A stretch of DNA of 63,748 nt, counting the filler, from Intoshia linei (Eukaryota; Animalia; Orthonectida): assembly GCA_001642005.1 (NCBI GenBank). It is 5 parts of 5 records of this genome, joined end to end, with 100 filler letters (N's around TTAATTAATTAA, not from the genome) between each part and the next. Parts side by side here need not be neighbours in the genome. Positions count along the whole stretch, not along the records: positions 1 to 31,962 come from LWCA01000334.1; 4 more parts are not named here. One strand, given 5' to 3'. A model generated the notes under the pieces. It was not told where the DNA came from. It ran no database searches and saw only the letters and a program-made list of their open reading frames with translations. This document shows, piece after piece, positions 1 through 63,748 of the stretch. Made by a program: the position numbers and the translations under genes. Position 1 is the first letter of the stretch; each line of letters begins with the position of its first letter.

Positions 1-2582
1 AAAGTTTTATTAAAATTTTCCACTTGCCCGTTACTTTGTGGATGATAATTAGCAATAAAACAATGTTGAATATCCGTAGATTGTAAAAATTAATTAAATT
101 CTGTTGATGCAAATTGTGGTCCATTATCCGATATAATTTTGAAAGGGATACCTTCTCTTGAAAACACTCTTTTTAAAAATTTTATAGTTAAAGATGTTGT
201 AGGATTAGTAAGCATTTTAACTTCAGGGTATTAATCAATTAACACAATTGCGTATTTTTTTTCGTTATTGGAAAACTCCAACGGTCCAATGTAATCAATG
301 CCAATTGTATGCCATTTATGAGGAGGATATTCAATGGGTTTAATTAGAGATTTTAATAATTTAATTGTTTTAGAACTACTACTACAAAATTTACATAGTT
401 CTACGTAATTTTCAATCATAGAGTTCATACGTGGAAACCAATAGTATTTACACAATTGTTGTTTACACGATGTAATTCCTGCATGGCATTCACGGGATAT
501 TGCCATAGCTTTATTACGTAAACAAACTGGTAATATAATACGATGCTCGCTTCTATATAAATAATCGTCATCTTTCCATAATTCATCTCGAATAGAATAA
601 TATTTTATTTGTATTTCACTCATAAATTTCTTTTGAAGCCAACCTTGTGTCAAGAATTGTTTAATAATTAATATTTCTTCATCTATGGAACTTTCATTAG
701 CTAATTCGGACAATGATAATAAACTTTCTTCGCATGAAATTTGATGTACATAAGCTAAATCAATAATTTCTGGTACGGGTTCATAATTGGGTAATCTTGA
801 AAAGCATCAGCTACAACATTTTTATTTCCGGAAATATATTCTATATCGTATTGATATTCTCTCATAAGTAAAAACCATCTAGCAATTCTTGCCGCTTTGT
901 GCCTATTTTCATAGGATGTAAAAAGTGTTTCCAATGCTTTATGGTCAGTCTGCAATGTTACTCTTCTACCCCATATATATGAGTGCCATTTTTTTGTACA
1001 TACCACTATTGCTAGTGCCTTCCTTTCTGCAGTAGAATAGTTACGTTCCGTTTTTGTTAAAGTACGTAAAGTAAAAGCAATTGTAACTTCCGTGTTTCCT
1101 TGTATTTGCTTTAAGACGGCACCAACCCCCATATTTGATGCATCAGTCTGAATAATTATTTTGTCCTGAGGTAAAAACGTGGCTAATCTGACTGTGGACG
1201 AAATATACATTTTAATGTCATCAAAAGCTTTTTGGCATTTGTCATTCCAGTGGAAAGTAACTCCTCCTCTTGTTAAATTAGTTAAAGGTTCACATATTGT
1301 AGAAAAGGTAGGTATAAATTTTTTATAGTAAGTGACTAAGCCTAAGAAACTTTTTATTTTAGTTTTGTCAGTTGGATTTGGCATTTTTTCTATGGATTTT
1401 ATTTTACTAGAGTCTGTAGATATACCGTACTGAGATATTACATGTCCTAGAATTTTCAATTCTATGTGCCTAATCATGCATTTATCTAAATTTAAGGTAA
1501 CATTGTACTTTTTAAAAGTATCTAGAACGGCTGTAAATGTTCTATCATGTTCTTCAACTGAATGATCATAAATAAGTATGTCGTCCAACATATTGCTCAC
1601 ATTACTTATATATTTTAAAATAGTAAAAATAAATTTTTGGAAAAAAGATGGCGCAGATGCAAAACCGTATGGTACTCTTTTATATTGATATAAACCAAAT
1701 TCTGTAATAAATGCAGTTAAATATCGTGAATTTTTGTCTAATTCAATTTGATTATAAGCTTGTTTCAAATCTAATTTTTAAAAAAATTTACATCCATTAG
1801 TATTATTAAATATTTTATCAATTAGAGGTAGAGGATATGTGTCAATTTCTATATTTTTATATAAATTTCTTAAGTCCACACATAATCTTATATCACCATT
1901 TTTTTATTTATTATTATTATTATTGTTTTATTTATTCATTTTTTTAGATGCAACTACGATAGCACTTGTCCATTCGCTTCTATCAATTTGTTCAATTATG
2001 TCCGTTTTTAATAATTCATTAATCTTATTTTTAACTTTATCATATAGTATCGAGGGTGTACGGTGAACTTTAGCTATAACAGGCACATAATTTTTTTTAA
2101 CGTAATGGTTAATTTAAAATCATTTACTTTAGATAATTGTGAAATATTTTCCTCTGTTTTGGTACTTATAGAATTAATTTTATTTAAATAATCAATGTTT
2201 CGATTTAGCAAAATAAAGATCGTATTTAAATCAATTAATATTTTTAATATTAAATCTAAACCAATTATAGGTTTACAAGTATTTTCTACTAATTGGAATG
2301 TATGTCGACATTTTGATTCATTGTATCTAACATCTGTGAACACCATTTTGTTTTGAGTTTGTGTCCACTAAATGACGTTAAGATAAGTGAACTAGGCTCA
2401 AAAGTATATATATGTAAATATGATTTTAATTTATGTGGTATTATAGATATACTACTACCAGTATCAACTAAAAAATTAATTGGGTAATTATTAATTAAAA
2501 TTTGAATATATTTAGAACCTTCATATATAGCACTTTGATAATTGAGATTTTTGCAAATTTTTAAAGTGACCTTTTTTACCAC
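1..2582 (-). pseudogene. pol: Retrotransposon Pol (aspartic protease, RT, RNase H, integrase), frameshifted
   Basis: Protease FLVDTGSSISII; RT YKRVPYGFASAP and MLDD (normally YLDD); RNase H QTDASNMGVGAVL and TDHKAL; integrase H-x-G...CxxC, IGIDYIGP, ISDNGPQF, YHPQSNGQVE. Confidence 0.93.
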
Positions 2583-3237
2583 AATTTATGCACTGAGCAT
2601 TTCTTGCTTTGCATATTTTGTAATGTGTGTTATTATAAGAGTTTCCACAACGGTAGCAAACCAGGTTTTTTACTTTTTGTTGAATATTACAAACTATCGG
2701 TTTATTTTCAACAAGATGACATTTTGCATCAGTCACTATTTCATATTGGTAACATACTTTACGGCATAATTTTAGCGTTAGGTCGATTTCAATGGATAAT
2801 AATTGGTTTGTAATCATATCAATGCCACAACTAAATACTAATTGATCACATACTACTTGATTTAATTCATTTTTATTGTAGCCACGTTTAGCAACAGCTT
2901 TTAGTCTACTAATATATGTAGAAAAATTTTCGTTATATATTTTTTTCATGTTTCTTAATTTAAATCTTTCAAGTATTGGTTGGCTTTTCTTCCATTCTAA
3001 AATGTAAGCTTTTATTGACTCGTAACTATTTTTTTCATTTTCATTAATTTCATTGCACAATTTCTGCCAAGCATCTACACCAATCAAATTTTGTAGTGCT
3101 TTAATTTTAAAATTATCTTTCAATTTATCTTGAAATATCAAATCAATGTATGGTTCACAATTTGAAATCCATTCAGCTGGTTCCATTAGCAGTTCACCAT
3201 TAATGTATAATATTGATGGTTTATTGAAATTGTTCAT
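2521..3237 (-). pseudogene. gag: Retrotransposon Gag with a double zinc knuckle
   Basis: CYRCGNSYNNTHYKICKARNAQCINCGKKGHF is the Mag-type tandem CCHC pattern. The ATG at 3237 lies just after the PBS. Confidence 0.85.
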
Positions 3238-3239
3238 TG

Positions 3240-3251
3240 TCGTCGGCGCCA
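3240..3251 (-). promoter_or_regulatory. Primer binding site of the gypsy element
   Basis: TGGCGCCGACGA begins 2 nt after the LTR end ...TACA; TGG is complementary to tRNA CCA. Confidence 0.7.
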
Positions 3252-4257
3252 ATTGTAGTATTGAAGATTATAATTGTAATTGTACAACGTGTTGTTAAAG
3301 TATTTATTAATAACCTAACTTTCTCACTACTTCTATATTCTCTAGGATACCACATATATAAAAAGGATTAAAAAAACCCTGGGGCAAAGCACTTTAAAAT
3401 ATGAATAATGAGCAAAATTTAATTTATTTTGTATAGTAAATTTCATAGTAATAATTATTTTCAATAACAATTAATTTTCAATTTATTTTTTTTGTATTTA
3501 TTCAGTTTTCTCATTGGAATCGGTTTTTTTGTCAATTCGGCGTTCATGATTCGCTAGACGATAATTTTGCGCATCTTATTAGATATTAGTTATTGTGCGC
3601 GATATATTGTTCAAAACTTTAGCTGCAATGATTATTTACTTTTTCATTTTTAATTTTAGTCCAAAATTTGAAAAATATTGGTTGATAATATATTAAAAAT
3701 TATTTTTCACCGGTAATGCGTAGATTTCTGGGGTTGAAATTTTGTATTTATATCAACTGGAATAAGCTCTATCAGAATAATTTTTTTTTTANAAAAATTA
3801 TTTTTCACCGGTAATGCGTAGATTTCTGGGGTTGAAATTTTGTATTTATATCAACTGGAATAAGCTCTATCAGAATAATCTTTTTTTTAATTGTCCAATA
3901 ATTAATTATTGCACATTTTTTGTTTTAATAAAATAGTTCGAAATAAAAAAATCTGAAAATAACATTTTTAATAAAACAAGACCCTCGAAAAACTGTGATA
4001 GAAATATGCTATTTTTAAAACTCGAACAGACATACATTTTTAACTAAGTTACTTTATACATTATATACATTTATACATATGTATTATATTTATATATTAT
4101 ACATTATATATATTTAAATATTACATTTATATACTTTGTATTGCAGTAAAATCAGTAATATAATAATAAAATTAAATTGAAGATATAGTTAATAAACTTT
4201 TTATCGTGTAAATAATTTAAGTAAATATTTACAATTTATATAAAATACAGTATTCAT

Positions 4258-5747
4258 ATGAAAATTCTAGTCATGAGGCATCAATTTTTTATACTATTAA
4301 TTTCGACAGTGTGTTATTTAAGTAATTTTATTGATGTTTTATTTTTAATTTAGGTGAAAGTTATGAAATAGACAATCTTATTCCTATAGAATCATGTAGT
4401 AAGATTTTGTATAATAATTTTTATAATTAAAATTTGTAATAAGTAAGGAATTATTTATTGACGCTTTAAATATTTTAATATCATTCGATATTTACTTCCA
4501 ATCCAATATTTACATTTTTTAGTCAACTGATAATCCAATTATATAACTGAGAGTAATTTAAATAGAATAAAGCAAATATTAAAATTAACACATAAAATTT
4601 TTAAATGTTTCGACTATAATTATAAATGATAATTTCTTAAATTGACTTAAATAAAACTCCTTCTAAAGAGACCAGCCTTAGCGACAACTTGCCGTCAAAA
4701 ATCTTCAAGTTTAAGAGTGATCAGTATATATTAATTTTTAGCAACATATCAGAACAATTCATGCATCTATAATTGCATGAAAGGAGAAGTTATGGTGCAA
4801 GTCAAATACCCAATTTTGGGATTGGGAGAAAATTATGTACGAAAAATTATTTTATTTGAAATATAATTTTATTTATAATATATTATAGAGATTTAAACTT
4901 CAACACGATATAGTAGAAGAGTGTCGTAAATATACGTTTACACTTTCCAATCAGCCACATTTACATTATTTTAAATTAACTTTCTACTATGCTTTGGACA
5001 GAGATAATATTGGATTAATAGATGTACATTACGATGTTCAAATAACTAAAAGTCATAAAAAACAACGCGTCTCATTATCGAGTAAAAAATTTTTGAAAGT
5101 TGTTAAAGATCGTATTAGTCATTATGAATGTAATGGAACAATTAGCGATGTTAATACTTTTGATTACGTATATATTTTAATAAAAAGTGTTAATTGTCTT
5201 TTAGGGAACTTTTACTAAAATATATTTGAGTATAATAGTGTATGATACATTTTACGGTTTATCCAATGATAGGAATCACAAGGATGGTAAATAATAATAG
5301 TATTTATTTAATATTGTATCTAGTCGTACACTGTGCCAATGGTTTTTGATTAATTTCAAGATTAATTTTTTTTAGAGTACAACCCACCATCGTCTATTTT
5401 GCCTCTTGGAATTTCGCCTAATAATACTGGTCCAATTAATCAAAAGATTATTGAAAATACATGTTTTTTTAATCATTATTTAAAACTACAGTATTCTCTT
5501 ACTATTTTTCCAAATATGGAAAATGTATGTTAGTAATATTGTTAGTAAGTTGTTAATAAACACATTCGTAAGTTTTCCAAATTATTTAAATTTGAAAATC
5601 TTAACAAATTAGAGAGAATACTGTAATACACGGTGCGACACTGAAAAATGTAACATTTTAAAATATATATAATTATAATCTTCTCAGAACAGAGAGAAGG
5701 TAGTTATTCCACTTTTCATATCCGGGATATTTACATTAGTACTTTAA
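4258..5747 (+). CDS. Orphan multi-exon secreted or surface protein (signal peptide, Cys residues, hydrophobic C-terminus)
   Basis: Starts MKILVMRHQFFILLISTVCYLSES. Consecutive in-phase GT-AG mini-introns from about 4670 to the TAA at 5745-5747, including an 18-nt exon at 5324-5341. The junction between about 4400 and 4670 could not be resolved. Confidence 0.65.
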
Positions 5748-7959
5748 CTCAAATGAACTTATTTGTTTAATTTCATTATTTTGAGTATTTAAAATGATAT
5801 TTAATTTTGAAATTCATGCCACAATATTCATTATTTGCGTTGTCATTTTATCAATTTGAACAGTGATTGTATGTTAATAATAAATTAATATTTGGAATTT
5901 ATTAATTTATTATTATTATCACAATAAAGATAATATACATCTTCCTAAATCGTACTAATCAAAGGAAAAAGTAAATCAAGTTGTCAATAATATTTATATC
6001 ATACAATATTACAGTTTTATTTATCAAAAACTATCAAATGTATGAGTTTATATGGTTGTATTTCCTTTGATGGGTTGCCCATGTTTTGTACACCATTTCT
6101 GTTTTTTTTAATTCATTTCTTAGTTCATTAATTTTGATTTTACGAAAATCATTTTGAGTTAACTCTTTATAATAATAAACTTTATGTATAGTTTTCGGGA
6201 TTAATTATGGGGAATTCAAACATCATTAAAAACCTAAATAAATGAGCTAGAAGTAAATTTAAGAACAAAATGGTCCACAAAGCATAATAAACACATCAAA
6301 GGAATTACCAACATAATTATCCATAGAAACACAATTAAAGCTGTTATACATGAAATAAAGGTGTATTTTAAATTTATCCTAAAATTTTTGTCATTCATTT
6401 TTTTTAGGATAAATGCTTAATTTTTTTTTGGTCCAAATATACACTTTTCACGGATATATAGATGTAATGTCAGTTTAACTACATTATAATATTATCTGGA
6501 AAAATATAATATTATAATAAATATTTACTTATAGTCGCACCGTGTTATAATAGAATATCATATATCAATTATAATTAAAACGATGATGATTTTATTAGCT
6601 AGTAAATTGCATATAAATTTAATTTTAATTAATACATTGATTCTTAGTCTGTAAATTTATTGCTAAATTATAATATTAATATTTCATGTGCCTAATTATG
6701 CAGAGTCTTCATGTTTATTCGATTATAATCGAGATGTCTGACAAAAATCGAAAATCCCTTATCCCTTAAGAGTTGTTAAAATTGGATTTTTTATTTTTGG
6801 GTTGGATTAAAAGGTTTTTTACATAAAATTTGTTAAATTCGGATTATTTCAAAAAAATATCAATAAAATTGAATTTTTCTATAAGACTTTGAAATGGTAT
6901 TTTTTATTAAATAATATTAAATTTTATTAATGCTACAACGAAATTTCAACTACAGTGCATGCCAATAATATAATTACGAATTTGTATAAAAATTGTTAGA
7001 ATTTGTAATTATACTAGGTTGATTGTTATGTACTAGAGTAAACTCTGTTATCAAGAACAGTTTTGAGTTAAATTGGTTGAGAAACTGTACTTTACAAAAA
7101 AATCAAATTAATAAAATAAGTTAATAAAAATTTAATATTTAGGGGCGAGTAAATTTTATTATATATTTTATTTTTATTTTACATGTCATAAATATAAATA
7201 TAATAAATAATTATAATTAAACTCATGTTAATTAACATTTTATTACAAATATATAATAAATTGTATGTAAAATTTAATATTTTAAAATAAAACAGTAATT
7301 GTTTCAAATTTAGGTTCCTACCATTAAATTTTAAAAAGAATATTAAATGCTGAATAAACTATTGATTTTCAATATTAATTATAAATTTATAATTTAAACA
7401 TTTCAATGTTTTTAATTTCGACTTTATCGACATCAATGCTATTATAATAGCATAAACTTTATGCCATAAAGTATAATTATATTTTTAGTATGTAATTAAC
7501 AATCCATCTAATTAAAATTTAAATTACATCAATCATACAACCATTAGTGTATGTCACGTAATGCCAACCAAATCAAATGTATGTTAATTTTGAGGTTATA
7601 TTTGAAAATTATTTTTTGGGGCGTTTTCTAATGAAATAATTGTTACTCATCCCTCCAATTATTATCTACAAAATTATTAACAAAACAAATTGTAAACAAA
7701 ATCTACATTTCTTATTTAAATGAAAGAAAACGAGTAATATTTTTCAGCAAATTTTTCAAAGAAATGAACTACTGTTTCAGATAGACTGTAGATTTTAATC
7801 TGAATAAGTGACGACTTCACGATCAAAAAAGCATTTTAGTATTCATATATTTTTCTCAACCAATTTAGCATATTTCAGCAGGAACACGTCTCCAATAGAG
7901 ACTCTCCATTCATAATGCTCCAATATAATTTTCATTTTGTTACAGTGTGTTATATATGA

Positions 7960-8400
7960 TCCTTACTTATATACTTATATACACTGATACTTACTTTAAA
8001 ATCACAAACAATACCATAAATTTAAATTTAAAAAAAATATAACTTCAGGGCCAAAACCCCAAATTACCCTTTTTTTTAATAATAACAGGTCTAGAATTTA
8101 TAAAAATTTACAGATGGTACAGTTTATCCTGTTAATACACACCATAAATTTCAATCTGAATAAGTGACGCTTTCACGGTCAAAAAAACATTTTAGTATTC
8201 ATATATTTTTTTTCCGAAATATTTTATTAAAATAAAAAATGTGAAATAAAGATCTGAAAATTAAAAAAAAGATTTCTCTGATAGACCTTAATCCAGTTAA
8301 TATAAATACAAAATTTCATCCTCAGAAATCTATACATTCCCGGTGAAAAATATTTTTTAATATATCATCAACCAATATTTTTCAAATATTTTGATTAAGA
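7960..8400 (+). mobile_element. Non-autonomous Helitron, 5' part
   Basis: Starts A|TCCTTACTTATATA; near-identical to 11402-11845. Confidence 0.75.
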
Positions 8401-8542
8401 TAATGATTATTTAGATATGATAATAAAATCACTACAAAATTACTTTTTAGGATAATTGGTACATCACATTACATATAAAGTTAAAATTATTATACCATTC
8501 GTACCGAACGATTTGATACGTCAAAAATAAAATAACTTTTAA

Positions 8543-11500
8543 TTACATTTTCTTATTCATTAAAAAAGAAGTGATTTTTTTCCTAAGCTGACTGTAACTT
8601 GATAAATGACATGCATCCATTTTATTTAAATTCATTGAATTGAGTGTTTTTATATCAATTTGCAGAGTAATAAAAGACGTACCAAAGATTATTCCTAATG
8701 TTGATATATCGTTTTTTGTTTTTATATTAGAATAAAAGTTTTCAATTAATTGTTCTTTAGTTATTGCTCCAATCCAAAAGCATATATAATTTGCATTTTT
8801 TTTTAAGCAGCTGATATAATTTTTTAAGTAAATTAGTTCCTCGTAATTACGTACACAAGCTATGACTTTATAAAAATGAAAATTTTTGGACCAATTGGTA
8901 ATCAATTTGAAATTATTACCAGCAATACTCTAAATATATTATTAATAAAAGTTGAAAAATTTTTACCTTGAAATATTCAATTTCGTCTTGGAATAATGCA
9001 ACATAAATTTGCGATGAACATATAGTATTTTCGTTTATTGACGTCATTATTTTGATTAAGCAAGTTGTAGAAATTTCTTTATGTTCGATTTGAATCATCT
9101 AATGATCATATAAAATAAATTAATTCATTAGCAGTAATATTTGTATATAAAGCTGATATTTCAAACTTTTACACCGCGTTGCACCCTCAGATTATTTACG
9201 ACAATTGTTTGTGATTATGACGATAATTATATTGTTATTACATTATTTATAACTTATAAATAATGTACCTTATCAATTCATAAAAGACACGACCTTAATT
9301 TTTTTTTAAAATTTAATTAAAAAGTATCAAAATATCTACATTTTCCCAGACATGACTATAAAACCCACTTTTATATACTTTTTTTTTCATTGTTAAAATC
9401 TCGTAAATTTCATACTTACATACAAGTTAGTTTGTTTCAGGTATTCAAAAGCACAAAAGATTCTCAATAAAAGATAAAATTATACTAATTTAACAGTAAT
9501 TTGGAATTGATTTATTAATGTAAATTTATAATTGTATTTAAAATTAATTTAAAAAAAGATACAGCTTTCTAACCTTTGATAAAAATATATAAACCTCGTT
9601 TGTGTAATGAACATATTCCTCAGTAACTATTGAATCTACTTTGGTATGAATTTGTCCACTTTCAGTGGAAACAACAATTGTATCATTTTGGCAAATTTCT
9701 CCATTAATAACAATTGCATTGATAGCGGTTCTTCCTTTAACCTCTTCAATACCTAATGTTATTGCTTCTAAACCCTCTACGTACGTCATTTTATCTTTCA
9801 TTTGGTTTTGACACATAATGCTTAATTGTAGCAGCACATTTCCCATGCCATCGCCATGTGTGGTTGAAACTGGAATAATTGGGATGGGTCCATTATTGCG
9901 ACCAAATAATTCTCCATCCATATTCTAAATAAATTATTATTAAAGTACAAATTTAATAATTACATGATTAATAATTATTAATAAAAATTACTATAGATAT
10001 TATAATAGTACAGTCAACCTGTATACCATGAACACTAACTTTAACATTTTCTTAAGTTCAATACCTAGTTTTATATCAACATTATAATATAATTCAACAT
10101 ATAATTCGATATACATTTTAGTCAAAAAAGTATATTTTAGTGCTCAAATTGGTCTGATGTTGGTTAAAACTCTAAACTGGGGTGTTCATTAAGTCCAGGT
10201 CTGACTTTGGTATAAAAATTACATAAGATCTCAAATCTTCATTTATTAGTAAAACAAATTTTTCCAATTTGAATTGAATAGATACAGGTTGACATTGAAA
10301 TGTTTTAAAAATGTCCATATTCGGATATGATTGCCATTCGTGAATAGAATCGACAACAATAATGCATTTAATATTATATTTTTTACATATCGTCATATTC
10401 TTTTGCATTTCAAGGCTGAATTTTTCTCCGTATTTCAGAACAAAGATTATTACATCAAATATTTTGTGATAATTCTTAAAATTTCTAAAAATGTTGTTGA
10501 TAATAAACGTGTAATACATGTATTTACATTTTATCTTCGAGATATGAAATGTTTAATAGTAATATCGCGGGTATTTTAATTTCATCTTTGTTGTTAACCA
10601 TATATGTATTCTTTTTAATAAACTCTGATGATATTAATGTCGCTCCGAATTCTCGAATTATTTTCGTTTTGACAAACTCATTTCCTATCATCTACAATCT
10701 TGTATTATATTATTTACATTATTTTTAATGCCATTTTGTACATTTACACTGTAAAATATTATTTTTTTATTACAATTATACTAGCTTAACTGTGATGAAG
10801 TTGACTCTGTCGGGCCAACTTTTTAATTTTAAAACATCATTACCGATTGCTTATTTTATTAGACTAAAAGTATTATCTTAACATCAATAAAATGATGGTT
10901 GCGTTGAATAAACAGATATAATATTCGTTGATAGTTTTAAACTTCACCGACACTATGGAATTCTATACAAAAGTCATGTAATGCCTCTCAAAAATTCAAA
11001 TTGTTCTAAGATTAACTCATATTCACAAAAAATTGAATTTGAGATTGAATTTGCTTGAAAACATGGCTATTGATTGGCCTCTGTTCTTTTCTAATGAAAT
11101 TAGATTTAATTTGGACGACCCAGACGAACTATCATACTTTGGAGACATACGAGACTGTCTCCATTGTCGATAATCAGGCTACAATGTTATAGTGGAGGGA
11201 TATTGATATAAACATCATTTGGTATGAAAGGTAAATTCTGATATTCAAACTAAGTGTTAGAACATATAGCTGTTTGGGAATTATTTACTGATTTGTCTCA
11301 ACCAATTTAGCATATTTCAGCAAAAACACGTCTCCAATAGAGACTCTCCATTCATAATGCTCCAATATAATTTTCATTTTTTTGCAGTGTGTTATCAATG
11401 ATCCTTACTTATATACTTATATACACTGATACGTATTTTAAAATCATAAACAATACCATAAATTTAAATTTAAATTTAAAAAAAAATATAAATTCAGGGC

Positions 11501-13338
11501 CAAAACCCCAAATTACCCTTTTTTTAATGAAAACAGGTCTAGAATTTATAAAAATTTACAGGTGGTACAGTTTATCCTGTTAACACACACCAAAATTTTA
11601 ATCTGAATAAGTGACGCTTTCACGGTCAAAAAAACATTTTAGTATTCATATATTTTTTTTCCGAAATATTTTATTAAAACAAAAAATGTGAAATAATTAA
11701 CGGTCCAAAAATTAAAAAAGAAAATTATTCTGATATAAATTAATCCAGTTTATATAAATACAAAATTTCATCCCAGAAATCTACGCATTCCCGGTGAAAA
11801 ATAATTTTTAATATATTATCAACCAATATTTTTCAAATATTTCGAATTAAAATAAAAATGAAAATGCAAATTGATCCTACAATTTTAAAAATAAAGTGCA
11901 ATTTGTAGTCTTACACATTTCCAATTAAGAAATATGAGTGAAAATCTATATAATTCATTCCTTCGGAATTTGTTTCATTGCTACGCAATTTTTAAATCTT
12001 AAATTCTCATTTCCAAAAACTTTTGTTTAAAATTTAAACTAAAACTACAACAACGATTACTAAAAGTAATACAACTTTGTTATCATCATTTTTATATTTA
12101 TTACAATCCTTGCCAATATTAGTAAAATTCACCTGAAATATGTTTATAAAGTGCTGATTCCGTTAATTATTGATACATAATTGATAAATATATGATAATA
12201 TGTATATATATAATATAATGATAAATAATTGATAAATATATATTATCACATTGTAAAATGACAAAATAGGTTTTTATAGTTTTATTTTTTCTGAAATTTA
12301 TGCTATTTATGACAATTTTTAAGATTGGACTGTTTTTACCTTATTTTTAATATTATACACACATTCTGTCTAATAAATTAAAAAAATGGGATAACAATTG
12401 TTCTTAAAATTTCTTACGCAAATGTTAACAAACAAAAAATTAAGATGGAATAATTCACTTTAAAGTAAAAAGTAATGTGATATGACGGTTCCACCTGAAA
12501 CTAGTTTGGGAACCACTCCTTTAAATGATTGATAATAGTGAATAGTAGGATTTTAAAGTTAGATTTTCAACGTGAATTTATTTTTTTTAATAAAACAAAA
12601 ATGTGCGCTTGGTAGAGCTAGGTGTTTGTACGTAGTACATAACAGTCAACCTAGTATATTTATATATATAGTAACGTAATTGTGGGCATAATTATATCAT
12701 AATATTATTAACTATCATAAATTACCATATTTATGAAGTTATATTCGTTAGGTTCATTCTCAATCACTCGTACAATAGGTGATCTGAATTGTTTTAAAGC
12801 ATCTTTATTAGTTTTATAGCGTTTATTAATCCTATGGTGAATGTTTGGATCAATTTCGTCCATATTAATTGGTGTTGATCGTAACGGAATGGCTAAAAAA
12901 TATAAAATAATATATTATTGAGCATCATTATATAATAAGCTTTATACGTCGTTTCGTGTTCCAAATTGTTTTTTCACTAGAATCGGAGGTGTCCTCAATA
13001 GTTATTTCGGTATTTTCAACGTCATTTAAATCAATTTTTAAATTTTCAAAGTTTTTAGAAATTTTTGTATCCGCATTTACACATGAATTTTCAGTAATAA
13101 TAGACCACTCTGTTTCATCTGATACACTGGAAACACTTCTGGTGAATTCTACTTTATTGTTCGTAGGGTTAAAAATAGTATTTTTAATTTCAATTTTATT
13201 ATTTAAGTCTTCTATTTCAACACAATTTTCATTTATATGCAATGCGTCCTCGTCTACATCTTGGAGTTGGTGTTTGATTTCATCCTGAAGGTCTTTCTTG
13301 CGGTGAGATTTTTTTTGAATTTTAAAAAATTTTATCAT
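8543..13338 (-). CDS. Divergent eIF5B (IF2-family) paralog, about 610 aa, with degenerate GTPase motifs and no domain IV
   Basis: Exons 13338-12948, 12892-12726, 10691-10528, 10484-10223, 9924-9595, 9098-8967, 8929-8543; all GT-AG and in phase (1833 nt). Colinear eIF5B-like blocks: FRSPIVRVI, REFGAT, IKIPAILLL, PVSTTHGDGMGN, AIVINGEICQNDTIVV...GQIHTKV, HKEI...VALFQDEIEYFK, IGAITKEQL. Confidence 0.85.
10950..11390 (+). mobile_element. Degenerate Tc3/Tc1-like transposase fragment inside the eIF5B-like intron
   Basis: LFSNEIRFNLDDPDELSY resembles Tc3 FSDEKKFNLDGPDG; many lesions. Confidence 0.6.
11402..12654 (+). mobile_element. Full-length non-autonomous Helitron
   Basis: A|TC 5' end; 3' hairpin (TGTTTGTAC-GTA-GTACATAACA) followed by CTAG|T; no TSD; about 15 related pieces in the window. 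Confidence 0.85.
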
Positions 13339-14299
13339 TTAAAAACTAAAACTATTAAAGTTGTTAAATGAAATATTTTCAATATGGTTTAGTTTTAATA
13401 TTTTAAATTGATCAACAAGCAAATTTTTACTTTTAATAATTTCGATTAGAAATTTGTAAAGTAAATATTTATATTAAAATACATACATGTATATAAAATG
13501 TATATATGTATATTTTTAAATTAATATGGTATTTTGTTTACTTTGTATCTGCTAGGGATAAAGATTTAAGAAATTGAAAATGTTTTTGGGCGTATTTATT
13601 TAGTAAATAATGGTTAAAATAGTGACTAATATTAATAATATAATGCGAGTGCATTGCAGCTGCTAGGAAATATAGATTTAAGAAATTGAGATTAATTTGG
13701 GCGTATTTATATAGTGAATAATGGTTAAAATAATGACTAGTATTTAACAAAAGTATGTATTATGTGCAAACAAAATCTAGATCTGCCTAGAGAAGTCCAC
13801 TATCAGTTACAGTGGTGACCAAAAAAGTAATATTGCTACATTGGAATACATTGGTATAATGAAAAATTTATTAATATTGAAATATTTCATAATATACATT
13901 GTATAGTATACAATATATACCTTCCCAGCAATCTTGCAATTGATATCAGTTAGTCTAAATTAACATATAAATTTATGAATTTTTTATATATGATACATAT
14001 TCACAAGACCCGTCATAGGAAAAAAAATTTAGAAAAATAAATCGAATTTATTTGTAGATATTTAATTTTTTAATTTTTAAGATATGAAAGTCTCAACATT
14101 TTTGCAAAACAGAATATATAATTATTTATTGATATACTATATATTAAATATCAATCAAATTGCCATTACTCACTAAGACTTAACATAAATTTGAATTAAA
14201 AGATTGATAAAGTTTTCTGTCTTTTTTTTTTCATTCAGATTGATTATCTGGAGTATATGAGATATCTTTTCCCACAAGACTTTTTTCGAATAAGACTGT

Positions 14300-14720
14300 T
14301 TACCATCATAGAGTTTATTAATTATTAATTATAGACCATAAATTCTCGATATGAGATAAATCTAGGGAATAAGGGGGGGGGGGGGGGGCAATTCAAAAAC
14401 AGTATTGATTCAGACGCAAACTTCGAAAGAGTTTTCTTGCTTACATTCAATGTGGTCAATCATTGTCTTGGTGTAAAATAAATCCTGGCCGATGTTTTTC
14501 AAGTCAATAAATACATCATCAAATAATATCCCAATATATAAATCACTATTTACCGTATGGTCTAACTTCTATCAAATAATATTACCACAACATGTCAAAC
14601 ATTCCAAATCATGATCGAACCACCGGAAAATGCTCTTTTTCTGACTTTTATTACATTCCACGACATACAATTATCACGCCCATTGAAAAAAATCTGCATT
14701 CATCATAAAAGACAATTTTT
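14300..14720 (-). mobile_element. Degenerate Tc1-family transposase fragment
   Basis: Minus strand reads TVNSDLYIGIL and P..YSLDLSHIENLWSII, the SPDLNPIENLW motif. Confidence 0.65.
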
Positions 14721-15109
14721 AATGTATCAATTTTGTAACAGTAACAGAAAAAAGTAACAGACAAAATGTATACGCCTATTTTTATGTGTTTCGTTTAAAA
14801 TGAGTTTTTGACCTGCATGTTTGAAGCTTATACTATCTTTGAGAGCTCGAAAAATGGTATATTTTGATGATGTATTTTGCATACGGTGAGCCATTGATGA
14901 TGACAATCATCATGATAAATATTATATTGTATCAAAATTACTATACATAAATAAATTTTAATTTGTATTTTAAATACATTGTATTTTATATTAATTTGTG
15001 TTTTTAAAAATGTATATCTGTTTATTTATTTGATACAATTTATTTAATACAAAAATGGGCGTCGAATTTTAAGAATACTTATTTCTAATACAATTTTTCA
15101 AGGGGATGT

Positions 15110-15650
15110 TTAATCGCAAATTTGATTTTCGTAAATTGAGTTATTCTAGATCAAAAAACCCAATTATTTTTTATAAAAATTCAAATGAATTATAATGTCC
15201 TAGAATTATAAAAAATACAACATCTGTAAAAGCTTTTAAATTCATCATGATTGTGATAAATTTCAATTTCAAAATCTTATATCTTTATGGTCAAACACCA
15301 AAATTACCCTTTATTGTAAAAATAGCAAAAGTTCTAAAATTTTATGAAACATACATATGTACATTGTTTGATATGTTTTAAAACCATAAACATTATCATA
15401 AATCGCAAACCCAAAAAAGTTGATTTTCACAATGAAAACGTTAAATTACTCTTTTTTTAAAAAATGAAAATATTCCTACCATTTTAAAAAAAATACCCTT
15501 AATACAGTTATATCCAGTTAATGCACACAAAAAAAATAAATCTGACAAACTGAACTTCACGGTCAAAAAAACACTTTAGTATTTATTTTTTTATTTTAAA
15601 CTACAAAACATTTTATTAAAAGAATAATTTGAAATAATTAACGGTCTAAA
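15110..15650 (+). mobile_element. Non-autonomous Helitron, diverged internal part
   Basis: Shares CTTCACGGTCAAAAAA...TTTAGTATT and other blocks with 11402-12654. Confidence 0.6.
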
Positions 15651-15910
15651 TCAGGGGTTCCCAAAGTGGATGATATCGCCCCCAGGAGGCGATTAATTCA
15701 GTTAAGAGCGATTATAAAATCACTGTATACCCAAAAACATAACATAACAGTTAACCTAGTTATACATAAAATAAATGTAAATATGATATTTAATATGACA
15801 AGTTTCCCATTCTATAAGATTGATTATACATTGTCATTACGTAAATAAAGTAAATTAGGAAAAGATATAAAAAAATGAAATGTTTGCTTAAATATTTAAT
15901 AATAAATAAA

Positions 15911-18900
15911 TCAGGATAATTTATATACAAAAGGCTGTCTTTTTTTGAGGATAAAGTTTCTGTTACTTTCACACATTGATGAAGTAAATGCTTTGATTAA
16001 ACTAATTGACTTATTCTTTTTGGATTTTTTTTGGTCGTCCTTTCCTTTAGGTTTATCTAAAATAAATAATTAAAATGAACGAAAACACAATACATGAATA
16101 TGACATGACATGGTGATCAATATTTAACGACAAGATGGTAATAAAACACATTTCACCATTCATCAGTTATCGTCAACGAACTCTTTATGTCAGTGATTCA
16201 AATGAAATAACCTATTAAAATGTAAAAAAAAACCTAAAGTTTCATCATTCAAACTGTATTTACTATCCAACCATTTAGCATGATCAATCTTTAATTCGTT
16301 GTTAGATTCCAATGATTTATTTAGCGGTTTAAGGTTTTTGGAAAAATTGTAATTATAAGATGTAAAAATATTTAAATTAGTTTCTGAGCGATGCAGCCAT
16401 TTATTATTATCATCTTTAAAGGATTTATCAATATTTTGAAATTTTTCATTTATTAATTGAGAATTTTTATGTTTAGGTGTAAAAGCAAAATTTGTCAGTG
16501 CATTATTTGTCAATTGTCCATTTTTAAATAATTGTTTCATTTTACCATTTCTAGTTGCAAATTTATCAAATTTATTATTTTTATTTTCATTATTTTTAAT
16601 TTTTCGGTTAAATGAAATTTTCAAATGATTTTGACGAATCGGATACTTGTTTGCATATTTAGGACTGTTTACATTTGAGTATGATAAATCTTTTGGTTCA
16701 TTATTTAGTTGCATTATACTTGTTTTGCTTTTATATAGTAATTTTTCGGGTGATTCATTTTTTGAAAGTTTTATATCGTTTGATTGAGGTAATAAATATG
16801 AATAAATTTGTTTTGTATTTTTAGGTAGATAGGGGTTATTTGTGGATATTGGCGTCCCATTTGCACTGTTACTTTCGACTCTATCGATTTTTGAATCGTG
16901 GTTCCTCCAGTTGGGTAATTTCTTAATTATAATTTAAATTAGCTCATTAAATAATTGCTTAATTATTAATCTTATCATAATTATAGATATTTTTAATTTA
17001 CATTCACTTTTTAGCCATTTGAGCTGTTTTAGGGTAAGTTTTTTCTTTTTAAAACGGGTTCTAAAATCCTTAAAATTCCCCAAAATTAATGGGAAGTAAC
17101 TACACCCTTTGATGCAAAAACACGTTTTAATAAAAGTGACTATTTCATTTTGAAATCAAAATATATTACGTTTAATGTAATACTATACTAAATAGTATTT
17201 TATTAAAATTTTCAAATAAAAGAATTTTAAATTTTAAATTTAAAGTTTCGCAGATGAAAGTGTTTTATTATGCCTATTAATTTGCCTTCTATTGTATAAA
17301 ATGTCACATGGTGAAAATAACTAGAGGTTGAAAAATCAAAAAGGTGTCAATTACCTCATTATTTTTGACTATTTTATATTTCAATTTTTCTGTCGTCGAA
17401 TAAACCTCATTTAAATCTACATTTTGTGAATTATCAAGTTTTTTCTTTTTAATTGATTGTTTTGAATTTTTTCCAAATTTAGCTATCGCATTTAAAATTG
17501 CTTTGTATGTGGATTGAGGTTTATTTATAAAGTTTTGATCAGCATTCATTTTAACCTGTTTTATTTTGATTATTTTTTCTTTTTTATTAATTTTATCATC
17601 ATCTACTATCGTTCCACTCTTACTATCCAGCAACATGGCTAAATGTAAAATATTAGTTTGATTAAACGGAAATAAATCAGTCGCGATCAAATACTTCGAC
17701 TTGTTGACTGATAAACTCAAAATAACACACAAAAACATGTGATTTATTAAATAGGCTAAAAAATATTTATGTGCGTCTGGGTGCGTGTAAACATTTACTA
17801 AATTTGGAATATTTAAATTTTTCGTTATCAAAATTATACAATGTGTTAATTAATTAATTGCCACTAATTAATAATTTATAAATTTAAATGATATTAAAAA
17901 ATTACACGATAAATCTGTGGACTTGGTGACATTGATATTATTTAAAGTAGTGTGTTCCTTTTTATTAAAACTGAAGACAAAATTATCATTATTTTTAATA
18001 GATTCATTCATATGTTCCAATTTTTCATTAAGTTGTTTAATTTTAAATTTTGGACTATTATTTTCAAATTTTTGTTTTATAGATTCGACATCACCTGATT
18101 TGGGTGTAATAACAGTCAAATCTTTTTGAATTTTAGTCAATTTTGATATAATTTCTTCTTGTTTTATACTCTTTGATACAAATTTACTTGTATAGTTTTC
18201 CAATTTTTCCAATTTTGTTTTTTCTTTTAATGAATGTATTTGAACACTTTTGCTGGGTCTCTATTTTAAATTAAAAATTAATTATATTTACCTTTATAAT
18301 GTAAGATACACTAGTATGTTAAAAAGTATTTTTTTTCATACATGTAATATGTCATAAAAATTTTTATTGATACTAATATACTAGTATATTAGTCTATTTG
18401 TTTGCTTGTCGGTTTGTTTGTCTGTGTGTGTTATCGTTTATTTCAATACCTAACAGTCCTAGAATTTTAAAAAATCCACATTTCTACTACATTTTTTTTC
18501 GGGTGTAATTAAGATAAATTTCAATTTCAAAAACTTACATTTTATTGCCCAGAAGAATTGTATCAGTGATTAAAAATAAATAATGGAATACAAAATATTA
18601 GTAATTTTATATATATTTATCTAATATTTTTATTTAATTAACATAATTAATTGTATTATTTTATAGGTGCCTAAGATTTATGTCGCTCGGAATTTTGCAA
18701 TTGTAATTAAAAATACCTATATTTCATGAATTATTAAAAATTTTTGATAGTTTTTACTTTTTTAGGGTTTTTAAATATTTGTTCTTGATTGTACACTAGA
18801 TATGATATAAGAAAATGTCTTAAATCATGAACCAGGAGTATTTAAATTAATTACCATTGGGGTGCCTAAGACTTATACCGGGTACTGTAAATTTTTATGT

Positions 18901-21900
18901 AAGATTTTATTTTTTTGGTAGAATTAGAAAAGTCCGCTCTCGGTAGAGCTAAGCGTTGTTTGTAAGAAATACAAAACAGCAAAGTAGTACATTATAATAT
19001 TCAATTATAATTGTTTAATCATAATCAAATAGTTACAGTCTATGTCCTTATTAACGGAATTTTTGTTGGCAGAAATTCCATTTTAACGGACTTTTGAATT
19101 ATATATTTTTTCTTAACGAATTTGTATGAACCAAAAATTCCTTTATTAAAAATTTTATCTCTAAAGCTCTATAATCGATTTTTTTGACTATCATAAATAT
19201 AAACTAATTTTTTTTACTATTTAAAAGTCAATTTGTTACATTTTTTATCAAATTTTTAATAGATATTAAACTAGATGGCGTTAATTAGAAATAATTATTA
19301 ATTACTATCATTGTGGAAATATCATTTTTAACTTTATTTTATTTCTGTAAATAATTTAAAATTGATAAAATTTTTCATGGACCCTAAAATACTGATGTAA
19401 ACCCTTGATAATGTATATTACATGGTCTTGTATTATTCAAAAACTCATAATAACAAGAAATATGACCATTTAATGGTTTTTATTTAAAAAAATTAAATTC
19501 CGTTAACAAGGGTGTTACTATGGCAGAAATTCCATATTAACGGAATAACGGAATTTTCAATTAATAAGGACTTAGCCATTATTTATATTATACAGAATTC
19601 AATATACATTTATTATGTTAATAATAAATTTTTTTCAAAATCATCAATTTCTTGAATCTACCTATATATAGTTTACCAAATGTAGTCTACATTGTCTCAC
19701 AGATTTTATATTTACAGTAAATTATTAGTAAATGAAAATTACTGGTGTTTTATTAAATTTAACGGAACAGTTATTTTTGTTTTTATCAATGAAATTTGTA
19801 AATCTTTCTCTTTCTCTGTTATCATCTTGAAACGCATTTTTACAGTCATTTAAATTTTGTATATTCAAACGCGCTCTCATTCTATTTTTTATGCAGTCTG
19901 TAGGTATTGGTATTGCTTCACCTTGTAAAATTAAATTTGTTCCACTGTATTGTGGAACTGCTACAGGAACTTGTTTGTAAGCTAATTCAAATCCCCCTGT
20001 CGAGCAGTTTTTATCTTGTCTTCTGTCAAGCACAACTATATTGTATATTTTGAATTAAAGATTTGAAAAAAATTAATTATGTAGTATAAATTTTAGACTC
20101 TAAAACAGTGATTCCTAATTTGTCGGTATTAATCACGAGTGGGTAATTTGATATTTTTCATGGGTAATCGCAAAATTTTTTTATTTTTTTTAATTCGCAT
20201 GGACACACAGTAGGGTGTCACATTTATTTTAAAATTTACGATTGTTACTCAATAATGTTGTCATCAAATTATATATCAATACATACCCTTAATAACGTCT
20301 TCTAAAACTATTGGGCATAATTTTGCTGTTACGCTGGTGCTATACGACATGCTTGGACTTGAATTAATTTCAATCAACCATATTTTGTAGTCTTCAGATA
20401 ACATAAAATCCGCTCCATATAATTCAAATTCATTCTATATTTAAAATAGAAAAAAAATTTAAATTTATATCGAAATTGTTGTAACTTGTTATATTTTTTC
20501 ATTGCCCCCATATTTGAAATTTTTTTTAATCAACTCTAGACAATCCCTGTTATGTATCATACGATGGTTTCATTTAACCTTTAATATGAAATTTATGAGT
20601 CGATCCGTGTAATATTCGACCGAAAAATGCAAATCTGATTTTGGGAGTAGGTTCCAATCCCTAATTGTACATTATACGTATAGTAATTAGAATGTATATT
20701 ATAGATTCTACATATTAATATTTATTACTTTTTGATAATCAATGCTACATTGTGTTGATTGAATAGATTGAATTATAGTTTTTTTCATCGTTGGATAAAT
20801 TTTCTCGCTCCACAAATTTTCGACACCGATAGATCTACCGTATAATTTTTTAATTTAATTTTATTTTTAATTTGTTTGATATTGATGTTGCTAACTATTT
20901 AAATTTTAAATTAATTAATGTCTACCCCAATTAACTTGCTTTCAATATTTATATTTTTTATTAAATGTAAAAACAATTTTATTAACGATTCTCAAGGTGG
21001 TCCATGTGGACACTCCGGGTATAGGGTGGTTTAAATTAAAGATTACAAAATTATGAAAAAATTTTAATCATATTAAATTTTGGTAAGTAAACAGTCAAAA
21101 CTATTTTATTAAAAAGTAGGAATGAATGTGACGATTTAAAAAAACTCTAATCTTTTTTAGATTGTTGAGATGGAAAAAAATTAACAATAACTACTTACTG
21201 TAAATATTTTTGAAATTGCTGACGATACCACATGTTATTTTCTGGTAAATTTGGGTGTCTATTTGCATTATTTTTATATCGACTTTGTATAGCATTGTTT
21301 GTAAGATGAATAGCCTCTTCAAAATTATTTAACGTAAATTGACTCGATGAAAATCTGAGATAAGAGTATTTGTATATCCAAATAGTTAAAGGGTTCCAAT
21401 CTGTAATTAAAAACCACTGACGTATATCAAATTTTGTTCCGTATATCAATAAAGGGCGCTCTAAAAAAGTATAATTATAGCTATAAATAAAGCTGATGCA
21501 TTTTTAATTTTGATACTACATATTGTATACGGTATTAGTAATACAGTATTACTAATTTTAAAATACATAATGTATTAAAATTTTTATGTACATACCTATA
21601 TATTTTTGAATGATGTATTTAGACTCTTTTCTGCAGAGTAAATTATTATCGACTAATTTGAGAATATCGTCTAGCCGATCATAACATATTATACCTCGAC
21701 CTCTGGATTTCGCACCAGGCTTTAATATCCAAACATTTTGATACCCGTCTATAAACATTTGCTGATGCTGACGGCCATATTCTCTTACAACTGAATTTAT
21801 TTCGTCGTAATATAGACTTGCGTTTTCAATCAAAAATTTGTTGCTAGATACATGTATGTAAATTAGTCATTTTATAGTATAACTAGGACTATTATTAGAT

Positions 21901-24900
21901 TAAGATCAATATTTACATTTTCAATTTTTATTTTAATCGAAATATTAAAAATTATTTTTCACCGGGAATGCGTAGATTATATGAGTTGTAATTTTTTATA
22001 TATATCAACTGGAATAAGCTCTATCAGAAAAATCTTTTTTTTAATTTTCGGACCGTTAATTATTTCATATTTTTTGTTTTAATAAAATATTTCGGAATAT
22101 ATGAATATTAAAATGCTTTTTTGACCGTGAAGTCGTCACTTATTCGGATTGAATATACTAAAATGCTTTTTTAACCGTGAAGTCGTCACTTATTCGAATT
22201 AAAATTTTTTGAACTTCTAGGGCTGTTTTCATTAAAAAAAAAAGGTAATTTGGGGGTTTGGCCCTGAACATATAATTTTTATAAATTTAAATTTATGATA
22301 ATGTTTATGATTTTAAAATCTTTATCAGCCTATATATTTTTTTAAATTCTCCAACTTGTTTTATTTTCAAAAAAGGACAATTGGGGTTTTTGACCCGTAA
22401 GATGTGAGTTTGAGATGTTGAAATTTATCTTATTATATGTCCCGGAAAAACTGTAATTGAAATGTGGACTTTATAAAATTCTAAGACTGGTAGTTATTTC
22501 AATAAACGATAACACAAACAAATATTGCATAGTATATTATAATATGCTATGATTATATAAGTACACACACACAAAAAATATTGCGTAGCATATTATATAA
22601 GTAAGGATTTACACCCGAGATTATTACAAAATAATCGTAATCAAATTTAAATTAATTTTTATTTTAACCGTAAAGGTTGTAATTCCATGTTTCATTTTTT
22701 ACCAATAAAAGGGTCTCATGATGTTACATCCAGGGTGTATGCAGTTCACAGTGTGTAAATTATTTTGAATCATATACATAAATATAATTAATAAATTACT
22801 GGATAACATTGTAATAATTGTTAATGAATATACTCCACTGTTTATCGGACAATTTGTGATTCTAAAATATATTTAAGAGAAAATCATATTACTTACTAAT
22901 GTTTACATTTTTTGGTTGTTTAACATTTACGGTTTTGGGTACAATCCACTTTCATATACTTGTTTAAAATTATAGACAATTCGAATTTACATAAAATTTT
23001 TGATAAGCGAGGAATTAACTCAAAGGATTGAACAATTTGGATTTTACTCAAAAAGATTGATAAATTTTTAGTTTTCATAAAATAGCTGGTAAAAGAGGAT
23101 TTTAATCCCAATTATATTGTTAAATTTGGATATTTCATAAAAAGGTAGGTAAATGTTGATTTTAACCGTGAAGGTTTGTAAAATTGGATTTTAAATAATA
23201 AAAAATTGATAAAAGTGGATTTTAATCACAATTATATTGTTAAATTTGGATATTTCATAAATGGGTAGGTAAATGTTGATTTTAAATAATAAAAAATTGA
23301 TAAAAGTGGATTTTAATCACAATTATATTGTTAAATTTGGATATTTCATAAATGGGTAGGTAAAAGTTGATTTTAACCATAAAGATTTGTTACAATGGAT
23401 TTTACACCAAAAATGGTTTGTAGTTTATAAATTTGAATTGTTTTAAAGTGTTAAATTTGTACTATTAATTTTGTACTAATTAATAAAAAACCACCTAGTT
23501 TGTAATTTTATAGGTTATATTTTCGGACGAATCAATGATTTGTGTGATAGGCAACTAATATAAAAATGTGCGTACAAGATCATGCGAATCATCAAGGCCA
23601 AAATGCATCATACAAACAGTAAAATTTTTCAACAAAAGTAATGGTTTGAGGGCTATATCTTCTGTGGGAATGGGTGAATTACAGATTTGTGAAGGTATAA
23701 TGAACCAGCATACCTATAAAAATGTATTAAAAAATTTTTTTGATGAAATCACACAACGGCACATTGATCAGAAGTATATATTCTAACATGATTCCGCTCC
23801 ATGTCCCAAAGCCAAATCTGTAACTTCATATTTTCAAAATGAAGGGATTGCTGTTCTTGAATCGCTCGGAAACTCCCCAGATATAAACCCAATCGAAAAT
23901 ATTTGGGCACAATTGAAAGAAGAAGTTCATACAATTCCAATAAGATCAAAATCGGAACTGATTATTCGCCTACATACAGTATGGAACAATTCTTCTAATT
24001 TGAAAAAACTGGCAAAAGACGTATTAATAGTATGCCACGGAGAATTATGGCTCTCATACATGCTGAAGGAACTGTTACAAAATATTAATTAATTCCAATT
24101 AAACATAAATATATGTGTAACTTATATTCAAAATTTTATTTAATTTCATTTATTCATTAGTGAATTAGTAACAAAAGAATATGTAAAAAATAATTATTAT
24201 AATCTTATGATCAACACTGTATATAATTTTCATGGACCCCCAAAAAAATACTGTGGATCCAAGAGGTCCACATAAACTCCATTGAGAATGGCTGGTGTAT
24301 ATCATAGAATACACAGACGTGTGAAGTGAAATTTCTGTGTATAGTATAGAATACACAAACAGTGAAAGGGTTAAATCACAAAAATGTTTAATAATGAATC
24401 CGTCAAAAATCTGACATTTAAGGTTGATTATTGACGATTCTGACTGTACATTATGTATACATTTGAATTTTTCATATTTACAATTGAATAAACCCATTTA
24501 AATAAATTTTACAATTAAATTACATCGAATTCATCATCAATATCTTCGTTTCTGATAGATCTAAGATATCTACGACATTGTCTCATAGCCATTAATATGT
24601 ATCGACTTGATATGTACAAAATTTTTGAATTTTTAACTAAATTAAATTAAATTATTTCTAAAATTAAATCAAATCTTTGGAACCCCTATAAAAAAAATTA
24701 AACATTGAAGATAGTATTCATAAACTTGTGTTTCTTTTTTATTTTTTTTTTTCAAATATACAAATTAATAATAAGTTTTTGGTGAATAAAACATTGGTAA
24801 TAAAACTTGATTTTTTAAAAGTAAATTTGATAATTTTATTGATCTACACATTGTGTAATCGCTCCTTCAAAAAATACATTCTAATGCTGTGATTTTATAA

Positions 24901-27900
24901 AATAACGAAATTTTTAAATTTTATTATCAAATCTGAAACGTACATGACATATTTATAACTTACAATGATATCAGACATAAAGAGACTACATTTTATATGT
25001 AAGTAAGGAATGTAAATTATACTTGACTTATATTATAAATTATAAATATATTTACATATTATATATATATTACATGTATATATATACATATTATATTAAT
25101 AATATTAATTATAATTTATCATATAAAAATGCATTACCATTTTCTTTTTCAAAGTTTTCATTTGCTTTTTCCTTCAATGCTTGATCTCTTGCAATTTTTA
25201 AAATACTCACACATGCTGTTAATCTCCAATCCTCTACATTTTGAATTATATAATAATAGTAAAAAATTATTATAATATTATCGTACAATGTACATATCAT
25301 TTATACAATAAAATTCATTATACAGTATAATGCTTGATCATATCATGAATTGTTACGAAATTATAAAAATATGTAAAATAATTTTACCAATAAAACTAAT
25401 TTTTTCCCCTTCGTGGTTTAATCGATAACATCTTGGATGAAAACTATTTTGGTGTTCATTGAACCAAACTAATTCTCTTAAATTGACGCATAATCCAACT
25501 TTTGTTGTAAAAGCAGATGATTTCGAATAATGATTTATATATTGATCCTTTTGCATGTTTCTAATATCGAACGATTCTCTTTTAACAGTCCATATAAAAT
25601 ATGGTATGCAATGCTTTGTCATTCGAGACTAATTTAACAAATAATTATGAGATTTATTTTAGGAAAAGTATACATGTATTACAAAGAGTATATTTTACAG
25701 TGGACAAATGCGGAACCTATCGTAACGAGGCCCCTTTTCGGGGACCTCGATGAAATTTTTGTAAAATGGCGGTCTAATTTTAGTAACTGAGCATTAAAAA
25801 TTATGTTCTTGATTATGGTAACTACCGTATTTTATGTTTTATATGTAAAATGTCAATTAAAGAGCCTTAAAAAGATGGCTAGGGTTATATGACTCCTTGA
25901 TAATTGTTTTATCGTTTGTTAAAGATTTTTCGTCTATTTTTTATTTTCGGTTGTGGCCTCGAGATGGATAGGTTAGACTCTGTAGAGGGCCCTATCAAAT
26001 TGACTATAACCATAGAACGACTACATTTTACTATCAATAATTAAAAATGTATCAATTTTCCTTTGAAAATAATGTAAAGTGTACACTTTAAAGATTTTCT
26101 AAAGTTATAAAATTACGACAAGATCATATAAATTTTCGTCTTGAGCTAATATATGACTATTTTTTTTGGTTGGAGATTCAGGTAAATCGTTTATGCTGTC
26201 AAATTCATTTTTGATTTGTTTTTTACCTAAAATTCAAATATTACAAAATAATTACTTATAGTACATTTTTAAACTAAAACAGTATTATCGGTACACCAAT
26301 GCAAGGCTTAACGACGAGGAAATAGTTTTTTAAACTTAAAACAAAAATCCGGCCAGATCGACTTAAACGTTGAAAAATTTTGACTTTAATGATTTACTCA
26401 AACATAACTTTTATAAATTATAAATTAGTTTAGTTAAAAATGCACGTCTGTTTATTTACTTCTTTATCTGTCTGTTCCAGTTTATATCAGAAACCCCAAT
26501 TATCCTGTTTTTTAAAATTCAAACGGTTCCAAGAATTATAAAAAATACATGTTTTAATTTTAATCTGATAAAAATTTTAAAATCATCAATACGATGATAA
26601 ATTTCGAAATGAAAATCTTATATCTTCACGGTCAAACCACAAATTACCATTTTTGCTAAAAATGAAAATAGTCTTAGAATTTTAAAAACAATTATAGTTG
26701 CTACACTTATATCCCGTTAACACACACACAAAAATTTTCAATCTGGAAAAGTCCCGCCTTCACAGTCAAAAAAGCACTTTAGTATTAATTTTTTTTTCAA
26801 AACTATTTTATTAAAACAATAAATTTGAAATAATTAACGGTTCTAAAATTAAAAAAAATAATTATTGTGATACAGCTTATTCCATTTGATATAGATACTA
26901 AGTTTCAACACCAGAAATATACGGATTCCCGGTAAAAAATAATTTTTAATATATTATTAACCAATATTTTTCAAATGTTAAAATTAAAATTAAAAAGTAA
27001 ATATTCATCTTACAATTTCAAAAAAAATATAATTGAACGTCTACAGTGTAGACTACACATTTCCAATAAAGAGATATGGGTAAAAATCTCATAAAATGAT
27101 TCTTTCAGTTTGTTTATTGCTACGCAATTATTCATCTTGAAATTCTCATTTTAAAATTGAAATAATTTAAAATTACTTTTTACTAAAACTATAACAACAA
27201 ATTACTACAAACTACAGCTTTGTTATTGTCATTTTTATATTTATTACATTGTTGCTAAAATTCATCCGAAATATGTTTTAAAGTGCTTATTTCGTTAATT
27301 ATTGATACAAAATACTTTTACTCATGGTAATACCATACCGTAAATTTTAGATTTTTGGATATTGCACGGCATATTATTGGGTTTAATTAAAGTTTGAGCA
27401 CGTTTAATTCTAATTTCATAAGGTCTTTGATATGATGGCTTCCTCATAACTTCTATCCAGCCTCGATTTTTCAAAGCTTCTCGAATCATGGGGTAAGATC
27501 CAATCAAGGTAAATAGCCTTCTTTCCTATTAAATATTAATTAAGTTTAAAACTAAAAAAATAAAACGTTTATTTAATAATTAGATCAGGTTCATGTGAAA
27601 GTAATAGCCCGACTACACAGATTAGTCGGTTTTAATTAATTTTTTCCACCGTTCTCGCCAGTGTTTAATTTTCTCATTCTTTTTTACTTTGTGAAAATGT
27701 GTTAATAATAAAAAATAAACTGCACCGCAAAACTATGTGCAAATTCCAAATTTTGCCATTAAATATATTTATATTATTCTAAATTAACTCTTATCATGAC
27801 ATGTTAGTATGACGTTGAATCTTAACTAATATGCAAAATTTCGTCACATTTTATAATGTAATTAATTAAATAATTAACAATTCAATTTTACAGTCTAAAA

Positions 27901-29776
27901 TTTATGTCGCAAAACTATGTGAAATTATATTTTTTAATTGAGTTTACTATCATAGAAACTTATTTTTAAAATGTTAAAACGTGGTAACTTATGATCGTAG
28001 TTTGAACAAGGTGTAACACAATCTCTTACCTAAGAAAAGGTACCTATTGGCCAAATTGCAGATAGATTAGGAAGATCATATAACTGCATAAAAAATTACC
28101 TTCTGAGAAGTAAGCCTCTCACTCGTGGAGGTGGAGGACCTCAATTATTGGATAATAGAACAAAAAGGCATATCTGCCTTGAACTTATAAAAGATGATTC
28201 TCCTACTGCAGCACGTTTAATAGCTGATTTGAATCTCAATGTCTCAAAAGATACGGTGTACAGGTAATATATATATATATAATTATATTATCAAAAAATT
28301 TTAGATTTTTGGCTAAAAATGGTTAAAAATATGTCCCATATTTTGGAGCACCATTATTGTCACCACTTAATATAAAGAATAGATTAAAATGGGCAAAGGA
28401 AACGCTATTAAAATTAACAACAAAAAAATTGAACTTGTAACAGGTAACATTCTCAGACAAAAAGAGATTTTTACGCGACGGTCCGGATGGATGTCGAAAA
28501 TATTGGGTAAAACACAATGAGATTTGACAATGTTTCGGAAAAAACTATTTTCGAAAAGCATTGTGGTATGGGCAGGAATAAGATTAAACGGTATTACATC
28601 TATTTATTGTACTGACCAAAATGTAAATTCAGATGTATATATAGACATATTGACCAATACCTATCTTCTTTTTTATCAAAACGATTTTATATTGATTATG
28701 GACAACGCCAGGCCTCATGTTTCAAAAAAAAGTATGGGGTTTATACGTGAAAATAACATGCAAGTTCTTGATTAGCCACCATACAGTCCTGATTGCAATC
28801 CCATTGAGATTCTTTGGGCTATAATAATTCGTCAACTATACCCTGGAACTAAAGTGTATCATAATAATATCGAATTAAAGGCAGAAATTAAATGTATATG
28901 GGATGCCCTTGACATACAGGAAATAAAAAAATTGGTAGAATCATTTCCCTCAAGATTGGTCGAAGTGTTAGAAGCAACAGGAAGAAATATAAATAAGTAT
29001 TAAAATTGTGGTTATATATAAATAAATTACCTTTTTTGTATCTTTTATGCGTTTTTCACATAGTTTGAGACACATATTTCAAAGTTTAAATTTTAATTGT
29101 TAGTTATTTAGTTAATTTATTGATGGAATTTCTCGAAATTTTTAATACAAGTTAATAATCAGTATTATATTAAGATGTAAATCAAAATATATAATTATAA
29201 GTTTAATAAATATATTTAATTGCAAAAATTGGATTTTGCACATAGTTTTGCAGTGCAGTTTATTTTAAAAATATTGTCAAAAAATATTTATTTTACACTC
29301 GGAGGATATGGATATCATTGGATTGTAATCCCATCAAGATACATAAATTTTTACCTTCTTATGCTTTGTATAATCAAAAAATAGTCTTTTAAACTGTATA
29401 ACAAGCGCTCATAAAAAATTTCTATTTTAGTAGATTTTTAGTGTCATTTCTTATTTATTTATTTTCATCAACCCCAATATTTTACCGATCATAACTTAAT
29501 GACTAACTTATATATTACTTATGATGATATTTATTCATACTTCAATACTTCACGATAAAGATGAAAATCATTTAATTGTATTACTTTTTACCTTGATAAC
29601 CTGTTCAGACAATTTTTTAGCAATTTGTATTTTTTCAAGGGAAATTGGTTTTTCGTTGCACAATATTGTACTATTTCTAATAATTATTTTTTCTTTCGAT
29701 TTAATTCCATCTTCAATGTTTATCAGTGATTTAGAATTTCTTTTTAATTTTCCAATTTTACGTGGAATTATAACTA
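15911..29776 (-). CDS. TTLL3: Tubulin monoglycylase of the TTLL3/TTLL8 family, multi-exon with a long Lys/Asn-rich C-terminal tail; 5' end uncertain
   Basis: [15 protein letters not shown]; [17 protein letters not shown]; HPRCYRL; [14 protein letters not shown]; [19 protein letters not shown]...YLRFSS; HLTNNAIQ; [10 protein letters not shown]; WLIEINSSP; TGGFEL. The last exon ends at TGA 15913-15911. Confidence 0.92.
18620..18889. mobile_element. Solo Tc1-type IR/DR terminal repeat
   Basis: Two GGTGCCTAAGA(C/T)TTAT direct repeats about 195 bp apart, ending ...TACTG-TA; a related copy lies at 56950-57163. Confidence 0.6.
19036..19578. mobile_element. pogo/Tigger-like MITE
   Basis: TA-CAGTCTATGTCCTTATTAA ... 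TTAATAAGGACTTAG inverted ends with subterminal TTAACGGAA repeats; a related end lies at 62175-62229. Confidence 0.6.
21905..22607 (-). mobile_element. Non-autonomous Helitron, 5' half, inside a TTLL intron
   Basis: A|TCCTTACTTATATA at 22607 on the minus strand; family core blocks; internal tandem duplication of about 50 bp at 22100-22200. Confidence 0.75.
22975..23430. repeat. About 30-bp minisatellite with a 90-bp higher-order unit
   Basis: TGGATTTT/TTGATTTT recurs about every 30 nt; 23216-23305 is near-identical to 23306-23375 and similar to 23096-23165. Confidence 0.85.
23515..24090 (+). mobile_element. Tc1-family transposase C-terminal fragment (pseudogene)
   Basis: [50 protein letters not shown]. 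Confidence 0.85.
25698..25982. mobile_element. pogo-like MITE
   Basis: TA-CAG...AACCTATC..CGAGGCC and GGCCTCGAG..GATAGGTT...CTG-TA imperfect inverted ends. Confidence 0.5.
26440..27310 (+). mobile_element. Non-autonomous Helitron, internal part
   Basis: Colinear with 11500-12180. Confidence 0.75.
27718..29260 (+). mobile_element. Full-length Tc3/Tc1-like DD34E transposon, inactive, inside a TTLL intron
   Basis: TA TSD; TIRs AACTGCAC(C/T)GCAAAACTATGTGCAAA with an inner direct repeat about 190 bp in. Transposase from about 27970 with a mini-intron at about 28264-28304; [24 protein letters not shown]-34aa-E ([11 protein letters not shown]); contains stops and frameshifts. Confidence 0.92.
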
Positions 29777-31304
29777 AACAAAAATGTAAAATAAAATACA
29801 AAAAATTAAATTCTATTTATTGTGGCATGAAACGTTTACACATTAAACATCTGATAAAAAAAAATAAATGAAGTTGTATCTACATTTGGATTAATGCAGA
29901 CCATATTTGAATATGTAATTTATGTTTCATTTTTTTATAAATGCGTTTTTGATCATGTAAAACGTATGCTTTAGGAGTGACAAAATGCAAAAAATAATGT
30001 AAATTGCACAATCTACAATATAGATTCTACATTTTACTTCTTTGTTAATAAAAATTTGTCATTTCCCATATTTACATGCAAAATTTGTGTATTTTATTTA
30101 TATTTATAAATAATCACCAGAATTTTGATAAATTTCTTTAATCCCAGAGAGATTTGTAGTAGAGGTCATTTAATTAACTTAAAAAAGAAGTTTTATAAAT
30201 TGTGTGTTTTTCTTTATGAATCGCCATAAATGGAATAAACAATTTCAAAAAATAATCGATTCAAAGGTTAAGATTGCAGGTATACTACTTGATATTGATA
30301 TTATTTTAAATAGGTTACATTATTGTTTCCATTTAACACTAGAACTGAGGCATTGGCAATATTTTAATTTTCAATTAAAAAATTCAGTTTTTTTATAAAA
30401 ACGATTACACTGATTTTACAAACTAGGTAGTAACTACAAAATTGCACAGGATACCTTGAAATTTGAATAATCCATGTCATTCAATATAATATACTTTTGT
30501 TTTAATTGATTAATTTATATGAAAAAGCATTCTTACCAATAATAGCAATGGTATGAATATTAAAAATAAATTCAATTGTACCTTTAATACCATTATTATT
30601 ATTAGTATTAAAAGTATACGAATAAATTCAAATTGGGACTGTAGATTGTAAACAACTTATTTACTACAAGCCATGTTCCACATAATTTTTCAATATTTAT
30701 TTTTTAAATGTACACAATTTATGTGTTTTTTATTGTGTTAGTTATTGTTTATTAATTGTCATTTTTACATTTATTCTTGTAAAATATTCATATGCTAGTT
30801 ATTTAATGCATACAAATAATAATTATCACTTTATTAATTGTATGCTTAAAAATACAAATTTTCATAGTTAATTGTTTTGATTCGTTTAATATTATTTACA
30901 GTTGGTAACAAATGCTAATTATTATGATTATCATATAAAGGTCAAGGGTCATGTTTTAGTATTTTAACGCACACATGCAATTTTTTCAATTTTTAAGTTT
31001 ATATTGATATCGACGTTTCAGAAACAAAATTTGGTGTGAATTACTAATGTTTACAATTAGATTATAATACAGTATTCTCTCTATAACTCGCAATTCTTGG
31101 GATTTAGAAAAAGTTGACGAGATAGAGAATTTAAAACTATAGAAACAGTAGGTAAAACCTTTAAATTAAAGGTTGAATTGCAATAAAATGAATATTGTAA
31201 TACAAATTGTAAAATTTAATACAAAATAACTTAACTTATTTTGAAAAATGGTTTTAAAATTTTTAGTTTATATTTTAAAGAATTGGCGAGTTTTATATTC
31301 TATC

Positions 31305-31690
31305 TAGCTTGACTAGCACCTAGCTTTGCCGAGGGCACATTTTTATTATACCAAAAAAATAAATTCATGTTGAAAATCTAACTTAAAAATCCACTATTCA
31401 CTATTATGAATTTTTTAAAGGAGTGGTTCCCAAATTTGATTCAGGTGGAACTATCATATCACATTACTTTTTACTTTTAAGTGAATTATTCCATCTTAAT
31501 TTTTTGTTTGTTAACATTTGCGTAAAGAATTTTAAAAACAATTTTTTATCCCATTTTTTAATTTATTAGAAAGAATGTGTGTATAATAGTAAAAATAAAG
31601 TAATAACAGTCCAATCCTAAAAATTGTCATAAATAGCATCAATTCTAAAAAAAATAAAATTATAAAAACCTATTTTGTCATTTTCAATGT
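31305..31690 (-). mobile_element. Non-autonomous Helitron, 3' part
   Basis: Reverse complement of 12255-12620. Confidence 0.75.
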
Positions 31691-31962
31691 AATGACTAGG
31701 GCAAGCATAAGTTAATAAAGTTAATTTTTGATATGTTAATTGGTTTCAAATTTCAAACATGGTGGTACCAAAATTATCCATATTAATTGACTAATTAAAA
31801 AAATTTTAGGTTAATAAAGTTACAATTTTTCTTCATAAGTTACATTTTTTATATGAAGTTATAAAATTACATTTTGAAATATTTAATTGTTACACGTGCA
31901 TTTTATTCTAAATTTTACTGATTACGATTTGTTATAAAGGTAATATTATGTTACTTTTTGTA

Positions 31963-32062
31963 NNNNNNNNNNNNNNNNNNNNNNNNNNNNNNNNNNNNNN
32001 NNNNNNTTAATTAATTAANNNNNNNNNNNNNNNNNNNNNNNNNNNNNNNNNNNNNNNNNNNN
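31963..32062. other. Assembly gap with an artificial TTAATTAATTAA linker (also 52937-53036, 56645-56744, 62095-62174)
   Basis: Identical N-run / six-frame-stop 12-mer / N-run structure occurs four times. Confidence 0.95.
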
Positions 32063-32064
32063 TA

Positions 32065-33222
32065 AAAAAATATATACGCTGATACGGATTTTAAAATCAT
32101 AAACATTATCATAAATATTATCATAAATTTAAATTTAAAAAAATATCTTTAGGGTCAAAACCTCAAATTACCCTTCTTTTTTTTAATGTAAACAGCCCTA
32201 GAATTTAACAAATTTACAGGTGGTACAGTTGTATCCTGTTAACACACACAAAAAAATTCAATCCGAATAAGTGATGACTTCACGGTCAAAAAAGCATTTT
32301 AGTATGCACATATTTTTTTTTCAAAATATTCTATTAAAACAAAGAATCAAAAATAATTAAATGTCCGAAAATTAAAAAAAAGATAATTCTGATAGAGCTT
32401 ATTCCAGTTAATATAAATACAAAGGTTCAACCCGAGAAATCTACGCATTCCCGATAAAAAATAATTTTTAATATATTATCAACCAATATTTAGATATGAT
32501 ATTTTTAAATATTTCGAATAAAAATTGAAAATGTAAATATTGATCCTACAATTAAAAAAAATGTGCAGAACGTCTACACATTTACAATAAAGAAATATGG
32601 GTGGAAATCTATATAATTGATTCCTTCGCAATTTTTAAATTTCAAATTCTTACTTGCATTAAAATTTAAACAAAAACGAAACTAAAAGTAATACACTTTG
32701 TTAATATCATTTTTATATTTATTACAATCCTTTGCAATATTGGTAAAATTATCCTTAAATATGTTTATTAAGTGTTTATTTATATAGTGTTTATTATTCG
32801 GTTAATTATTGATACATAATTGGTATTTTTAAGTATTTAGAAAATTGGTACTGACATATACTGTGAATATATACATATTATATTATATGTATCATCATAT
32901 TGAAAATGACAAAATAGGTTTTTATAATTTTATTTTTTCTGGAATTTATGATTTTTTAGGATTGGACTGTTTTGACTTTATTTTTAAATGTTAACAAACA
33001 AAAAATTAAGATGAAATAATTCACTTTAAAGTAAAAAGTAATGTGATATGATGGTTCCACCCGAAACAAATTTGGGAAACACTCTTTTAAAAGATTGATA
33101 ATAGTGAACAGTAGGATTTTATAGTTAGATTTTCAATGTGAATTTATTTTTTAAGTATAATAAAAATGTGCCATCGGCAGAGCTAGGTCCTGTTTATACT
33201 TTGTACATAACAGTCAACCTAA
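32065..33222 (+). mobile_element. Non-autonomous Helitron, near full length (5' end in gap)
   Basis: Colinear with 11420-12654; ends ACAGTCAACCTAA|T (CTRR). Confidence 0.8.
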
Positions 33223-33234
33223 TATAGTATATAA

Positions 33235-33660
33235 AAGAGCTGCTCAACTATTGACTCATTTTCAAAAATTTGCTCATTGAGCAACACGAAAAAGCTCATT
33301 TTTAATTTGAACAAAAATCATATTTCAAATTGAAATGTCATTGTAAATAATTGTATAATTGAGTACATGTAATTCTATGACTTTGATTAGAAGCAAGCTT
33401 ATTATTTTTTGAGCTCACATTGCCCGTTGAGCATTTCAAATGAAATGTGAAATTATTAATACTAAAATTACTTTAATTTTGAAAATTTTAAAGCCAAAAA
33501 TTAAATTATAGCTAACAAGTACAATAATAGTTTTAGTAAGTAGAAATAAAATTAGCTTAGTTATAATGTCAAATGATGATACAAAATCACGTGTGAGAAT
33601 AATATAGTAAACTATTATTACTCAACTTGCTCATTTCAAAATTTGACATGAGCAGCACTG
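33235..33660. mobile_element. hAT MITE
   Basis: Perfect 8-bp TSD GTATATAA; TIRs AAGAGCTGCTCA and TGAGCAGCACTG; subterminal GCTCA/TGAGC repeats. Confidence 0.85.
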
Positions 33661-34531
33661 GTATATAACATTGTAAATATTCTTTAACATTTATCCTAAA
33701 AAAATGAAATTTTATACAAAAATTTAGTAAAATTGTACAATTTTGGTTATATTTTATTATAATACATTCTACACAGTATTATAATGATTTTTGTAATTGT
33801 TTGAAAGGATATATTATATCGATAGTTAATTGTCGTTTATCGATTTTATTTGATAATTTGAATAGTTTGCACCCTTAATTAATTGATAATTTCAATTAGT
33901 ACACACGTTAAACTGTATTATCACACGTTCTAAGAAAATTCGATAAATACACAATGATTTAATGTAGTGCATACATAATTTTAGCAACGAGTTAAACTTT
34001 AACTTAAAGTCTACTAAATGACTACAATTGACACATATTCATTTCCATAAACAATTAAATTACTAATTGCTCACACTGTGCACTGATGGATATGCTTAAT
34101 CAAATATTAATCCGTTAATACATTGGATAATAATAATTAATAAATTACGTTTATTAGATACTTAAAATTTGAGTCATAACGTGGCAATAAACATGTACTA
34201 ATAACAATATTCTTGTAGACTGTTTGTCAACATTTCATTAACGCTATACATGTATATTGGAAACTGGATAAAGACACAATTTCATTGCTAAATTAATTTG
34301 CATATTAATGCAATGGAAATCGCAAATTAGCAACGATATAACATAGACTACATCTTGTCTTTAATTGTATGGTTCATATTACGCTGTTTTGTAAATATTT
34401 TTAAAATTTGTCAATTGATTATAACTAAAATTATATTGTTATTTCATATCTGTTACATTTTAATATAGTTGAATTGCTGATATCAAATATCAAATAATAC
34501 AATAATATTTGATTTTAATTCCCCAGACAGA

Positions 34532-37500
34532 ATGTGCAGTATAGCAACTGGTAGAACTATTTTATGTCTTTTTAATTTCATTTTTTGGGTAATATTTATA
34601 TTATATTTATATTATTATGTATTTACGTTAAATTAAATAATATACATAATCTAGAATCTAGATTGTTTTTGTTTACACAATCAATGTAATAATGACATCT
34701 AATTAATATAAAAAATAAATGTATCTAAATGCAATCCTGAATCCATAAACTACTTTTATCTTGTTCAAATAAAATTCATTTGCATTTTTTTTAACTTTTT
34801 GATTTAATGAAATGAATGCCAAAAATTAAAATTGCGCCAAATAAAACAGGTAATATTAATGCATTAACATTTGCCATGTGTAGAAATTTAAAAATAAATT
34901 TGAAATACTTGGCGCAATATTTTCACAGGTAATATTTATCTGACATTATACCATTTTAGTTTTTACCTCGCCATTATAATGTACCATTTATTAATCGTTT
35001 GTATTTAATATTTTTTAAGGTTACTGGACTATCATTGATAGTTTTGGGTATATGGATAAGCATAGACAATTCACTGCTGCATTATTTCTTTAATATTCAC
35101 TTTACGTATACCGATTCTATAATATATTGGTCAGCCCTCATTCTTTCAATTGTTGGCGTATTCATCTTTATTATTGCTTTTATTGGATGCTGTGGGGTCG
35201 TTCAGACTAGTAGAATAATGTTATTGTTGGTAAATTGTAATTTAATACTAATTGTAATGTTTTAATTTTTAGTACTCAACAATAATTATTATTTTAATTA
35301 TTGCCAAAATCGTTCTTATTATTTTTGCAGTTGTATATTATGATCAGGTAATTTTAAAGTTGATATTTTGCATAGATTTGAAATGCACTCGTCGTTTTAA
35401 ACACAGAAATAAAAGTTGCAATTTTTTTTATGTACCCTTAAAGTTACTAAGGTACTAAGTTTTTTAAAACTCTATTCAACATTTTTAATGAAAATTTTAA
35501 ATATGAATGAATTGGAATCGATAAAAGGCAGTTTTTATATGTTAACCCATATACTCCCAGTGTGACCATATGGTTACACAACATTAAATTTATAAAAACA
35601 CGTGTCAAATTGAAACAAAGTTAATTAAATATGAAAAATAGTGGTCCAAAATAGTTTTTCAAAGCATAAAAAAAATTCACTGAAAAAATTTTTTATATTT
35701 TTTTTGTTAAAGTTGTGATAATGAAATTTAATGAATACCATATGATGAATTCATGTATGGGCTACAATTTGATGAAATAATTAGGTATATTGACATGCGG
35801 TTTTATATATACACGCTTTTATTTGCCTTATTCTCCCAATGTGAACATATGGAATGTGAAATAACTCCATAACTACAATTGGTAATTACCTAAAATTATA
35901 TATGGTGAAAAATAGGCAAGTATGTATTAACTTCCCAAATTTTTGGAACACTTTGTCTGGGAGTATATGGGTTAAAATGTTTCATTAGATTAAACTTTCA
36001 TTCGGCAATTTGATGTCAAAGTATATCAGGACAGAATACAAGGTACAAGGTGAATACATGAAAGAAATAACTAATGTACACTTGAGTACTTGGGATTTGA
36101 TTCAAATCAAGGTACATTTATGAATAAAATGTATTTCCATTTTCTACATGTAGCTGGAATGTTGTGGGGATATTGATTCAAACATATACGAAGGAAGTAT
36201 TTGGCAAAATATGACAAAAGTTTAAATTTTATTTATATTTCTGCAGTCCAATTTTTTATCTAACTAATCCGATAATCTAAATATAATGTAGATATATATA
36301 ATTCATATTATGCGGTCCCTTTATATTACTGATAATATTTGTATTCATAATATAAACCTCATAAGAAATGGTGCATTTTGGATTATAATATATTTGTAAT
36401 TAAAAATTTTTAGGAAATTGAACCACGAATATCGGTACCACTATCCTGCTGTACTTTACCTGAAAATATGGCTCTTGATAAACTTTCAATATCTTCTCCT
36501 TTAAACTATCAATTGTGTCAAAGTGAAGTTAAAACAAAATCGGAATTAAATTATGTTCATAAAAAGGTAAATATATTTACATTATCATACTTAAATTCAG
36601 TGATCCCAACATTTAGCTTAATAGGGACCAGTAATTTAACATTAAATTTAGCCTCCACTCAAAATATAATTTAAAAAAAAACACAGTATCAAAATATAAT
36701 TAACCAGTTTGACTGTTTTGTACTACATAACAAACAGCACCTAGTTCTGGGGCCGAGGGCGGAATTATCTAATTTTAACATTAAAATTTTAAATTTAATC
36801 TAACATGATTCATTACCAATTTAATAAATAATTAAAAATACCAATTTTGTATCAATAATTAACGGGAATCAGCAGTTTAAAAACATATTTTGGATGAATT
36901 TTACCAACATTGCAAAGCATTGTAATAAATAAAAAAAATGATAATAACAAAGTTGTAATTTTAGTTGTAGTTTTAAAATAAATTTCGTTAAATTTTTTGA
37001 AAATGAGTATTTCAGAATGAAAAACAGCAGAGCAATGAAAAAAAATTCGAAGGAATAAATTATATAGATTTTCACGCATATTTATTTATTGGAAAGGTTC
37101 AGACGTTCAATGCACATTTTTTTTAAAATTGTACGATCAATATTTACATTTTCAATTTTTATTTTACAATTTACAATGTTAATGGAAATATTTGAAAAAT
37201 ATTGGTTGATAATATATTAAAAATTATTTTTCACGGGGAATGCCTAGATTTCTCGGGTTGAACTTTTGTATTTATATTAACTCGAATAAGTTCTATCAGA
37301 ATAATCTTGTAAGGATATTGAGTCAATTAGTTTAAACAATTTATTATAGTTCATACAAATTTAATTATAGTTAAAGTATAATTTAAGTTTCTTCAATTTT
37401 GTTTGTCAATAGAATGGTGTTGCCTGATTGGTTTCCTAGGATTAAGTTTATTTACTGGTTTGGCTGTGATGTTGGTAATATTATTACTAATTTTCTTTTT

Positions 37501-38348
37501 TTTTATTTTTAGATCGTTAATTATTTTACATTTTTTTTTTATAAAATATTTCGGAAAAAAAAATATATAAATACTAAAATGCTTTTTTGACCGTGAAGGC
37601 GTCACTTATTCGGATTGAAATTTTCTCTGTGTGGTAACAGGATACAACTGTACCACCTGTAAATTTTTTTAAATTCTAGGGCTGTTTTCTTAAAAAAAGG
37701 GTAATTTGGGGTTTTGGCCCTGAAGATATATTTTTTTAAATTCTCAAACTCGTTTGATTTTCAAAAAAAAGGACAATTTAGGTTTTTGACCTGTAAGATG
37801 TGAGTTTCGAAGGTTGAAATTTATCTTACTTTCACCCGGAAAACACTGTAATAGACATGTGGACGTTATACATTTCTAAGACTTTTAGTTGTTGAAATAA
37901 ACGATAACACACAAAACTCAAACAAAGAATTTTATATAAGTAAGGATATATTAATTTTTTGAGTTCATTGTTCAATAATATATTTTCCAACGGACTCGAC
38001 TGTTTTGTGTCAGGACCTACACGTGGGAACTGCTATTTATAGTTATTATTAGTACTATTATACTTATACTATTAGTACTTATATAGTAGTATTATTATTA
38101 GTACATAATGTATTACATTGATAAACTTTTTTTTATTAGGGTTGTAATGACGCTGTTGCTGAATGGATTAGCCAAAATCGTACATTGATAATTGCGACTC
38201 TATGTGGAATATTCTTTATCGAAGTAAATTTAATTGATAAATTCATATTTAATTTAATACAATTACATTATAATTATATTTGTAGATTATTAACCTGATA
38301 TACGCCTGTTTTCTTAATAGAATTAATAACCCAAAAGAATACTTTTAA
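34532..38348 (+). CDS. Tetraspanin, 8 exons, about 276 aa
   Basis: Exons 34532-34588, 35020-35229, 35273-35347, 35989-36111, 36154-36219, 36414-36566, 38140-38223, 38286-38348. FNFIFW, FIGCCG, CCG, PLSCC and GC motifs; four hydrophobic helices. Confidence 0.95.
35546..35971. mobile_element. piggyBac-type MITE in tetraspanin intron 3
   Basis: TTAA on both sides; perfect 15-bp TIR CCCATATACTCCCAG. Confidence 0.9.
36704..37946 (-). mobile_element. Non-autonomous Helitron with both ends, in tetraspanin intron 6
   Basis: Minus strand A|TCCTTACTTATATA ... hairpin ... CTGG|T. Confidence 0.8.
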
Positions 38349-39132
38349 CTTTTTATGATACGTCATATTGTAATTAATAAACTTTGAAAATTATTTAATA
38401 ACTATCTACTTAGTTTTTTGAGTGTACACTGTACAGTACAATTAGTGAACAACTATTTGAGCGAAATCATCGATTTTACTAATTAATAATATTGTTGATT
38501 TTTTTAAAATTATATTTTGTCACATAAATAAACAGTAGCATATTGGATGTGATTAATAGTTAATTAATTAATTATATTGATCCATTCTGTCAAATTCAAA
38601 AAGCCATAAAAGTAAATTATATGCTACCATATTTTTTTAATAAATCAAATATTTTCATAATAATTTTTATAGAAGATGTAATATCAACGTTCTATAAAAC
38701 AATTCTGATATCAAAAAATAAATTATATAGTATATAATTTATTTATTATACAATTATATGTACTGTATATTTTGAAAATACATTTGATTCAAAAGTATTA
38801 AATCATAATGTTTTGTAGTCATTTTAATAATGTTTAAAATTTTGGGTTTACATTTTTTTTGGAGGGACTTTTTTAGCAAACCCTAGTAAAATCGATTAGA
38901 AGTGTTTAAAAATTTTTTTACATATCGAGTGCGCCGCACAATTTTCCATTTGATTGGGGATGTTGTTGAGTTGAGACTCAACTTGAGTATGTGATGAATA
39001 CGAGTAGAAAAAAAAAGTTGAGAAACACTGCATTCTAACATTATACAATACATGCTATGACCCAAGTTCAGTAATGGTCTAAAAAAAATATTTATTGATA
39101 CAAATTAATATATGGTTGGATTTTGTCTAAAA

Positions 39133-40761
39133 TCAAAATTTTCGTCCATTTCTTTCAAATTTATCATTTGATAAGCGGTACGCAGCTAAAAAAGATGAAA
39201 CAGAGTCCGATTTATTTATTAATAATTGGTTGATTTGTGTATCACGTTCATTTAACCCAATCGACGTGTATCTAAACGTTAAATTTAAATATTTACTAAA
39301 TATACTGTTATATTGTTGTGAATCCCACTTGCCATGTATAAACACACCAATTCTTAAAAAATGTAATTTATAAATGCATTACATATATTGGATTTTATTT
39401 AAATTTTTGGAATCCCTTCTTTAATAATCTACTATTTTGCAGATTCAGGGATCATGCACCATTTTTTTGATCTCATTTATGGTGTAGTATGGTATTAATA
39501 AGAAAAATATTATATCCAAATAGATGGTCAACGAATTTTTTTATACCCTAATAAACAAAACTTTTTCAGGTGCCAGTTTGGCATTGCAGGCCATAGTCTC
39601 ATGAAATTACACAACTTTAAACAATTTTCAATGATTCAATTCCCGTTTTAATAAACAAAAAACTTGGAATTCCAGAAAATGTTAAAATTAACTAATTAAT
39701 TAATGTTACGTAAAATTATAATTAAATGTGCATAATTATCTAATAATAAAAATACCCTTTATTATATAGTTCACAATATTTTATATTTTTTTGCAAAATA
39801 TATGTCCAAACATCGGAATAATTCCAATCTAATTTAAAATGTATTAAAAACGATTACACCAAAGTACATAAAAATTAATATAAAACAAGGCCATCGAAAA
39901 TGAAAAATAACCCAAAATTTTTTTTACAAACCATGCATAGCGTCATATAAACCTAACGAACTCTCTAACACTCTTGACTTGATATGTTAAATTTAACACA
40001 CCTTATAGTTAAGATATTCAGCAAAAAAATTTTTTTAATACTCAATTTAGAAAAATAAGTACCCTTTTATAAAAATTTCTTCGAGGCCACGAATAGGGGT
40101 TTCAGAGTACGATAGGTTCGGCACTGATTGTCCTTGTAGTAAAGTACGAAATATGAATTACTCAGTATAGGCAAAACACGGATATACTCTGGCCAATCTT
40201 CGCTAGTTTCACTAAGATGAGTGAGTTTCGCTAAAATTGAATTGAATAAATACTTTACAAAAAAGTACAACAATTTGGATCTGTATATCTATTCCCCATT
40301 AAAATGTGCTTAACAGTAGGGAATTTTTTTTTAAATGTAAATAAAGCGTCTTTTTGAGAATCTGATTCAATTTGCACAAGATTTAAATTACACCTGAATT
40401 AATGAAAATTAAAAAGTTAAAAAAAAATAAAAATGATATACTTTTGAGTATAAAAATTTATAATTTCCATAATTTCATCAAATATAACACCTTTATTGGT
40501 AATGAAAATGGTGATTATTTTTTCACTTGGATATTTTCTAAACAAAAATGACCATAAATAATGAAAAAAAGTACTCTTTAAAAATTTTGTAAAAAATGTC
40601 CAATACAATAGTACAATCTTTTCCACCATTAAATGCTATTGAAATTTCATTTGAACTATTTTAAAATTATTATGGATAATTAAAATAGACTTGCAAGTTT
40701 GGACGACTTCGTAGATGACCTTACGAGTCACTTGGTATTTTTCAGTTGAAATTGCATCCAT
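39133..40761 (-). CDS. FLAD1: FAD synthase (PAPS-reductase domain only), 7 exons, about 217 aa
   Basis: Exons 40761-40691, 40655-40575, 40537-40442, 40393-40269, 40230-40162, 39828-39756, 39271-39133, in phase. Motifs AFNGGKDCT, ILMGNRYTDP, WPEYIRVLPILNWNYSDVW, YCELYNKGYTSIG, AYRL...ERNGR. Confidence 0.93.
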
Positions 40762-41301
40762 TAATATAATTATGGAAATGTGTAAAATGCAAGTCTAAAT
40801 GTGCGTCTTAATTTCAATGTACACTTTATGATACGTTAATTTTGTAAATTGTGATATCAGTGCACCAGAATTATTTTCAAAAGTTGTGGTTCCCTTGCAT
40901 TTTAATAAATTACCTTGGTTCGTTACTGGAACATGCAAAATAGATCGTATTTCGAAATTCGAACAACAGATTGTAGAATTGTCTTTCTGTTGATTCGAAT
41001 AGTCTGATTATAATCTTTAAGACGCAATTGCAAGATGTAACTTTGTTTTGCCAAATTATATCTTCTAACATATGTTGCCACCAGTGTTATCAGAAAATAA
41101 ACTAATATTTAGTAATTAATATGTAAATGAGAAGAAATTCTTACTTATATAAAGTAAAGTTAATTACATGCCTAGTGCATAATTTTCACTTTACAATACG
41201 AGTTTGGCAGAATGGATGATCCCGAAGGGTGAATGCATTCAACACACGAGTTCTGTAAAAGTGTGAAAATATATATGTTAATTTGTTGGTTTGGTTTGTC
41301 C

Positions 41302-41660
41302 ACTGTCTTTTCTCGATTATAAGCAGACCCTGAAATACAAATTTTCAGTGAAATTTTTAACTAAATAAAAGTTGAATATAAGCAGTTTCTGCTTGTATTC
41401 TAAAGAATTTTAAACAAAAAATAGACAACATATCAATTTATTTTTAAAAAATAACTTGCTTCATATAATAGAATGTCTAATTTAGAAGTTTTGCTTTCAC
41501 TATATACAATACGTAGTTTATGTTTTTATATTTTTAAGGTCTGGTTAAAAGTCTGTTTTTTTTTTTGATTATAAGCATTTTCCCTTCTACTCTCGAACTT
41601 CTAATAATAACTAATAACTAATATTAATAAGAAGACTTCTTATAATCGAGAAAAGAAAGT
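41302..41660. mobile_element. pogo/Tc2-like MITE
   Basis: Inverted ends CTGTCTTTTCTCGATTATAAG and CTTATAATCGAGAAAAGAAAG-TA. Confidence 0.65.
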
Positions 41661-41749
41661 AGTTAAAGAAAAGAAAGTAAGAAGAGTCGAGTTTTAAGAT
41701 TTTCATTAGTTTTTCGAGGGTGATGGTTTCTCGCAAATTTTATTTTTAG

Positions 41750-42170
41750 CAATTAAGTTCTTCAAAAATAAAAACCCCAATTGTCAGTTTTTTCTAGATT
41801 TAAACAGTCTTAGATTTATAAAAAATACACAACCTGATCAAGACTTTAAATCCATCAAATTATCATAATTTCCAATTTTAAAATCTTATAGCTTTACGGA
41901 CAAAACCAAATTACACTTTTTTGTAAAAATTTAATATAAATATTATCATAAATTTGAATTTAAAAAAAATATATCTTCAGGCCCAAAATCACAAATTATT
42001 ATTTTTTTTAACAATGAACATAGCCCTAGAATTTAAAAAATTTACAGGTGTTACAGTTGTATTCTGTTAACACACACAAAAAATTTCAATCTGAATAAGT
42101 GACGCCTTCAAAAAAGCACTTTAGTATTCATATTTTATTAACATTCCGAAATATGTAAAACAAAAAATAT
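41750..42170 (+). mobile_element. Non-autonomous Helitron fragment
   Basis: Family core blocks (TTTACAGGTG..TACAGTT, TCTGAATAAGTGACG). Confidence 0.7.
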
Positions 42171-42624
42171 AGAAAAATTTCTCATTAGCGCCAAACTATC
42201 AATACCGTCAAAATTTGAGTAATGCGTTAAACCCTTAATTTAAATAATAAATATTTAAATTTATTGATATTTACAATTAATATATTTATTTAAGTTTATT
42301 TAAATTAAATATAAACCAGTATTATAGAAATTATTAATCTAATTTTAATAATAACTTATCCCTAAATTAAACCCTAATTAAATTTACAAACAAATAAATT
42401 AAAAAACATCTATGTTAGATGAAGTAACTTCATTTTATCATTATTTTAGTATATAAATACTTTTTAATACATAGTAACCGTATCCATGATTTATTCGCTA
42501 CGAATTTATACTCTTAATAACGTTAATCGAGGAAAATTTGATTTTTTACTTTATTCTATAATTTTGAAAAATAACTATGGGATTTTCCTTCTCCAAGTGT
42601 ATCACTATGCGTGCTATATACTTC

Positions 42625-42925
42625 CTAGGCTGACTGTTATGTACTACGTACAAACAGCACGTAGATCTGTCGAGGGTACATTTTTCTTGTTTCAAAAAAA
42701 TAAATTCACGTTGAAAATCTAACTTAAAAATCCTACTATTCACTATTATTAATCCTTCAAAGGAGTGGTTCCAGAATTTGTTTCAGGTGGAACCATCATA
42801 TCACATAACTTTTTACTTTAAAGTGAATTATTCCATCTTAATTTTTTTTGGTAACATTTGCGTAAAAAAATTTAAAAATAATTGTTATCCCATTTTATTA
42901 ATTTATTAGACAGAATGTGTGTATA
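42625..42925 (-). mobile_element. Non-autonomous Helitron 3' end
   Basis: CTAGGCTGACTGTTATGTACTACGTACAAACAG is the reverse complement of hairpin plus CTAG. Confidence 0.75.
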
Positions 42926-43591
42926 TTATACACACATATTATGCAGTAGTTACAAAATATAGAAATGTTAACAAATTTCAAGTGTTAGCACACAATGTTA
43001 ATGATATCAATTTTAGAGGTGAGACTAATAAGATTTACTCTAAATTCTCATATTTATTTGTATAGTAAATGAATTTTTGGTTCAATATGATTTGAAAATG
43101 TAAATTTGACTACTAATAAAATTTGGTAAAAATTTTAAAATTCGCGTTAACCAAATTTCGCGTCAATCCAGGAAAACCTGATTTATTTGAATCTTACTGA
43201 CCCAAGGCATATAGTTTTGAACGCCAGATGTCCAGGGACTCCCAATCGGGAACTACCATTATAACTGTAAGTATTTTTCATACACAAATTGTTTTTTCAT
43301 GGATTAACATTTTTTTGCTATTATAAGAAAATAAAAAATTATTCATATTATTGATGGATTTCATTTTAAAATAATTGTCTTGGTAACCACATACTGTGCC
43401 TACTCAAACAAATTTACCATACCACGCCATATCCCTGATATACATGTAATGGAAACGTAAAAATTTCATATAATAAACTTTGCTTAGTAAATATACGTAA
43501 ATAGTCAAACAATATTTATTCTTATTTCGTGATATATATATCATTTACTATTTATTCTTGTCGTTACAAATTTATACATATTTCAAATAAG

Positions 43592-43776
43592 ATGAAACAA
43601 TTCATATCCATATTATTCGTAGTCATGTTCATGGTTGAAAGTATCCAAAGTCTGGTAGTGAAAGGTAATTCTAAATAAACTCTAGTAATATATATTTTTC
43701 ACTTGTGTATTATTTTGCAGAATGCATATTTTATGCTTACAATAATGCTTTCAGAATGGAATTTCCGCATTTTTGA
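43592..43776 (+). CDS. Possible 42-aa secreted peptide, or a truncated pseudogene
   Basis: MKQFISILFVVMFMVESIQSLVVKE|CIFYAYNNAFRMEFPHF*; 56-nt GT-AG intron at 43665-43720; signal-peptide-like N-terminus. Confidence 0.4.
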
Positions 43777-46700
43777 CTTTATGTAACATTTTTTCAATAT
43801 AAACTTTTTTGAGAAGATGGGATATCTGTGATTTATCCTATACATTAACTCACTTATATTGTATATGTATGGTAGTCTACCACCACTTATATTCAGGAAG
43901 TCATTATGATGGTACCATTATGCATAATAGATAAATTTGTCATCTGACCTTGATATGACCCGAATGATTACACTGGCCAACACCAAAAGCATGCAAGGAT
44001 GATGAATACATCATCTTCTTCGTCTCAATGAACTGGTCAACGCTATAACTATATTATTTTTCAATCACGTCCAGATTTTTTTTAATTGACGATAAAGTTG
44101 CAAAAATAGGGGGTGTTCAAAACCATCTTAAACACAATTAGAAACACCAACTATGTATTTTATGCCGCATCATATATTAATATTATATTAATTAATGTCA
44201 TACTATATTTTGTTTAATAAAAAATATTATACTTTTGGGAAATGTCAAATAATGTACTGCTACCAAATTATATTAGATCCAAATATTTACATGCAATAAA
44301 GTGATGCTAAAAAAATCATAAAATTTAAATAAAATTACCTCTTTAATTTCTCGTGGTACATTCATTTTCGATTGACGATAATGAAAATCATTAAACCATT
44401 ATGGTTATTTTGAAAAATTATATCTTCAATTTTTTAAATAATCATGACTCTTTAATACGTATTATTAATGTTAATTCAAAGTTAACCAATTATGTGGTCA
44501 ATGATATTAATTAAATTAAACAAATTAATTAATCATACAATTATATAATTTTTAATTTAGAACCTACAGGTATATTTTATTTTTTACCATTCTTTAAAAA
44601 ATGTATGATATTTCGTGTTTTCTTCTAGCCTCCTACCACTACTATTACATTATCATATTATGTTTTCGGTGGGAATTATTAATATTTTTATATTCTTGAA
44701 TATTTTCAAGATTTTTGTGTACTATTTTTATTTGTCTGAAATATTTGGTAAGGAAAGTAGTCTGAATCGAGGTGTCTTTCTCATTCATAATATGACTAGA
44801 ATAACTCATTAATGATAAATAAGAAGTTTAAGTCAAATAATCTTATAAAATATGACGAAATAATGCATTTTATAAGTTATCTATTATTCATAATTTAATA
44901 ACTGTAAAAATAGTAACAGTTTAAATATAATCTGAAGGCATATGTGGGTGATAAACAATGTAAATAACGAATTAATATAATATGAAATGAAATAAAGTGA
45001 AACGAATTAAATGTAATAATTTCGAATAAATATATATTTTGTCGAAAACTTTATTTATCAAAAGAAGGAGTGCCGTTACGACCAACTCCGACATAATGTA
45101 CTGTATATTATAAATAAATATTGTTTTATATTATTAACGGTTATTAATTGGTTTTGACATCTTCGGATATTTGTCAACCCTAGTATTCATATAGTTACAA
45201 TCAAAGTTCAATTTATTATCGCATTATTAAATGATACTTGTAATTAATTAAACTGTTCTTAAATATAATTCACATATTAATTCCTTTACGATTTTACTCA
45301 TTTATTCTTGCGTTTTTTAAATTTTTATTTTTAGTTCTCAATCTATTCATTTATATAATATTAAGAATAGTTCGAAATAAAAATATTTATAAATGACTAT
45401 TGATATCGGGTTGATTATTTTCAATCTATTAAATAAAAATTTCCAGTAAAAATTGAAACTGAACTTTATTTAAGACTAAATAAGATGATGAAAAAGATCT
45501 TGATATCAAATAAAATTATACATAAATATTAATTTTATTTAGCATTTGGTAATTATAAATTTCACTAAATAATTTTAAACTTATTCGAATACAATTGTCA
45601 TAATCATTATTCCATAATAGAAATATCAAAGAATTTCAGTAAATATTATTGAAAATTTAATTATAATAGAAAATATACTAATTAAAATATATACCAATGA
45701 TTTTTATATTTTTATTATTGAACATATATTTAGTTATAAGTAAACATACTTTATATTATATACTAGTTGAAATTAAACTGGCCCACATCGTTGGATGAAT
45801 GTTATGATTTATAGTATAAATTTTATACTATTACACGTCACAACATTTTAACACTTTGTAAAAAGTTTTTGCTAAATTTTATTACTTTGTGAAAGAGTGA
45901 ATCGATACAATCACATTGTAAAAATAAGATAGAAAATTAAAGCGTGGTCACTGAAATAGAGACACATAAGTATTACCTAAAAACAATTTAAAACCAATTT
46001 TTATATTTGTTTAAAATTATTTTGGATGTAAAAACATTTTTAAATATATTTAAACACATAGGATAAATTAACAATTTTTAAATAAGGATTTAACCTTCAA
46101 ATCTCAAAAAAATTCAATTCCCTAAAACAAACTTTTTTTAAGAGTTTTAGGATAAAATTTTAACACATTTATTAACAAATCAAGGTGGTTGATGTGACCA
46201 AATTAAATAATGTATATTAGTGCTGTTCGTTTTTTACAAAAATTGATTTTTGTTGAAAATACACTATACCACGCTGAAGAGAGTACTTAAAAACCCCGAA
46301 AAATATATTTTTAGAAAAATTTACCGTAAATACATTAAGCGGTTTTCCTTTTTAAGGTTTTCGCGCGCTTTCCCCCTTTTTCTTAATTGGCGCCAATGAT
46401 TTTATTTTAAACAAGGATACGATTAATGTACGACCCACTAAGACATATACCATACCTTGAGTGAAAAAATGAAATATTTAACCTGACAGGGCGTTTTCTT
46501 GATATATTATAATATAATTAATTATTTTAAATTAAATACCGTTTTAAACATTTTCTACTATAATTGGCTCATCATAATCATCTTAATATTGAATTTTAAT
46601 TTTTTTGAATATACTAGAAACCGTTTCTCTTCGTTAAAATTGAAATCTATCATGTGTCATCAATCTATATTTAAAATTTAAAAAATGGGGCCCATTCAAT

Positions 46701-47213
46701 TTTTGATATAAAAAAGTGACCCACGAGATGCAAAAGGTTTACGACCTCTGCTCTGTCAATTCATTATATTCTAGACATAAATATAATTTCATAATTATGA
46801 TAGAGGGATAGATCAGAAATAATAAAATATAATACATTTACGTCATTTTGTATGTATCACACTTTTAATGAATTTCGTATGATAAAGTAGATATCTATAA
46901 TATATATTAGGATGTTTCACATATTGTAATCAGTCTTTATTATATGTGTTGAGTCTTGAATAAGTAAATAAGTATTACTAATGACTTTTAGAGGTGGAAA
47001 AAATTAGTCTAATGTTATATTACAAAAACTATTTCACCATTAAATTATTCTGAAATTGGGAGGATCAGTTGCACACGAATAGTCCTTACAATGTCTCGCC
47101 AATTCTCGAAAAAAATATAATTAATACTGTTTTGTAATACAATAAAATTGATAAATTATTAAAAAACTAAAATTAGTGAGAAATGCTAAAAATATCAATT
47201 AATTAATGAAGGG

Positions 47214-47838
47214 TAGGGTGTCACATTTTTTGGCAAATTTGTTAATTTCTTTGGCGTCTAGTGTAGATTTGATGTATTCATGAAATAACAATATAATCAT
47301 TGTATCAATTTTAAAAAGAAATGCCTATTCGAGTTGCGCATACCATTTTAACATTATCATACAAAAATATTAATGAAAAATTGAAACTAAACTTTAATTT
47401 ACTAAATTTGATACAATATTACTTTATTGATCGTTTTTATGGCTCATTTATTATTTTTATCTTCATTATTGTGGTTTCTAAGAAGGTAGATTTTAAGGCA
47501 AAATATTAATAAAATAATGTAATAAGATGGTTTTCAATGTAATTCAGCGGTTCTTAAAACTCAAAATAATTAGTCTAGAAATTTATTTTAATTACCAAAA
47601 TGTCCACCCGAATATGGTAAACGAACCAAAGATGCGAAACATAATAAAACAATATTTCGTTAAATAAAGTTTATTAATTTTATTTTTCTATAATAATTTC
47701 AAAGTAAATAATTAAAATGGTGTGCTCTTTTTGAGTAGTGACTTTTGATGTCTACAAATTTAGATTAACCTATATTATTTATGAATACACCAAACGTATA
47801 CTACATGCACAGTATTCTTGAATACGTGTGACACCTTA
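47214..47838. mobile_element. hAT (Blackjack-like) MITE
   Basis: TIR TAGGGTGTCACA and TGTGACACCTTA; TSD ATGAAGGG/ATGAGGGG (1 mismatch); similar ends at 20211 and 48547. Confidence 0.7.
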
Positions 47839-48631
47839 ATGAGGGGTTACAATATTTAATTAATTGATTGATAACTTCAAAATCTTAATAAGAATGTCTT
47901 AAGTAGAAGAATGAGTAACATACTTAGCAAATATTACAAATCAGTTAAATGATGTTATGTAAAAAGAAGTTGCATTATAATTGTTTGAATGGATACTATT
48001 ATGCTTAAAAAAAGTAAATTATTTAATGATTTATGAGATAATGATATTCTCTTCCTCGACATGAATAAAGCACTTATTGAAAAATTGCGTTCATTTTATC
48101 TTTTATTGTCTATCAGACAGTTTTGAAGATTTGCTAAGCGTGGTAAGTGGATTCTGATAAGTCAAAACGGTAGAAGATTCTCAAAATTGTTAATATTGAC
48201 ATTTTTCTATTGCTCCACAATTGCTAGTATAATTGTTGTTATTTTTCTTCATCCAATATTCGAATATGTATAATAAAGTTATAATAATAAGTAAGAATAA
48301 GTTGGAATATTCAATCAAATGTAAATCTTGGGTTTCAATTTCACCGTGTTAACTATACAGTACGTTCAATTTTTCATATGCATAAATTTGAATCAATTCA
48401 ATATATAATCTGTACATTTACAATTATAGGTTTAATAAACATAAACATTGTTTATGTAAATTGTATAATTTAGATTGTAATAATTAATATTTAATTGCTT
48501 ACTAAGCTATATTTTCTATCTAATTTACTGGCAGCTATATATACATTAGGGTATCACACCCTTCTTTATTTCTATAGAAAAATACTGATATATATTTTTA
48601 TTCGTACTTGATTGTATTAATTTTTTAAATA

Positions 48632-49010
48632 ATGCAATGCTTTTCTGACAACCATTGTTATATTTGTGGAATATATGTATTTAAATCGTCTAGAATGTAT
48701 AATACCACTAATAAATTGATCCAAGAGAAATACAAACTTACCTACAACCGCAGTATTTGTTTTAATATTTGGAGCCCCACAAAAATCAAATCAAAAAATT
48801 ACAGTTTACTAAAAACTTTTTTCAAATCCTATAAAAAATGGGCTGCCTCTATAGTCCCAAAATACACCTCATAGAAAGTCATAGTGATAGATAGAGCGAA
48901 CACGGTGAACGTTTTCATCAAACTATACTCATCTCATACTTTATTCATCAAATTTTTGAAAAGCAGTTTCATGGATTGAATCACCAAAGAATGCTCGGCG
49001 ATTATTTGTA
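48632..49010 (+). mobile_element. Internally deleted DNA transposase relic, Chapaev3-like
   Basis: N-terminal DNHCYICG...WSP joined to C-terminal SEHGERFHQ...FEKQFHG...MLGDY. The superfamily assignment is from recalled motifs. Confidence 0.6.
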
Positions 49011-51132
49011 GACAATTAAAAATATTAATTAGCTTATTTTTTTGTATTTATTCATTTTGAAAATTACATCGACTTCTATTCAAAAATTCGACAGAGCTGC
49101 ATATAACCATATACATTATTCGATGCGCTCAATTGTAGTCTATTTATTATATACATTACATATATGACGCAAGAAACTGACATTAATATTGAGGGTTAAT
49201 TATTCCAAATTATTAATTTTTAGTTATTTATTATATTATTTTGCTATCGAATTATCATACATATATACTAAATATAAATATTTCAAATATTTATTAGCCA
49301 TTTTTTGATCCATAAAGAAAGATTTTTCCCCAATATATGGAAAAACCGAAAATCCAATATACATATTATTTATTTTATTAGGTTTAATTTAAATTTATAT
49401 TGCCAATAATTAATTAATACGACATATCTGAACTACAAAAATCATGTAAAAATATTTTTAACGCAATAAAAAAAAAATTTTTTTTTTGTCTAGTCTAATG
49501 TTTCATTTCACTGTCATTTTCATTGTTCATTATTTTTTTATGGTGAACATAAAAAAAAATCGAAACTAAATGTTCACTATCCACAAGTCTGACTGTAATA
49601 TGTATAGATATAAAAATCAAATAAATCAATTGATGAAAAATTTATTTATATTTTTAAAGATAAGTAAGAATAGTAGTATTGTAGATAAGAACCTCATTCT
49701 AAGAATTTTATTTCTCATTGTTTTAACAAAATTCCATAACCTTAATAAATATATTATAATATATATCATATCATTTTATTTTTCTCATAATTTTATAAAT
49801 ATAGATGGTATTTTTGTCATATTATATAATTATAATCCATTACACAGTAAGCATTTTTCGATAAATTTTAATAGTTATAATATAATAATTATTTCTACAT
49901 TCTTTTCAAAGCAGCTGTATCAAACTTGTCGCGCGCCGCGAATTCGTATATGTATTAATGTATTAAAATTTTTCTAAAACAAAACATCCAGGGTCGTACA
50001 ACATGAGAAATGAGTTAACACTAACGTCAATGATTTTAGTTTTTTATATTATTGCAAAAACATCGGACTACTCAGCGATTTAAAATTACCCGTTTAATTT
50101 GAAATGAACTTTATTTTGAGTATTAATTATAAGATTTATTATAATTTTTAAGATGTTCCATCTATAATTTCAAAATTTAAAATTAAATAACAAAAATGTA
50201 TCTTATTTTTTAAAAATTTTTATCAGGACCCCACGGGCAGTAGGCCCCACGTTGGGAAATGGCTACATTACATTCATTCATCTTATAGTTTTATGCTAAT
50301 AAACATATCAAAAATTAAATTCATAAATCACACTTATAATGGCCCTAGTTATCATCATTATCTCATCTAAACTGCGAGAAAATGATATTTACTGAAACAA
50401 TAATACGATTCAGATCATGCTTATTAATATAATCATAATAATTATTTATTAATCATAATAACAATTGTCGCGTCGGCAGACGACGACTTTTTAAAATTAT
50501 ATCAAAAATGTAATTCTCTTACTTTCTCCTCTCTTTGTTTGCCTCTACCAACCCATCTCATTATCTAAGTAATTTTTTTTAATAGAATTAAACCAAAGAC
50601 CGTCTCATCATTTGTCAGCGTGTAAACCAATTTTTTGGACTAAATCTATGCGTTGCATATTAGTTATTTTTATAGTTTATATTTTTGCAATATTAATTTA
50701 TTATCGTAATTAATGATGTCTATATTAATTATATTTATTACAATTATATATTTTTAAATCAGAATCACATTCATTTTAATCATAAAAACATAACTGCTAA
50801 AAGCTTTTTTGTATAATTTCTAAGATTGTAATTTTAACTTATCTTTCAATTTTATGGTGTTTACATCAAAGTAAAAAATGAATAAAGTGTTTTGATACAA
50901 ATATGAATATATAGATACAAAATTGAAATAAAAATATAGTTCTTCCACTATAAAATTATTTAATATTGTTTGTCGTATACGACAAATTTTGTGTTGATAT
51001 TATTAATTAAAAATGCATTTATCTTTGCAACAGAGAGTAAATTCATTAATTTTTTTTAATAATCTTGTAATATAATAAAAAATGTAAGCCATTAAGAGCC
51101 TATACCGCGGACTGAAATGTGGTCATATAGAA

Positions 51133-51456
51133 CAGGGATCGATAACCATAAGATTAATAATAATTTGGCAACCAGTGGCCACAGAACAATTTTAGTGGCC
51201 CTTTGAGTACATATGTAAATTATTTTTTTTAAATTTTTAAACACCGTTTTAAACGTTTTCTACTATAATTGACACATTATAATCATTTTAATTCGGAATT
51301 TTCAGATCACCTTTGATATTATTTTGTTGAATATACTAGAACCGTTTTTTTGAGTTAAAATTGAAATATATCATGTGTAAATTTTCAAAAACGGAGCCCG
51401 TAGAATTTTTTTATATAAAAACTGGCCCACGAGATGCAAACGGTTGCCGATACCTG
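51133..51456. mobile_element. hAT MITE
   Basis: TIRs CAGGGATCGATAACC and GGTTGCCGATACCTG; TSD ATATAGAA/ATATAAAA; a related end lies at 46715-46750. Confidence 0.75.
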
Positions 51457-51499
51457 ATATAAAAACACATAAAATAATGACATTAACATTTTATAAAAT

Positions 51500-52671
51500 G
51501 ACGAAATGATAATAAAAGCCACTTCATCCAACGCTGGAGCATTGGATCTTCCCCGGTGTGCTCCTTGTGGTGTATCATGAGAATTAATCTTTAAACAATA
51601 TTCAGTTAATCAAGTATTTTCGAGAACGTACTTAAAACTTAATACATAATTATTGTGTGTATGCAACATTTGCAGGAGCTGCATGACAATTTCACGATCT
51701 GTTCGTACGCTACCATCATAAGTTACACCTACTCTCTGACGGTAATTAGCCTGTTCTTCCATGTCTCCAACGAAATACAATTGTAAAAATTTTGGTGCTT
51801 CGTTTTCGTTTATATCAAAATTACCAATTAAATGAAATACTTGACCATTAACAATATATAAAAGTTCAAATTCACGACGGTAGTTACGCCTAACTGATGT
51901 ATTGAAAGATGTCATGTCAAATTGAGAATTATAAAGACTGATAGATGTCAAAAATCTTTTGGATGCTAGAGATTCACATTTAAGTAAAGTCTTTAATGGC
52001 TCTGGAGGTTCTGATAAGTAAGGAAGATTCACTTTACCAATTCAACAACACAAACCTTTTGATTCCATTTTTCACTTTTTTGCATGACATAGTGGACAAA
52101 TTATTGACATGGTTCCAATCTGTAGACATGGAACGGATGCGTAATTGATATTTGGTTAATAATTGTAGGCAGCTTTGATAAAGTCTGATTTACGAAAAGA
52201 TCTATTTCTCCTTATAGCAGTTGTAATTTTAACATTTTCCAGTCTTATTTGACGTTGTTCTTGAGATTCGTTGGCTCTTGAAGCCAAGGTTGTTTCTTTA
52301 TTATTTCTAAATATATATTATTATTGATATTTTAAATAGTGTACCTATTTCGAAGCTCTTTAGATTCTTGAGTTTTGTTGGATCTTGAAGCTGAAATTGT
52401 TTCTTTATTATTTCTAAATATATATTATTATTGATATTTTAAATAGTGTACCTATTTCGAAGCTCTCTAAATTCTTGAGTTTCATTGGATCTTGAAACTG
52501 AAATTGTTTCTTTATTATTTCTAAATATATATTATTATTATTATTAAATTAAAAAAACATTTATCTTACCTATTTCGGATATCATGATCTTCTTGAGACT
52601 TATTAAGACGTCTCATCTCAATTCTCAATTTTGGCTTTTTTTCTTGTGAATATTGCTTTTCTTTTTGTCAT
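51500..52671 (-). pseudogene. Helitron Rep/helicase N-terminal region (23-aa STPR-like repeats, Zn motif), 3'-truncated
   Basis: IGTMSIICPLCHAKK*KMESKGLCC*IGKVNLP, PPEPLKTLL, YNSQFDMTSF, NGQVFHLIG, PKFLQLYF, GAHRGRSNAP..EVA; three mini-introns; in-frame stops. Confidence 0.9.
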
Positions 52672-52739
52672 TTTATTTCAAATTTTAATGAGTAAAAAAA
52701 TAACACGTTTTCAGTTAGTATAAATTTAATTTTATATTT

Positions 52740-52936
52740 TATATTACGTTGCTGTAGTGTCATAAATTAATTAAAGTTTACAAAATTTTTTGAAAGTGAA
52801 AATTTGAAATTTAAAAATTGCGTAGCAATGAAAAAAATTCCGAAGGAATAAATTATGTAGATTTTCACACATATGTCTTGACTGGAAATGTGTAGGCGTA
52901 CAATCCACATTTTTTTTGAAATTGTAGGATCAATAT
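52740..52936 (-). mobile_element. Helitron family sequence directly upstream of the Rep/helicase ATG
   Basis: Reverse complement of 11868-12055, same orientation as the transposase. Confidence 0.8.
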
Positions 52937-53349
52937 NNNNNNNNNNNNNNNNNNNNNNNNNNNNNNNNNNNNNNNNNNNNTTAATTAATTAANNNNNNNN
53001 NNNNNNNNNNNNNNNNNNNNNNNNNNNNNNNNNNNNCCGAAACGTTGGACATTTTCTAGGTTATAATTGTTTTGTCTGAACTTTAAGAACTATTTTTGAG
53101 TTTTTCGTATGTTGATAGCATCTTTGCTATAAAAATTACATATATTTTCATTAGTTTTCGATACGGTATGCCCCATATGAAACTCATAAAGTAAAATAAT
53201 TAGTGTAAAATTTTTTTATACGAGGCAACATACTTACTACACAGATAATTGGTGTTAGATAACTTATATTGTTAAACTCTTAATAAGTTAATTATGGTTC
53301 AATTTAATTCAATTTTTTTTTATTTGATAAAATTGAAACTTTAATTGGT

Positions 53350-53720
53350 TGAAAAACATTAATAAAAAAGCGTTTCTCATCGGAAAAACATATTTTCCCC
53401 CAATTTCTGCCAATATTTACCTTTGCAAATTCCATCCTTTTGTGCTTGTGGGGGTTAACATCAATAAAGGAGCTTTTTTTATTCTTTCAAGTCTAATAAT
53501 GGGAGATTTTTTTAAAATTCGCCATACAGTGGTAGGTGATACACAATTTCCAGTGATTTCAGCGATATCCCTTAGAGATTCAGTAGAATTAGATGAATTT
53601 CTTATTATCGATCAGTTAAAGGGTAGGTGTTATTTTAGTTGGCCTACCTCTTTTGTCGGGCTTATTCTATTTTTTCAAGATTCTATGAATGATCGATTTA
53701 TTAACATTAAAGGTTGACGC
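53350..53720 (-). mobile_element. Tc3-like transposase N-terminal fragment
   Basis: SLRDIAEITGNCVSPTTVWRILKKS, KKAPLL, HKHKRMEFAK...WGKICFSDEKRF. Confidence 0.85.
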
Positions 53721-53879
53721 TATTTCAGATATATATACTTCGATATTAAGAAGTTTTGACATTATTAGACGTTAAGTTAATCATACATAAAGTTGAATAT
53801 AAAAATGCTGTCTGTTGTGTCGTAAAATCGCTAATCGTCATCAATAGTTCTTTGTCTATATCATTATTAATTACCAGAT

Positions 53880-54900
53880 TTAAGATCATCGGTTGAGGAA
53901 TCATATGGTGTTCCATAATGTTCCTGAAATGATTTTCACAAATTATTTCTAATTCAGTGTCTGGAATGTACGTATTTATTTATGCGTTTATTTGAATATT
54001 CCTTGCATGTACCAGTATTAATTTCCAGGTCTTTTAAATCAATATTCGTTATTTTACTGTCTGTATGTGAATCATGATCGTCACTATCATTTTCAACTGT
54101 TTCATCGTTGGTACATGGTTTCGATGATATAGTACTATCTTATAATTCTGGTATATATCTACATATATTTTTCCAAAACGATTCATAGTTGTCTTATATA
54201 GATATACCATCATCACCTATTGTCTCATAATCAGATCTGTTCTTATCTGCATTTTTATAATTTTTAAACCTTCTATATTTATTTAACAACGATGGATTTT
54301 TGTCGTGTTTATGCTTTATTTTTGTATCATTTACATAACTGCCTTTTCGTGATTCAGAGGTGTTTCTTTTTCCTCCATGTTGTTTGATTATAGTTATATT
54401 ATATTATTATATATATTATAGTTGATTATGAAACGTATCGAACGCATTTTTTAACGATTCATTTGCTTTAGACTGTTGTGCGTTAATAAAGTATATGGCT
54501 TTATGAACGGATAAACAATGCAAGTCATTTACCGCCACTGATCTTAATCCTCCATCTTTATTATGGTACGTAATCTTCTTCGATTATCGTCTATCGTCAT
54601 TATCTTCATTAGTGTCGTTCTTGTGAGATCTTCTACTTTGGTTATCGTTATTATGATCTTTTCGTCCATTTCCACTGCGTGTATCATAATCATGTCGTTC
54701 ACGATGATCATTGTTATTATTACGATTATTTTCATCATGATCTGAATCATCATTATCGTCGTCACTTGAATCATTGTGGGCATTATATCTGTCTTTATCC
54801 TTATATTTTTTAATCACATCCACTCCAAAAATTTTCATAACGTGGTTCAAGTTTATGTGACAAATTATGACGTTTTTAATTAGATGATTACTGCTTGAAA
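53880..54900 (-). pseudogene. Decayed Asp/Asn/His/Arg-rich coding-like sequence of unknown origin
   Basis: ORF 54584-54850 continues past stops with similar composition; GC is higher than in the flanks. Confidence 0.4.
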
Positions 54901-55912
54901 ATTATATTCGTTTTAATAAAGGATTTTATAACATAATCTTTCAGACATTACAACTTTATACATGTAATGTCTATAAATTTCATGCATTAAAATAAAATTA
55001 ATGTTTTATCTTACCGGTCATTTTTAAATCTATGAAATTTAATCTTTATTAAGAGATTTACAATCAAAAATTGATATAGAAATTAGATTTTTGTTAACTC
55101 AACAATGAATATCTATTGAAAAGGAATTATTAAAAGAAATGAAGATTAATGTAGAACTACATTCTCAGATTCTTGATGAATTTGCCATTAAATCACGTTT
55201 ATTAAATTATATGTATAAATAATAGTTATAGATAATAAAATTTAGTTAGTTAATTAATTGTAGTGATATTAAGTTTACATATGTTTCGTTTCTATGGTAC
55301 TGTGTTGAGTAAGAGTAACGTTTTGACCTTAGAGTCGCCACTGAAAAATATATATATTTTCGCATTGCCCAGTAAAAAAGTCAAATTGCCTACTAGTGGG
55401 GGATATCGCCCAGGTTGGAAAACACTGGTTTAAATGGTTTATACTATTTACAAATCATCACCAAAACAGAATTAAAACAAAATTAAATGGTTTATATTGC
55501 CTCAAACCAGTGACAAACCAAACCATGAACAGGTCTAATAATATGCTTCTTGAAAATTTTTTAATACATGGAAAATCTTTAGGTAAGAGATATTTGTAAA
55601 AGTCTTTTGAAGAATTTTGTTTTAATGTTTCGTATGATGACCCTGTTAATTATGACATCATTTAATTCTATTTGGTAAGCTTAAATACAATTTTTGCATA
55701 AATGAGGGCGTTGCAACGACTGTCCATTTTTTTTTTATAATTTTCTCCAGTTAACCTCTACAAAATACTGTTTGTCAAAATATTTATTAGAGCCTTGACC
55801 ATCGCCAAACGTCTTCAATTATGTTTAGATCTGGACTATTTTCAGATCATTTCATCAAATCTAAGTTGTTATCCTCCATTCATTTCATCACGTAATTATA
55901 ATATATAGATAA

Positions 55913-56060
55913 CTAGGTTTACTGTTATATACTACGTACAAACAGGACCTAGCTCTGACTACATTTTTATTATACTTAAAAAATAAATTCACGTTGAAAA
56001 TCTAACTTAATCCTACTATTCACTATTATCAATTTTTTAAAGGAGAGGTTCCCAAATTTG
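55913..56060 (-). mobile_element. Non-autonomous Helitron 3' end
   Basis: A|CTAGGTTTACTGTTATATACTACGTACAAACAGG. Confidence 0.75.
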
Positions 56061-57183
56061 AAAATAATGTCATTATTTTGATACAATATTTAAATTTAAG
56101 TTGTATATGTAACTACAGCTCAATGGTTTTAGTTAATAATGTTTGTTATACAAATATTATTGTTGGTTTTATGTATCTAAATTATTTTATTTAGTAAATG
56201 TTTAATATATATAACAGAAGTCAGTCGAATAATTGGAAGAAGTGAACATTACTTTGATTACATAAAAAACAAATTAATTGTAATTATTTATAATAATTTA
56301 TTTGGTCGAAAAAACTATCCAATTCGTGCCTATTTTAGAACGAAAGAAAACATACATTTTTCTATGTACACAATGCAACACCAAAAAAATACAAACATAA
56401 TAAATTCATCATTTTGTTTGTCTAAATCAGCTGGTCAACGTGATACCATACATTTTTCCTCCTTAAATTCATCTTCAGATTTTTTTAAATACAGTTGATT
56501 AAATTTTTAACATTTATTTTAAAAATGTCAAACTATTATTGTTAAACTGAATATTGTCGTCACCTTCATTGTGATTTTATTTTTTTCTATCATTAATAAT
56601 CTATCTATAATAATAATATATAATTATATATTTATATTATAATANNNNNNNNNNNNNNNNNNNNNNNNNNNNNNNNNNNNNNNNNNNNTTAATTAATTAA
56701 NNNNNNNNNNNNNNNNNNNNNNNNNNNNNNNNNNNNNNNNNNNNGAAACGCACATCGATAAATACTAAAGGTTTTACTTATAAAACCCTGACTTTTTTTC
56801 CTTGCATTAAGACACGGCATTATATCTTTTTTGTCACATATTCGCGTCATTTACAAAACAAATAGTTATTTTTAATTGATAGATCATTAGTAATGTATTA
56901 CCTTTTTTGTTTTTATGGATATTTAATTAATTTTAATAGAAATTATCAAAAGTGCCTAAGACTTATGTCTTCAATATTTTTAATATCGCAAACAAAACCG
57001 TATTAAAATGTATCTTTTTATGTATAGTTTATGACATCATTGTGATGATTGACATTGATGATTGATGTGATATTTAATTTCAAGTTCAAGATTCACCTTA
57101 TTAACTTTATAGTGGTTTTTAATGAGAATGTGTAGGGTGCCTAAGACTTATGTCGCGCAATGTATAATAATATTATAGTATAA

Positions 57184-57726
57184 CTAGCTTAGCAGTTTTG
57201 TACTACGTACAAACAGCACCTAGCTCTGCCAAGGGTACTCTTCTATTATAACAAAAAAATAAATTCATGTTGAAAATCTAACTTAAAAATCCTACTATTC
57301 ACTATTATCAATTCTTTAAAAGAGTGGTTCCCAAATTTGTTTCAGGTGGAACCGTCATATCACATTACTTTTTACTTTAAAGTGAATTATTCCATCTTAA
57401 TTTTTTTTGTTAAAATTTGCGTAAAGAATTTTAAAAACAATTATTATCCAATTTTTTTAATTTATTAGACAGAATGTGTATAATATTAAAAATAAAGTAA
57501 AAACAGTCCAATGCTAAAAATTGTCATAAATAGCATAAATTCCAGCAAAATAATAGTTATAATAAAACTATAAATATAAAATATAATAAAATAAAACTTA
57601 TAATAGTGAATAGTATCAATTTTAAGTAAGATTTTATTATTGAATTTATTTTTTTGATAGAATTAAAAAAGTCCGCATCGGTATAGCTATGTGCTGTTTC
57701 TACAAAGTACATAAAAGTCAACCTAG
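57184..57726. mobile_element. Two Helitron 3' ends in opposite orientation
   Basis: Minus copy 57184-57560 and plus copy about 57620-57726, both ending CTAG|T. Confidence 0.75.
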
Positions 57727-59252
57727 TTAAATTTAAATTGAATGACCTTACGAATTAATGATTCCTTATCAATGAAAATAGTAAATTATGTGGATTATAA
57801 AAAAATTAAATTTTTCGTTTCTACTCAAGTTTCAACAAAATGTTCTCAAAGACTGGATGGGTGGTTCATAAGATAAAAGAAAATGATTTACATTCCTGTC
57901 TTGGAGGTTGATAACAAAGCATAACACAGTATCAGATACATCAATCATGCTGTTTATATAATATTTTAGGATTCTTGCTGGTTCATAAGTACTTCTTATT
58001 AAAGAAAACCAAAATGATGTTAGTTTCTGCATTTCGTTGAACTAAAATATAAATTAGACTTTAAATGCCAATAATTTGATTCATCTTATTTCATCATCTT
58101 TAGTGACTTTGAAACCCATTTAGAAAAAATTCAAACATGTATTTTACAAGTGGTGAATATGGCCATTAACACTTTCCCTACTCTGCAGAAAATTTTAATT
58201 ATTTTTATGAAAATTTGAAATTACACATAAAACGATATTCGTAAATCCGTATAATATAATATATTATAATAATTACTTCAGCGTTAATGCTTTGATATGT
58301 ATTTTGTAAGAATCGATGCAGATTATATAATATTAAGGTTATGTCTTGATTAGTAATACTTGATCTAATTTTTATTAACATAATTAATAAAAAATTAAAT
58401 TTATACTTTGATATATAGTCTTTCTATGCACAATTAGAAATATGTCAAATACGTCGGCATTTCAACATTTAGGCACCCATAATGTCCATTTATTTATACA
58501 CAAAACTAAGACTTATATTATTATTAAATTTTTATATACTGAATTATCTGTTGCAAGGGCGTATACGAAGATTGATATTTACCATATGTACATTAGGGTA
58601 TTAACTTTTTTACAAAATTAAAAATCCATGGGCACACAGTATGAGTAATGGATCTATAAATACGATGGTAGTCTTTTTAAGTTTTAGTTTTTCAAAAACA
58701 TCAGCCAGGCCGGACAAAGTAGATTTCATAAATATTTTTGAAATATTTTACGTAGCCTTAACTCTAAGTTTATTTTTATTATTAATTACTCTAAATCTAA
58801 TCAAATATAATAAATATCAGTTATTTTATTTCTTAAAATCATCATGTATCACGTGTCACATAATACAACCAAAAATAAAAAACAAGATGCATTAATCTAA
58901 GAATAAAATCTACGAGAAATAATGATTTTCCTAGATTTGAATCATTAGAGAAAATTAACAAGGTCCCAAACATTAAATCAATTAAGCAATTAAACAAGGG
59001 CAATTACTAACGAAGTTGCTGAACGAGGTATACATAGAGTTATGTTGCTAAGAGATAGAGCTTCAATAAAATACATTAATGACGTATTATGCACATATAG
59101 TATAAATAAAATTATCAGTAAATAAACATTAGTTCAATTATATTACGGTATTTTTTAATGTGAAACCTGGCTGATGTTTTTGTAAATTTATGGTGAACAA
59201 ACATTATAGTTAATGTTTATAACCTATTTGTCATGTCGTACGGTCATGGATT

Positions 59253-60557
59253 TTATCTAATTCTAAAATTCGTGAAAAAAGTTAACACCTTAATGTATAT
59301 TAATAAATACCTGATATTGCCTTTATTAGGATTGGTTTGTTTTTTTTCTACAAATTGTATGCTTTCCCTCCAACGAACTTTTTTTAATATTTTTTTAGAA
59401 ATACTAGACTTCCGTAATATTGATTTGAATATACTGTTTTTAAAAGTGACTAAATCTGGAATTAATTTGGATTTTATAATCCATTGATTAAATTTGGATT
59501 CCAAGTTATATGCTTCAATAAACCCTTTAAGATATTGACACTGCATAGAAAGTTTCATTCTATCAGATGAAACAGATTTTCTCTCTTCTCTGCTCGTATT
59601 TCTCTTATTAGTGGATGAATTGACATTACTCCTAGATTTTACAGTATATAATGCTTCTTTTGTATTTGGAATAGTAATGTGCTTTTGTTTGGGAGTTTTT
59701 AACTCAGTAGAGGTAGATTTTACACGATTGGTATTTCGTTTTGGAACTTGTTTAACGGATAAAACATTAATTTCTCTTTGCTGCAAGCTTTTTTCATACA
59801 CCTTCTTTATATATAAAATATTTTCCTTCAATTTGCCATTTTTTTTTGTAAAAATTTCATTATGTTTTGTATCAGATTTTTCTTTAAACATTTTTCTTTT
59901 AAAATAATTAAATACAGATTTTGAAATTTTTATACCCTTGGATTCGGTTCTAGAACGGGACGATTTAATCGTGGAAATACTGACAACTTTATTTTTAATT
60001 GAATTTTTTTCAGACTCGACGTGAAATGAGTTGTTTTTTGCATTATCTAGTATTGCCTTGGAATTAATATGTTTGTATATATCAAAGTCAAAATATCGAT
60101 CGTCGAATACAGTTTTCATATCATCCATGTTTTCTGATGGGTAAATAGTGTAATTAGATTTATTGCTTTGGAAAGGTCCAGATTCGTTAATCTCGATGTA
60201 GTCATCAAAATTAAAGTTTAAATGTTTATCTTTAAGTTTTTCATGTTTATATACTTTTGAATAAATGTCATCTACGCTATGCGTTTCACATTTTTCATCT
60301 TCAGCGCTATGATCCAAATTTAGATACATACTCAATACACTATCACGTTTTTCAGTATCATTTGACGTTTCATTAATATCATTGTCGTTTATAACGGAAA
60401 ATATTTTTTCTTTGTTTATATATAAATCTATACTGCCTAAATCCATCAATGAGTTGTTTTTTTTCAATGGGATGTTGTTTGACTTTAATTTATTTTTCAT
60501 GTTTTCAACTGAATCGTATCGAATAAATCTGCTACCTAATTTCCCTATTTCCTTCAT
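59253..60557 (-). CDS. Uncharacterised 434-aa Lys/Ser/Asn-rich protein, probably largely disordered
   Basis: A 1.3-kb open frame is very unlikely by chance at this AT content; no recognisable domain. Confidence 0.75.
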   Translation of the reverse strand: MKEIGKLGSRFIRYDSVENMKNKLKSNNIPLKKNNSLMDLGSIDLYINKEKIFSVINDNDINETSNDTEKRDSVLSMYLNLDHSAEDEKCETHSVDDIYSKVYKHEKLKDKHLNFNFDDYIEINESGPFQSNKSNYTIYPSENMDDMKTVFDDRYFDFDIYKHINSKAILDNAKNNSFHVESEKNSIKNKVVSISTIKSSRSRTESKGIKISKSVFNYFKRKMFKEKSDTKHNEIFTKKNGKLKENILYIKKVYEKSLQQREINVLSVKQVPKRNTNRVKSTSTELKTPKQKHITIPNTKEALYTVKSRSNVNSSTNKRNTSREERKSVSSDRMKLSMQCQYLKGFIEAYNLESKFNQWIIKSKLIPDLVTFKNSIFKSILRKSSISKKILKKVRWRESIQFVEKKQTNPNKGNIRYLLIYIKVLTFFTNFRIR

Positions 60558-61442
60558 TTATAAAATTATGACTGTACTGTTTGCCGATATATCAATTGTT
60601 TGTTTAATAAATAACTATTGCGCATTAATTATTCGTGGAATATCTATATTTTTCATTTATTTGGGAACACTGTTAATAAATTATTAATAAGAATATTTTG
60701 AACATTGAATCATTTAATTACTACAATATGAAAATATTATATAAGAGAAATATAAAATTCAAAAAAACGTTTAATATATAAAAAAAAATGTTAAAACGTG
60801 TCATTTATAGTTAAGATTAAAAATTTAAATGTTTTAAAAGGACCAGTTCATTTTTTTCGATTTCGAGTTTTATGTTTATTTTTTGTTTCCAAAATATTTT
60901 GAGCTTGTCGTTTGATTACCAGTCGAGTCAAAACATCTTGATCTTCACCGCTTTCTTCTTCCTCTATTATTACGAAATTAAAATTTAAATATAAATGTAA
61001 TAATATTTAATATATTATTAATGTAAATAATTTGAAAAATTAAAGCGTTAAAAAAGATAACAAGAGTTTAAATTAACTTTCTAAGGATCTACATCATTGA
61101 ATTATAACATATAATATCGCAAAAGACTGTGCGATAGTTAATTACGTTAAATACTATTCAACGAAATAAAGCGGATTACATTAAGAATATAATAATACAC
61201 TGAGTAAATTCAGTCATTCTACATCAGCGGTTCCCAAATGGGGTAACTGCGACTCGGGGGGGGGGGGGGNNNNNNNNNNNNNNNNNNNNNNNNNNNNNNN
61301 NNNNNNNNNNGGGGGGGGTCTCAGAAATTATTTTGTGGTACCAGCTTGTCTGATTCTATGACTCACACTTTATAATTCATAAATAAATCTTTTAAAATTC
61401 CCGAAATTAACATTTATATATCTATATCAGGGTGGTCTAAAG

Positions 61443-61851
61443 CAGATATTCTCAACGGGGTCCATGAAAATTATATACATTTATTACATATTATAGACAT
61501 TTTCAATAACATAACGTCGTTTTTAAAACATAAAGGTTCAGAAATACTAATATAAAACGTGAAAATCATGTAAAAGTAAATTCTTTTTATTGATCTGATA
61601 AAATATGTAATCAACAATTAATAATGTACTGTAAACAATACCTGAAAAACTGAAAATTTTCCATTTTATGAACATTGACGAGTTAAAGGTTAATATTAAT
61701 TGTTAATATCAAGTTTATCATTTCGCAAAAATAAAGTACTCCATGTTTTTTGACCATCATTCGTTTCACCCAAATGTAATGATTCATTAAAAATTGTCAT
61801 TATTATTAACTTTTTTGGGGGTCCACAGCGAAAAAGAGTTGAGAATGCCTG
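61443..61851. mobile_element. hAT (Charlie/Buster-like) MITE nested in another hAT terminus
   Basis: Perfect TSD GTCTAAAG; TIRs CAGATATTCTCAAC and GTTGAGAATGCCTG. Confidence 0.88.
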
Positions 61852-63748
61852 GTCTAAAGTATGACCTGCTAGATCAAATTGTACGGCCCTCGAAATTGTT
61901 TAGTAATATATTTTTAAAAGCATTAACAACACATAGATATTCAGTATATTGCAGATGTTCTATGTTATTGCCGGTTCGTGGACCAGTATCGGTACTTGAA
62001 ATATTTTGAAATACTTGAAATATGCTATGCATATGGTGGGATATGGAGGGTGTGGTATATCATGAATTTCTAAANNNNNNNNNNNNNNNNNNNNNNNNNN
62101 NNNNNNNNNNNNNNNNNNTTAATTAATTAANNNNNNNNNNNNNNNNNNNNNNNNNNNNNNNNNNNNNNNNNNNNCGTTAAATAAGAATTCCGATAATTAT
62201 GAATTCCTTTAAATAGGACTTAGACTGTATTAATATTATGACTGAACTTGAACAGCATTTTAACAAAATGGATTAAAGTTTTACTGAATAACGTGAATAA
62301 TTTTAACGTGTGTTAAATTTAAGTTAGTTCGATAGTACTTCCCTGAGACGACACATAAAATGGAAAATATGCCCTTATAAATCTGCAATCTAATTGTAGT
62401 TTCATATAACCCTTAGCGATCTTTACATTTCTTGAGTTGAAATTTTAAATTAAACATAAAAATTAGTTTTGATGTTCGATATGACTTTAAAAATTATTAA
62501 TCACTATTAATCAACCATAGCGAAAAAAACTTAATACACGGATATTTTGGGTATTTATTTATACATAATTTGTATACATTTGTTTTTATATCTCAATAAA
62601 AAACTCGATCAATTATTAAAAATTAATTACTCATGACATTTTACAGCGCGCCAAAAGTATTTCACGTCCACAAATTTGTAACCGTTATTTTAAATATTTA
62701 CGATAAATACTTAGTAAGTAATAATAATATACAAATGAATTAAAATTTTAAGATAACAATTAAATTTTTATGAATTTATAGTTTGTAATAAATTTTTAAA
62801 GCGTTAATAAAAGGCTATAAATGAATACATGTAATTGCATGTAGAAATAATATTACAGGCAGAAGTAATCATTTCAAGAAGTGTGGCCTATAAAAATTTT
62901 TTTCAGGTTGCTATAGTGCTATGATGCCGCACTATGACTATCAATGTAGATGTAACGCTTGCAAAAAGTATCATCTGCATAATACCCTATTATAAATTAA
63001 TTAAAAAACTGTTTTAAGGCCGTTTCATGGTATAGAAAATCACTTCATTTTAGTACAGTGGTTCCCAAAGTGGTCCATATCGACCACACGAAATTATAGG
63101 TGGTTCACAAAAAAATTTTCAAATAAAATAAGATAACGTTTTTTATAACAATAATAATAAATTAAAATTGTATCGATCATTTATTATTATTAGTGAACGT
63201 AAACATCATTTAATCAAAATTAAGTGAAAATTTACTGAATAACGTGAATTATTTTCACTTGCGTTAAATTTAATTTATTCAACAATTTAATTTAGTTCAA
63301 TTGTAGTTTCCGAAATTAAACCTAGCGAGCCCGTCGGCATTTGAAAAATGAAAAGTAGCCCATTAAAAAATTTTGTAAACGAATTATAAGGTCATATAAC
63401 CTTATCCACTCTTCTAAGACTTTTGAGTTGACATTTTAAATTTAACACTTAAATTAGTTAATATTCAAGAATTTTTTAATGCTCAATTTAGTAAATTAAA
63501 GTCTCGATTTTAAAAAAAATTTGGTCAAGATCCCTCGGTAAAAAGATCTGGCATACGGCACTGGTAGTTGGTCATAAGTATGTTTGAAATTAAGAATTTT
63601 TTTAATTGCCATAAGAATTAAAAGGCATTGAAACTATATGGTCAAAATTAATGTAAAATTTTCGATTTAAGGAGAAATACATAATAAAAAAATCTAAATA
63701 TTACCTTAGTGACGTGTTCAGGATTAAGGGGATTTTTTTAAAAATTAT

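What the first reader, a model, noticed from the sequence alone, without database searches (positions are those of the whole stretch)
8543..13338. Intact-looking eIF5B paralog that has lost its GTPase motifs and domain IV: candidate translation-factor pseudo-GTPase
Seen: four scattered ORFs plus three untracked exons splice with canonical in-phase GT-AG introns into one stop-free CDS of about 610 aa. It is colinear with the eIF5B charged N-terminus, G domain, domain II and domain III. Against the eIF5B motifs as I recall them, G1 GHVDTGKT after LRAPIICVL reads ENEPNEYN after FRSPIVRVI. G2 GGITQQIGAT reads TKIIREFGAT (Thr lost), G3 DTPGH reads NISYL (catalytic His lost), and G4 NKID is missing (IIVV-DSIHEW). 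Only the G5 region STTHGDGMG survives. The stop comes at the end of domain III, removing helix 12 and domain IV, which contact initiator tRNA and eIF1A. Inference: deep divergence with no frame disruptions, while neighbouring transposons are full of stops, suggests selection on a nucleotide-independent eIF5B-fold protein. It could act as a ribosome-binding brake, a hibernation factor or a stage-specific translation regulator. eIF5B is normally a conserved active GTPase and I do not know of a described animal pseudo-GTPase copy.
Basis: partly seen in the sequence, partly recalled or inferred. Interest (0 to 1): 0.88.

Follow-up and report, generated by a model that had tools for sequence, protein, structure and literature searches.

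The report
Motif-dead eIF5B paralog in Intoshia
The tiny parasite Intoshia linei has, besides its normal translation initiation factor eIF5B, a second, very diverged but fully open copy that has lost the residues needed to bind GTP and also lost the tRNA-contacting end, so it is probably a GTP-independent "pseudo-GTPase" of unknown role.

Summary
Seven minus-strand exons (13338-8543), joined by six GT-AG introns, give a 610-codon stop-free CDS. It is letter for letter GenBank OAF69103.1 (Intoshia linei A3Q56_03138, "hypothetical protein"; no Pfam hit). It is homologous to eIF5B: human eIF5B E=3.5e-24, profile probability 99.8%, and Foldseek top hits are all eIF5B.

- **Motifs:** G1 reads ENEPNEYN, the G2 Thr is Ile, G3 reads NISYL, and the N and K of G4 are deleted. 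Only G5 survives.
- **Domains:** domain IV is absent from the whole contig. Domain III is only weakly recognisable.
- **Parent gene:** a complete canonical eIF5B lies on contig C126. Five of the six introns share position and phase with it, so this is a DNA-level duplicate, cut short at both ends.
- **Selection:** other frames of the CDS carry 57-68 stops and P(open by chance) is about 3e-25. This argues for long-term selection on the reading frame.
- **Relatives:** no orthologue turned up in 1.8 or 5.8 billion proteins.

Verdict: a real, probably functional, eIF5B-derived pseudo-GTPase. A ribosome-directed, GTP-free role is inference only.

The parts
12948..13338 (-). Exon 1 (aa 1-130 plus the first base of codon 131). 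ATG at 13338. Acidic/K-rich N-terminal region with the SDETEW motif, shared with the canonical eIF5B N-terminal exon (STVDETEW).
   Evidence: weak tblastn match to the canonical N-terminal exon (E=0.022)
12893..12947 (-). Intron 1, 55 nt, GT..AG, phase 1, splitting a Pro codon. The canonical gene on C126 has the same position, phase and split residue.
12726..12892 (-). Exon 2 (aa 131-186): FRSPIVRVI strand followed by the dead P-loop.
12738..12761 (-). Degenerate G1/P-loop ENEPNEYN (aa 175-182), in place of GHVDTGKT. None of the 7 invariant residues is kept, and there is a 1-aa deletion before the intron.
10692..12725 (-). Intron 2, 2034 nt, GT..AG, phase 0, homologous to the canonical LLDK|M intron. 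It contains a copy of a high-copy interspersed repeat at 11291-11845.
10528..10691 (-). Exon 3 (aa 187-240 plus two bases of codon 241): switch I remnant to dead switch II.
   Evidence: (E=1.7e-5 to the canonical exon)
10638..10667 (-). G2/switch I remnant TKIIREFGAT (aa 195-204) against GGITQQIGAT. The Mg-binding Thr is Ile, and there is a 4-aa deletion just upstream.
10539..10553 (-). G3 replaced by NISYL (aa 233-237) against DTPGH. Asp, Gly and the catalytic His are all lost.
10485..10527 (-). Intron 3, 43 nt, GT..AG, phase 2, at the same codon and phase as the canonical GHESF|S intron.
10223..10484 (-). Exon 4 (aa 241-328): rest of the G domain. It spans the site where the canonical gene has an NK|VD intron; that intron is absent here.
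10349..10363 (-). G4 remnant IIVVD (aa 282-286) against ALNKxD. Asn and Lys are removed by a 3-aa deletion; only Asp286 is kept.
9925..10222 (-). Intron 4, 298 nt, GT..AG, phase 0, at the same position as in the canonical gene.
9595..9924 (-). Exon 5 (aa 329-438): end of the G domain (G5 kept, PVSTTHGDGMG, 9841-9867) and most of the domain II beta-barrel. This is the best conserved part.
   Evidence: PDB eIF5B E=1.6e-8; E=2e-16 to the canonical exon; pLDDT 88-96
9099..9594 (-). Intron 5, 496 nt, GT..AG, phase 0, at the same position as in the canonical gene.
8967..9098 (-). Exon 6 (aa 439-482): end of domain II and the linker helix.
   Evidence: (E=4e-5)
8930..8966 (-). Intron 6, 37 nt, GTAAAA..TTTAG, phase 0. 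It is absent from the canonical gene. Removing it restores exact spacing to the eIF5B alignment. If it were retained, the frame would stop at 8919.
8543..8929 (-). Exon 7 (aa 483-610 plus stop): degenerate domain III-like tail ending about where helix 12 begins. No domain IV follows.

Best explanation
**Shown**
- Window 8543-13338 (- strand) is the Intoshia linei gene A3Q56_03138.
- It is an intron-containing (DNA-level) partial duplicate of the eIF5B gene. The complete, canonical copy sits on another contig.
- The duplicate has diverged to about 26% identity yet keeps a 610-codon frame and six canonical splice-site pairs.
- Its product keeps the predicted G-domain and domain II fold of eIF5B.
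- It has lost the P-loop, the switch I Thr, DxxG plus the catalytic His, and the N and K of NKxD.
- It ends within or at the end of a degenerate domain III, without helix 12 or domain IV.

**Inferred**
- The frame has been held open by purifying selection, so a protein is made. My odds are about 0.8.
- That protein cannot bind or hydrolyse GTP in the canonical way. It is a pseudo-GTPase.
- It cannot position Met-tRNAi or bind the eIF1A tail.

**Most likely mechanism (my odds about 0.35)**
It still uses the conserved domain II/G-domain surfaces to dock where eIF5B docks, on the 40S intersubunit face and the GTPase-associated centre. Having no nucleotide switch, it would act as a GTP-independent occupant or competitor, that is a regulator of subunit joining or ribosome availability, not as an initiation factor.
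For: - **Gene model:** it equals GenBank protein OAF69103.1 exactly.
- **Homology to eIF5B:** phmmer to human eIF5B gives E=3.5e-24 over aa 196-486. hhalign to a 35-sequence eIF5B profile gives probability 99.8%, E=5.6e-28, aa 163-545.
- **Fold:** the AF2 model has pLDDT 85-96 over the G domain and domain II. The top 40 Foldseek PDB hits are all e/aIF5B, best E=2.9e-27, with TM 0.81 to G+II constructs. The MSA-free ESM Atlas model also aligns to aIF5B clusters, TM 0.54 over aa 161-610.
- **Motif loss:** of the 16 invariant G1-G4 positions in 35 eIF5Bs, only the G4 Asp is kept. Pfam GTP_EFTU no longer scores.
- **Parent gene:** a canonical eIF5B with GHVDTGKT, DTPGH, NKVD and domain IV lies on C126. 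It is 54% identical to Drosophila eIF5B over 581 aa.
- **Shared gene structure:** five of six introns share position and phase with it.
- **Open frame:** no stops, against 57-68 stops in the other frames; P about 3e-25. All indels relative to eIF5B are in frame. GC is 34% at codon position 1 against 25-26% at positions 2 and 3.
- **Intron sizes:** introns of 37-43 nt are normal here. The canonical gene has three 38-nt introns.
- **Copy number:** only two eIF5B-like loci exist in the 41.6-Mb genome.
Against: - No evidence of transcription or splicing could be obtained.
- No orthologue was found in any database searched, so no dN/dS is available.
- The copy is truncated at both ends.
- It has much longer introns than the parent (2034, 496 and 298 nt) and a repeat insertion, and it lies among transposon remnants.
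- The C-terminal 110 aa are poorly modelled and not independently recognisable.
- The AF2/Foldseek result is partly circular, because the alignment supplied to AF2 consisted of eIF5Bs.
- Ribosome binding is untested, and the switch regions that contact the sarcin-ricin loop are rewritten.
Confidence: 0.6

Rival explanations
1. The gene is real and selected, but the protein has left the ribosome. The eIF5B G/II fold would be reused as a nucleotide-free scaffold or adaptor for some other partner, as Ski7 became an exosome/Ski adaptor. The long N-terminal helix and the novel C-terminus would provide the new interactions.
For: - Divergence is extreme (26% to the parent).
- The switch I/II surfaces are rewritten.
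- The C-terminal tail is unrecognisable.
- AF2 predicts a confident 55-residue N-terminal helix.
- Atkinson 2015 argues that stoichiometric mis-interaction disfavours ribosome-binding IF2 duplicates.
Against: Domain II, the main 40S-contacting module, is the best conserved part (32-35% identity, pLDDT above 90). No alternative partner is indicated by any data.
Confidence: 0.25
2. It is a non-functional relic: an unprocessed, partial-duplicate pseudogene that is silent or recently dead. An automatic gene predictor annotated its still-open frame.
For: - Truncated at both ends.
- All catalytic motifs are lost.
- No Pfam hit.
- No orthologue.
- Introns are inflated and carry a repeat insertion; the neighbourhood is transposon-rich.
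- No expression evidence.
- A younger C. remanei analogue looks like a decaying partial duplicate.
Against: - Neutral drift to about 26% identity in a 28% GC sequence should have produced dozens of stops. The other frames have 57-68; P(open) is about 3e-25.
- Every indel is in frame.
- All six GT-AG pairs are intact.
- Exon 7 stays open for 128 codons only in the frame that requires removal of the 37-nt intron.
- The hydrophobic-core pattern is preserved well enough for 99.8% profile probability.
Confidence: 0.13
3. It is still a working GTPase or nucleotide-binding factor, either through non-canonical residues or through unannotated alternative exons that supply G1-G4 and domain IV.
For: The G5 region and the G4 Asp are kept. 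Intron 2 is long enough (2 kb) to hide an exon.
Against: - tblastn of every canonical eIF5B exon against all 31,962 bases finds no second G1, G3 or G4 match and no domain IV match.
- The P-loop has no Gly, Lys or Ser/Thr left and is one residue shorter.
- The spliced product is already colinear with eIF5B.
Confidence: 0.02

Closest known systems
Canonical eIF5B (Intoshia linei copy on contig C126; human EIF5B, e.g. PDB 7tql/8pj5)
   Same: Homologous N-terminal acidic exon, G domain and domain II, and a weakly similar first half of domain III. Five shared intron positions and phases with the Intoshia gene. Predicted fold matches.
   Different: G1-G4 are destroyed. There are small in-frame deletions in the P-loop, switch I and G4. 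The K/E-rich far N-terminus, helix 12 and domain IV are missing. Identity is about 26%, against 54% between Intoshia and Drosophila eIF5B.
Ski7 (eRF3/Hbs1-family translational-GTPase paralog of budding yeast)
   Same: A duplicate of a translational GTPase that keeps the G-domain/domain II architecture but no longer works as a GTP-hydrolysing translation factor, and has a new adaptor role. It is the precedent for trGTPase paralogs turning into catalytically impaired proteins (PMC4933942, listed; otherwise my own knowledge).
   Different: Ski7 still binds guanine nucleotides (abstract of PMC4933942) and derives from the EF1 family. The Intoshia protein has no nucleotide-binding motif left and derives from the IF2/eIF5B family, which Atkinson 2015 describes as having a single cytoplasmic orthologue.
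Caenorhabditis remanei GCK72_008971 (P0023, 609 aa, uncharacterised)
   Same: An animal eIF5B duplicate of almost the same length that starts just before the G domain, lacks domain IV, and has damaged G1 (GRDDTEES), G3 (NK-GH) and G4 (NRFD).
   Different: It is independent and much younger: 47% identical to Drosophila eIF5B, with GGITQQIGAT intact. It is only 23% identical to the Intoshia protein. It may simply be a decaying partial duplicate.
PseudoGTPases in general (G-domain proteins lacking nucleotide binding and/or hydrolysis, e.g. CENP-M, p190RhoGAP pseudoGTPase domains; own knowledge)
   Same: Predicted G-domain fold with G1-G4 absent. This would be the 'no nucleotide binding' class.
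   Different: The described examples are mostly Ras-like small-GTPase derivatives. I found no paper linking eIF5B and pseudoGTPase.

Membership tests
eIF5B/IF2 translational GTPase family (evolutionary membership) | Significant sequence homology over the G domain and domain II | tested here: met
   phmmer to human eIF5B gives E=3.5e-24. hhalign to the eIF5B profile gives probability 99.8%, E=5.6e-28, aa 163-545.
eIF5B/IF2 translational GTPase family (evolutionary membership) | Gene structure shared with the bona fide eIF5B gene of the same genome | tested here: met
   Five of six introns are at the same codon and phase as in the C126 gene.
eIF5B as a functional GTPase | G1 P-loop GxxxxGK[ST] (GHVDTGKT) | tested here: not met
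   It reads ENEPNEYN. None of the 7 invariant residues is kept.
eIF5B as a functional GTPase | G2 switch I Thr (GGITQQIGAT) | tested here: not met
   It reads KIIREFGAT, with Thr replaced by Ile and a 4-aa deletion upstream.
eIF5B as a functional GTPase | G3 DxxG plus catalytic His (DTPGH) | tested here: not met
   It reads NISYL.
eIF5B as a functional GTPase | G4 NKxD guanine specificity motif | tested here: not met
   It reads IIVV-D. Asn and Lys are deleted and only Asp286 is kept.
eIF5B as a functional GTPase | Pfam GTP_EFTU (PF00009) match | tested here: not met
   No Pfam families even at E<=1.
eIF5B domain architecture | Domain III (Pfam IF-2, PF11987) | tested here: inconclusive
   There is no Pfam hit. 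The profile alignment covers only the first half, to aa 545. Exon 7 alone gives no match. pLDDT is below 50. The ESM Atlas model aligns to aIF5B up to aa 603-610 at TM 0.54.
eIF5B domain architecture | Helix 12 plus domain IV (PF14578), the Met-tRNAi and eIF1A contact | tested here: not met
   The stop comes at aa 610. No domain IV match exists anywhere in the 31,962 bases. The alignment ends about 145 aa before the eIF5B C-terminus.
PseudoGTPase | G-domain fold retained | tested here: met
   AF2 pLDDT is 76-95 over aa 165-370. Foldseek gives TM 0.81 to eIF5B G+II crystal structures. The MSA-free ESM model agrees. These are predictions only.
PseudoGTPase | Experimentally absent nucleotide binding and/or hydrolysis | not testable with these tools
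   Needs recombinant protein and mant-GTP/ITC and GTPase assays.
Pseudogene (unprocessed or processed) | Frame disruptions (stops, frameshifts), lost splice sites, or loss of introns | tested here: not met
   There are no stops or frameshifts in 610 codons, six intact GT-AG introns, and P(open) about 3e-25.
Pseudogene (unprocessed or processed) | No transcription or translation | not tested
The three runs holding the DNA are of unknown library type.

The most novel reading that the evidence does not exclude
An animal has turned a duplicate of the universally single-copy initiation GTPase eIF5B into a nucleotide-free ribosome-docking protein. It would occupy the factor-binding site without any GTP switch and so throttle subunit joining or translation. 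It might act stage-specifically in the parasite's plasmodium versus its short-lived free adults. This would be the first pseudo-GTPase of the IF2/eIF5B lineage.
Probability: 0.25. Interest if true: 0.8.

Novelty: new variant of a known kind. Interest (0 to 1): 0.55.

Why it matters
[quoted passage not shown] This paralog has been kept open in one of the smallest and most gene-poor animal genomes, while every nucleotide-binding residue was lost. That would show the eIF5B G/II scaffold can have a GTP-independent use.

It would also provide a natural 'dead-switch, no domain IV' variant for studying what eIF5B's ribosome docking does on its own. More modestly, it gives a function-relevant annotation to a GenBank 'hypothetical protein' that Pfam cannot classify. 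Together with the C. remanei case, it shows that partial eIF5B duplicates do arise in animals.

Tried and rejected
- **RNA evidence.** No expression or splice evidence was obtained. Those places lie in intron 2 and were not sent to any search tool afterwards; the repeat finder was limited to 7000-12190.
- **Tree and dN/dS.** The script machine was lost, so no ML tree (P0001 versus Intoshia eIF5B versus other eIF5Bs) and no dN/dS or relative-rate test were run.
- **Contigs and fragments.** The look-up of encoding contigs for P0001 found nothing on record. The search for homologous proteins with exon 5 alone, aimed at short spliced fragments from transcript assemblies, found none. With P0001 it returned only itself and one distant eIF5B.
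- **Circular comparison discarded.** The comparison of exon 7 with alignment A1 is circular because A1 contains P0001. It was repeated against A2 without it (no match).
- **Exon-by-exon Pfam scan.** Only sub-threshold chance hits.
- **Upstream exons.** Weak K-rich tblastn hits near 15850-16060 are low-complexity matches in or near another gene, not eIF5B exons.
- **Literature.** Nothing for 'eIF5B' with 'pseudoGTPase', and nothing for the locus tag or accessions.
- **Joined sequences.** No hand-joined spliced sequence was sent to any search tool. Full-length searches used the database protein P0001 by id. Exons were joined from coordinates only inside scripts: once to check identity with P0001, and once for a pairwise comparison with the C126 gene.


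Full report
**What the window is.** Places 1-31962 are contig C3103 of a 41.6-Mb, 3520-contig assembly with about 25% GC. The protein found below is recorded in NCBI/UniProt for Intoshia linei, an orthonectid parasite.

**Checking the observation.** Open segments carrying eIF5B-like sequence lie on the minus strand. I read the junctions base by base. I then searched all GT/AG combinations for a model that reproduces a database protein.
- The exons are 13338-12948, 12892-12726, 10691-10528, 10484-10223, 9924-9595, 9098-8967 and 8929-8543.
- The six introns are 55, 2034, 43, 298, 496 and 37 nt. All are GT..AG, with phases 1, 0, 2, 0, 0, 0.
- The 1833-nt CDS translates exactly to P0001. P0001 was the only strong hit (E=3.6e-64) when exon 5 was searched against 1.84 billion representative proteins.
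- P0001 is OAF69103.1 / A3Q56_03138, 'hypothetical protein', UniProt A0A177B629, 610 aa, alone in its 90% cluster.

The public record does not recognise what the protein is: Pfam finds no family at all.

**Is it eIF5B-derived?** Yes.
- Exon 5 alone hits PDB eIF5B chains at 1.6e-8.
- The whole protein hits human eIF5B at 3.5e-24 over aa 196-486.
- hhalign against a 35-member eIF5B profile that excludes the query gives probability 99.8%, E=5.6e-28, over aa 163-545.
- An AF2 model built with an eIF5B alignment has pLDDT 85-96 across the G domain and domain II. Its top Foldseek PDB matches are all e/aIF5B, best 2.9e-27, with TM 0.81 to G+II constructs.
- That model leans on the supplied alignment. 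It therefore matters that the alignment-free ESM Atlas model of the same sequence also lands on aIF5B/IF2 clusters (TM 0.54, aa 161-610).

**The motifs.** I compared the protein with 35 canonical eIF5Bs.
- G1 GHVDTGKT is ENEPNEYN (aa 175-182), with a one-residue deletion.
- GGITQQIGAT is KIIREFGAT. The Thr has become Ile, and four residues are deleted upstream.
- DTPGH is NISYL.
- ALNKxD is IIVV-D. Asn and Lys are deleted and the Asp is kept.
- The G5 stretch PVSTTHGDGMG survives.
- Only one of the 16 invariant G1-G4 positions is retained. Several invariant structural positions elsewhere are kept (I197, Q306, P346, S348, G354, G403, G418, E512).

**The C-terminus.**
- From G1 to the end there are about 438 residues, against about 583 in full eIF5Bs.
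- tblastn of every canonical exon against the whole contig finds no domain IV and no second set of G motifs.
- Domain III is the weak point. The profile alignment runs through its first beta-alpha-beta unit (to aa 545). Exon 7 alone is not recognisable, and aa 498-610 have pLDDT below 50.

**The parent gene.** The genome holds exactly two eIF5B-like loci. The other is on C126. It has GHVDTGKT, GGITQQIGAT, DTPGH, NKVD, domain III (Pfam IF-2, 63.6 bits) and domain IV. Its 594-aa core, joined by coordinates in a script, has no stop and is 54% identical to Drosophila eIF5B. P0001 is 26% identical to it over 351 aa (E=4.7e-33), slightly better than to Drosophila eIF5B (24.6%, 3e-26).

Reading both genes' junctions shows that introns 1-5 of the window gene sit at the same codon and phase as canonical introns. 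Intron 1 splits a Pro codon in both genes. Intron 3 is phase 2 in the codon after ESF/EDK. The canonical NK|VD intron is missing here, at exactly the place of the 3-aa G4 deletion.

Intron 6 (37 nt) is unique to the window gene.
- Removing it restores residue-for-residue spacing to eIF5B.
- Retaining it would end the frame at 8919.
- Introns of 38 nt are normal in the canonical gene, so its size is not suspicious.

Exon 1 corresponds to the canonical exon carrying the DETEW motif. The K/E-rich upstream exons have no counterpart. The copy therefore looks like a DNA-level partial duplication, truncated at both ends. Domain IV was probably never included. That last point is inference.

**Gene or relic?** The argument for selection rests on the sequence, not on expression.
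- The CDS is 28% GC. Its two other sense frames contain 57 and 68 stops, its introns about 82 per 987 codons, and the composition-based chance of 610 open codons is 2.8e-25.
- Exon 7 alone (128 codons) has a chance of about 7e-6 at the same per-codon rate.
- All indels against eIF5B are in frame, and all six splice-site pairs are canonical.
- First-position GC (34%) exceeds second and third positions (25-26%).

Drift to 26% identity without selection would not leave this pattern.

Several points count against calling it a working gene.
The three runs that hold the DNA are of unknown type.
- No orthologue exists in the searched collections.
- Three introns are much longer than the parent's.
- Intron 2 carries a copy of a very abundant interspersed repeat.
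- The neighbourhood holds a broken LTR retroelement and a transposase fragment.
- The planned tree and dN/dS analyses were lost with the script machine.

**How it most likely works.** From established knowledge of eIF5B (Roll-Mecak 2000; Kuhle & Ficner 2014; cryo-EM entries listed):
- Domain II and the G domain dock on the 40S body and the 60S GTPase centre.
- The switch regions couple GTP to domain III/IV movement.
- Domain IV holds the Met-tRNAi acceptor end and the eIF1A tail.

This protein keeps the docking modules best (domain II most of all). It has no nucleotide switch and no domain IV. I therefore put about 0.8 on 'expressed, selected pseudo-GTPase'. Within that, I put about 0.35 on a ribosome-directed, GTP-independent occupant or competitor of the factor site. 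About 0.25-0.3 goes to a scaffold role away from the ribosome, by analogy with Ski7. About 0.13 goes to a silent or recently dead relic. None of the mechanistic steps is shown.

[quoted passage not shown] I found no paper linking eIF5B with pseudoGTPases, and none mentioning this locus.

The nearest analogue that surfaced is an unannotated C. remanei protein, GCK72_008971. It has nearly the same architecture and damaged G1/G3/G4. It is young (47% identity to Drosophila eIF5B) and independent.

By descent the window gene is a member of the eIF5B family. It fails every tested feature of a functional eIF5B GTPase. I file it as a new variant of a known kind: a pseudo-GTPase derived from a translational GTPase.

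Noticed in passing
window 231-3252 (-): Broken Ty3/gypsy-type LTR retroelement split into separate ORFs. It has a gag-like ORF with a zinc knuckle (2521-3252), an aspartyl protease (2289-2582), RT plus RNase H (755-1768) and an integrase zinc-binding domain (231-713).
   Followed up: partly
window 7790-8394 and 11291-11845 (+): Two copies, 91% alike, of a very abundant interspersed repeat of about 420 nt. At least 40 scored copies at 85-88% identity and 3614 first-look candidates exist in the 41.6-Mb genome. One copy lies just 3' of the eIF5B-like gene and one inside its intron 2. The two local copies share about 130 extra 5' bases that the other copies lack.
   Followed up: partly
window 21195-21449 and 21558-21833 (-): Exons of a tubulin-tyrosine-ligase-family (TTL/TTLL) gene (Pfam PF03133, E=4e-26 and 3e-11).
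   Followed up: no
window 28524-28775 (+): Fragment of a DDE_3 (Tc1/mariner-like) transposase, sub-threshold Pfam hit (E=1e-4).
   Followed up: no
P0023 (Caenorhabditis remanei GCK72_008971, XP_053586720.1): An independent 609-aa partial eIF5B duplicate with damaged G1 (GRDDTEES), G3 (NK-GH) and G4 (NRFD) and no domain IV. It is still 47% identical to Drosophila eIF5B. This suggests partial eIF5B duplicates recur in animals.
   Followed up: partly
G000:C126:~22000-26400 (+) (L004 4096-8375): The canonical Intoshia eIF5B gene has mostly 38-57-nt introns plus one of about 900 nt (L004 5870-6772). Its last exon, after 8375, was not located.
   Followed up: partly
They lie in intron 2 and were left out of later searches.
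   Followed up: no
window 16190-18212 (-): Several N/K-rich ORFs (174, 175 and 114 aa) with no Pfam match. They are probably exons of an uncharacterised neighbouring gene and caused weak low-complexity matches to the eIF5B K-rich N-terminus.
   Followed up: no
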